Source: Girardia tigrina
Taxonomy: Eukaryota
Reading direction: 5' to 3'
DNA: 64,000 nt
Assembly (NCBI GenBank): GCA_001938485.1
Contig: MQRK01244371.1
Coordinates: forward strand, 1-64,000
The notes under the pieces: generated by a model
Databases searched by the model: none
Told to the model about the DNA's origin: nothing
What the model saw: only the letters and a program-made list of their open reading frames with translations
In this document: in pieces, positions 1 through 64,000 of the stretch
Numbering within the stretch: position 1 is the stretch's first letter
How the letters are laid out: the number at the start of each line of letters is the position of its first letter
Made by a program: the position numbers and the translations under genes

Positions 1-604
1 CTCGTTTCAAATCCCCCTCGTATTAAAATATTTTCGACCGTTACAAAATTTTATGCGGTAGCATACGGTTCAATTTCGCATTTAAACCCGCATATATCGC
101 ATGCTCATTTAAATTTTTTCTGACCGTTACAAGTAACTTCGAGAAAATTTAATTAAGTTAACTTGAATTTTTTTAATGTAAAATTGTACCTTAAGACCTA
201 ACAAATCATTCAGTGAAAATTTGAAGTTTCTATGTGGTCTAAATGCTGAGATATAGGCAAAAGTAAATGGCCCATTCTTGACAAGATGAAATACAGTGAA
301 GGTATATGAAAAGTGCTTAAAAAGACCAAATAAGAATAAATTATATTTTGCTGAAAAATATCATATTATTTACTATTCTTCATTAACAATAAATACAGTC
401 AATAATTTCATAAAAATACATCGAAAACAAAAAATAATTTACTAAAATATCGTTTATAATTTAATTTATAAAAAATTAGCTTACAAATTGTCAAAAGCTT
501 GAATTACTTTTTATACAATTTTTGTAATTACCAATATTTCTATTCAAGTTCCGAAATAAAAGGAAAATAATTTAAACAAAAGCTACGTTTTACCAAATCA
601 AATC

Positions 605-656
<52 letters not shown>

Positions 657-700
657 TTGATTTTTTTATTACTATTCCATTACATTTATAGTTTCTTTGA

Positions 701-1165
701 TGTGAGGAATATTTTAATTTGTTTGAATGTGTAAATGTATTGATGCGGTATGTTGATTTAAGTATGTTGAATTTAGAATGGTGATTCTCCCACCCAGATG
801 GAATTTGGTATTTTTTTTTATTTATATTTAAAGTGATTGACTATTCGAACACAATTAAAATTAAGTTTAATATTTTTTAGTAAAATTTAAATTAAATGCA
901 TTTTTAATAATTTGATGACATTTTTATTATTTTAAGATTTATTGAAAAATGGAAAAAATTATTATTTTTTTAATTAATATTTTTAGAGGCTAAATATTTT
1001 AAAAAATAATTTAGAAAAATTGTTCGAATAATCATGATTAAAAATAGAATTAAGAAAACCAATTAGAAGAATGACAAACGATGAAAGACTTTCTGAGAGT
1101 CATAATGATTCTAAATGTGATTGTAATAAAAGTTCAAACGCGACTTGTCTAAATGTTCTTAATAC
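701..1165 (+). mobile_element. Truncated, diverged LTR of the same Gypsy family as the LTR at 6144-6760
   Basis: Starts TGTGAGGAATATTTTAA exactly like 6144. Shares TCTCCCACCCAGATGG and a downstream block ending GTTCTTAATA (1021-1165 vs 6511-6660). Confidence 0.7.
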
Positions 1166-3789
1166 TTGAACTAAAAAAAACCTCTAGAAAAAAGGAAAGT
1201 TGTAAACAAATATTAAATAATTTGCATTACTTTGTACAAACAAAAAAACTGTTTATATTAACTATTATTTATAGGGAATAAAAATAAATAACCTTTATGC
1301 GTATATTACAGAGCAAAAACGATATTTGAATTTAAACAATTTATTTGAGACATTACAGATAGTAAAAATATTATCAATTCTGAAGTAGAATATTTTTGAT
1401 TGATAAATTTTTTTTAGAAATTCGTAAATAAAATAAATATTTCTTTTCAGAGTAATTAATTCGAACTTGGTACTCGATAAAACTTGTAATAACATAATTA
1501 AGGTTGATATATGAAACAAATATAATATTATTACTTTTCAACATGTGTCTGGTATTTCACAAAAAACCTTTACTAAAGTTATTTGATTAAATCACGTTTT
1601 GTTAATCAAATTTATTAAAAATTAAATTGTTTTATCATTGCCATTTGATGCAAATATTTTTTACCAAAAAATAAATAATAGACTCTGATTTATTCAGGAA
1701 AGAAACATGCCACATTCGGTTTTGTCCCGGGCACAGATTATTTCAATCAGATAAAATATTATCAAAAAACTAAATCTATTTTCAATATTTTCTTAATAAA
1801 TTTATTAAATTTGTATTTATCATTTTAAGTGTTTCTTTGTTATTCTAATTCTAATTATTTTCGATTATTGATTAATTAATTATTTTTTTATAATTAGAAA
1901 ATAGTACATTGTACATTTTTGGGATGTTTAATACATCATAATAAGGGATTATATCTTTTATTTCTTTTTTAAAAATCTGAAATTTAAAGGAAGACCAAAA
2001 ATGGTATATAAAAATATGAACTTAAATGTTGTTGAAATATTATTGTTTATTAATAAATAATTATTATTTATATAAATAAACATTTTAAGTATTGAAGGGG
2101 CTTTACTTGAACTCATTTTGAATGTTAATTAATTCTTTCTTCATTAATGAATATTAATTAATGGTTCTCGTAATTTGAATCAAAGACTTTCAGGAGAAGA
2201 GAAAAATTGAATCTTTGAAACAAAAAAAGTTATATTCCTATAATGAATGAAGTGATCAAAAATCTTAGTCATTCGACTTGATTGTGAATGCTCTTTAATC
2301 CAAGTTTCGAGATGACGATTTGTATCTACAATGTGGGCTTCCAATCTTTTTCAATAGTTTTGATACGTACACATTTTAGACGGTTCACCAATACTAAAGG
2401 AACCTAGCAGTCCATCGATAATTCTCATAAGGTGTCGTCAGGATCTGTTTATCAGCTTTCTTTGGACCTAATATAAATAAAAAACAACCACGTTCTGATG
2501 TAGCATGGTTTGGCATACTTTTGGCTGATCCAATGAACTTGGATCAGCAAGTGAATGGAATTTATAAGGACTTTGTGAATTTCAAATATATCAGTCAGTA
2601 TCTTAATTGCGGTTCAAAAGCAGTCATTTATTTAGCATCATCTGTTGATCTCATATCTACGTTCTGAATCTGGGTAGTGTTGGTTTGTCTTCATTGTCTT
2701 CTGTGTTGCTTTTTGATGTCGTATCTGGTATTCTGCGTTGCGGTTATTCAATTGGTGGTGTTCTAGTCTTTAAGTTCTTTGCAAAATGGCACATAAGTAA
2801 TCTTTGTGTTGAAAAACTTCTGGAGCAGATTTAATATCAAAAAATCATCATAATGAAGTAGTTTTTTTGATATACCGGTATCGTCAACTTCTTTTCGCCT
2901 ACTATTGATCAATTTCGGTAGATGTACTGTTGTGAATCATTAAATCTAGCGAGTCTCTCATTCTTAGTTGAGCACCATTCAATCTGAGTTCGTCTATCAT
3001 AAGTGGTAATTTCTACCAACAACCATTCCACATTGAATTTTTGGCATTCTTGCATATGTTGTTTTTTTCGGTCATTGATCCTCATGTCTCCAATCATTTT
3101 CTCTTTTATTACTGAACATAAGTTGATAAAACCTTTCCCTAGTTCTAGGAAAAATGGAGCCGCCTCCTAGAAATAATACTTATAAAAAAAGGTAAACCGA
3201 TGCAGACTGTATTTCATTTTATTTTGTCCTTCCTATCAATATTCAGTGCAGTTCTTGTTCAAATGTTGTAAAATGTTTCAATTTTTCTTATTAAAATTTC
3301 AGTCGTGTGCCAGTTCTCACACCTGTAGTAGAAAATACAGCTTTAAATAATGGCTTTTCAGTTTATGGCTACTAGTTTTCCGCATTTGAGAAAAGGTCTG
3401 ATGTCTAGTGTTACTAGTGTCATCTTATGCGATTAACAATGATAAATAATCGAATTCGATCACCCCTTCAACATCAGCATTGAAGATTCTTTTAGTTCGA
3501 TAAGGACTTATTATTTTTGTTTGACTTACATTATTTTACCTTTTCTACATAATTATATATGTCTTGCAATTCTCGTTTGGGGGTGACGACTTTTCTTTTA
3601 AATTTACAAGGATTCAAATTTCAATATTTATATTGGTAAACATAATTTACCTGGAGACACCGAAAAGTCCATAAACTGGTAGATTAACTAATAATGTATT
3701 TCTTATGCAAAAGAAGATTATCTACATATAGGTAGGTAAAATTTATGACAATTGTTGTATCGCTTGACTGTTTCGTCAAACATATTTTG

Positions 3790-4690
3790 TGCGTATTAAA
3801 TTTAACATGATATCTGACTTTGAAAAGCTCAGTGCAATAAAATTCTGCTTCGATCGAAAATAGAACATGATAAAATTTGGCGACAACTAAGCTAGACCTT
3901 AGATGAAGAGACACCATCTCGATCTAGAAATTAAAAGACGAAGAAAGAATTTAAGTGTGGTAGAACTAATATACACGATGAGGAAAGAAACTAGAGACAT
4001 AAAAAAATATGACGAAAAATTAGAATAATTTATGAATATCGTGAAAAAGGAACGGAAAGCGAGAAAAGAACAACTTGTGAATCCCTTAAATGTCAGTTAT
4101 GGAATAGTTTATAACATACTTCATTCCATTGAAGTAAGAAAGTTATACTCGCAATTAGTGCCTTACTTTCTCAACACAAACATGTGTGAGAAAAGAATTC
4201 AGTGCTGTCTAGAGAACCTCAAACATTCATACTGAAATTGGTGTTTGATTCCTCGATAAAGTCGGGAGAGAGGACAAAACTCTAGTCTTCCTTTATGTTC
4301 CAGAAGAAGTGAGTTCTCGGAAATTAATATGTGCATTCTCTCAGCGGTGAGAAAGGATGATGAACATTTTTTTGAATTTGCGTAGTGTTGTTCACACTTA
4401 CTTCACTGACAAAGCTATCAGAATAAATTGAATATACTACGTGTGTGTTGCATAAGAAGTCCGTAAGAAAAGACAAAAGCCTTCATTGTTAGACACTATT
4501 CATACTCAATGACAACGTGACCAAGGCGAAGTGACTTCGTGGAACTTTCTCATCTTCCCTGCAGCCCAGATCTTGCTTCAAGCGATTTCTTCTTGTTCTT
4601 ACACCTGAAAAAGCATCTTAAAAGGAAACAGTTTGCAGAAAGAAATGGTAGTTATCAAATTAGCAACCTTAGTCCGTAGCGAAAAACTGG
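3790..4690 (+). mobile_element. Degenerate mariner (DD34D-type) transposase remnant
   Basis: LNVSYGIVYNIL..RKLYSQLVPYFL (HTH2 plus a WVPHEL-like linker) at 4085-4170, and SPDLASSDFFLFLHLKKHL at about 4562-4620. Many stops and frameshifts. Confidence 0.75.
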
Positions 4691-4699
4691 CTGACTTCT

Positions 4700-5582
4700 A
4701 AAAATTAAATTATAAATTAAAGGGAAAGATGATCAATACACCAATACTAGCAAACCCAGATTTCGGAAAAGAATTCATATTGGACACGGACGCTAGTTTT
4801 GACACCATTGGCACGGTGCTATCACAGAAAAATATATATAAAAGAGAAAGAGTGATTGCATATGGATCCCACAAAATGAACAAACATGAATTGTGATACA
4901 ATATTACGAGAAAAGAACTGCTGGCAATCTACTATTTTACACAACACATCAAGCATTATCTTTACGGCAAGAAATTTCTATCAAGAACGGATCATAAAGC
5001 CATTACCTTTATGATGACGACAAAGAACCCAATCACTCCGCAATTTCAAACTTGGATAAATTTTCCAAGTGGATTGGATATGACAATGGAATACCGGAAA
5101 GGTAAAAAACACTCTAACGCCGATGCGATGTCGATAAATTCCTGTGAAATATGTGTACAATGTCAAACTATGCACGAGGAAGCTAAGAAGGGTAAAGTTA
5201 AAACAAGAATCCTAGCGTTAGACGATGAATCCAAAGGATTCAAATGGTAGAAAGATAATGACAAGATAAAGCAAATTAGATCAGATATCAGAACTGAGAA
5301 AACAAACAAATGGTTACTGAAAGATGATATAGTAATGACAATGGATAACAAATACTGGATTCCGAAAGATAATAGGACTGAATTCGTTGAAGATATACAC
5401 AAGATGCTGTGTCACGCTGGTAGCAAGAAAGTTTATAATTATTTGAAAGATGATTTCGATATGGAAGATATGAAAAAACGGTTAAGGAAATTGTGCAAAT
5501 TTGTATGAATTGTCAAATAAGAAAGACTCTAACAACAAAAACAAATGAGAAACATATTAAACAATCTGCTGATTAACCTTTC

Positions 5583-5613
<31 letters not shown>

Positions 5614-6143
5614 GGATTTCTGCGGACCTTTTAAAAGAAATATTAATGGATGTCAATACATACTAGCGATAATCGATCAATTTAGCAGATACATCAGTTT
5701 GAACGCCGTACGATTCAGAAGACAATTCAGAACAATTTGGGATGCCATGAATATACGGATGAAAGAGGAGGTCTACAAAATTTGGACGGAAACCCTGCCA
5801 GAAATAGAGTTTATGCTAAATAGCACAATTCAGGCAACCACGGGGATATCTCCAGCAGAAATAATTTTTGGTAGGAAACTAAGACATTGGTGGAAAAACC
5901 CCGGTGGAAGAAGACATGTCGAGAAGGAAATGAATAAAAGCACGACACAAACGAAACGAGTAATCCGAATTGGAGATAAAGTGCTCATAAAGAAAAAAAG
6001 CGTAAAGAAGGATGAGGATCGATATATGGGCGCAGCCACATTAATGAACCGACGACATGAAAGAAGTTACGAGATACAATGAGATGATGGTAGAATATTG
6101 ATCAGAAATGTGGAATGACTAAAGCCATTTAAATCGAGGGGGA
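4700..6143 (+). mobile_element. Ty3/Gypsy pol fragment (RNase H-integrase), disrupted, ending in a polypurine tract
   Basis: FILDTDASFDTIGTVLSQ, TRKELLAIYYFTQHIKHYLYG, HSNADAMS, HKMLCHAG (zinc-binding region), MDFCGP..YILAIIDQFSRY, TTGISPAEIIFGR. The PPT GAGGGGGA (6136-6143) directly precedes TG. A (TA)n run at 5587-5612 interrupts the integrase. Confidence 0.92.
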
Positions 6144-6760
6144 TGTGAGGAATATTTTAAATTTGGTATGTTGAAATCTGTATGTTGAGTTTAGTATTTG
6201 GAAATGTGTTTCTCCCACCCAGATGGAAAATTGATATTTTCGATGTTCACGATAAATAATTATTCGAGTATAATTTGCATTCTAAAGTACAGCATAAGAT
6301 ATTTAAAAAACTTTAAAAATATTAAATCGTTTCAAATTTTCATATTAAAAATGTAAATAAAGTAAATAGTTTTAACTAAGTTTTGAATTAAATAAATGTT
6401 CTTTCTTTATATAAAATCATTTTTTAAATAAAATTAATATGTACATAAAATTATTAATAAAATTACAAAATTTGAACTTTCAAAATAAAATCTTAAATAA
6501 TGAAAAATTTGTTGAATAATTGTTTATAAAAAACATTAACTAAAATTCATCAATTTAGAACGATGTCGAATTACGAAAGTTTTGCTGAGAGTTGTCCAAA
6601 AGACAATTCTAATTGTATTGAAAATAAAAGATCGAAAACCCATGTTGGTGTTCTTAATAAAAGTGAATTTACTTCGGGCGTGACCTACTGATACGGATTA
6701 GTGTAAGACTTCGCGTCCGTTGTATACTGCGTACTTAAAAAAGGAACTCCTCCGTTAACA
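6144..6760 (+). mobile_element. 3' LTR (~617 bp) of the Gypsy element
   Basis: Begins TGTGA right after the PPT, has AATAAA near 6656 and ends TTAACA at 6760 (TG...CA). The right boundary is inferred from this pattern. Confidence 0.75.
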
Positions 6761-8952
6761 GGTTAATTAAAAAATTAACAATACAATTTTTGATAATTAA
6801 GTTACATTTAATTCTCTAAGGCAATAAGAATATAAAAGATTTATAAATAGAGCAAAAGGATAAAATTTTTAAAATGTTAGAATTTTTCGTAGAGACAATA
6901 ATAATTTTAATAATAAATGTTTGTAAAACCAAGTTAATGTTCTTATTTATATAATAATGCATTTTGAAATTCCTTTGATATCAAATACTTTTTATTTTTA
7001 ATTATACTATTAAATAGTTTAGAAATTGAAATGCTGATGATGAAACATATCCTGTAAATATATTCTTAACTTATTCAAATATGACTGTAACCAACGTTTC
7101 AAGGCAAGTAACATACTTTATCTCATATAAGGTGCCTGGATTTAATTCGATCATTCAAATTAAACGATAAATAACAAAATAATGTTCAGAATTCACCGGA
7201 AGTTATCGAAACTATATATTTATAAAAACAAGTAAATAAAAAATATATATTTAGATATAAATAATTATGGTTTTGTTTGAATATTGTGAGTTGCAGATTT
7301 TGAGCGGAATCTCCATAAATTGTTCTAAGAATAATTATGAAAGTTTCCGAGGGAACTTTCGTTTTTGTTTCATACCGAATCTTTATAATGTCATTCAACT
7401 CGAATTGCCAAAATAATACCCAGTGCGATGTGTTCAATCGGTATACTTAGATGAACATTATCGGTTCCTAGGGAGAGGCACCCCTATGGGCTCTGCAGTT
7501 CCCGAAACTTCCCTTCGGACAGGAAGAGAAAGCAAGACGGTTCTCTTCACGGCTGTAAATTTTAATTTGATTTTTCTATCGGGGAGAAGTAATATTTAAA
7601 TTCTTGCATTTTAAGGAACGGATTCAATAGCTTACTTCTACAGGTGTTCTATTACAATAGTAAAAAATGGTAAATAAATAATCACACAGCGGATGGTACT
7701 CAGAGAAAAAGAAGAAAATAAGAATTTAGTATACAATAAAGAAGAAAAATCAAAATACCATAATTAGGCGATTTATTATTATTTAATTTAAGTTTTCAAA
7801 TATTTCGAACTGCTTCTTGATATAGTTTTGTGAATACAAAATTTTTTATATTTGATTAATGTCATTAATTATTGCAAATAAATAATTAAACACTATTGAA
7901 TCAAACACTGAAAATATAATTTAACTCTTTACTTTCAGAATAATTTAATTTCGACAATAAACTTTTCTGATATATTTCCTTTTTGGCTTTGTTGGGAAGG
8001 AATATAAAATATTTCATTAAAAATTATACCTCGAAATTTTTTTCCTTGTCCGAAAAGATAATCAATGACATTCAAAACTAAAACATTTTGATTATTTAAA
8101 TGAAAATTCACTGATTTTTATGATTTTTGAATACCGAAATTTTTGAATTGATTTTGAACAAGCGATCCGATATTTTGAACAAGTTTATTTTTCGAACTGA
8201 ATTTTTACTAGAACGTTTACAATACATGACGATTTTGAAAGAACATATATATTTTTTACAATTCGTTATCGAATTTCAATTTTTTGTGAGTGTCAATTTC
8301 AACGAATAGTTTTTCGTGTTATTATCAAATTTGCTGAACGATTTAGTTGTTGTCGAATTTGTTTAAAAAAGGAGAACGAAGACTTTATGAACGATAAAAT
8401 TGAAATAGTGATTTATTTGTCGTGAAAGATTATTGAAACGAATCAGAATATTTTTTAAAAACAAACTTTCTTGATTTGACTGTACTTAATTGGAAATTTT
8501 GAATGTAAATAACGATTAAAAAGCTTTATGATATCGAACTCAATCGACATGACTCTGCTACAACCTCCCAGTCTTGGGTGCAACTTGGAGATCGGGTGGA
8601 ACAAAATTTGAATATAACATGTAATCGTGTAGGAATAACTTGAACTCGGTTATCTCGACTGTCGTCTTTAGTCGAAGTTTTTCAAAGTCATAAAATAATT
8701 GTCACCAAAGAGAATATATTATTTCCCGCCAACTCGAAATTATGTTAATTTGAACTCTGTAAACTGACCCAACAGTTTCGATTTATACGTACTCGACAGT
8801 GTATTTATAAGTACAATATACAATGTACATCCAAAAATTGGGCATTTTATAGGTAAAAATAAAATTAAAAAATACACACACTGCTATTCCACACACTCTT
8901 TCTCCCTCTCGTAACAAACACACTCCTACCCAAAGTCATATATAATTGTATA

Positions 8953-10769
8953 CAGGGCGTCCCACATGGTATACCTTCGCTATTTTTGATGTTAAATTGA
9001 AGTTTAGGGTCTATTTTTTATTGACTAATAAATTTTTTTTAAATCTAGCATCATAACAAATTACGTAACAAAGTTTTTCAAAAGATTTTGGAAAAACAAG
9101 TTAAATAATGACTCATTTTATAGATTATTCAATTTTAACAAACTTTTTTGAAGTAAACATATGTCATAAAATGAACAGTAGCAAAGTTATTCAATAAATA
9201 TAAGTTTTAAAAATTTTGAATTATCGATATTTAAATTAATTTAATTGATTAAAACAATAAATCGATCAATTTGTAATTAAATTTTGATCTCTAGAATCCA
9301 TACCGTTTATTTAGGTGTTTTAGGTTCAACAGTGCTCAAGTTTCATCTTTATTCAGCAAAAATGAACCGATATTCTACCGAACAACGATGTTTTTATTGT
9401 TTTATTTTATCGGGATACGAATTCACCATCAGAAGCGGTTAAATTATTCAAGAAAAAGTTTGGAAATCACCACAATATAGATCCAAAGACAATTAAAAGG
9501 TTAGTAAAGGGATTAAAAATGAATTAAACTATTTTTATCATTATTTTAGACATCATTATTTGACAAATTTATGACTACTTGTAGCGTAATGGACGATAAA
9601 GAAGAGATGCAAACGAAGAAAAATACGGTTATTGCCGAAGAAAATGTTAAGAAATTTGAGGAATTGATCAAGCAAAGCCCTTCAACATCGATTAGAATGG
9701 TAAGCAAACAACTGGACATCGGCAAATCATCGGTACAAAGAATTATAAAGAAAGAATTGTCGTTTTTTCCACACTTGATTCAAACCAATCAACTTTCTGG
9801 TGAAAGATGTTTTGAATTTGCAAACCAAATGTTGACAATGGCAACGATATTGATAAAATAACGATATTGATTTCGGAAAGATTTTATTTTCAGATGAAGC
9901 GCACTTTCAAATGGAAGGATACGTTAATAAGCAAAATTGTAGAATTTGGGGATCCGAAAATCCACATTATTCCATTATTAAACCCTTGCATCCGAAAAGA
10001 TGAACTTCTGGTGTGGTATATCTTCAGAAATGATTATTGGACCGGTTATCTTTTCTGAAAATATTAAATCAACGGTTTATTTAAATATTCTTCAAGAACA
10101 AGTGGTACCTTATTTGTATGGTTTTAAAAAAATAAGCAACTTTTATTTCATGCAAGATGGTGCTAGATCGCATAGAACCTGAGAAGTATTCGATTATCTT
10201 TCAGAACAATTCGACGGTCGAAAAAATGGATTGGATTCAGAGAAATTTACTGGTAAAGGAATATGTTGGCCTCCTTATTCACCTGATTTTAATCCATGCG
10301 ATTATTTTCATTAAAATAAAGAACAAATAAAGAATGGTATTTATAGAATTCCAGTGGTTAATTTGGAAGATATAAAAATATCAAATAGAAGCCGGGATTT
10401 GAGAGATCGCTCCTGAAATGTTAAAAAGAAATGTAAACAACTTTGAGCAACGATTACGAAATGTAATTGTTTCAGAAGGATCTCACTTTGAAAATCTTTT
10501 ATATTAATAAATATTGTTTTGAATAACTTTGTTATTGATCATTTTAGGGCATACCTTTACTTCAAAAAAGTTGTTTAAAATTGAATAATCTATAAGATGA
10601 ATCATTATTTAACTTGTTTTTCCAAATATTTTTGAAAAACTTTGTTATGTAATTTGTTATATGATGCTAGATTTTAAAATTTTTTTTTATTAGTCAATAA
10701 ACAATATATAGGCGCTAAACTTCAATTTAACATCACGATTAGCGAAGGCATACCCTGTGGGATACCCTA
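8953..10769 (+). mobile_element. Tc1/mariner-superfamily element of the rosa/DD41D-like group with ~250-bp TIRs; pseudogenised transposase
   Basis: TA|CAGGGCGTCCCACATGGTATACCTTCGCTA... is mirrored by about 10510-10769. Motifs: FSDEAHFQMEGYVNKQNCRIWGSENP, FMQDGARSH, WPPYSPDFNPCDYF. ATG at 9362. Confidence 0.9.
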
Positions 10770-10929
10770 CACTTATTTAATAAGTATAAAAAATTGTTTT
10801 ATTCTTAACTCTTTAAATCTAGTGTGCATGTGTGATGTAACAATTTTTTAGTAAAAATAAATATGTTATACAGTACACCCAAATTGTCTTAGGTTACACC
10901 CAACTAGAAACCCTAAAAATCCATATATA

Positions 10930-12210
10930 TTAGGTTGGTCGAAAAATAATGGCGGTTTTTGGACACAAACTTCAAAGATGTGAAAATTCACAGAAACAAA
11001 AGTTTATTAATCAAAGTATGAACCGTTGGCAGCAATACATTTTTGCCAACGAAAAACAAGTTGTTTTATTCCATCAGCATAAAATGCATCGGTTCTCGAA
11101 GCGACGAATTCTTGGAAGGCATTTTGAGCATCATTTTGGTTTTTGAAAATTTTTTCATGTAGGAAGTTGTACAAATGCCTGAAAAAGTAGAAGTCCGTTG
11201 GCGAGAGGTCTGGTGAATATGGTGGATGAAGCAGGGTTTCATAGGCCAACTCATTAAGCTTTTGAAGAGTCACCTTTGAAATATGAGGTCTAGCGTTATC
11301 ATGAAGAAGGATGGGACTTGTTCGATTGACCAATCCCGGACAACGGGTTTTCAATTTTTTATGCATTTCATCAATTTCATGATAGTACCTCTCCGCTATG
11401 ATTGTTTCACCTGGATTCAAGAAACTATAATGGATGATTCCAGAATCACACACCAAACTGTCACCATAACCTTACGGGGTGTTAGTTTCGGTTTTGGAAA
11501 GTGTTTCGGTACTTCATCTTTGTCCAACCACTGTGCAGATCGACGTCGGTTATCATACAGGATCCATTTCTCATCNCAGGTAACAATACGATCAAGAAAT
11601 GGACCGTTTTTATTGCGAAGATGATTGGCAGAACAAATTTCATAGCGTCGGTTCTTTTGATTTTCATTCAAATCATGTGGAACCCATTTATCAAGTTTCT
11701 TGATTTTTCTAAATTGTTTTAAATGATCCAGGACTGTTGAATGACTAATGCCCAACCCATCTGCAAGTTCTCTGATTGTTGTACGGGGATTTTGTTTCCA
11801 CCATTGTCCTAAAATTGTCGTTGTTCACAGCAACTAGACGACCACGACCTTCTTCATCTTCAAGGTTTTCATCTCCATCAGAAAATTTTCGGAATCATCG
11901 TTGCATTGTGCGCTCAGAAGCTGTTCCCTTGCTAAACGCTTTATTGATATTGAGAGCCGTTTCTGCTGCTTTACGGCCCAGTTTAAATTCGTACAAGAAA
12001 ATTGCTCGAATTTTAATTTTTTCCATTATTAATTTAGCACCGTAAATATTCTAAAAAATAAAAGCAATATGTTAATAATGGCTATATGAATATACAGCTG
12101 GGCATAAGATTTCAAATAATATTTAACACTAATGCATTTAAACTTATATACATATCAAAGTAGATAAACAAAGTATAAAGCTCAAAAACCGCCATTATTT
12201 TTCGACCAAC

Positions 12211-12214
<4 letters not shown>
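10930..12214 (-). mobile_element. Full-length (1285 bp) cecropia-subfamily (Hsmar1-like) mariner; transposase 12026-11007 disrupted
   Basis: Perfect TIR TTAGGTTGGTCGAAAAATAATGGCGGTTTTTG at both ends with TA flanks. Motifs: WVPHDL, IVTxDEKWILYDN, LLHDNARPH, YSPDLSPTD. One stop and frameshifts. Confidence 0.96.
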
Positions 12215-12242
<28 letters not shown>

Positions 12243-12292
12243 NNNNNNNNNNNNNNNNNNNNNNNNNNNNNNNNNNNNNNNNNNNNNNNNNN

Positions 12293-12323
<31 letters not shown>

Positions 12324-12739
12324 AAATATTTAATTGATTTACAAACGCTATAAATAAATTATTAGCTATTTTTTAAGAAAAGTGAATAAGTATGTACAAA
12401 TATATAAACGTAAAAAATAAATCATATTTGTACTTCAATATTTAGTAACAAAACAGTAAAAAGTCATAAACTTGTCGAAATTGACGATAGTAATAATAGA
12501 ATTCTATAAAATATGAAAAAAACTTTAATAATTTAGTTATGAATAATGTGCTTAATGTTGATTACTTTGTTCTACAATATAATTTAAATTTTATAGTGTA
12601 ATAAATCATAATTCATAAAAAAATAATGAAATGTGTAATACCATAACTTAAGGACCTAAGTATTTCAATAAGAAACTTCTAAAACCCTGGTAATTATATT
12701 ATAATGAATTTCAAGTTATATTGTTGATCTTCATTTCAT

Positions 12740-13400
12740 AATTCAATATCAATTAAATAAGCATCGAACTATTAGAAATAAAATGTAAACGGTGTCAAAA
12801 AGATGGAGTTAAAATAAACTGTCCAGCGAGAAAATAAATAATTTTAGTTAGATTATTGAAACAACCTCCTAAAATACGTGATAATTTAGGTGTAAATAAC
12901 GAAACGATATTATATTAAATCGAAATAACTTAATGATCCATCAATCTTTGAAACACGATCATAAATAGTATTAATCATTAACAAACTATTCATGATTCAA
13001 GAATCTTGATGAACAGTATTCTATGGGTCATATTCAAGACATTGAGACAAAAGGTACGAATTAACAATCAACTGAAAAATTTTATTTTATCTATTTCAAA
13101 ATTTATTTCAGATTTTTTAGGGTTTAATTGAGAAAGTATTTAACGTTTTATGGTTTTTGAATTTTGAAAAATAGGAAAACCTTAAATTTGCATTAGAGAT
13201 ACAAGGTATTAATCAATATGAATTCAATTTTGGTATTAATTTTAAACTATGAACAAATGAAAACTATTATTTTTAAAAATCCACAAAAGGAATATATTGA
13301 AGTCATTCTCCAACAAGAATAACGTTTAAAAGAATCAAAAAATCAACAGTTAATTTATTTTATTTGTAAAAAAATTATAAAAAAATATATCAAAACTTTT
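12740..13400 (+). mobile_element. Possible highly decayed Mutator-like transposase remnant
   Basis: CKRCQKDGVKINCPAR (FLYWCH-like) near 12784 and RINNQL (RTNN-like motif) near 13057. Otherwise unreadable. Confidence 0.3.
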
Positions 13401-14149
13401 ATTTAAACATTGTGAAAATGTTTGAATAATAAACTAAATTATTTACAATTATTTATGTAAAATCACATGAATATATAATAAACAGAATGAACGGAAATAA
13501 AAATTAACTAATGTTTTATCATTAAGAACTTATAAACTAATAAAAACAAAAATGAAGGAAAAATCACTTTAAATAAAAATTGTCAAGATATACTGAACCA
13601 AAACCTTTTGAAACACTACTAATAAAATCTTAAAAAATAATTTATTTTGAAACTAACATTAAAATATGATATCTAAGTTTGAAAACCAAAAGGTTACGCT
13701 TACATTAAGGAAAAAGAAGAACATTCCTTCTTTTTTTATTTCAGAAAAATTCGAAAATTAATTATATAAAAATTATCTAACCAGTAGATAAAATTATATC
13801 TCTAGAATTAAAATAGAGATATGGATAAAATATCTTTTAAATTAATATAAATATTTTATTACCAATTTTTTTAATTTTATATATTTTTATTATTAATAAA
13901 TAATCTAGAAAAACTGAAAAATGTTGAAAATAACGAAAAGACCAAATTTTATTACACGTTCAAATGCAAGTGGTCAAACTACATTTAGATGACAATTTCA
14001 AGCGAAAAAATATGAAAACCATTATCTGTTTCACCTTTGACAATATTCTAAATGATAACGAAATAAAGATATACAGAATAAATTTCAAATTTAACTGAAA
14101 ACAGAAGAAAAAAAACTTTAAGAATGGAAAGAGATTGTTCAAAATTTTC

Positions 14150-14757
14150 TTCTAGATCGTCATTTATCTGCTAAATGAAAGACATGCAGTGGATATCTCA
14201 TCATATATTATCTATAATGTAGCAAATTTCAAAGCCTACTACTGAGGAAAACATGAGAACGACACTTTAATTACTTTTTTGCGGCCAAACTAAAGGCGGT
14301 AGATGAGCAGTGACAGTGAAAAAGTGTATTGTCACCTAGAATACAACTATCCTTAAAGTTTCATGTCGCTAGGTGAATGGGAAGTGGATGAATTTTCGAT
14401 CGCAAGATTTGATGCATCCAGACAGACAAACAAATGAAACGTAATAAAAGCTTGTAATAATAATAATTATTATNNNNNNNNNNNNNNNNNNNNNNNNNNN
14501 NNNNNNNNNNNNNNNNNNNNNNNNNNNNNNNNNNNNNNNNNNNNNNNNNNNNNNNNNNNNNNNNNNNNNNNNNNNNNNNNNNNNNNNNNNNNNNNNNNNN
14601 NNNNNNNNNNNNNNNNNNNNNNNNNNNNNNNNNNNNNNNNNNNACTCCTGAAAATTTCAAGTCACCAGCACAACGGGAAGTGGGTGAAATTTCGATCGCA
14701 AGATTTGATCCATACAGACAAACAAACAAACAAATGAAACGTAATAAAAGCTTGTAA
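14150..14757. repeat. Two similar copies of a DINE-1/HINE-like (Helentron-derived) end on either side of an N-gap
   Basis: TTTCGATCGCAAGATTTGAT..CAGACAAACAAATGAAACGTAATAAAAGCTTGTAA at about 14393-14457 and 14689-14757, with a GACA/CAAA microsatellite. The family call is an inference. Confidence 0.45.
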
Positions 14758-14759
14758 AA

Positions 14760-15375
14760 AGATATATGAAGAATATCTTAAAAGAAGAACGATCAGGAAG
14801 AAACACTGTATTAAAATATTTGATATAAAACGATTGAAATGGGCCAAAAAATATATAAATGTGCACCAGAATTTTTGGGATAAAGTTTTATGAACTGAGT
14901 CTAAGTTTAATCTAGGTCAAAGATAAAGTTTATATATTTTATTTAAAAATTAAGAATATTGTTGTTAAATCTTTTACAATTAAAGAATAATGCGGTAAAG
15001 AACAAAAATGACTTAAAAACCATCATTACTGATTGTTATGACAAATTCGAGCAAGATATTACTTATAAATTGATTCAATCAATGAACCGACGTTGCCCCG
15101 ATGTAATTAATCTTCAATTGGACCCACAAAGTATTAATCACTAATTTAATTACACCTTAAATGCTTTGGTGGCTTTACCTTTCGTAACTCGAATTTGTCA
15201 AATCAAACTTTACATTAAGTAATTCAGTATATGTAAATTGTTTTGTTTATTTGTATTTATATACATATTGTTTTTTGTTTTATATTTAGTTTTTATTTGC
15301 TGTACGACTAGATGTTAAATTAATTTTATCTTATTTATAATTCGTGAGTGGCAAAATAATAATTTTTGGTCACTG
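14760..15375 (+). mobile_element. Internally deleted Tc1-like remnant
   Basis: RLKWAKKYINVHQNFWDKVL*TESKFNL and C-terminal KLIQSMNRRCPDVI. Right end ...AATTTTTGGTCACTG resembles a Tc1 CAGTG terminus. Confidence 0.7.
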
Positions 15376-15969
15376 AATATACATATGTGTACAAAGATAA
15401 TAATCATTAAGACAAAAATATTATATTACAAAAATAATATATAATGTAAAAATAAAAAGACAACAATTTAATTTGTTTTATTTATAGTCTGGTAAATATT
15501 TATTATCTAAGAGATTCTTCTACAAATTGAGAAAAATTAAAATAATAAACATATAAATTATTTTTCAACTGATAAATACGATTTGTGTTGCAAGATTATC
15601 AAGTTTAAAACAATTTATCAAACCGACATGATATATTTATAATAAATCAAGAGACCTCAAAATACATCAAAAGTAAAATGTGTTAAATAAGAGTTTTGAA
15701 GAAGATTTTGGATGTAAAAGTAATGAAGAAATATAAGATAGAGTAAATGTATCTAAAATATTTTATTCTAAATAGAAACAAATCAGACAATTAAGTTGAA
15801 ATATAAACCCCTTCCAAACTTTTCATCAAAGTTAGCAATGAAAATACAGGATATCTATAAATTCTGGACTCAGGATAATTGTATATTTTGATTTATTACA
15901 TCGAATTCATGCAAATTTTGTGAAACACATTTACATTTTCATAGGAAAAAATAGAGATCATATTGACAT

Positions 15970-16487
15970 TGTTATTTAAATAAAAATAAATAGTGAAAAT
16001 AAGGCTTAATTAAATTACACACCAAAAATATACCGTGTTTATATTTTACGGACACCCACTAGATGGTGATCAACATGAAAGAAATGTGTTACGAAAGATT
16101 AAAATTTAATTCTTATGCTTCAGAATGTTGATTCTAAAAACTGTTGTATTTTCTTTATCTCAATAAAAGAAACCTAAACCTTTTCAAAAAATTTTATCTT
16201 TAAAATACTCATTATCCCTAAATTATAATTCTTTTATTTTCTTAAATGTCTCTGTAATCGCTCGGTGTTATTGTTATTTTTTTAATTTTCAGAAATAAGA
16301 ATTTTTGTTTTTAAAAATTTCGAATTATAATCGAAATTAATAACAAAATGGAAAATAGAATTAAAAAAAAGGAAATAAAAAAAATAAAAAATTGTTTAAA
16401 TAACAAATTTAATCTGTTGTAGTTAATAAATTTTGCAAGTCTTAATTTCTTTTTGATTTAGAATGGATGATAATTCCTAAACTAACA
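15970..16487 (+). mobile_element. Probable 5' LTR of the Gypsy element at 16-20.7 kb
   Basis: TGTTA...TAACA termini and the family motif CCCACTAGATGG (about 16056; cf. 788, 6213). Followed immediately by TGGTGGCAGC, which resembles a tRNA-Leu primer-binding site. Confidence 0.5.
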
Positions 16488-17474
16488 TGGTGGCAGCACT
16501 AGCGGATTCAATCACGAACCGACTGATTCCCGACATGTTCCAAATCAGAGAAGACCTAGAGAAATTTATTTCTCGCAGCAGAAGATATTTTGAAGCAACC
16601 GAAACTAATCAAAAGAAATAGCAAACATGTATTTACTCCATGATACATGAAGATCTCTTGGAAACATATGAGAACACAACTGGTAAAGCTGATAATTTTG
16701 AGGATCGGCTAAGACTAGCGTTTGAGAAGCCGAGAGCAGCCGCGACGGATTGGGAAAAACTGTTGATTTATCGCAGAGGTGCTGATAACGCGCAGACTTT
16801 TTTTCAAAAAAGTAGACCGGCTGGTAAAAAATGCGTTGTCGCATAGACTCAAGGAAGAAAAGCCGAAAGCTCAAATGTTAATTCATTGCATCGATGATGA
16901 AGATGTTGTTCGTGAAATTAAATTACGGAAATTAAAGAGTGTTAAGGAAATATCTGAGTTCGTAGCAATCGTATACGAAATAAACCACGAAAAGAAGAGC
17001 AGAATCAATGCTTTCCGAAGTTATCGAGATGTTGTTCAAAACAGCAGGGTTCCTGATGTAACTAAAAAATGGGTAAATCAGACTCAGTCGGGAAAACAAC
17101 TCCTAAGAGAGGAATCAACCGAGTCCAAATGTTATACTTGTCATCAACGAGGACATTTCAGCAGAAATTGCCAACAAAGAAGACCTGTGCAGTGTTGGAA
17201 TTATATAGAGACTGGGCACATCAGTCGAAACTGTCCTAACAGACAGCCATTGGTTTGTTTCTTGTGCGGGAAGAAGGGACATAGGCGCATTCAATGTCCA
17301 GAGATACGCTGTGAAAAATGTGGCCGGAATGGACATCTAGCAGCGGCATGTTTAGTGAACTCTAGCAGACAGAATAATGCTTGCGACAATGGAAGATCGA
17401 GAATGCAGTACAATGATAGGAAATTTAAAATCAACACAATGAACGAAGATGAAGAACGCACATTTAATGATAAT
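16463..17474 (+). pseudogene. gag: Gypsy gag with multiple CCHC zinc knuckles, disrupted
   Basis: IPDMFQIREDLEKFISRSRRYF. Four knuckles: CYTCHQRGHFSRNC, CWNYIETGHISRNC (degenerate), CFLCGKKGHRRIQC, CEKCGRNGHLAAAC. In-frame stops and one frameshift. Confidence 0.9.
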
Positions 17475-17972
17475 TGTAAAAGAGCTAACTGAAAACGTGT
17501 TTCAGTGAACTCCTTTAACGTAACAAAAAAAAAGATAAATATGTAAAGAACTTTTATTTTACACAATATAAATAAACATATATAACAAAAAAATCACATA
17601 CGAGAGAGAGAATGGCATGGATAAATCTCGATTTCGATTAGTGTTTATTGTTCTAAGGTTTCAAAGGAACAATCTTCTGTTGTAACAATGTCGATGGAAA
17701 CGTCAGAGAATCATTTGGTTGCACAACGAGATTTTGAGGAAATAGATTTTATGAAGAGATGCACTTTCAGTAGGAATAGTGATAAATTGGTTTGCTGAAA
17801 ATTCCTTTACGAACCGATTTTACAGGAAAATGTTTTGTAGGTAATATAATATAGTTGTAATCCGTAAGATTAATCATTGTTTTTATCGATCCTCGTTTTA
17901 TATATATAATTATATATATATATATAATTTACTATATATAATTTATATATAATAATTAACTGGGTCACTACA
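17475..17972. mobile_element. Solo LTR (498 bp) of another family inserted into gag
   Basis: TGTA...TACA termini and 5-bp target-site duplication ATAAT (17470-17474, 17973-17977). A second copy is at about 25308-25700. Confidence 0.9.
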
Positions 17973-17999
17973 ATAATGAAGAAAAAACGATAAGACGTA

Positions 18000-19359
18000 C
18001 CCAAACGACTGGGCTCCGCCAATTGGGGAGTTGGTTGGAGCAGAATGCCATTGATCTTAGAAGATAATTCTCACGGATTCGGATGCGAGCTGGATGTGCG
18101 AATGATGAATAAGGTATATGGATTTGTGAAAAAGAATTTGGAGCAATTATTCTATATTAACGCGTTGATTGAGGATCAGAAATCAGAGATATGTTATAGT
18201 AAAATGCAGAGGCGTCCGAGCGTTACAGTGGAAATTCAGGGAAAACAGTGGAAGTGTTTGTTGGATACAGGAGCAGGTGTTAATGTTATGAGTAAGAAGT
18301 ATTATCAAGATTTGAATAATTTAGTGTTAGAAAAATGCGATATCAATTTGAGAGGTGCCAACGATGGAAAATTGAAAGTATTGGGTAAAATAGAGGTAGA
18401 AGTAGATATATGTCAGACAAGAAAAGCAGTACCATTTATCGTTGTGGAGAGTGTGGTTCCAGAACTGATAGGAGGCATAGTATTCATGAAAATTTTCGGT
18501 TATTCCATACAAAGGAACGAATCTCAAGACAATAATGTATCAAGGGAAGCACGTGGAAGTGTGTGCAAAATTGAGGCGAAATTCGGCAGGGTGATAAGGC
18601 CAGGAGAAAGATTAAAAAGAGCGTTAGATTGCATAGGTAAAGTAGATTCAAAACTGTTAGAGGTCATTCAGAAACAGGTTAAAGTATTCATGGCTGACAA
18701 ATGGGATATCGGATGTACCAGTCTAGCAAAACATCATATTAAGACGAATGGAGAGCCAATTAATTTAAAACCTTTTCGTCAACCAATGCATCTCGAAGAA
18801 AAAATCATGGAGACTATAAAAAAATTGTATGATAATAATATCATTCGGAAGTGTAATTCACCTTGGAACACACCATTAATTTGTGTGTGGAAAAAAGAGA
18901 AGAAAGATATTCGTATCTGTTTGGATTTTAGGCGTTTAAATGCAATAATGGAGAGACAAGCTTTTCCAATGCCTAATGTTGATGAGATGTTGGATGCTTT
19001 AGGAGGTGCAAAGTATTTTAGCTCGATTGACCTTGGAAATGCTTATTATCAGGTTGAGCTGGACGAAAAATCTTATGAGAAAACGGCCTTTTCTACAAAG
19101 CAAGGACAGTATTGTTTTACTCGTATGCCGTTTGGTATAGCGGCTGCGCCGGGAACTTTCCAAGAGATGATGACAAAGGTAGTCGGAGGAATCAAGGGTG
19201 CCACTGTATACTTAGATGATATCTTGGTGTACATAAAAGATCAAAAACACTATATTGTTTTGAATCAAGTTTTAGATAATATTAGGAAAGCAGGATTGCG
19301 GGTGAACCCAGAAAAAATGTCAATTGTTGAAACGGGAAATCAAATACCTTGGACATATA
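18000..19359 (+). pseudogene. pol: Gypsy pol: aspartic protease and reverse transcriptase
   Basis: LLDTGAGVNVM, SPWNTPLICVWKK, RICLDFRRLN, FSSIDLGNAYYQ, MPFGIAAAPGTFQ, VYLDDILV. Frameshift near 19317. Confidence 0.96.
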
Positions 19360-20219
19360 CAGGGTACGGCAGCTATTTGAGAACACGTAATATAGACACC
19401 ATATCTTTTTGTGTGTTATAATTACATAATTTTATTTTTGCTGGTAGACATGGCAGAAGCTACTCTTACGAANNNNNNNNNNNNNNNNNNNNNNNNNNNN
19501 NNNNNNNNNNNNNNNNNNNNNNNNNNNNNNNNNNNNNNNNNNNNNNNNNNNNNNNNNNNNNNNNNNNNNNNNNNNNNNNNNNNNNNNNNNNNNNNNNNNN
19601 NNNNNNNNNNNNNNNNNNNNNNNNNNNNNNNNNNNNNNNNNNNNNNNNNNNNNNNNNNNNNNNNNNNNNNNNNNNNNNNNNNNNNNNNNNNNNNNNNNNN
19701 NNNNNNNNNNNNNNNNNNNNNNNNNNNNNNNNNNNNNNNNNNNNNNNNNNNNNNNNNNNNNNNNNNNNNNNNNNNNNNNNNNNNNNNNNNNNNNNNNNNN
19801 NNNNNNNNNNNNNNNNNNNNNNNNNNNNNNNNNNNNNNNNNNNNNNNNNNNNNNNNNNNNNNNNNNNNNNNNNNNNNNNNNNNNNNNNNNNNNNNNNNNN
19901 NNNNNNNNNNNNNNNNNNNNNNNNNNNNNNNNNNNNNNNNNNNNNNNNNNNNNNNNNNNNNNNNNNNNNNNNNNNNNNNNNNNNNNNNNNNNNNNNNNNN
20001 NNNNNNNNNNNNNNNNNNNNNNNNNNNNNNNNNNNNNNNNNNNNNNNNNNNNNNNNNNNNNNNNNNNNNNNNNNNNNNNNNNNNNNNNNNNNNNNNNNNN
20101 NNNNNNNNGTACGTGTTAATATATGTAAAATTTTAAATTGTAATAAATGTTATTTTTCTGTTGTATATTCATTTTTTGAACTTTATGTCATTTTGTTCTC
20201 AAATAGCTGCCGCACCCTG
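19360..20219. mobile_element. Tc1/mariner-type element (interior mostly N-gap) inserted in the RT
   Basis: 26-bp TIR CAGGGT(A/G)CGGCAGCTATTTGAGAACA, with TA duplicated on both sides. Removing it restores YLGHI|VNKDGVKTDPSKI. Confidence 0.92.
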
Positions 20220-20660
20220 TAGTTAACAAAGACGGTGTTAAAACGGACCCGTCTAAGATTGAAGCAATAAGAACGTTTGGGAAGCCAAAGTGTGTAAAAA
20301 AACTTACGCAGTGTTTTGGGCATTTGTTCTATTCTCGATGATTTATAAAAGAGTATGCAAAGAAAGCCAGAGTATTAGAACAATTGTGCGGATCTATTAA
20401 CAATAAAAAACTGAATTGGACAAGCGAGCTAGAGTTAGCATTCGAAGAGATGAAGAATGCATTAATTACAAACCCGGTATTGTGTTTTCCAGACATGAAA
20501 AGAGATTTTATTCTAGATACGGATGCTAGTTTCGACACCATTGAAGCCGTGTTAGCATAGAAGGACGATCAAGGAAAGAAAGAGTTGTAGCTTATGGGTC
20601 GCGATCAATGAATAGCCACAAGAAGGGCTATTGCATTACAAGAAAAGAATTGCTTAAAAG
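20220..20660 (+). pseudogene. pol: Continuation of Gypsy pol (RT thumb and start of RNase H), truncated
   Basis: DGVKTDPSKIEAI, AFEEMKNALITNPVLCFPD, FILDTDASFDTI, YCITRKELL. Confidence 0.92.
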
Positions 20661-21320
20661 TAACAAATGATAGAAGAAGGTCCATGCAATGAATGTCAGT
20701 AAAAACATTTTTTTAAAGAAAACACAATCGATTTTAAGAAAATAAATTATTCGATTCGCTTATTTAACATGAATGTTACATCTAACTCCCATTCAGATAC
20801 ACATATGTCAAAAAGAAGCATTTTCAAAGAACACACAAATAAAACTTGAGCCGTCGAAAATAATCTTTTCAAAAGTTTGCAAATAGAACAAATCAAATCC
20901 GCAATTCAGTTGTATATTCGGAATAACAGTCGCATTGCTCCATTGACGGATGATGAAACAGAATGCTTTTCGAAATTACTTCCCCGATTAATTATTTTTT
21001 AATTTACTCTTTAACTGTGACTAACATTACTTCGGTAAATTCGAAAATAAGACCATAAAATATCGATTAACATAAATTAATAAAGTCATAACTTGATAGA
21101 TGTTACTGTATAAGATTGCAAGTAAAAGAAAACATGAAAATGTAAGATTTTTAGAAAGAAATTGTTAATATTAATATTTTCCATTTAATTAGTTTAATAT
21201 AATTGAAAATGAGCTAGTCTAATTCAATGTGTGACTTCCTTTTCTTTGTAATTACTTTACTTCGCATACGATTGAATGAAAGTCGAATAATAATAAATCA
21301 AGAGTGTATTTAAGTATTAA

Positions 21321-21543
21321 CCCTTTCCAGCCAATTGTTGCCATATGGTAACATATTTGAAAAATTAAATCACAGTTATATCTTTTACCCAATTTAAATT
21401 TTACACATAGTAATAGATTCTAAAAAGTCTAATAGATGACACTACATATATTAGAATGCAAAAAAGCGCGATTCTCACTTGTTTCTAGAAACAAAACAAC
21501 AATAAAATTTTTTTTTCAAAAATAATAATTGGGATAGAAAGGG
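21321..21543. mobile_element. piggyBac-type MITE (223 bp)
   Basis: TTAA|CCCTTTCCAGCCAATT ... AATTGGGATAGAAAGGG|TTAA, with imperfect TIRs. Confidence 0.7.
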
Positions 21544-21901
21544 TTAAAAACATGAATTTTCTCCATTCCTTTGATAAAATATGAAGAATTTTCCTTATAG
21601 AAAATTATTCCTTTCGGAGTACGAGAATAATTATAAAAATTAAAAGTTTACATAATATCATTAAACATAATACATGTTATTATGTGGTCATTAAAATAGC
21701 TGAAAGATAATACAATAATAATAATATGTACTAATTGATATATTAACATATTATCCAATGCTGATTAAATAAAGACAAAACTGATTAGTTTAATAGATTA
21801 AATAACTAAGCCAGCCTATAGTACTTAAAAGATTATAAAATGTTAAGATTTGGTTATTATTATGTACAAGTTAATTTTCAAATAAAAACAGTTTTTTGTT
21901 T

Positions 21902-22180
21902 AGATAAATAATTTTAGTATCAACGAATTGTTTTTAATTGATACATTTATCTTTGATAATCGAATACCAAATAACAGTGGTGTTCACTTACCTTTTGAAA
22001 GATACTTGATGAGGTTTGATCTTTATCGGCTGTGCAGCTGAACTATTAGTGAAAATTTATAAATATCAGATACGTTCCGGATTATTTAGTGTTTAATATG
22101 AACGAATTGTTTATAATCAGAGGTGTTCAACACTTCGATCGAGAAGAATATTTTAGTGAAATATGATAATGTTTTAAATA
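21902..22180 (+). repeat. Dispersed ~280-bp repeat, copy 1
   Basis: Near-identical direct copy at 49236-49514. Confidence 0.92.
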
Positions 22181-23131
22181 ACTTTGAAAATATTTTTCAT
22201 ATTTTCCATGAATATACACCGGAAAAATTAAAATTATTTTCTCTTTCGAACATAAGTATCTTGCCAGAAACACATTTTTTCTCATTAAAATTTTTTTAAT
22301 TATAAATATTTTGTTAGATTTAAGTAAGTGGATGTTTGTGTTGTGGTAATGTCGTAGCTGTTATCTTAGACTGAAAATTATACTAAAAACAATAAAAGAT
22401 AAAAGGAAATAATGTTTGGGAACTGGGTATTAATTTAAAGTATGAAGAGTGGATGGATTTGGTAGGTTAAATAGATAAGGGTTATCTGATTGTGAAAACC
22501 GCAAATAAAGAACTATATAATCAATAATAAAAAAATATTAATTATTTTATATTAACTAAGTTTATTGCACAAGAATAATATATAAGTACTAGACAACTAA
22601 ATAATCAACGAGGTAGATAGTTCAAATAAATTTTGTGATAAATGTCTACACTTTGGATAGAATTTGTCGAGAAATATATTTTTTAAGTTTATAATTGATC
22701 TTCAGCTATCTTTATTCGCAAAATATAGGAAATAAAATGATAATCGAATTGTATCAGTAACTTTGTATGGGTAATGGGATGTATCAAAATTATTGGGTTG
22801 ATAATAAAGAGATAAATCGAATAGTTATCTTCAAATATCTGATCGGCAATTGCAGATAAAATATAGAGTAATTTTACCTGATACTGGGTATGTTCAATTG
22901 ACGATCAACTATAAATTAGAATATTATTTGAGAAAATTGGAGAGATACCAAAAAAAAAATAGAGTTCATGGCTTCATCAAATATCATTTCGCATTTGTTC
23001 ATTGATTTTTTATTTGTAATTTGTTTTTAGATATCGTGATACTTAATATGTTATCGTTTTAAATTTTCTTTTTTTTATAAATTTCCAAAATGTTTACTAA
23101 CATATAAGATTCGATATAAAATTTGAAATTT

Positions 23132-23758
23132 TGTGGCTACAGATTTTTTTTCATTTCATAACGAATTTTATCTTCAAAAATTTTTTAGCAAATGATAAAT
23201 CTTGAACATTTAGATTTAATAAAAACGACATATTGTATATGGACCAGATATATAAAATTTTTCATTACGAAAAATTCCGTTTGCTAACTAAAAAAATAAT
23301 CCTTTGTAAAAACGGAAATATATTCCAATAACGAAAAAAAATATTTTTGTTTGAATATTCATTAATTGAATTTCTAAAGAATCGAATTCGTGATTCAATT
23401 TTCGGATTGTTTACAATGACAACTTCTTCGGACAATTTATCCATCATGATCTACTCAGACGCGTCGATGCTTGGATAAATGATGAAAGCGTTTTTCGCAA
23501 TTTGCAAATTGTAAGAAACGGGAATCATTATCAACGAATTTTGTCAATCCTGTGATACGTCAGAAAAATTAAATATTGTCTAACAACGTTTTTTTTAATC
23601 GATTGAATGAATAAATCGATTAGTTTTAGCAAATTCAATTTCGATTTTTGTTTTTAATATAAATGACGGTTAATTGTGTGATTTGACAAACGATTTTATC
23701 GAAGTATTTTCGTTTGGAGAAATTATCGATTATATTTTCCTCCAACTGAGGCATCACA
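23132..23758 (-). mobile_element. 3' LTR (627 bp) of a minus-strand Gypsy element
   Basis: TGTG...CACA termini. Preceded on the minus strand by the PPT-like AGGGGGG (about 23765-23771). The segment 23132-23360 is repeated at 25089-25300. Confidence 0.85.
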
Positions 23759-25088
23759 ATCAGACCCCCCTGCGAAAGCAGAACTGCCTAACAAGCAAGA
23801 AAAAAAATCAGCGGAGTTTGCAATTGCGTAAATTATGAGTTTTTAAATTTCCATTCACATTTGCAGTGACTGTTGTCATTCAAATATTTGATTGGATATG
23901 GCCCTTTGAATTTATGGTCAAAATTTCTGGCTAGTTGATTTTTAATAAAGCAATGACTGAATTTTAACGTTTCTTTATTTTTACGATCAGCTGGAAAATC
24001 CTTTTTTGGAAAAAGTTTGAAGTTGAATCTGGTATTCGTAAGTTTCTCGAAAGGAGATCTATTGTCGATCCAATTCGGTTTTACTCTAAGAGCTAAACAG
24101 GCTTCATCTAGAAAATCTAACCAATTTTCATTGTTACCTTTTGTCCTAAGTGTCTGTTTTAAATAACTATGAAACACCTCAACTTTTCCATTTGCTTGAG
24201 AGTTATATGGACAAGTTCGGATTCTTTTGATATTGTAATTCTTACAAAGGTTTTTAAATTGATCACATTCAAATTGACGGCCTTGGTCGGTCGTGATTAC
24301 TTTTGGTGGACCGTATCGTGCAATCCACTCTTTCTCAAAAGATTGACAAATGGCATTTGTAGATATTTCCTTCATCGGGATAACTTCGAACCAGTTGGTT
24401 TTTCTGTCAACTATACTTAACAGATACTATAATTTTTATTGACAGACAAAGGTCCTGAAATATCCATGTGGATATGTTCTAGTTTATCCATTTCGATGAA
24501 ATGACTTGATAATACTTTGTGTTTTTTAGTTTGTTTTGATAAATTACAATTTAAACAATTGTCTACCCATTTCTTTATGTCTTTTCTAATGCATTTCCAG
24601 CAAACATGTTGTTTTAATATTTGATAGGTACATTTAGAACCATAGTGTCCGAAATCATGCATGGTCTTTAAACAATCTTTTCTAAGGTCAGCGGGTATTA
24701 AAGGTCTTGGATTCCCCGATATAGATAAATCATACCAAACATCTTTATATTTTCGCAAACGTAAAGAAGTATTCGCACATTCATTGACGGTATCTTGTTG
24801 TTTACCTATTAAATCTCCGATATTCCAATATTTTACGCAACTGATTTGGTTTAAAACCGATCTAGATAAATAATCAGCTACAATATTAGTACTCCCTGAT
24901 ATATGTTGTATGTTACATGAAAATTGTGACAAAAAACAAGTCTGAGTTAATTGCCTCGGACTAGGATTGACTAATTTAAGCGCATTAAATAAAGGTGTAT
25001 GGTCCGTTTTTATTATGAAACTTTTATTTTCTAACAAATATTGCAAATGTTTCACAGCGCGATACATGGCTAAAATTTCCTTGTCAAA
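23759..25088 (-). pseudogene. pol: Gypsy pol fragment (RNase H-integrase)
   Basis: FDKEILAMYRAVKH, IKTDHTPL, HISGSTNIVADYLSR, HDFGHYG..CLNC, IHMDISGPL, ITTDQGRQF, QANGKVEVFH, FKGPY. Confidence 0.95.
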
Positions 25089-25300
25089 TGTGGCTACGGA
25101 ATTTTTTTCATTTCATAACGAATTTTATCTTCAAAAAATTTTTAGCAAATGATAAATCTTGAACATTTAGATTTTCTAAAAACGACATATTGCATTTGGA
25201 CCAGATATATAAAATTTTTCATTACGAAAACTAAAAAAAATTAATCTTTTGTAAAAACGGAAATATATTCCGATAACGAAAAAAATATTTTTGTTTGAAT
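25089..25300 (-). mobile_element. Partial second copy of the 23132 LTR abutting RNase H
   Basis: Direct repeat beginning TGTGGCTAC. Confidence 0.85.
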
Positions 25301-25307
25301 TCATAAA

Positions 25308-25700
25308 TAAAGAGCTAACTGAAAACGTGTTTCAGTGAACTCCTTTAACGTAAAAAAATAAAGATAAATATAAAACTTTTATTTTTATACAATATAAATA
25401 AAGATATATAACAAAAAAATCACATACGAGAGAGAGAGATAAATCTCGATTTCAATTTGTGTTTGTTGTTCAAAGGTTTCAAGGATCTTCTGTTGTAACA
25501 ATATCGATGGAAACGTCAGAGAATTATTCGATTCCACAACGAGATTTTGAGGAAATAGATTTTATGAAGAGATGTACTTTCAGTGGGAATATTGATAAAT
25601 TGGTTTGCAGAAAATTCCTTTACGAACCGATTTTACAAGAAAACGCCCCGCAGGCAATATAGTATAGTTGTAAACAGTAATATTAATGATTGTTTTTATA
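25308..25700. mobile_element. Partial second copy of the solo LTR at 17475
   Basis: AAAGAGCTAACTGAAAACGTGTTTCAGTGAACTCC... is colinear with about 17479-17880. Confidence 0.9.
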
Positions 25701-26452
25701 CATATAATTTTTAATAGTTTGCACATTTATATTTTTCATGGTCATTTGTTGTCATATTTAGAGTCCTATATTTATATATAGTCATATTTATATATAGTCT
25801 TTAATTTTTATCTAAAACAGCATACTATGGTTTTTCACCATATGGTTCTACAAAATAATATTTTAATTATAATATTGCGCAGATGAAGAAAGGTTGAAGA
25901 GTGATAGTTGGAACAAATAAGACTTTGAATTTATAATTTTTTGAATATTTCTCTCAAATTTTAAAAATTTTGTTATTGAACAAATATTATGTTATTTAAC
26001 AAAATATTTTATTAGTTTAACTTAAAAATGAAAAAATAATTTATTATATACGATTCATATGTACATTATACTACAAGCGATCTGTTGTATATGTACCTGA
26101 ATTCTTTATCAATCTTTTTTGATTTTGCTTTTGTCGGTCATTAAACATTTTTTGTTTAAAACAAAAACTTTAAATCCGTTGAATCAATTATCAAAGATAA
26201 TTATGTTAAAGTATAATGAAATTCGTGTCAAATCTTGAAACGATGATGAAAGTTCAATTTAGTATTGCAATTTATTTGTCTGCAATTGAAAAGTACTGAT
26301 AATATGGTACTAGGAATTTCAACCAACCAAAGAAATATATTCTCCTAAGGATGTACGTCAGTCTTGTGTTAAACAACAAAGAATTGATTTATTTAAACTG
26401 CTTTTGTTTAGAGCTACCTCGGTAAATAAAAAGATAGCTAAAATAAGTTTAA

Positions 26453-26698
26453 CCCATTAAGTATCAGATTTTTTTTCCTAAAATTTTGAATAAAATTAAC
26501 TTATTGTGATGAATTATGATGAAAAATGACTCAATATCTCCTCATATAATTTTCGGAGTTGAAAGATAACACGTGAGGCAATAGGATGGCATGCTTACTA
26601 GTAGATAATGACTAAACTTCCTGTAAACTCATATGCAATATCAGAAAAATTAATAAAAATTGACTGATCTCAATTTGGGGCCTAGTGTACTTAATGGG
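26453..26698. mobile_element. piggyBac-type MITE (246 bp)
   Basis: TTAA|CCCATTAAGTA ... TACTTAATGGG|TTAA. Confidence 0.75.
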
Positions 26699-28042
26699 TT
26701 AAAAATAAGTCAGATAATACAAAACAAAAACCAAAAAAACTTGAAAACATAACTTCATTCCATTCATCAGATGAATTTGTATGGTCAAATTATTCCCCTG
26801 AGCATTCACAGGTTCGCGTTAAAAATAACAAGTGCAACAATGAAAATGAAAAAAAAGCGAAAGAATAAACTGAACTAAAGTATTTAATTTGGATTGCAAT
26901 ATTATTGATTCAAAAAAATTAATTTATTGTAGCGCATTAATTAATTTAAATAAACTTTGGCACTATTTTGGTTCATTTTAAGTTACTCGGTTAATTTTTG
27001 TGATAATTGGCAGAAAATTGGAGTTAAGTTATAATGTTAAAGGTCAAACCATTGTTCGGTACAAAAATAATTGTCTTAATCGACGGAAAATAGTATCTTA
27101 GACATTTTGTATAAATATAAGTTTCTTAACTACTCTAGATCCAGTAGAAAGTGCTTGTCTATTTCAGCACATTTTAGAATAATATAATCTTGCAAGTTAC
27201 AAAATATTTGATGTTGGATTAATTGTATAAACAAGTAGTTCGTCCATAGGCCAAATAATAAAAGGTAAAGCTGTCAAAAACATGGCACAGTCTATGGAAT
27301 TCTTTTGAGTTTAGGTGGAATTTTTCCAAGTTATTTCTGTAAACTCTAAGAAATGCATTAAAATACTAAATTTAAATGTATTGATTCATACTGACATCCT
27401 TCAAATAATAACCTACCAGCAGAATCAAGCAATTCCAAGTGGAAAAATTCTTGGTTATCTAAAAAATACCGAGGTTCTCGAATGACCTGGAAACATAAAT
27501 TGTAAAAGTCATGACAAAAGTTTTCTACGACAGTTAGAAAAAAGTTAAACTAAAAAGTAAGTATTTCCCTACAAAATATTAACATAACATAGTACTGTTT
27601 GTATGTTTGACTGCTTAATGTTAATTGTATCCTTAAACTATGAATTTTCAAATACTTATTGTTATTGATTATTTTTCAGTAAAAATTAAAATAAAAATCT
27701 AATTTTGTAGCTCTTATTCTAAACTGTTGGACAGTACTCTATTTTAAATTTTAAGCAATCTTAAATGTGTAGAAAGTTTATGTTCAAACTAATAATCTCT
27801 TTTTACCAGCCCAAAAACAGTATTATTGTGTAAGTTAAATAAATTTTCTTTAACATTTTTCTATTGAAAATCAACTTTCACCTTCATAGAGTTTTTTTTG
27901 CAAACAACAAAAAACATTTTTATTTTTTCCCTAAAGTCTGTGTCGACGGATTTTATCCGAAGCAAACAAAGGGAAACCAGCTGTGGGTTATGTGTGACTC
28001 GGTGAAATTATTGATTGGCTACACTGATATGCAAGGTTTTTA

Positions 28043-28094
<52 letters not shown>

Positions 28095-28176
28095 NNNNNN
28101 NNNNNNNNNNNNNNNNNNNNNNNNNNNNNNNNNNNNNNNNNNNNNNNNNNNNNNNNNNNNNNNNNNNNNNNNNNNN

Positions 28177-28214
<38 letters not shown>

Positions 28215-29713
28215 GTTTTTAATAATGTTTAAATGTTAAAGATACGTTTTACAAAATTAAGTCATGTGATAGATGTTTAGGATATCGTCCAAGGCTAAAA
28301 TATAAAATAATTTAATTTACTTTATAATATTTCATGTATATTTTAGTCTTTCGATTTTTAACGAGTGAAAATTAAAGTTTCTAAAAAATACTGAAATATT
28401 AATTAGTTTTATAATGACAAGATTAAGTCCAAATCTTAGAGACGAACACAATTGTCTTTTGACTTAAATCGTACTTATTTTAAACAAAAAATCTAAATTT
28501 ATAACCATACATATATTAAACTAAGAATTTATTATACGTTTTGATATTGGTTCAATTTTAGAGAAATAAATAAATTTATTATTCCAAATCGTTTTATAAT
28601 CTCATAAGAATTTTCTTGAAGTGATTATTTTCGCCTCAAATTTCTTTTCCGGTGATGAAAATATCATAAAAAGTAAGTATTTGTCATAAGTCTAATTTAT
28701 ATTTTAAAAATTGTGTTTTTAGTTGATTTGTCAAAAGCTTCATAATAAGTGGTTCATTCAAAAAGGTATAGGACTAGGTAGGAAGGACAAATACTATTTT
28801 GTTTTTTTAGTGATTTTTATAATAATATTATGTATTTATTCATATAGCGGATGAGTTAGTTTGTTTTAATTTTTTATTTAAATTTCAGGAAAATGGACGC
28901 CATATAATACTGAAGTGTTATACAATTTTATATGTTGCTCGAAAAGATCACTATAAAAATATTTCGTGATATGGCATACGCTTATAAAAACAAACGTCCT
29001 TTGAGATCAACATTGTAGAAATCAATTTCAAAATTCAAAATTTTTCAAATATTGGTCAGTCAGAGATTTCCGAGGAAAAATTTGGTTATTGTGAGTTATT
29101 AATTTGATAGTACAGATGAATTAAGATTACAGAGTTTTGGCTGAATAAGTCTGAATTTATGTTTCAATATGCCATAACATCCATTAAAAAGTCGGTTATC
29201 GGTATTTGTGTTCTCGAAATTTCTTAAATCAGAAATGAGAGATGTGAGTAATGCAAACTGCAAACTTGGCACTTTAGAAACGCTATGGTTCATTTCAAAC
29301 ATTATTACTCAGAACTAATCTCATTTGATCCTTTATTTACCACAGGCCAAGCATGATTCAAGTTAGTTGTAAATAATTCGTCAAAATGCTCCATTGAAAT
29401 ATAAATCCTGAACTAGCATCACAACTGTTTATTATTGCCTGTGTTGAGAATCAAATAAATGTTATCCGTACAAATTATATGATTCAGGGATCTTTTGTTA
29501 CAACTCCAATCTATGCAGCTGGAATGAATGAATGCTGGAGAAAAATAAGAAAGGAAAGAAACTCGTTAATGTGGTTGTTTGTTTGAAATGCTCCGTATAT
29601 TCTTCTGTTGAAAGTTCAGTTATTCAAAACTGTGGCTTTACATCTCTTCATAAATCACAATATAGCCGAAATATTACGCTTTCAGACATTTATTTATGAA
29701 ATCACCTGAAAAC

Positions 29714-29761
<48 letters not shown>

Positions 29762-31043
29762 GGATTTTATTTGGATAATACTAAGGACTTCCAAAATTTT
29801 TTTGCTAAGAAAAATAAAATTTTCTTCAGAAAATTATTTGACGAACTGTAGAAAGTTATTATAGGCCAATGGTGGATGCATAAAAACGTAATTGATATGT
29901 ATTATAAGCAGCTATTTATTGATTGCTATACACTAACTTACCTTGCTTGCTATTTTTCATGAACAGACAAGGACATACGTAAACTTTGTCAGGAATTTGA
30001 ATATATTATGAAAAACAATAGTTATGACTATGTTAAAAGAGTAACAAATGTGACAAATTGCATATATCAATATCAAAAAAAGATAAATTAAAAACAGCAT
30101 ATTCTATTTAACTGAAAAGAGCTTAAATGATAAAAATGATAAATATTTATTAATGAAAAAACAATTATTGTTCACTTTTTTTCCTATTATTATTTTATGT
30201 AAAATAAAATACACAAATAAAACATTCACAAATAAGTATTTGATAAAATATTATAATGGTATTCATCATTTAATTGTTTATAAAATTTTATACTATTATC
30301 GCGAGAATGGCAAATCCCAATTCTCAATAAATCATATTTTCCCCTTTAATTCAAACATTTTCAATTTAAATTTACAAAAGTAAAATCTCTATAGTTTATC
30401 TTTATACAATTTAAAAATAATGCAGTAAAATTGTTAATTAATGTACAATGTGCAATATGTATTAGTAAGCCACTTTAGTTTTCATTAACCGATTATTGGT
30501 ACAGCATCAATCACAGTAATGAATAACAATCAAGACTCCCTCCTCTACAACCATACAGAAATATCCTTATTTAGACAAACTATAACAGTTATAATCAGAA
30601 AGTAGATATACATTCAATTTTTAGATAAAATTCAGTAGATTTTTTTGTTCTGTGTCTGAAAGATAAAAATCCCGAACTCTATAATAATTATTTCCATTAA
30701 GACAAATAACAGATGTTTTCAAAAAATGTTATTGTCAGATAAATTCTAATTCATAATATAAATAACAATTTTATTATTATATTATGTCGTTAAATGTTTC
30801 TAAAACACAATAAATATTGAAATTTTATAATATTTCAAACATCAATGAAAAAACTAATGTATGATAATTTGTAACATGACTTTTAGGATTGAATTTTTAA
30901 AATATATGACCATAATTTGATAATAAAAGATTGATGATATGCTTCATGTAGTACATCAGGTCAGTTTTAGGATTCAAAGAGACCACTACTTATGGTTGTA
31001 GAAGTTGATGAAATACGTTTCGATAAACTGAATATTCATTATT

Positions 31044-31195
31044 ATTTGTAAAATAATTTGTAAATATAATTTGTAATATAATTTGTAAATATAATATTTG
31101 TAAATAATAACTTGTAAATAATAATTTGTAAAAATAATTTGTAAATAATAATTTGTAAAAATAATTTGTAAATATAATTTGTAATATAATTTGTA
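31044..31195. repeat. AT-rich minisatellite with 11-15-bp units and core ATTTGTA
   Basis: About 12 imperfect tandem units are directly visible. Confidence 0.9.
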
Positions 31196-31292
31196 GAATA
31201 ACTATTAAACTGCATATTTACATTTAAAATGAAGCACAATTTAAAAATCAAAAGTTTGACATTGATATCTAAAAATATATAGAATAAAAATA

Positions 31293-31340
<48 letters not shown>

Positions 31341-31372
31341 CAATATTTGAAAAAGAAATTTACAAATAAAAC

Positions 31373-34300
31373 CTTATATGTATCTTCTTCTTCTGTTGAC
31401 ATAGGATCTTCTAATTTATTATCTTTAAATTTATTTGAAAAATGATTTTCCATATTATAATAGGATAAGGGATTTTCATTCGGATAAACATTTGTAGACG
31501 ATCTTGAGACACTTACTGGGGATTTGGTTTGCTTGGTCATCTGTTAATTAAAAATAATAAATACATTAAATTATTTTTATAACTGTAAAAATTACAATAA
31601 CTAAATACCTTTGCTTTTACATACAACAAATTAAAGATAAACTAGTAAATCAAAAAATATTTTTAATATTCATTCATTATGCAGGCAGAACTTTCCTTAG
31701 CCAACAGAATTTTTTTTATTATCTTTTATGGAAGGGAAAATTACTATTACATTTCTTAATACATTTATTATATTATGAGTAACTTTAAATTTTTTGTACT
31801 TTCATACAAAAACTTTTATGATTGCATTTTGCAATTAAATAGTTACTAATAACAAAATAAATTTATTATAAAGCAAGGAAGAAAAAAAACCGAAACATTT
31901 CTATATGATACAGTTTAAACATTTGTTGGTAATCGTAAAACGTTTTTTGCAAAATTATTTTGCTTTACTAGTGTTGGGAGCGTTCATAAAATATAAAATT
32001 TTTGAAGCTTATAAAATTATTAAATAAACAATTACATTCCGTAAAATATTGTTATAAATATGTTAAAATAAAATTTTCTAGAAATTTAATGTAAAAAATT
32101 AATTTAAGTAAGAAATAAAATACATTTTACGGTAGGGTTATTAAAAGATTTATGTAAAGATTTATTATAAAGTAAAAAAGTTAATTTCAAATTAGCAAGT
32201 ATTCAATACTATATGACAGATAAAATCAAATTATAATATTGTCTTCAGTCATTGGGAAAAGTTATTTAAATCAACTATCTGTTGATCAGAAGTTACCGCT
32301 GAAATAAAGAATACTTCAAGATCTTGCATCACATTAGGTAGAGCATCTCTTATAACCTGATCTGTATTTGACTATTCATACTGACTTAAAATGATTGTTT
32401 ACCAGTGAGATTGAAATCTATTAAATAAATGAATATCTGAAGCTGATTATGAATCTATCATTTCCTTTAACGATGTACCAGCATCAAGTTCAATGATGTG
32501 ATTGCACCATGCAAGATACAGAATTCACCACTTTAGCAGTTATTACAACAAAATACATGCAACAGATTTACGGCCTGTTTCAAACTTTTTATATTATAGT
32601 TGTATTATTTAATTTATTTAATTATTCTATATACGATAAATTTATAAAACAAAAGAGATAGTAAAAGATATAAATGAAAATAAAATCGAAATAATAGTCA
32701 AAATAAATTATAACTCAAGTGCAGATCAGTTTTCGAATATCTGGCATACAATGTTTTACCGTTCTATAAATAGTCTTTGGTATCCTTTCAAAAGTTCATT
32801 TGGTTGAGATTAAAATTGTTTTAGAGCCCTTGGAAATTTTTGAGCGTTAGTTGCCGCATCTTTCATTTCGAAAAAGAAATACACATGTTTTCCTGAACTC
32901 CAAAAAGACTTATTTGCAATTCTTTAATTTAAACGATGTTATTTGAAGTAAAGGTATTGATTTCCCATGGTATCCAAATATGTGCGCATCCTCTCAATGT
33001 ACATGAAACAGCATCGTTTCTCTTACAAAATTTATCACTGTCATTTTCAATTCATCTAAATGTCACATAAACATTTAAAATGACTCTTAAGTTGGATAAT
33101 TAAGACAAAATCGCTAAGTTCGATTTTTTTTCGCTAAGTTTCGCTGAAGCGAAACACATTCCTTTCAGTAGTTTGCTTTTCTACGCAAAATCTATATAGA
33201 TAATACCATATGAATCACAGAAGATTTTCAGCATGAGCACTCGTCAATAAGATGTTCAAATCTTAAATTTCTTCGAACTTCTATCTCAAAAGAATTCTTA
33301 TTTTTTAATCCCTTCAGATTCACATAAATGTATAATGGTAACGTTTCATTTTCAGTGAGAATATTTTGCTAAAAATTCTATAATCAATATCAGCATAAAT
33401 TTTAAGATTCAAAAACAGTTTCGAAATCTTTAATCCCATAAATCATAGTTTAAAGGTCCGAAACAAACTTTGAACATGATTTTTAATTTCCAATGATGTC
33501 ATCATATTATGAACTGTACCATAGTTTATTATATGTTCCACACAATGGCTGTAAATTTTCAATACAATTATGCAACTTTATTCATCATCTGAGAATATAT
33601 TTGTCAGAAAATTCGCCGCAAACCTTGTTGTCATTAAAAACATTTTTCAAACAAACTCATGTTATTTTGCTTAAGTGTCTACAAATATTCAGTTTGTACA
33701 TTTTATGAATACAGAACGTTGTTTAATTTGGTAATATGGTGACTTTTTGACGATACTCTGTAACATTATAAAAGTGTTTCTTCACAATTATTTAAATTTA
33801 TGACGCATTTTGAAAAATTTCAAAAAATGATCAAGGTATTTACTACATGGTATTAATTAAGATAATAATTATATTATGACAAATATATGTACTTTTATTG
33901 GAAAAGTTTTTTAATAAGCAAATTGCAAAAAAACATTTCCTCCTGCCGACAAAACATGTGAATAATCTCCGGGTGAGTAACTGTAGGGCAACAATCCCCT
34001 TATATTGAATATACATGCAATGTAACATGAGGATTTTTGCAGCTCTTCATTGGCTACTTCAATCAACCAATGATATCAACAGTTAATGTTTTTGTTATTT
34101 AAATTATCTATTAGATTCTTCTATTTATTTCATTAACTGATTCTTATATTAAAAATCAATGATGGTTAATTAAAAATCATCTTTCATCCACCAATAAATA
34201 CAGATATGCAATCTATATACATACAATAAATATTATGCAAATGTGAAGGTCAAATAGTGAATATATTGCACGATTATCAATCGATCATAGCACAAATATT

Positions 34301-37300
34301 AATAAATAAAAAAACATTTGATAACAAATCATCGGGTTTACTTTTAGAATTTGTTTTTATTTTTATTTAATTATATATTTTAAATTTTCTAGAAATAGAA
34401 TATCTTATAAAGAAAACTTATTTTCATTTTATCATTTAATTATGACAAGATTTATTATAAAAACTGAGGAATATTTTTTAATGTTACATGTTGTCTTAAT
34501 CAGATGTCACTCCTGATCCTTGATCCTCGTTAATTAATATTTTTAAATTTTTATTGTCGGAAATTATTTAATGAAAAAAATTTTTATTTTTATATTTTTA
34601 ACGTAAAAAAAACTTCTTAAATTGATTAATAATTTTGATGCTGTAAGCAGTTGTAGGTCAATCCAAATTAGAACCTGAGCACGGACTAAAATTTAAACAT
34701 TTTCAAAGAAAATTTATACATTAATGAAGCAACTAGTTTTAACAGCAAAATAAAAAATGCTAAATTTTTATTGAAAAGTACACAAATTAGCTACATATAC
34801 AATTATTATAAAATTAACTTTCTATGCTTTTAATGTAGCAAATTCATTAATTACCATATCAAAATTAATTTTCTTTTTAGTATTTTTACAGAATGGGAAT
34901 AAATTACTGTCTATTCCTCTCTTCCATAAAGTGCATTTGAAAGAAATTTATAAAAATCTGAGATGAGAAAGAAAGGGAAATATTCGCAACATAGTGAACT
35001 ATTTATGGCGATTTAAAAGTGCTAAGAATGCTTCTTTGTCAAAATCTTTATACACAAAAGTCCCTTTTCTTTGTGTGAGTGAGACAGCATGAGTAAATAC
35101 TGCAAGGAGAAGAAATGATCTAAGAGAAGCAATCTGTCATCATGAAATAAGATATTATCAACAAGATTTTAGTTTCACCAAGGGAAGCCTTACTTCCAAC
35201 GCAACATATAAAGCAGTGTTTGAAAAATTGAAATATTGAAAAAAAACTATTTTTTGTACATGTATACATATTTTATATGTTGTATTTAATACATTGTTAT
35301 TGTCCTAAATTATCGCTATTTGACTTTTATATTTGTTAGATTTTTGTAAAAAAAAATCAATTATAGAAACAGTTAATTAAGTATTAACACCCATTTTTAT
35401 TTGTATGTTTCTATCTATTACAGATTTCTTTTTGAAGATTAGATGAGTTTCTTCTTAAGTTCTAATCACTTTGACTGACTATTTATTTACGATTTTGTTT
35501 TGTGAAAAATTCTTTCCATTCTTGTTTTCAGTTAGATATCAAAAAATAGTGTTTCTTATATGAAACACTAATAAAATAAAAATAAAATAATATAAAAATT
35601 GATAAAAAATAATGATAAAATAATTGGATAGTGTAAAATTATTGTTAAACAAGTGTCTGTTTATCTGAAAAAATATTCTGTTTAATAAATTATTAATAAT
35701 CAAAGTAAAATAAAATAATCATGAAATAATTATTTTATGTTATTTTCCTTTAATAAAATAATTGTTCAAAAATCAATTTACTTTTCAAAAAATTACATAT
35801 TATTAAAATTACATCTAGCCTCTAGATGATTAATTTGAAAAAAATATAATAATAAAATGAATAAATTATATTTATTTACTAAATCAAATCATTTGTTAAG
35901 TTAGTTGTCTGTTTTTGTTTTACCAATTTTTAATATTATTTTTCTAGAGACATTTAACATTGTTATAAATAGATTAATAAAAACATAAATCTCATAGCAT
36001 GTCTTATTTATGGACTTATAATTATTTTTATAAATAGAATAAGAATAAAATTGATAATAAATGCTTACTTTTAGGGCATTTTGTAGATTATTATTATATA
36101 AATGTAAATGTCTTAATCGAGTCTTTATATCATTTTAATATACTTTTTCGAGTCACAGTAACTAGGTTTTTTTCTTGATCGTATAATATTATACGCATAA
36201 ATCCAAAGTATTATGACAGTTTTCATAATAAAATGTCAAATATAGAATACTACTTTTTTGTGAAGGAAACAAGTAAAACTTATATAACAGCACAATGAAT
36301 GTCACACCATTGGGGTAGAGGTAAATGCAAAATGTATAATGGATATGAATAGTTTTCTTATTAAACTACTATTTATGTCAATACTCCTCTTAAATATAAC
36401 AAAAAAATGGAAATTTTTGTAAATTTCTAAATTTAGTGTTCTCACTTCTTATTTTCAAACTTTTAAATTGCTTTTGTTTACATACGATTCTTAGTATTTC
36501 AAGTGAGAAAAAATAAAATGAATATTTCTAAGGCTTTTTTTACTGGAACTCTAAAGTTCAAGGTTTAATAAAATAAAAATTTTCATGGTCCAATTAATCA
36601 TTGTTTACCTTTAAACTAACAAATAAACATAAAACAGACCAATATAAAAAACTTAATGATTTTTATATGACATCTGATTGTTAATGTCAAACATAGAAAA
36701 GATAAAAACCTTCAGATGTGTTCCATTGCTAAAGTTTGCTCTCTTCATCTTGCAAGATAATAGATTGATTATATATAAAGGGTGTCCCAAAATTCACGCA
36801 ATAAGTAATTTTGATAGAAAACACAGGTTTATAATTAAAAATTGTAATTTTTTATTGATTTATATAGTATACAGTATATGGTTATGTATGGAATAGGATA
36901 TCGGGTAAATGGCCTCCATGACTTTGCTGACATATACGCAAATTTTTAAATACGCAATTGTTGAAATTTTTCATGATTGTTTTGCATAAATGTGACTGAA
37001 TTTCGTTCATACAGCGCTCAATTTCCTCATTCAAGGTGTGGGTGGTCGTGGGCTTGTTGATATAAACCTTAGACTTCAAAAAAACCCCAAAGAAAAAAAT
37101 CCAACGGCGTTCAATCGCATGATATGGGCGGCCAATTCTGATCACCAAAACGGGAAATTACACGACCAGGAAATGAAGCATGCAGTAATTGAATTGTTTC
37201 TCAGGACGTATGGCATGTGGCACTGTCTGATTGAAACCACATGCCGTCCACATCCATATCTTACTATATTGGCACAAAAACTGGATTATCATGTCGCGAT

Positions 37301-40300
37301 AGCGAGCACCATTAACCATTATTGTCTGATCAGCTGCATTTTCAAAGAAGAATGGTTCGATGAACCATCCAATTATAAACCTGTGTTTTCTATCAAAATT
37401 ACTTCTTGTGTGAATTTTGGGACACCCTTTAGAAACTGATTAATGTGATTAATAATATAATTATAAAATGAAAACTATGCTAGAAATTAAGTAACAACTA
37501 AAAAGTAAAAAAAAATTCAAAAAGAAAATGAAAATTTAAAAAGCCAATTTTAAATAAAATCATTTATAACAAAATATTATTTTTATAAATAACAAAATTA
37601 CAGTATTATATCCAGTTAAAGGGTAACGAATCTGAGATGAACGAGGAATTCCTCGAACACTCTGACTACCGGGAGAATGTATTATTGGAGTATGTATTTG
37701 TGGTACTGGAAAAAGTTTCAACCATAAAGAATTTCATTAGTAATTATAGAAAACCTGAACGTTTCTTGTCGAGATCCAAACAGTCAACAATTTTGTCCAC
37801 CCAAACATGCATCAACTCGAGCGAGTTTGCACTCAAATAATAAACTCTATTATTACCTTTGTCATCAACCGTCTGAATTGAAAAAACATTGCTTTTGTTA
37901 ACTTTTTTTCCAACATCAACGGCTAAACTTCCAAAATTTTCCATATTAATGTTACCTAATTAACATTGATCATACTTTTTTTACAATATATATATTGACT
38001 GACTTCTTATTCATAATTACAGAAAAATAATTACGCATTATTTAATAAATTAATTATTTTATAAATCATTAAATTAACTATTAAACTCTTACCAAGACTT
38101 CTGGTTTCTGGCGAAGGTTTATTCTTGAAATAAAGGAAATGTATATCATCGGGTTTATCAAGACTTTTAAAAAGTACAAAATATCGTTTTCTCCATCTCT
38201 GAAAATATTCTCGTAAAGAAATGCATATTTTTGTGGTTTAATATTAGAAAAAAGGTTGTAATAATTACAGTATCACTACAGCATAAATACATAAATATTG
38301 AAATTTTTATTAGTTGCTTTGAAAACTAAACAAATTTTTTACTAATCAAAATGAAAGATTTTTATTACTAAGTCGCAGTGTGACAAAAAATATTGAAATT
38401 TAATGAATTTATTTAAAACTTGATTGAAGATTTAATTTAAAATTTAGGAAAATTTTACAATCCCGGAAGCGTACAGAATGATATAAATTTCAAAGACTTT
38501 CTATTTTCTAAAGTTTGGAAAGTAATTTTTAAAATTATTATTTTAACATGGCTCGTCAAACAATTTAAAGGAAATTTATTCGCATTTATTACTATTTTCA
38601 AGATTTTATTAACCATGGCTGATCAATAAGTTTCCTGATTTGAATAATGCAGCATTTCTAATAGACATTATCTACCCATAAAGCAGTAGATGAAATGTGC
38701 ACAAGCGACTTTTGTGCTTATGTTTGCGTAATTGCAAATCATTAAACAATATATATATATATATATATATATNNNNNNNNNNNNNNNNNNNNNNNNNNNN
38801 NNNNNNNNNNNNNNNNNNNNNNTATATATATATATATATAATCATAGCATAATAAAATAAATACCGTATATGGATATTTTTTGATTATCCACATACAGAG
38901 GTCAGAACCATAATTTTTATGATTAGAAAAGTAGTCTAACGCACCAACAGATAATTGTGCACATTTCTGGAGGATGATGTACAAAGAACTTGAAGAACTT
39001 GAGGTGGCAGTGAGGCAATTGAAGAGCTGTACAGCAACAGGCTCAGATGAACTTATTCTTTAAGTATATAAATAGGGAGGTACGAATATCATCTCCCTAC
39101 TGGAAATATGCTTCAGGAATATATGGGACGGTGTGGAAGAATTCCCACCAAGTTGGAGAGAGGTCAGAGTGGTAATTCTCTTCAAAGGGAAAGGATTTCG
39201 TCAAGATCCGAATAACTATAGAGGTATTTTCCTTCTAGACGTAGGCGAAAAGTCTTTGCGAGATTTATTGCTAATCTTATTACTCCAATTATTGAAGCCT
39301 CACTGAACGAATGGCAATTTGGATTCCAGACAGGCAGAGGAACGCAACAAGTTATCAGCACCTTGAGAAAGCTACAGGAAGAAGCAAGATACATATTTGT
39401 AATTTTTATAGATCTGGAGAAAGCATTCGACAGTGTCCCCCATGAGTCTCTCAGGAGCTGTTTAAAGAGACTAGGGATAAGGGGGAGAATGTTTGAAGTC
39501 ATCAAAGCCTTCCATGAGGTATTTAAAGGTTCAATAGGGGATAAAACCTTCAATATGAACAAAATAGTTAGACAAGGTTGAGTTTTAGGTCCGCTCCTAT
39601 TCAATATCGTCATCGATAAAGTCCGGAAACGAGAGATATTGAATGGTCTCTCAGGAGGAGCAAAGATGACTATTGAAGATAGAAGCTGCCTCCGAGATCA
39701 ACAGATTGGCATACGCGGACGATCTCTGATAGACACCGACTGGAACAATCTAATCAGAAACCTAAATCTACTGAACGACTCATTTGTAGATTTAGTACTA
39801 AAGATCAATATCAATAAGAACAAAGTTATGAACCTAAACGGAGATACCAAAGTTCACACCACCGGACACCAGCTTGAGACTGGTATTGAGTGGGTAACCA
39901 AATTCGTCTATTCGCCTCAAATGAAACCGCTGAAGATAAGATAAGAGAAAGAATACAAAATGGAATCAAGAAGATCAGGGACCTCAAACCGGTTCTGCGA
40001 GGCACCAAACTCTCATTACGGAACAAGAAGAAGATTGTCAGCCCTTGCATACTTCCCGTAGTATACTACAGCTGCGAGAGTTGGCGAACAGGTAACAAAA
40101 CAATCAAGAAACTGGTTGCATTTCACAATTTGTGTACTCGCACAGTCATGAAAGTGCAGAAGACTGAGAAGATACAGATGGATACTATCGACATTAGACT
40201 CCCGCTTCCCATGGATATCATTGCAAGCAGAGGACTTGCCTATCATCGCAGGTTGGACACCTCTGATACACCAAATATTGTGAGGTGTGTGTGGAGAGCA

Positions 40301-43300
40301 ACAATGTTAATGGGAAAGAAGATCAATGCGAGCAAGAAGCAAGCTTTCTCTGAATACATCAGAGTGGATATACAGTGGCTCTTTGAGGATAGTGCATCAT
40401 ATGAAGACTTCATACACCACATTGTCCACAGAGACCCTACTGTAGAAAGATAGCAATACATCAAATCCTTAATAAGAAAAGGGAAGCAGAACAGAACAAG
40501 AGCCAATCTCCCGAAATTACTCAATGAGAGAGATAAACTCCTTCAATGTACGAGAGAAGGTTGCTTTAAGGAGTTCGCCGAACAAAGGAGCTGAATAGAC
40601 ATCTCAAGTGGAAGCACACGGAATCCACAGTAAGCATCCCGCTTCAGCTTCCACAAGATGAAAAAACCGTTCAAATATTCCAAATGCAGCAAAAGATACG
40701 AAAAACGAAAGGATGGTTCACGAGGCATCTGAGTAAAGATCATAGAATAGAAGTAAGGGAGAATATCAATCAAAATCCGATAGAATCATCAGCGCAATCC
40801 AACAGAAGAAGCGACAATCCAGACTGAGACGAAGAACCCACACTCATCCAAACGACCGACTTTCGCCAGCAACAGTCACCCCGACTATATCAACGGTGGT
40901 GGAGCAAACAACTTATCCCGAAGATACACATTTGTCTTTTAGTATCGCAGATCCAAATGCGAGGGGAGAGTTCAAATGTCCCTTTCGCGACCAATACAGT
41001 TAAATGGATGCTCAATCATGGTACCACAATCCATGATTCGTCGTTTGCAACAGGGAAGCCCAAGAAATTTCGGAGACTGAAGCACTCCGTCCCCGTAGGA
41101 GGCCTATCGGGGTCAGCTAGCACTCTTTAGTTTGGGTGGACCCTCTAAAGAGCCTAGTGGCTCAATACCATTCGAAAGAGATGGGAGGACCACATTGGAT
41201 AGACAAATATTCATCTCAAGACCGAGTTTAGTGAGCATTCACAATCAAATCGATCGGGTAAGTATATTGATCATTGGTTACACTGTAAAAATAAACTCTT
41301 CTGTTTCAAAAGATGAGTTTTCTGTTTTACAGAAAGGCTTTGATTCACACTATGAGCGGCAGTTTTGTGAATCATTATTAAGACACTACAACCAATTAAT
41401 AAACATTTAAAATGAACAAAGTAAACCTGTTTCATTTCTTAAAATCTTTAATTAAAATTTTAAAAGCATTTTGCTATTATTATCCAATAATATCTTAAAT
41501 TAAGATAAATAAATTTTCTATTTTAACCCGTTGACTACCGGAGACCCGTATATGGGTTTACGGCTTATAACTTTTGAACGAAGAGGAATTTTTAGTACGG
41601 TTTTTTTTCTAAATTTTACTATTAACATATCTCCAAAAAAATTCGGTAGTCAACGGGTTAAAATAACTTAATATCAAAATAACATTATTATTAGCCTTCA
41701 CCAGACTAAATAAAATATATATGTGTGTGTAATTTTATATATAATTTTATTTAAGACATTTAAAAGCTAAATATTCTTTTTTTAAATTAAAACTTAAATA
41801 AAATATTCTAAATAGAAATAATTTAGATAACATCTTATATTTACGGTAATATTTAAAATTTATTTTCAATATAAAGCCGAATTATTGGTAATGAAGTGTT
41901 AATAATTAGGCAAAATCAACTAAAGAAAAATGGAAATAATTTTTCTCTGGAACAATTAATTAGGTAACCAAAAATAAATTTATTTACTGTTCATAAAAAA
42001 AAGAGAGTAAATTTTCATAAGAAAATTTCGAAAATTAAAATTTTAATATATTAAATTTACCTGTGAAAAAATATAATATAAATAAATTTTGTAATAATAA
42101 AAATTGTAATACGTTAAAAATAAAATTTCACGTTATTACTTTAATTATAAAACAAGTTATAATTTTTTCATAAATAACGTAATTATCTACTTTTAAAATA
42201 TAATCATAGTACCTTTTTGGATGTTTTCATACATCAACCAATAGTAATTAATTTTTTTACAAATCGATTAGAATAAAATATAAAAAATGGTAATATAACA
42301 AAAATAAAATGTTAATAAATCACCAAATTTTTGATCAATAGACAATCTTGGTTTTATTTAATATTTCAAGTATAGAGGTAGTTTTAATTAGTTCGTTTTG
42401 TTTGTTTTTTACAGACTGCTTGTAGTGTCTTATTAACACAGATTCACAGAACTATCGTTTAGTGAATCGAAATCCTTTTGAAGAACAGAAAAATTCTCGT
42501 CTACTTTATCGTAAGGATTCTTAATGGAATAGATTAAGTAAGAATTTTGAACACTGGTCATGTCGTAAGAGTAGAATCTCATCAATTTCAAATTTGGTGT
42601 TTGGATAAACACAATTTTTACATTTTCTGCGGCGTTTTTAACTGTGAAGTCTTCGAGACAATTGTATAGTTATAGCTGCGATTATTTTTATAACAAAGCA
42701 TTTAATTCTTGTAGAACATTAAATGCTTAATGAAACTTGAGAAAGAAAGAAATTTGGATGTTGATGGCTTTTATGGACATAACAGATGCAAGAAAACAGC
42801 TCTTTTCAAGTGGATCAAGTATTTCAGTGATTGCCTTGAAAATTGCATGGAAAATTTAAGAACAAAACGACCGCAGACTTTTATTGTTGACGAAAATAGC
42901 AAACCTATATAGTCACTTGAATAACTGATGATGAACTAACTTTAGAAAAATTTTTAATGCTCATATTTCAAAAAACATTTTGGATTGCTGAAATTGTGAG
43001 CCAAAATTAGTCTAAAGTTGCTGATAAATGACCAAAAGTAAAGAGAATCAAATGCTGCACCAACTGAAAAAACTGCTCTCAAAATCCCGTTGCTCTTGAA
43101 AGTATTCTCAAAGGTGATGGACATTGAACTGAAATCACGGAGCAGAGAAAAGAAAGAAGATGAACCACTGTCAAACTGTCAAAAAACCAATCATAAATAA
43201 AATTTTTGCTGTTTGATTTTATTTGAGACATTCATTGTGCAGTATATTATGAATTTCTCATGGAGAATAAAAAATGAATGCTGTATTCTATCTGGAAGTT

Positions 43301-46300
43301 CTCAAGCGGTTGAAGATCATGCGACAAAATTTACATAATGGCGATGGATGCATTTTGCATCACCAAAAAGCGCTCGTTCATTCTGCAGTCCTGTATCGTG
43401 AATTTCGGTCGGTAATGCAATCACAGCGAAGGACCCCACTCATTATTAGAAAGAGTTATCTCTATGTAATTTCTTTTTAAATGCATGACTCTAGAAGAGA
43501 TTGATTTCATTGGATATTTCAAACAAATTGGACAAGTAAAATGATACAAGTGGATAATATTTTTAATTTGATATCATTGATTTACATGTTATTTTATGAA
43601 GTAATTTTATGTGATCTTAGTTTTCATATTTATTGCAATTTGAATTAATTTATAATTGATGATGATGATGTAAGAAAACAAAGAAACATGTTTTATAATA
43701 AAAAATGTTTTAATTAAGTTACGTTCGGTGATAACAATTCATTTTTGAAATTTACAAATTTTCAAAAAATTTAAACCTTTAATAAATCATACATGAACTT
43801 TTGTGGATTTAATAAATAAATGTAACTAACTAAAAGTTAAAATTTTATTAAAGTCTTTAAGTATTCTCTAAATCCTTGTTCACAATGATGACATAGTTTT
43901 CCTATTTATTGTCTTACCAGTCAAATTTAACTCTAAATTAAATTTTATTAAAAAATTTAGCAAAAAATAATCATTACACAAATTTTATATATTTATTGCA
44001 AAAATATATATTTTTCAACAATAGCAAAAAATGATTAAACAATTTGATTTAAAAATCCGTTTTCAAGTGTAAGGGCTAAAAATCAAATTGTTACACATTG
44101 TCTGAAGAAACTTAAAAATATGTTCTACCTTGACATTTTGGAGGACATTTAAGATAAAGTAAAATTACGCAAGTTCAAACAAGCACTAATTTTATTTGTC
44201 AAATGATTTTTCTCTAAAAATTAAAGTATATTGTTTTTATCAAACCAGTTTATGTTTTCATAATCTATTGGAAATCAATTAGACTAATTTAAAAAAATAA
44301 AAAAATTATAAATAGAAGATCAAAGACAAAGTAAACAAATAAATAGTAAAAAGAAGCAGTCACGATGAGACCAAAAGAAAGAGACAGATGAGTCATAACA
44401 GTTCTCTCGGCACAGACACACACGTACAGATACACACATACACCAGTAGACACAAACACAGACACACGACTCTCACTTTAATTAATTTCTAATGAGTGAT
44501 TATTAGTTCATGAAGCGTCACACTGTTGTTACATCAATCATCAATTTAATCAATTTTATTGATTTTATTAAATGATGCATTTAGATCAAATTGGTTTTTT
44601 ATTCTTTGAAATCTCGGAATTGATTTGTCGTCGTTACTATTTTTCGGGCGTACCGAATTCATTTAATCTTATACTTTGTTATAATTTTCTAACAAAGTCA
44701 TCATTTTTGTCATCTGTTATTACCTTTTATCTCATGAGCTTTCATCTATTTGTAGATATTTTATTGACTCTATTCGAATTGATTAATTTAAATATGTAAT
44801 TTTCATTTCAATTTTGTCTCGATGCACTTGAATCTATAGAACCACAACAAATTCAATCAATGATAATTGCATTATCTGTTTCAAGACGACTTTTTCTACA
44901 AACATCAGAAAGTGGAATAGTAAGTTATTGAACGAAGGAACAATCTGGCGATAACATGCAACTAGACGTACGTAGTATGACTGCAGCATGATCATAGCGT
45001 GATCGAAATAGTAAAAGACGGAATGAGTTGAATATATCCCCTGGTAAACGCATTTGAAAAGTTCAGTCTTTTGTAAAAATCTCTTGGGATTTTTCTAAGA
45101 TGATAATTTATTTTATTTCCATAAATATTAATTGTGATATTATATCATTTTAAAATACAAAGAAAAAGTATTTATTACACATTCCGTTTGAATTTATTTT
45201 TAAAAATTAAATTTCAAATATACATAAATAAATTAATGCAATTAAAATATATTGTTTCAACAAATTGTAGATTTAATCATCATTAGAACAAAAATTATAA
45301 AAAAAGGTTATATCATCACAATATCATTGAAATACTGTCAAGTGTATTGTGAACGTTTAGTTTTCGGCCCAAAGAACCATACTCACTTATTATTTTGAAT
45401 TAAATTATAAACAAACATTTTTCCACAACTTATAATTTTAAAATAATACACAGAAAACCTTCGTTTATCAAGACATCTTTTGTTCAAAACATCCCTTATC
45501 CAGACAGCTATTTCTACTGATACTGAAATTATGGAAGTATCGCTTTTTGAATGATAAAATGTCGGTATATAGCGAAAATAGAATGGACATAATTGTTTGG
45601 ACATTATTGTCTGAACTCAGGGATTCGTTACAGGTAGTTTGAATCATTTCGAAGACATTGAAGTGTATGTTATGAATTACGTTTCATAATGCATGGGAAG
45701 GCAAAAATGAATCGCAAACACACGATGCAGTTGACACTATTGTAATGACTCTGGAACAATTGACATATAAAAATAAGATTACTTTGAAGGATATAAACAA
45801 ATGGTTATTATCGGATGATAATGTAGAAGACCAGAAACATATAGATCATTATCAGCAGTTAATGTAATGGATGATAAAGTGGAAGATGTGGAATTCAAAT
45901 TCGAACAGCCTGTGGAAATGCCTCAAACACAAGAGATCAACTGCTCAAAATATGCATTCAACAATGATGAAAGAATTGGTTCACGGAAATGTATAGGTCG
46001 AAATTGAAGATCCAAAAATAAATGATTTATAGAAGTAAAAGTTATTTTTTACACTAAAACTAAATTTTACAATGTATTTGCCACTTTTATTTTATTACAT
46101 ATGGTCTACTATTGATGAAAATACATATGAATGTATTAAATATAATTCGAATTTTTATGCTTTTTAGGGAGTTTATGACATACGAATGTTTCATTTATTC
46201 AAACAAGATTCAAAACAGAGTAATTTGGATAAAAGCGTTTTCTGTAATTTTTTGTTGATTAACGAAATTTTAATAGGTTTTTAAGAAATAATTAATTTTA

Positions 46301-49300
46301 TTTGAAATTAAAATTTGTTAACTTTGAAACACTTTAATTAATTACAAATTAATACAACAAATTTACACTTCAAATGGAAAATGAATCAATTTTAAATAAG
46401 GAAACAACATTTTGAAGATGATAATAGAATTGTGTACATATTTATGAAATGGTTTTAAAGAGTGTTTCTCGTTAATGTTTAAATAATTAACTAAAATATC
46501 AATTTAATTTAACCATTTATTATTAACAGCGTTTTTGCCATTTTCTAAAAGTATTAATATTACTCTCTTAACACTTTTTTTATTATAATCTTTTATTGTA
46601 AAGTGTTAGTAAATACAAGTATATAATTTTCAGTCAATCCTGATTTTTACAATTACATTTACAATTATTGTTCAAATAGAATTGTTAAAAAAATTATGTT
46701 ATAAGTGAAAACATGTAATAAATTGTTTCATCATTGTAAAATTAAATATCGGCTTCCTGTACATTATATGATTACGGATATCCACTATCTTATCATTTAT
46801 CACTAATATATACAAAGATTTAAAAGAAATATAAAATAATAAAAAATATTTATATACCAATCTGAAAGCCTTCCTATTATGCCATAAAGATTACAGTATA
46901 AATACTAAAATAATTAACATTACGATAAAAGGATTTGATACAATGTTAACCTTTTATAACCGAGTTCATATAAATTGAAATGTTCCAAAATAAAATTTAA
47001 GTCATTTTTTAATCCATATTAATTGTAATAGTATTACTTCATTGTATTTGATACTAAAATTATCAAATTCAATAATATAATATAAAGTAAAAATAATCAA
47101 AGGTGGTATCATCTGCAGTGCATTCAGTAAGTGCATAGACATTTCAAAACAAATATAGCAATACATACCTTTTAAGTGTTTTATGTAGTTATACGATTCT
47201 AACTTGTAAATTACCGCATTTATACACAAAAGTCAATCTGAGACAATAAACTAAATGTTAACCGTTTATCAAATTACTATCAGACATATTTGGATCTCAT
47301 TTAAGATGTGATACAATAAGTCCTAGATATACGCGCCCCATATGGAAAAGAATATGTATAGGTTATTATTGTTAATTATTATATATTTAAACTTATAAAG
47401 TAACCTATTTATTGAACTTCTAATTTTTTACATAGTCATGGCCGCGGTTGGGTACATCGGATCCCGTGCGATCTCCGAAGTTAAGCAACCAACGGCCGCG
47501 TAAGTACTTATAGGGGTGACCAATTAGGAATATGCAGAGCCATTGACTATTCAAGTCACAGGTCAGGCAAACATGTCTGGAACAGTTACCATGTAAACAT
47601 GTTCCATGGTCGATTGGTTGGTGATAAAACCGGCTCCATCACCCAGAGTAACCTGAGTGAAGAGAGTGCGGGGACACCCAACAGGATGAAAAACCAAAAT
47701 CATGAAAAAGGACGGGAAACCTTGCAGCTAACTGTCATTCAAACCTGAAGAGGAGATAGGCGCCACCAGGTTACTTACATACTGTGACACTCAAAAATAT
47801 GCAAAAACCAAACCACAAAAGGCATTTGCATAAATTAGGTACACATACGGCCAAACGGTTAAAGTCCAAAAATAATTTTTTACACTATGATTGTTCTGAT
47901 TAAAAATTTGTTTCGTGAGAATTCGAAAGTTTTCCAACAAAAATTATAATCCAAAAGAAAGATATTACAACATAAGCATGTTTGTTTAATAAAAAAAGAA
48001 GAATGAAAACTGACAAGGAATACTGGAAATTGTAAATTGCCAAAGTTTTACATAATTGTCGTCGATCATCTTAAGATTCAGTTAATCGAGTGTCTGTTCT
48101 TTATAATTTTTTGTAAATTAAAAAGTAATGAAATAACGTCAGGAAATACTTGGATTAGACCACAGATTTTATTAAACGTGACAAATGATCAAAATGGTTA
48201 ATAAGGAAAACATTAGTAGTGATACAAAAACAATTACAATAAAAAATATTATACAATGTTCTATACCACATATCAGATGGATGTTATTGTCTAATATATT
48301 TATAATAATATTATAATAACTCTAAACAAATAAAGCATATTAAAACATTATATTATTTTCCAAAAAATAAATCTCTTAATAATATTATTCATAATTAAAT
48401 AATATTAACGAATTCTAGCAATTTGCAAAGCTAACTTGTAATTTTACTATAAACTGCGACTAAAATATCCCAAAAATAGAACTTATTCAACTTATTTTTA
48501 GTTGTCATAGAGAGAAATTGAAAAATCTCCTTTCAAGTTTGAGATAATTTTAGAATTCATTTTGAGAAAAGATATCGGTTTTGATTTATAAAGGAGGCAA
48601 AATGATAATAGAATTGGTTTTGTAAAATTGATTAATAAGTAGGAGACAATTCACTAATTGCATGTTGAAAGAAAAAGTGATTTTCAACTCTTCTAAAAAC
48701 ATAAAGATTGTTTCGAAATATATTTTCGATGAAATAAAAATGAGTTGTATGTACTTAAGACTTGCATTTGATCAAGTTTTAAGATACACCATTGATCGTC
48801 TGTTTTTGCTGTTTTTTATGAAATGTCTCATAGTATGGAATAAGAAGACCAATAATATTAATCTATAATTGGAAATAAATAAAAATATTTTTTTCTGTAA
48901 GAAATAATACCTGAAACGAAAGGTACATGATTACGAATTGTTAACATGCAAAACTCCCATAATTGTGTGGCATGATGAATAAAATATCATCGAGTTATGT
49001 AACCGAAGAGATAAAGATAAAGGAGATTACACAAATAAAAAAAACAAATTCCAATGATACAAGAAGACAAATTTAACATTAAATAACGAATTAATTTGTT
49101 AGTTTGATAAACTAAATAACAAAGCAGATGTAAAGCGAATAATAAATCAAAAAATATAATCGTTTGGTTAATATTAGATAAAAAGATAAATTTCAAATAA
49201 AATAAAGGTTCGACAAACCGTTTTTCGTATATCAAAGATAAATAATTTTAGTATCAACGAATTGTTTTTAATTGATACATTTATCTTTGATAATCGAATA

Positions 49301-51744
49301 CCAAATAACAGTGGTGTTCACTTACCTTTTGAAAGATACTTGATGAGGTTTGATCTTTATCGGCTGTGCAGCTGAACTATTAGTGAAAATTTATAAATAT
49401 CAGATACGTTCCGGATTATTTAGTGTTTAATATGAATGAATTGTTTATAATCAGAGGTGTTCAACACTTCGATCAAGAAGAATATTCTAGTCAAATGTGA
49501 CGATGTTTTAAATAAAGTTTAACCTATTTTAGATAATTTATTTCAATTACCGCATAAAAATTAGAATGATTTCAAATGATTACTTTTATTAAAAAATCAG
49601 AGTGCATTCTCATTTATTTGAAACATTTAAGAAATTTATTTTAAATATTTAGTATTATAAAAAATCGATTAATTAAAATTTGAAGACAAATTTATATTTA
49701 GTCTGAAATAATTTCATATTAAATAAAATAAAACTTGAAATAAACATAAGCAAATAAATATTTGTAGCACAAAATGTATATATTAGTTACTTATATTAAA
49801 AACATTTAACCTCCTCAAATTATTTGCATATTTGTTATTGTTCCGACAGTCAACGTTCAAACGACTTTATGCAAAACATATCCGTAATTATACCAAGACT
49901 CTCGGACGAAAACCTGATGTTAACCTAAAAAAATACCGCATATCTATTGATTCAACTATGTATTGATCCGTGTGTATATATGTAGGTTTCTATCTTTTAG
50001 CAACATTAACTTTATCAAACATAATTTATCTTGATTTAATTCTTATACAGCTAAACGAAAATTCTTAGAAATAATTTTGAAATAATTGTAAAAAACTACA
50101 TGAAAGAGTAAAAGTACTATTTCTAAAGTGACAGCAAAAGACCAAGTCTCCATAGAAAATGTTAAAACAAAAATCAAAATTGCAAAAGTAGTATTTCCAC
50201 AAATAATATATATTTAAATAATATACATATAATACAAATAATACATATTTTAGTATCATCTATCTTTTTCATGATGATAATTTTGTTTAGAAATTATGTT
50301 ATATTTTTCTGTTTGTAAAACAAAAAAGTAAAGAATATTAATATTAATTATTAAAAAAATCAAGATAGTAATTAATTATCGTATTAAAAAATGATTATAA
50401 AAGATCGTTACGAATAATTTTGTCAACGCTTCCATGTAAATATAAAAATAGTTTGAAGGGGAACAATTGTTAACAATTATAACCTTAGATTATTATTATT
50501 TAATTCTTCAGGCTTGTCAATCAACAGACATCTCAACTTATCTTAATTCACACGAAATCAATCATGTATTCAATCAAGGTTAATTAACATTTCTTTCGTT
50601 TACCAGTTTTTTTGAAATATAGTTATATTTTACCTTGTTAAATCGTCTATTTCTTTATATTTTTATTTAAACCGATTATTAAGTTACATTAATATTTAAT
50701 TTGATTTTTAAACTATATTACAAAAACAAAAACTTCCATAAAAAGCAAAAAAAGTATTTCAAATGAATATTATATTTGAAAATGAAATATACTGAATTGA
50801 AAAAGGAGAAAGAAAGTATAAAAAGTAAGTAAAAGTAATAGAAAAAATCTTTCAAATTTCCTTTCCTTCTCTAAAATTCTTTAAAGTATATTTAATATCA
50901 ATGACTTAACTATTGAAATAATTTTTGTTGATTGCAATTCATGAATATACAATTTATTTTGATTTGATGAGGTAAATTGAATAAAACAAAATAGACCGGA
51001 AACATAATTTGGTATTCAGAACTTTAATTACAATTTAAGAAATTAATTTCAGATTCAATCGAATAATGTCAGATTATTAATTTATATGATTGTAATTATT
51101 AATCTATTGTAATTGTTAATAAAATTTGTTATTTAAAGATTTAAAAAATTGTTTGTATTAATACTTTTCAATAAATAAATATTAATATTTTTAAATAAAA
51201 AAAACTATTAGGCTTGAAACGTCACATTTTACGTGTATATTATTTAATTTAGACAAAATACATTCTCATTCGTGTTACCTTACCGTGAGAAAAGTTTGTT
51301 TTCAGTGTCGATTATCAATAAAAATAAACGGTTGAACATCACTGATTTATAATATTCTTTTTTATGCACAAAAAAACAATAACATTTAAGCGTGATTTAA
51401 AGAAAATATTTCATGAAAGAGCGATGAAATATCCAATAAGAAAAAAAAATATTTTCTCATAAGTTATTTTAAAAAATTTCAAAAAAATAATAATAATAAT
51501 TTGAAAATTTTCAAAAAAAATACTAAATCAAATAATTTTTATTTATTCTTAAATTTCATTGAAAAACACATTTAAAATTAAATTAAATAATCAAATTAAA
51601 AATTTAGAAAATTGAATGAATTATGTAATGGATTACTTTGGCTAACATATTAAACAGAGACTTCGACTTCAACGGAGGAGACTTTTTCAATACACCTTCA
51701 TAAATCACTTGATTACAAGTCGCATCGAAATACATTTTGGACAT
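31373..51744 (-). CDS. GAB/DOS/PLEKHS1-type PH-domain adaptor gene. Exons 51744-51637, 38198-38093, 37955-37755, 37705-37602, possibly 36748-36710, and 31540-31373; 3' end uncertain
   Basis: Phase-consistent GT-AG splicing gives MSKMYFDATCNQVIYEGVLKKSPPLKSKSLFNMLAK|RWRKRYFVLFKSLDKPDDIHFLYFKNKPSPETRSLG|NINMENF...RVYYLSANSLELMHVWVDKIVDCL. This is an N-terminal PH domain with the GAB-family G.L.KSPP signature, followed by Pro/Ser-rich sequence containing YYNM. The first four exons are well supported; the later ones less so. Confidence 0.85.
32900..34080 (-). mobile_element. Possible decayed hAT transposase remnant
   Basis: Coding-like composition and a faint C-terminal ER..F-like motif (TTERNVF) near 33150-33172. 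No intact frame. Confidence 0.25.
36778..37429 (-). mobile_element. Internally deleted rosa/DD41D (Visitor-type) Tc1/mariner element, 652 bp, in an intron of the PH gene
   Basis: ~60-bp TIRs AAGGGTGTCCCAAAATTCAC..., with TA flanks. WFQSDSATCHTS...FPGRVISRFGDQNWPPISCD*TPLDFFLWG has 41 residues between the last two Asp. Confidence 0.93.
38930..41265 (+). mobile_element. 5'-truncated RTE-clade LINE (RT plus C-terminal zinc-finger-like region), disrupted
   Basis: DPNNYRGIFLL, QFGFQTGRGT, FIDLEKAFDSVPH, VRQG*VLGPLLFNIVID, LAYADDL, YYSCESW. Degenerate C2H2-like motifs at 40540-41010. Ends near GGTAAGTA. Confidence 0.9.
41527..41657. mobile_element. piggyBac-type MITE (131 bp)
   Basis: TTAA|CCCGTTGACTACCG ... 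CGGTAGTCAACGGG|TTAA, with a perfect 14-bp TIR. Confidence 0.88.
42720..43500 (+). mobile_element. Degenerate mariner transposase remnant
   Basis: KTALFKWIKYF..ENLRTKRPQT (HTH region) and MNAVFYLEVLKRL..CILHHQKALVHSA (decayed HDNA motif). Confidence 0.7.
44590..45100 (-). mobile_element. Possible very old LINE RT remnant
   Basis: The minus strand reads GTACGTCTAGTTGCATGTTATCGCCA, resembling a frameshifted GVRQGCMLSP. Confidence 0.3.
45451..46244. mobile_element. Probable pogo/Tigger-type non-autonomous element
   Basis: Imperfect TIRs CAGAAAACCTTCGTTTATC and GATAAAAGCGTTTTCTG|TA. Confidence 0.45.
47432..47550 (+). ncRNA. 5S rRNA-derived sequence (pseudogene or SINE3-type head)
   Basis: GATCCCGTGCGATCTCCGAAGTTAAGC, GGCC..GTAAGTACTT, GGGTGACC and GGAATA match the eukaryotic 5S consensus. 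Terminal helix ATAGTCATGGC/GCCATTGACTAT. Short deletion near the 5' end and no oligo-T terminator. Confidence 0.88.
49236..49514 (+). repeat. Dispersed ~280-bp repeat, copy 2
   Basis: Near-identical to 21902-22180. Confidence 0.92.
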
Positions 51745-53024
51745 TTCTAAAATTTAAATTAACGATATTTAATTAAAATCAAAATTTACTTTTGATAAAA
51801 ATAGGAGATATTTTTTAAATGAAATTATTTATCTTAGAATGATTTCGATTGATCGTATATTATTGATAGATCTCTTTGTAAAATCAATAACATAGGTCAA
51901 TCAATTCAAATAACTTAAACACTTTAAAATTCTACAGCAAGAAATGCTAATTTTGATTCATTTAAACGAATTACAAAGAAAGAAATATATTATTTAACTT
52001 TCAAAATAATAAATTTGCTTTATTAATCAAAAATATAATGTCAAATAATAAATTAGGTTTTTTCTTTAAAAAATATTCAATTGGAATTACAAAAATTTTC
52101 AATTAATCAATTATTTAATTTAAAGTGTTTTTAGTATTAATATTCAATTAAAAATTTTTGTAAAAACAAAATTAAACAAAAATTTATTTTCATTTAATGC
52201 AATATAAAGTTGGTCTGAAATAAAAATGTAAATTGTAACTTTTCTTCGTTAAACAAAACATATAATTTACGAGACATCTTGCTCCTTCGATTGTGTGGAA
52301 AACATCAAAAGCTATACTGTCATACAGTATATTGAATCGTATATTCTGCATAGAATATAAACCATACCATATACAGGTCTGTCAAGAAAGTTTTGACCGA
52401 TGGTTTTCTATAAGTATCTAGTGAATGCATTGATAAATGTATATGATATTTACAGTATAAATAACATATACATATGTGAATGATTTTATCAAATATAATT
52501 CAAAAATAATCCTTTTTATTGTAATTATATTTGTTTATTTTTAAACTACTTTTTTAAATTTATTATAATTTCATAATTTATTTTATATCCAATTTTTTAT
52601 AAAAAGTTGACTTCATTGACACAAAACAAAAAATTGACTTTTATTGACCTTAAATTTTTTTTCCTGGATAGATTTTACAAAATTGATAAAAGTACCGTGT
52701 ATCTTGTGCAATTTTGATTTCCATAAAAAAGTTGAATTTATTGACTATCTGGGGCCCTGATGATAACAGTTAACCGTACTTTATGATATTAACAAAGTAA
52801 TTTTACTCCGTTTATACAGTTGCTTTCATGATGGGGTAATTCCGGTGTGTGTGGTACTTACTCTCTACAGATTATTTGCTAAATAAACCTTTTTAATTAA
52901 ATTCATCCTTTCTTAACTCATATCTCCATTCTTTTCATAACCTTATATATCTTCTCTCTATTTCTTGATTAGGCAACAATAGCCAATTTTTTCTATATTC
53001 GGCCATATGACTGAATACCAAAAT

Positions 53025-53280
53025 GTCACGACCCCTTCGAGCAATAACATTTTTGAACGCTCATGAGCCTCCAGTGGTTGTTAAGGGTCAACAACGACCC
53101 GGTATATTTTACATTTATTTTAATGGATTTATTTTGTTAGGCGGTCGGACGAATCTCCCTCACCTGACATCTAACAAGTAGTGCCAAGTTTGGAGTGCCT
53201 TCTGGTTTCTGTAAAGTTGGGAACGAGCTGTTGGCCCCTAACTAGTTTAGTGTCACTCTGGGATGATTTTTAATGGTATT
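53025..53280 (+). repeat. Diverged inverted repeat, arm A (partner 56985-57255)
   Basis: GAGCCTCCAGTGGTTGTTAAGGGTCAACAACGACCC vs reverse complement GAGCCCCCAGTGGCTATTAAGGGTCAGCCACAACCC. A second block GGACG..ACATCT..AGTGC..GAGCT..GGCCCC..GGGATGAT is also colinear. Confidence 0.75.
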
Positions 53281-54691
53281 AATCAATCATTTGTGTATTT
53301 CCTTTCTGTGGGCGCCCCTCATTCCTGTTCAAATTGTTAGACTCTGCTCTGATGCTTTTTATAATGCAATTCTAAATGTAAAGCATTATGTTAATTATCG
53401 TAATTGTCATGCATAAATATGTCACTCTGCCTTCTGCCTGTCTCGCTTATGCTTCGGTTAAGTGTATGTATGGTGGTTCTCTTTTACGTTGTTCCCCTCG
53501 CACCCTGTTTCTGTTTGAAACTGATATTAACTGGTGTGTCTGTCAAAAGTCTCTGAAATAATTATCAGTAACTACTAAATTAATTATTAAGTATGATTGT
53601 TATTTGTAGTAATTAAATCTTTCAATTATTAAACACGATTGTTAATTATTAAATTTTCAACTAGTCAACAAAATTATTATTTCTAAAATTAAAATTTTTT
53701 TTAAATATTGACTATTCAGCATAATTCGAGAAGTGATAGATATATTGATCATCAATAAGTCGAGATATAACATGCATGTTAGTCGTTTATCAGTTATTTA
53801 TTGGTGCTTGACCAATCATATCACTGCTTCTCCCTCGCTCTAGTCGCACTTTACGACTGTATATAATTATTGATTTTTATTCTTCGTGGATTGCTCACCA
53901 TAATTTCTAAATTTTATTTTTTCTTTCTCGGATATTGAGGAGATCGTCTATGTATATGGGGAAACATATCAACTTTCCTCACGGTCTGTATTATTTTCTT
54001 AACCTTCGACGACTGCACTTTCAACGTTATTCGTTTACAGTACCTCTCCTCTGGACTTGTTTGGATGTCTCTCATTATCGACGACGAACCTAGAAGCTAA
54101 AAGGAAATGGCAAAGGGTTGTCAATAATTATTATAATTTTAGTTATTTATCAAAATTAATAAAATGATTTATTGTATAATACATTTATTCAAGGTAGAAA
54201 ACAGTTATAAAATTTACATTCGGCAAGTTTCTTGATTCTGGAAGAAAGTTCGTTCATCTAGCAAAAATGGATTCACAAATGTGGGTGGTCCTCGTGAGTT
54301 TTGACGTCGAGTTGATTCTTGTTTCTGATGCAACAATACAATCGTTTACAGTTCGCGCCGCGAAAATCTTTTCTTGGAAACTAGGTTGATTTCGTGAGGA
54401 AATTGACGGATTGTTGTGGATTTGGTTCGTTTCTAAGTTTTTGTTTGTTCAAAATTTTGTTCGTGATATAGCAGTGTTCTAAAAACAATTATGGTTCTGG
54501 TTGTTATTCTACTATGTGCTTGCATTTTACTTGTCGCGTCGTGATTGATGTTTTACTGTCTTTCGCTACTGTCATTTGTTGCGGTCCACTATCGCTTAAA
54601 CCTCAGTTCAAAAACACCCACAAAACAAAAATAAACAAAAGAAAAAAGAAAATATTATTATGTAATACATATATTTAATCTCCAATAAAAG

Positions 54692-55340
54692 TTATGTTAT
54701 TGCCCTGAACCCCTCACGGTTTGAGTATAAGTCGCAGACATCGCGGTTGGAACTGTAAATACAATATGAAGGAAAATCAGGCAATATCAAATAAAAACTT
54801 ACCCGTTGAAAGGAATCAAACAATCGATCCTCCAGGTATAGCCCGTTGTAAGGCCAACCACTGAAGAGGACCCACAAGGTTGTGATGTATTCTCCTGAAA
54901 AGTTATTAACCCTAAAATAAAATAATTAATTAAAAATAATTAATTAAAAAACCAGACAGAAAATGATAAAGTTAATTACTGGACGAGCCGTTAACGTTAT
55001 GAGGTCAACAGACCCTTCACGTGTAGCCCCGAAGAAGACGAATTCCTGAAGGCCACCCCCAAGACCCTGACGCGTTTCGCTGAGGAGATATACCCCTGCG
55101 AAGATATACAAAATTATTTAAAAGAACAAAGGCTAATTAAAAAGTTACCACGAGTCAGGCCCCACAAAGCGAAAAATAACATCACGCGATGATTAATCCT
55201 GAATAATCGGTGACAAAGAACCGCATGACAAGCAGTCACTGTATGGTACGACAGTCCTGACAAATGAGAGCCCAAAATTACTAACAAGAGCGAATCAGAA
55301 GAGGCCACGACAAAGCACACCCCGATAGGTGAGATGATGA
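54692..55340 (-). CDS. Orphan spliced ORF; exons 55340-55149, 55095-54980, 54894-54803, 54752-54692; start not identified
   Basis: Three GT-AG introns (53, 85, 50 nt) join four GC-enriched exons in one stop-free frame ending ...NREGFRAIT*. Confidence 0.5.
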
Positions 55341-56984
55341 CTGTTATAAATATAACATTCAAACGCACAGTTTTCAGAACATTTTTTACGACGAACGTTT
55401 TTTGCAAAATTTCCAGAGCATATTTTTGAATATTTTAAAACGCGATCATCTTGAGCAGTACCAACGAGAAGAAATCCGACGAGAATCCCGACGTCATATT
55501 CATCAAAGGATATCGAACGACGAATTAAGAGCGCAACTGAACCTTTCCGACGAGTGAAACTTACCCGACCGAGATATTTAAGTTATTGTAATTCTATTTT
55601 GTTTAATTTTGAATGATGCGACTCGATATAATAAATATAAATATATATAAATATATAAATATATATCGATATATAAATATTTGAATTTTATTTATTTTCT
55701 TCTATTTATGTGTAAATATCCTTTATGATAATTAATTTTTGCGTCATACGTTTGTTTTTTGTCACAGAATAAATTAGTCCTTCGTCCCGCCGTCGTCATC
55801 TTCCACAATGTCCCGGGATAATTTGCGATCGAACGCACAATGGAAAAACGTAGGAAGTTATGCGGACCCGATAATTGTTAATGCGGTTCCGATATCGATG
55901 GAATCGTTTATTACAGGAGATTACACCGGGTCACTTCTAGTTAACGTGGAGCTGCGAGCCCCTCCGCATCAGACAATATAGTACATAGCGACAGAACCCT
56001 CTTTTAATGACTATTTGTTGCGTCATAAATATAATTTTAATTTTTACATAATAAGTCATGTAAACCCGAGGGATCTAGATTGCATAAGAGACAAGCGATA
56101 ATGTGATAACCTGTAAATAAACCTTGAGAAGACTGCTGGTCGGCATACTGCAAATATACCCCTCATGACACGTTTGTTACTGATGAATACCGACTCTTGA
56201 GAAGGCTTGATTTTGTGCCATGAATCGAAGGTGAAATTTTGGGTATTTAAACAATCGTATTTTGTCGGTAATTTTACGATCATTTCACCGATTTTAGGAG
56301 TAATTGATTTTTCGATAGGTAAATATTTTAGTGGAGTTTATATTTTTTATAAGTGATTATTTTAGTAAATTAATGGAATTATTTAAACTACATATTTTAG
56401 TTAAAGTTAAGTTTACGGAGTTATTGAGAATTTCACTTATTAGTCCATGAATTTCTTTTAATATGCGACAGAACGGTGTGTTTTAAGAGTTAATTGCCAT
56501 GATGGTCTCCGATAAATATAGAGGGACTATTTGTAAATAAATTATGAATGAAATTTATATTAATCTTACTCAGTTAAAATAAGTATTTATTCGTCTAAGT
56601 TCCTCAAATTTTAGTTTAGCTGAGAGAATCGAATTCGTTTACATTGATTATTTACATAGGACTAAGGTTATTAACGAGGAGCGCGACAGTTTATCGTGTA
56701 GTAGTGATAACTTAAGGATGATTTGCCCATGATTTTAACAATTTTGGTTTGGATGTTGAGAAGTTGAAGGTAATTATGGGGGGTTACTACTGAAATACTG
56801 ACATAAGTGAAGTGAGCGTGGTACAGATGAATAATGTAGAATACGCAAGTGAAGTAGGGGCGTGTGATGAAATTGTGTGAGATATCTGTAAACGCTGTAA
56901 GTGCAATAAGCCCTATAATATATACGACAGTGTAATAAGTTCTATACCATACACAATGGTGCAGCGAATTGCAAGTTTTAAGTT

Positions 56985-57255
56985 ATCATCCCCGATCGAT
57001 AATGAGTTAGGTGGGGGGCCCTTAGCTCATCCCGTCTATACGCGAACCCTATGGCCCTTCAGACTCTGCACTGCTAGGCAGATGTTGAACGAGAAGAGGC
57101 GTCCAACCCATAAATAATGACAGAAATAGTTAGGTATTAAAGTGAATCATAAAATTAGCATAAGTTAAGAGTGGGTTGTGGCTGACCCTTAATAGCCACT
57201 GGGGGCTCTGAGCACTTAAAACTGTTATGAACAAAAGGGGCGTGCCACATTGGCC
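56985..57255 (-). repeat. Diverged inverted repeat, arm B
   Basis: Reverse complement aligns with 53025-53280. Confidence 0.75.
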
Positions 57256-57670
57256 TCTACTATTCAACTCCTCGTGCATTGGGTCGTATGACGTCTACAT
57301 GAATAATCGGGAGATATTATTTTCTAGACTGGAAATGAATCATTGGTAAGTTTAATTAATTTCTTTATATTTTAATTAATTTTTCTCACTTCTTTCAGGG
57401 TGAATATCTTCGCTCAGAATGGTTCCAGCTCAAAATGGGTCGCGCTCATGAATTCTCCTCACAGGGAGCTATCGGAAGAGGGTCGGGTATCAATTTCCGG
57501 TTCTCGGGTGAGATCTGGGGCAACTTCTAATATTTTGATTTATTTATGTAATCTCTCAGAACACGAAAGACGGCAATAGAGCTTTCGGTCGCAACGAGAA
57601 AGTGCGAAATGATGCAGATAACACTGGTCGGGGTCCTTGTCCGTCGACTACATTTGTTATACGTTTTTAA
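57227..57670 (+). CDS. Orphan spliced ORF, 112 aa; exons 57227-57345, 57399-57507, 57560-57670
   Basis: GTAAGT..TTTCAG (53 nt) and GTGAGA..TCTCAG (52 nt) introns give an uninterrupted ATG-to-TAA frame. Confidence 0.5.
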
Positions 57671-58569
57671 ATATATGTATTCTATGATATTAGTGTTGCT
57701 TTTTCTTTTGTATATATTGTTGAGTGTTAGTTGTGTTTTTATTAAAAATGATAAAATAACTCTGATTTTAGTTTATAAAAATATATTTATGTATCTACAA
57801 TTGATTACAAGTAAAAGGCTTGATAGAAGAGTAGTATTTTATTTGGCCCCTGACCGATTTTATATTGAAACACCGAAAGCCTTTAGCGACAACTCGGGTT
57901 AATTAAATTTTTAAAGGTTTTTCTTCACACTTTACAGCGTGATTTTTTATATAAGAATACGATGATTTTAAATAATAATTACCCTTTATATAATAATTAT
58001 TCTTATAATTACTTTTTATCTCTTTCTCTTTAATTCTCAACTTGGACACTATTTTAGTGTGATTATTGTTTCACAAATTATAGACTATTTCAGTGTGATT
58101 GAAAGTGTGAGTATTCTTGATTTTTGCTCGCTTAAATATAATCGAGAATAAATAATTTATACGATGTCTCGACTTCTCGTCTTTCTTTTCTTCAAAATAA
58201 ATTCTCTCTAACTTTTAAAATAAACCATCCTTGAACTTAAAAAACTTCTAAATTCTTAATAAATAATAGCATTTTTATATAATTTTTATGTACTTCTTTG
58301 TCTTTAAATTAATTATATTTACTTTCCTTATTCTTTGTTTATCATTTCCTCTTAATCAATTCAATTTTACTTTTCTTTTATTTACTTACACTTTTCTATT
58401 TTCTTATTTATTTATATAAAAAATATAATTTTATATTTTTTATCATAAATATTCCATCTATGAAAATATAATTATTTAATAATATTTATTAATTTAAAAC
58501 AAATACATAATAAATTATAACTTTTAGGATATTTCCTCAACAATATGTATATGTCACATTTAGTGGATA

Positions 58570-59010
58570 TCAGACCGTAACAGGAAGTGCCTGCAGACCG
58601 TTCCGTAGAATTTGATCGTCCTCGGAAGTCGGACCGAGTTGAGCACGATGACGCTGTAGAATACTTAGGTGCTCCGACGGACATCGGTCGCTCATGCTGT
58701 AAGCGGAGAAAAGCGCATCAAAGTGAAATGATGATGGTTGTCTGCGACTCCAGATTATTGTTTGTTGAAGATCCGTGTACGGTGTTGTCAATTCAATATT
58801 GAAGTATTCTTGACACTCCATGGGAATGGATGGTGAAGATTGGCAGCGACGTGAAAGAACTTCGTCCTTTCGCAAGAAATCTTGGATAATTTGAAAACGG
58901 CCTCGACTTGTCGAAACCACATTTGCACCGCATCGAAGTATTGTGGCAGTTAGGTAGAGACTTGGTTTCAATCGAGCGAACTAGTTCTGACACCATTGTA
59001 AATTTCATCC
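58570..59010 (-). pseudogene. gag: Gypsy (Mag-like, DUF7041-type) gag fragment, frameshifted
   Basis: LPQYFDAVQMWFRQVEAVFKLSKISCERTKFFHVAANL, then PYTDLQQTII..LFSAYSMSDRCPSEHL..DDQILRNGLQALP. Confidence 0.8.
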
Positions 59011-59059
59011 ATCGATTATTAAAAGAATAATAAAACACGATTTTTAAAAATTTATTATT

Positions 59060-59640
59060 TGATAATTCTGTTTATTAAAACAACAATAGTTATTTTAAAA
59101 ATTATAAAATTCCATTTTATGATACAATTTTTTTATTAACGCAATATATTTCGACGGAATATCCGTCATCATCTTGAAAGAAAGAATGCTAGAAATCACT
59201 TGCAGAAGGAATTGGCGGTAGTTGAAGCTGTGCTTTTTAATGTAACTGATGATTATTGCTTTAAATTATGTAATGCTGTTTCACATTTTATTTCTAACAA
59301 AGTTGTTTCTGATAAAATTATGTAGAAAATAAAAAACTTATCAATCTAAGAAAATTATTTTGTGTTTGTAATTTTAATGTGTTAAAGCGGTTAATCCAGC
59401 AATTAACGTCCAATCATGCAACTCATTAACTTTATTGAAAGTTTTTGCGTGAAACAGTAATTACACAATGGACTACATAATCACCATTTTAACATATATA
59501 AGCTTTACAGCTACAATCAAAATCGCCTGATGATGACGGATATTCCGTCGATATATATTGCGTCAATAAAAAATTGTATTCTAAAAAGACGTTTTTTTAT
59601 TTTTAAAATAACATTTGCAATTGTTTTTTAAATTTATCAG
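59060..59640 (+). mobile_element. Penelope-like 3' remnant with inverted partial pseudo-LTRs, each carrying a defective hammerhead motif
   Basis: ~115-bp inverted repeat (59060-59173 / 59529-59640) containing GATGATGACGGATATTCCGTCGA(A/T)ATATATTGCG followed by AATAAA. Confidence 0.7.
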
Positions 59641-59729
59641 TTATTTAAATTTTTTTTAAATAATTAAAAATAACATTTTTAATTTAAGGAAATGCACTTT
59701 ACAATCCGCATCTCAACTTTTGATCATTA

Positions 59730-60100
59730 AGTTCCTTGTATAACCAGCACCGTGTATAACCCGAATATCTTATAAAATATTTTTATTAAAATGAAATAAT
59801 AAATTGTAAAGTGAAAAATCGTTTGAAAATATGCGCAAACAGTGTTCATCCCAGGGGGTTGACAAAAAACTAAAGCTTCAGGATTTCAGCGTAAACAAGT
59901 CATTTAAATCTCACATCAGAGATCATTTGGAGAATTGTATGATTAGTGGCAATCATACTTATACTGAAAGTGGCAAGATGCGTCGGATATCTTTCTCAGA
60001 AATTTGTCGATGTATTGTGGCTAGCTGGAATTTATTACTGCTGAATGAATTAAAAATGGTTTTATAAAGGGGACCATTTGTACCTATGAGAATGAGAGTG
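59730..60100 (+). mobile_element. pogo (POGK/Passer-like) transposase C-terminal remnant
   Basis: IPGG.TKKL..QDFSVNKSFKSHIRDHLENCMISGNHTYTESGKMRRISFSEICRCIVASW. TGTATAACC subterminal repeats at about 59737-59761. Confidence 0.8.
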
Positions 60101-60579
60101 CTGCTGAAATGAAAGATGGTGAAAGTTGTGCCTGGGTAGAAAGAGAAAGTGGCTATACTGAGAATTGGAAGAGAAGAAAAAGAATAGAGTGATACAAACA
60201 ACTGACAGTTGGAAAAAAACGAAAGAAATAGCAGGAGAATTCCACAAAAAAGAAGGTAAAGAAAGTCATATACATTTGTGAATAAAAATTGTAAATAATG
60301 ATTACAAGCTGTTTGTTAAAACTGAAGTTGAATCTAGTAATTCCTTAGTAAGTTGAAGCCTGGTTGGTTCAAGAAGGGGGGAATTGATCGCATTGCGATT
60401 CCAATTAACACTTACTTCAGCCCAATTTAAATTAGAGTTAAATAAATATTTTTAAATAATTAAATTAAAGAAATCAAATTAAATAATTAAATAAAGTAAA
60501 TTTAAATTAAATACAAATAAGTAAATAAATAATTTAAATAACATTAGTAAATTAAATAAAGTATATACACATATATGGT

Positions 60580-60622
<43 letters not shown>

Positions 60623-61179
60623 AGTCTTGTGAACGCAAGTTTAGTATTTCGAAAATATANNNNNNNNNNNNNNNNNNNNNNNNNNNNNNNNNNNNNNNNN
60701 NNNNNNNNNNNNNNCCCCGCCACTATCCACACCCCGTATCCCCGGGACCATTGGGGGTAATAGTGGGGATAGTCTAGCTCGACTATCCCCGATTAATGTT
60801 AAATTGGTCCCGAGCATTTTGGGGCGACGAATAAACGGGGGGCTTCCCTGGGTTCGTCCCAGTCGCTGCCGCACCTCCCCGGAGTCCTTTGAGGCTTCCT
60901 AAATTAAACAAAAGTTAATAAGTTAATTAATTAATTTAAAGTACCGTACCGCAATAATTCATAAGGTCATCCACGCGCCGACATTCTTGCGACATTTGGC
61001 ATTGACTGCATCCTGTAAACAGGACGTCGTCAGAACATCATTTTGGTTGACCGGGTAATTTCGGCATTGCCGACATCCTGTAAACAGGATGCTGTGCGAA
61101 GCCAAATCGGACGTTCCTCGACAGCGTCTTGATAATTGAAATATAAATAATAGAAACCCAGTCTATTATAAACACAAAA

Positions 61180-61440
61180 AATACCTTATTTTTCGATACG
61201 GAATAATTACGAATTGAAAGTTTAATTACGAATTGAAAGTTTAATTATGAATTGAAATCTTAATTACGAATAGAAAAATAATTACGAATTGAAAGCTTAT
61301 CAATATACCTTATTTTCGAAACAGAACAATTACGAATTGAAAGTTTATCAATATACCTTATTTTCGAAACAGAACAATTACGAATTGAAAGTTTATCAAT
61401 ATATCTTATTTTCGGGACAGAACAGTTACGAATTAAAAGG
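61180..61440. repeat. Compound tandem repeat: ~19-bp units followed by about three 48-bp units
   Basis: AATTACGAATTGAAAGTTT repeated, then TACCTTATTTTCGAAACAGAACAATTACGAATTGAAAGTTTATCAATA. Confidence 0.92.
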
Positions 61441-61969
61441 TAATATTAAAAGGGTTTTTATTATTTGTTTAGGCCATTGATCTATTTAATCGATTATTTA
61501 CTTATTTAATTTTAATGTTGATTCATTAAACAGGTTTTTATGATTTGTTTTGATCACTTATTGGTTTAATTTTGACGATGATTTTTATTTTTTAATTTTA
61601 TTGCACAAATAAATTTTAATTGTTTAAATTGTTTGGTTACTTGATTAATTGTCAGTTTATTGAATCCCTTGTTAATCACTTTCCCGACTTTCGTTTGAGT
61701 AAGTATTTAGTAAGGTAATAATGAGGGAGAGGGCTCAGTCACAAGTCGGGACAATCTCGTTACTGGTTAAGAACCCGAAGGCGCTCTAATGTCTGCACAA
61801 TTCGTTGATGTAGACAAAGGAGTCGCGTCTGTTCCCCGTTGAGATGCAATTAGCTTATTTTGATAGAGTTGCCGTTGAACTCTAACGGAAAACGGATGGG
61901 GGCTCAGAGTCATCAATAATGTTGTTTAAAGGAGAACACGACATTTGATTAAAGCTTTTTTATATAATT

Positions 61970-62011
61970 ATTGGACATGTTTCGATATTTACTTACATCA
62001 TCATCAGCAAT
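61970..62011 (-). ncRNA. Minimal type I hammerhead ribozyme motif (Penelope-type)
   Basis: Minus strand ATTG-CTGATGA-T-GATGT aagtaa ATATC-GAAA-CATG-TC^CAAT: intact core, stems I and II pair, palindromic ACATGT stem III. Confidence 0.85.
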
Positions 62012-62199
62012 TTTCGGATGTTTAGTATATGAATATTGAATTTTTTGAATAATAAAAATTTAACAGATATATTTACTCTAAAAGGTAACGAAAAAATTAA
62101 TTATTATTATTTATCAAAGTATTATTGGGTAATAATGGCAAAAAGAATATTTTAATTAAAAATTTTAAGTATTGAAATAACCTTACTTTGCCCATTCTG

Positions 62200-62370
62200 A
62201 ATGTTGTCTTCATTATGAATGGTCTTCATCCGAATATTAAATTTACCACAGAATTGGAAGTAGATAATAAATTTCCCTTTCTGGACAATCTTTTCACTAG
62301 GATGAATGGAGGCTATAAAACTGAATTATTCAGAAAGGCAACAGATAAATGTCTTTACACAGCACCACGA
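62200..62370 (+). mobile_element. Penelope-like element RT (thumb) fragment
   Basis: MNGLHPNIKFTTELEVDNKFPFLDNLFTR..YKTELFRKAT matches the PLE RT C-terminal motif. Confidence 0.88.
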
Positions 62371-62385
62371 AAACCGATTTAACAG

Positions 62386-63500
62386 AACTGGAAGAAAATA
62401 ACTTCATGAAATTATCGATTCATTCAATTATTCCATTAACACTAGCGGATAAAACAGTTCTCAGTGGATCAATGGGAACATTAAAATCCGACGATTTTCG
62501 AGTGGTTTTAAGTGGAATTCAGTTCTTCGCAGATGTCATTCTCGAAAATTTTCAGGCACCGGTGTTTTTGCAGCATCAAGAAGTATTACGAATATTATTG
62601 CGATTTGTGTCTAGTCGGCAATATTCAACAGCGGCTGTTAGAGCACTCTTGAAACTGGTCCTTAAAATGCTGCAATATATCGAGATGTATTTAGATCCAA
62701 ATTTCTTTTCCACAAAAAATACATACGGAATAATAAAGTTCAATATGAATTTGAAGACGATTACCATTGGGTGTCAGATGAATTACTAAATTTTCAATAC
62801 GAACCAAATATGGCAATACCAACTCAGTTACCGGTTCCGGTATTTTCTTTACACATGATTTACGTTTGTCTTTTTTTCCAAATTGCAGATTCTAACTGGA
62901 TAAATTTGTTTCAGGTTTTTTCGAGTAGTATCAAATTATTTCGAGAAAGTCTGGGAAGTGATTTTAAACGACCATATTTATTAGAACTATGGAATCTAAA
63001 AGATCAACTATATGAAGTCTTTAATCTGTGGTCGTGTTTATTGGCTCAATATTCAATTATGGAAGATATTAACTGTTGTCAACTTTCCGATAATCGCCAG
63101 ATCTATTTGTACTTGTTCTCAACTTTCTGGGATTTCGTTTCCAGTTTATATTCTCCTGAAATGGCACTGAAACATATGCAAGAATTTAGTAAAACTGAAC
63201 TGTGTCGAGCTCAATTCGATAAATGTCTCTTGTTAGCTCTTGGTAAAAAAAGTCTGTCACTTACTAATTACACTGAGTTATTTGATCAAACTCTGTCTAA
63301 AATAAACACGAAGACTGATGTAGTTGTGCGAATCTTTGATTAGATTCTTTTTAAATAATAATGAACCGATAAAATTTGCAGAACAGTGTGTTACGACAGC
63401 TCAAGAGTCACTCAATTACCTGGAATATGTTTATGGGGTACGAATTTGTAAAGAATGTCGTGAGAAATTCCGATCATTCCGCATCGTGGATACGCGTCGT
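62386..63500 (+). pseudogene. RTTN: Rotatin (Ana3) N-terminal-region fragment with frameshifts and a stop
   Basis: PLTLADKTVLS..LKS..FFADVILENFQAPVFLQ..YLDPNFFSTK, QLPVPVFSL and NRQIYL..FVSSLYSPEMA are colinear with vertebrate rotatin as recalled. Acceptor TTTAACAG ends at 62385. Frameshift near 62725, TAG at 63341, further shifts after. Confidence 0.8.
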
Positions 63501-64000
63501 TAATAATTCGCTTGAGGATTATTCCGAAACCGAGAGTGTCAATCGGGAAATTGTTCCCGGGAAATCAAAATTCAATGAATTTTCTTTTAATCAAATCAAT
63601 CTCTTTTCGATTAATCAATTCAATCCGATTAATTGCTGTAGCAATTCTTGCAGTAAGAGTGAGTTGAAGAAACAGATTGTGTTGAAGCACAGAGACGATT
63701 CCTTGAACGATATTCCCTTAACTTGTGAGACGGTTGAGACCGGTCTTGAATTGAGAAAGAAACCGAACTTCAATATGAAATCCAATAAATACAATACAAA
63801 TAAATATATCTCATCTTCCTCTGAGATACAACATATCCCACATCAAGAAAATTTTATAAGTCGTATCTTTCTTCCGTATTACCAGCGGGTTATCCACAGT
63901 AAATTAGGATAAATACAAATTAACAAGTGATAGAACCAAAAATGTCTTCTTTTGCCAAATTATGCTTTGGTTTATATAATTATATTTATTATTTACTTAT

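What the first reader, a model, noticed from the sequence alone, without database searches (positions are those of the whole stretch)
52900..57700. Cassette of orphan mini-intron genes on both strands, associated with a diverged inverted repeat
Seen: about 5 kb of short GC-enriched blocks separated by AT-rich ~50-nt GT-AG introns. At least two sets splice into stop-free frames (minus 55340-54692; plus 57227-57670). A ~260-bp module is present twice in inverted orientation. I recognise no protein family and no transposase, RT or capsid motif. Inference: cargo or long-LTR sequence of a large mobile element (giant Gypsy elements with multi-kb LTRs are known in planarians), or a remnant of an integrated DNA virus or Polinton-like element. 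Either would carry its own small spliced genes. This is the best candidate for an undescribed system in the window.
Basis: partly seen in the sequence, partly recalled or inferred. Interest (0 to 1): 0.72.

Follow-up and report, generated by a model that had tools for sequence, protein, structure and literature searches.

The report
Giant retrotransposon ends carrying antisense introns
The region is not a cassette of new genes but two long end-repeats of a giant jumping gene, one inserted backwards into the other, and each carries conserved backward-facing introns that likely make a spliced non-coding RNA, which may help regulate the element.

Summary
The region is two related long terminal repeats (LTRs) of giant Burro-type Gypsy elements, nested in opposite orientation. 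Element 1 is a solo LTR (54577-57247, TG...CA ends, CATT duplicated on both sides). It sits inside element 2 (53024-54572 plus 57252-~57716).

Related LTR ends are followed by a primer-binding site (160 matches, 0 control). One 28.7-kb copy has two LTRs around gag, ubiquitin-like, fusion-protein and protease domains. The inverted 260-bp module is the structured 3' end of each LTR.

The mini-introns are real but lie antisense to the element. All 18 LTR clusters have them (31 antisense, 0 sense), most with a 116-121-nt exon and a poly(A)-like signal. Two junctions appear in one presumed RNA run, one contig each.

The frames are not conserved: no codon periodicity, and indels ignore frame. The 184-aa frame exists in 1 of 17 copies, and the plus-strand ORF crosses the insertion boundary.

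Best reading: a conserved spliced antisense non-coding unit inside the LTR, like Drosophila TART/HeT-A antisense RNAs; its function is inferred. I found no description of it for Burro in seven literature searches, nor in this scan's earlier notes.

The parts
54577..57247 (+). Element 1: solo LTR (2671 bp) of a Burro-type Gypsy element; TGTTGCGG...CGTGCCA (relatives end CGTGACA); LTR sense is +
   Evidence: Ends and TSD. Copies 90-97% identical elsewhere. Orientation from PBS after the 3' end and from the pol-proximal junction before the 5' end.
54573..54576 (+). Left copy of the 4-bp target-site duplication CATT
   Evidence: Sequence
57248..57251 (+). Right copy of the 4-bp target-site duplication CATT
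   Evidence: Sequence
56985..57247 (+).
   Evidence: Hit by 15-17 of 17 other LTR clusters. 10 of 42 predicted pairs are compensatory in 22 copies.
55580..55880 (.). Central AT-rich tract plus a partly conserved block; candidate promoter region for the antisense unit (inferred, not mapped)
   Evidence: Block 55779-55878 recurs in divergent LTRs; AT-rich repeat 55626-55680
55096..55148 (-). Antisense intron b (53 nt), the best-conserved part of U3
   Evidence: Aligned in 30 copies and 17 clusters; skipped by one X1 contig
54980..55095 (-). Antisense exon, 116 nt here and 119-121 nt in most subfamilies; nearly indel-free but non-coding
54912..54979 (-). Antisense intron c (predicted); acceptor conserved, donor shifted 4 nt in this subfamily
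   Evidence: no exact RNA joint seen
54753..54802 (-). Antisense intron d (50 nt)
   Evidence: skipped by one X1 contig
54666..54675 (-). Poly(A)-signal-like motif AATATATGTA followed by a T-rich tract; predicted 3' end of the antisense RNA inside the LTR
   Evidence: AATA[AT]ATGTA lies within 160 nt of the LTR 5' end in 13 of 18 clusters; 1 elsewhere on antisense and 1 on sense in 51,925 nt
53024..54572 (-). Element 2, 3' part of a related LTR (sense is minus); 53024-53270 is its R/U5 module, the other arm of the inverted repeat
   Evidence: uninterrupted relative L171/L188 is collinear across the insertion
57252..57716 (-). Element 2, U3 part resumed after the insertion; its antisense introns read on + (57346-57398, 57508-57559), with AATATATGTA at 57670-57679; 5' end lost
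53009..53023 (-). Probable decayed primer-binding site after element 2 (TTTTGGTATTCAGTC; intact relatives read TTTTGGGGGCTCAG..); no internal region follows
   Evidence: 52761-53023 has no match to the internal regions fetched
57717..58070 (.). Unrelated high-copy repeat that abuts and truncates element 2

Best explanation
The region is a solo LTR of a giant Burro-type Gypsy retroelement inserted backwards into a related LTR, and the mini-introns likely belong to a spliced, polyadenylated non-coding RNA that is predicted to run antisense through the U3 part of each LTR.

Shown: the nesting, the LTR identity and orientation, the antisense-only introns, and the lack of coding constraint.

Inferred: the genomic RNA is the sense strand, so the spliceosome never sees these introns and reverse transcription copies them intact. 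A promoter in the AT-rich middle of U3 would fire backwards; the RNA would be spliced two or three times and end 55-120 nt before the LTR's 5' edge.

The mechanism I favour (about 0.35-0.4) is that the unit serves the element. It gives the LTR's backward transcription a gene-like, cleanly processed path that stops inside the LTR. This would keep U3 active and stop antisense RNA from running from the 3' LTR into gag-pol. Selection would act on splice signals, spacing and the end signal, not on exon sequence.
For: LTR IDENTITY. 10 of 15 loci with both ends found have an exact 4-bp TSD; two of the other five are a 5' and a 3' LTR. LTR end plus TGG.GGC gives 160 matches against 0 control, and 43 junctions read like TGGGGGCTCAGCCGGGA. 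The same purine-ending flank precedes the LTR start after pol in 8 of 22 loci. C227859 holds a 28,717-bp element: LTRs 2473/2528 nt, 97-99.7% identical where not N, TSD TAGT. Its domain order is gag, CCHC, ubiquitin-like, fusion protein, protease. dUTPase-like, RT, RNase H and integrase were seen in another copy. This matches the Burro order in PMC6431247 (passages).

NESTING..

ANTISENSE UNIT. 31 intron-like motifs lie antisense in the first 1100 nt of 18 of 18 LTR clusters, 0 sense; shuffles gave mean 1.2, max 3. GT sits 119-121 nt after acceptor b in 13 of 17 clusters and at 116 nt in 2 more, while 0 of 115 exon dinucleotide positions are kept in 16 or more of 17. The poly(A)-like motif is in 13 of 18. 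Two exact GT-AG joints appear in X1, and 0 intron-less genomic copies were found in 184 loci.

NON-CODING. Substitutions by codon position are 0.251/0.274/0.270. Frame-keeping indels are 5 of 37 and 0 of 7. The 184-aa frame is in 1 of 17 copies.
Against: RNA support is thin: one contig per joint, short sides (30 and 23 nt), one run only guessed to be RNA, and no strand or 5'/3' end data. Laying three of the same runs plus X5 on a younger LTR gave no splice joint, and one X2 contig crossed intron b unspliced, which sense RNA or DNA would also give.

The intron filter was written after I had seen these introns, and it missed two of the window's three. Acceptor b positions were picked by motif, and one cluster (L164, mutated acceptor) was left out. 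The LTRs share ancestry, so 18 clusters are not 18 independent events.

A 100-aa ATG frame survives in 7 of 9 close copies. That is what 4-10% divergence would leave by chance, but it is not excluded as a subfamily peptide.

No result bears on function. The window's own subfamily is tied to internal domains only through relatives (93% over 81 nt at the PBS end; 82-84% over 550-640 nt at the other end).
Confidence: 0.7

Rival explanations
1. Same structure, but the spliced antisense RNA is a self-limiting regulator. It pairs with the U3 end of the genomic RNA, or feeds PIWI/piRNA silencing, and keeps the element latent, as proposed for TART/HeT-A antisense RNA and for HBZ RNA and BLV AS1/AS2.
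For: The antisense unit overlaps U3, which is in the 3' end of genomic RNA. Planarian LTR elements, BURRO1 among them, are de-repressed when SMEDWI-2 is lost (PMC8532177 passages). Precedents.
Against: Complementarity is automatic for any antisense RNA and needs no introns or fixed exon length. No small-RNA data were seen.
Confidence: 0.3
2. The AT-rich blocks are conserved as DNA: an old ~170-bp tandem enhancer or nucleosome-phasing array in U3. Splicing of stray antisense RNA is a by-product.
For: The intron+exon unit is about 170 bp; exons 2 and 3 begin alike and share GGAGGGTC. TTAATTA motifs are the most conserved letters of intron b. Exon length is fixed without coding or clear RNA structure.
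Against: It does not explain strand-specific GT donors, YAG acceptors and branch-like motifs in register, the downstream poly(A)-like motif, or the exact GT-AG joints.
Confidence: 0.2
3. One reading: small spliced protein genes carried as cargo, or a Polinton or DNA-virus remnant.
For: Stop-free spliced frames of 184 aa and 112 aa exist in this copy. A 100-aa ATG frame is in 7 of 9 close copies.
Against: No codon periodicity, frame-breaking indels, and no common open frame across subfamilies. The plus ORF is chimeric. No Pfam hit for 55114-55434. Flanks lead to Gypsy gag-pol.
Confidence: 0.04
4. The units are Ginger-like or other non-autonomous DNA transposons (TGT...ACA ends, 4-bp TSD, introns; features recalled).
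For: TGT...ACA ends and 4-bp TSDs.
Against: The inverted ends are only about 7 of 11 nt. The same unit occurs as paired direct repeats around gag-pol, with a PBS.
Confidence: 0.01

Closest known systems
Burro (GYPSM1) giant Gypsy retroelements of dugesiid planarians (PMC6431247, passages read; Grohme et al. 2018 not held)
   Same: About 29-30 kb; long LTRs; accessory ORFs before gag; order gag-CCHC, ubiquitin-like, fusion/env-like, protease, dUTPase-like, RT-RNase H-integrase.
   Different: LTRs here are 1.8-3.5 kb. BCL2-like, MATH and BIR domains were not detected by Pfam in the frames scanned. No antisense intron unit is mentioned in the passages read. No direct sequence comparison with published Burro was possible.
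Drosophila TART and HeT-A antisense transcripts (PMC1636488, PMC2615633; passages read)
   Same: Non-coding antisense RNA from the element's terminal non-coding region, with several short introns (mostly 53-104 nt in TART) of similar size and spacing across divergent subfamilies; role unknown.
   Different: Those are telomeric non-LTR elements. Here the unit lies in U3 of an LTR, has a near-fixed exon length and a conserved end signal, and travels with more than a thousand LTR copies. Transcription start and end are not yet mapped here.
Spliced LTR-contained lncRNAs of maize LTR retrotransposons (PMC13192763, passages read)
   Same: Introns inside LTRs; spliced non-coding RNA contained in the LTR.
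   Different: The maize pipeline kept transcripts running in the element's own direction, introns average 1.3 kb, and the word 'antisense' does not occur in that text. Here the introns are about 50-85 nt and antisense.
HTLV-1 HBZ RNA, BLV AS1/AS2, micropia and plant Ty3 antisense transcripts (PMC7601775, PMC7264820; passages read)
   Same: Antisense transcription tied to LTR elements; spliced or nuclear lncRNA roles.
   Different: HBZ and AS1/AS2 start in the 3' LTR and (recalled) run into the internal region, and HBZ and the plant antisense ORFs encode proteins. This unit is predicted to start and end within U3 and has no conserved ORF.

Membership tests
Solo LTR of an LTR retroelement | TG...CA ends with a 4-6-bp target-site duplication | tested here: met
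   Window: TGTTGCGG...GTGCCA with CATT on both sides; 10 of 15 complete loci have a 4-bp TSD
Solo LTR of an LTR retroelement | Homologous repeat occurs twice, in direct orientation, around an internal domain elsewhere | tested here: met
   C227859: LTRs 2473/2528 nt, 97-99.7%, TSD TAGT, 28,717 bp. This is a related subfamily, not the window's own.
Solo LTR of an LTR retroelement | Primer-binding site after the 5' LTR | tested here: met
   160 vs 0; 43 junctions. The tRNA-Pro label is recalled from the MLV PBS and was not tested against a tRNA set.
Solo LTR of an LTR retroelement | Polypurine tract before the 3' LTR | tested here: inconclusive
   A fixed junction ending GGAGGAA precedes the 3' LTR in 8 of 22 loci and 3 of 64 starts. 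It has only 7 purines, short for a PPT.
Ty3/Gypsy | Order protease-RT-RNase H-integrase | tested here: met
   L142: dUTPase-like, RVT_1, RT_RNaseH, H2C2, rve; protease upstream
Burro | Giant size (about 30 kb) with an env-like fusion domain between gag and protease | tested here: met
   28.7 kb; Monjiviricetes_fusion E 2.6e-82, and two hits of about 1e-25 in C227859
Burro | Ubiquitin/SUMO-like and dUTPase-like domains at the described positions | tested here: met
   ubiquitin E 1e-4 and 3.9e-5; dUTPase E 0.005 and 0.0017; all below Pfam cut-offs but in the expected order
Burro | BCL2-like, MATH, BIR or ankyrin accessory domains | tested here: inconclusive
   No Pfam hit in the frames scanned; the upstream accessory ORFs were not scanned and no profile-profile search was run
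Burro | Sequence or tree placement with published Burro-1 to -4 | not testable with these tools
   Reference elements are not held
Protein-coding gene | Conserved frame, codon periodicity, frame-keeping indels | tested here: not met
Spliced antisense lncRNA (TART/HeT-A type) | Canonical introns on the antisense strand, conserved across subfamilies | tested here: met
Spliced antisense lncRNA (TART/HeT-A type) | Transcript shown with strand, start and end | tested here: inconclusive
   Two joints in one run, contigs only; none
Polinton / integrated DNA virus | Long TIRs, 6-bp TSD, linkage to PolB and capsid (recalled) | tested here: not met
   The inverted arms belong to two elements; the TSD is 4 bp; linked ORFs are gag-pol
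Known Rfam RNA | Match to a curated family | tested here: not met
   Only a chance-level mir-297 hit outside the region; 0 hits in four LTR loci

The most novel reading that the evidence does not exclude
Burro-type LTRs carry a self-contained, gene-like antisense RNA unit: two or three mini-introns, a 120-nt exon of fixed length and an end signal. It is kept by selection on splicing itself rather than on sequence or protein, and the element uses it to manage its own promoter and silencing. More than a thousand LTR copies spread it through the genome.
Probability: 0.35. Interest if true: 0.7.

Novelty: new variant of a known kind. Interest (0 to 1): 0.47.

Why it matters
At locus level this is ordinary: two nested LTR relics. 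At family level it bears on an open question. Why do retroelements keep introns on the strand they never copy? The TART and HeT-A papers call the role of such introns elusive.

Here the same design appears in an unrelated, env-bearing LTR lineage. It has many divergent subfamilies, at least 1,333 copies of the U5 motif, and (if the host is a planarian, as Burro implies) RNAi and known PIWI control. That makes the question testable.

It is also a practical warning: these LTRs look like multi-exon genes and will seed false orphan-gene and lncRNA annotations.

Tried and rejected
ORIENTATION. I first read the LTR in the TGTCACG-to-CAACA direction. A PBS search in that direction gave 8 matches with no PBS, and a purine-tract search gave 3. 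The opposite direction gave 160.

STRUCTURE IN THE 120-NT EXON. Mean folding z was about 0 on both strands for 16 copies. A 5-bp hairpin in 13 copies was not above shuffles (80 of 500), so it is not claimed.

THE 39-NT GT-AG STRETCH at 53102-53140 is the variable AT-rich loop of the R/U5 module; I do not count it as an intron.

DATABASE SCANS. Rfam gave nothing relevant, ARAGORN nothing, and Pfam nothing on the window frame 55114-55434. I ran no further search on frames that fail conservation tests.

RNA RUNS. The second lay of runs, on L138, gave no splice joints. Contig depths are not used as expression evidence. Runs X3-X5 laid one record or none.

LITERATURE. Seven searches (listings seen) and passages of nine papers gave no description of antisense introns in Burro LTRs. 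The 'Burro' hits in PMC8797187 were a surname. The original Burro paper and its supplements and Repbase reports could not be seen and may bear on novelty.

EARLIER SCAN NOTES. The eight notes shown for this genome concern other elements; sequence and word look-ups found nothing.
Full report
OBSERVATION. The region alternates GC-rich blocks with AT-rich GT-AG stretches. The minus strand has introns at 55096-55148, 54912-54979 (or 54895) and 54753-54802; the plus strand has 57346-57398 and 57508-57559. The inverted module is real (83 nt at 76%; about 250-260 nt aligned). No long ORF, Rfam family or tRNA lies in the region.

TWO REPEATS, NESTED. Searches of the own genome showed that all parts are multi-copy. 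Copy boundaries define element 1 at 54577-57247, with TG...CA ends and CATT on both sides. Ten of 15 loci where both ends were found have their own exact 4-bp duplication. Element 2 starts at 53024 in the opposite orientation. An uninterrupted relative (L171/L188) matches 53024-54268 in collinear pieces and continues into 57336-57716 about 550 nt later; three more loci show part of the same join. So element 1 inserted into element 2. The inverted repeat is the homologous end of each, and introns on both strands reflect opposite orientation. The plus ORF starts inside element 1 and crosses the duplication, so it is a product of the insertion.

THEY ARE LTRS OF A BURRO-TYPE ELEMENT. Tests for a primer site or purine tract in my first orientation failed. 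In the other orientation, the end GGGKCRTGACA followed by TGG.GGC occurs 160 times against 0 for the reversed control. All 43 junctions inspected read like TGGGGGCTCAGCCGGGA; the tRNA-Pro label is recalled. Downstream in C183032 lie accessory frames, then capsid-like, zinc knuckle, ubiquitin-like, viral fusion protein (E 2.6e-82), protease and dUTPase-like domains. The protease-dUTPase piece has at least 152 matches. RT, RNase H and integrase follow, then a long C-terminal frame and a fixed junction ending GGAGGAA before the LTR start in 8 of 22 loci. C227859 holds a whole element of 28,717 bp, with LTRs 97-99.7% identical over the non-N parts and TSD TAGT. This is the domain order given for Burro in PMC6431247 (passages), so the host is probably a dugesiid planarian (inference). 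The nearest links of the window's subfamily are 93% over 81 nt at the PBS end and 82-84% over 550-640 nt at the other end. A 29-nt U5 motif occurs 1,333 times.

THE 260-BP MODULE. It is the most conserved part of the LTR and abuts the PBS, so it is probably R/U5 (inferred; start and poly(A) sites not mapped). In 22 copies it folds on the sense strand: 96% of cells pair, and 10 of 42 pairs are compensatory. Of 500 shuffles, 0 reached the cell count and 17 reached the pair count, and slid controls paired 38-51%. Many changes are shared by clades, so the number of events is smaller than the cell count. A structured leader is expected for an LTR element.

THE INTRONS ARE ANTISENSE AND CONSERVED. 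I collected 20 complete LTRs in 18 clusters. Intron-like motifs in the first 1100 nt numbered 31 on the antisense strand, in 18 of 18 clusters, and 0 on the sense strand. Sixty local shuffles gave mean 1.2 and max 3; the rest of the LTR had 3 antisense and 10 sense. The filter was written after seeing the introns, and the clusters share ancestry. A less circular test uses spacing: GT lies 119-121 nt after acceptor b in 13 of 17 clusters and at 116 nt in 2 more, followed by an AG about 50 nt later in most. No exon dinucleotide position is kept in 16 of 17 (L164 left out because its acceptor is mutated). AATA[AT]ATGTA, followed by a T-rich tract, lies near the LTR 5' edge on the antisense strand in 13 of 18 clusters, against 2 elsewhere in 51,925 nt. 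Run X1 (RNA by guess) has one contig skipping 54753-54802 and one skipping 55096-55148 with GT-AG ends. No intron-less genomic copy was found in 184 loci. A second lay on L138 showed no joints.

NOT PROTEIN-CODING. In the window's 184-aa frame, substitutions against 8 divergent copies were 0.251/0.274/0.270 by codon position. Five of 37 indels kept frame, and 0 of 7 among 8 close copies. The frame is complete in 1 of 17 copies. The central exon has no frame open across subfamilies and flat periodicity, 0.349/0.378/0.351. A 100-aa ATG frame persists in 7 of 9 close copies, consistent with their low divergence. The exon shows no significant structure.

HOW IT MOST LIKELY WORKS. Established: an LTR is rebuilt from sense genomic RNA, so sense introns would tend to be lost while antisense introns are copied unchanged. 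Shown: antisense-only introns, fixed spacing, an end signal and no coding constraint. Inferred: a promoter in central U3 makes a spliced, polyadenylated antisense RNA that ends inside the LTR. For its purpose I favour containment: a gene-like path that processes and stops backward transcription before it reaches gag-pol and keeps U3 active. The main rival is self-silencing through PIWI or duplex RNA (PMC8532177 passages show PIWI control of BURRO1). A DNA-level ~170-bp array with incidental splicing is third. Odds: nested Burro-type LTRs about 0.95; real spliced antisense non-coding unit about 0.7; containment function about 0.35-0.4.

COMPARISON AND NOVELTY. It works like the multi-intron non-coding antisense RNAs of TART and HeT-A, whose introns keep size and spacing across divergent subfamilies with unknown role. 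It is not a member of that class, since those are non-LTR telomeric elements. Maize LTRs give spliced LTR-contained RNAs, but with long introns, in a sense-filtered analysis. Retroviral and plant antisense transcripts are LTR-driven but often coding. Seven searches found no account of this unit in Burro, but the original Burro paper and its supplements were not available. Earlier scan notes did not cover it.

VERDICT. A known element class and an ordinary locus, with an apparently undescribed conserved antisense intron unit in its LTR. Interest 0.47.

Noticed in passing
L072-L076, L078 (LTR 5' edge): One subfamily has one or two extra copies of a ~59-bp unit at the LTR 5' edge, each ending in an attachment-like TGTTRCGG/…ACCGYAACA motif, so the integration end appears duplicated.
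   Followed up: no
G000:C214077 (L121, L132): An LTR is preceded by the 3'-type junction and followed by a PBS, which suggests a tandem or three-LTR element sharing one LTR.
   Followed up: no
L140:5466-7715, L143:5291-7780, L138:2741-4159: A long frame of about 750-830 aa after integrase, with a hydrophobic segment, is well conserved between copies (79-91%; 51% in L049) and has no Pfam family above cut-off.
   Followed up: partly
L122 minus strand, between PBS and gag: Several 100-160-aa charged, coiled-coil-like accessory frames lie upstream of gag; not scanned.
   Followed up: no
L044 (G000:C254742): This solo LTR has a 6-bp repeat (TAGAGA) on both sides instead of 4 bp and lies near gag and pol pieces of the same family.
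   Followed up: no
window 54577-55485: Several copies are 93% identical to element 1 only up to 55485 and about 78% at the 3' end, so LTR subfamilies appear to have recombined at this point.
   Followed up: partly
window 52515-52767 and 57717-58070: Two other high-copy short repeats flank the nested LTRs, both containing GGCCCCTGA/GGGCCCTGA-like motifs.
   Followed up: no
window 58500-59000, minus: By eye, a decayed gag-like frame of another Gypsy element; no Pfam hit for the 63-aa piece scanned.
   Followed up: partly
window 62349-63912, plus: Three consecutive open frames of 146-225 aa; the two scanned have no Pfam hit; possibly a host gene or pseudogene.
   Followed up: partly
window 4897-6082, 11007-11824, 16767-19421, 23833-25112, 39222-40453: Fragments that read like Gypsy gag/pol, a mariner-type transposase and a non-LTR RT (labels by recalled motifs): the window is largely transposon relics.
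   Followed up: no
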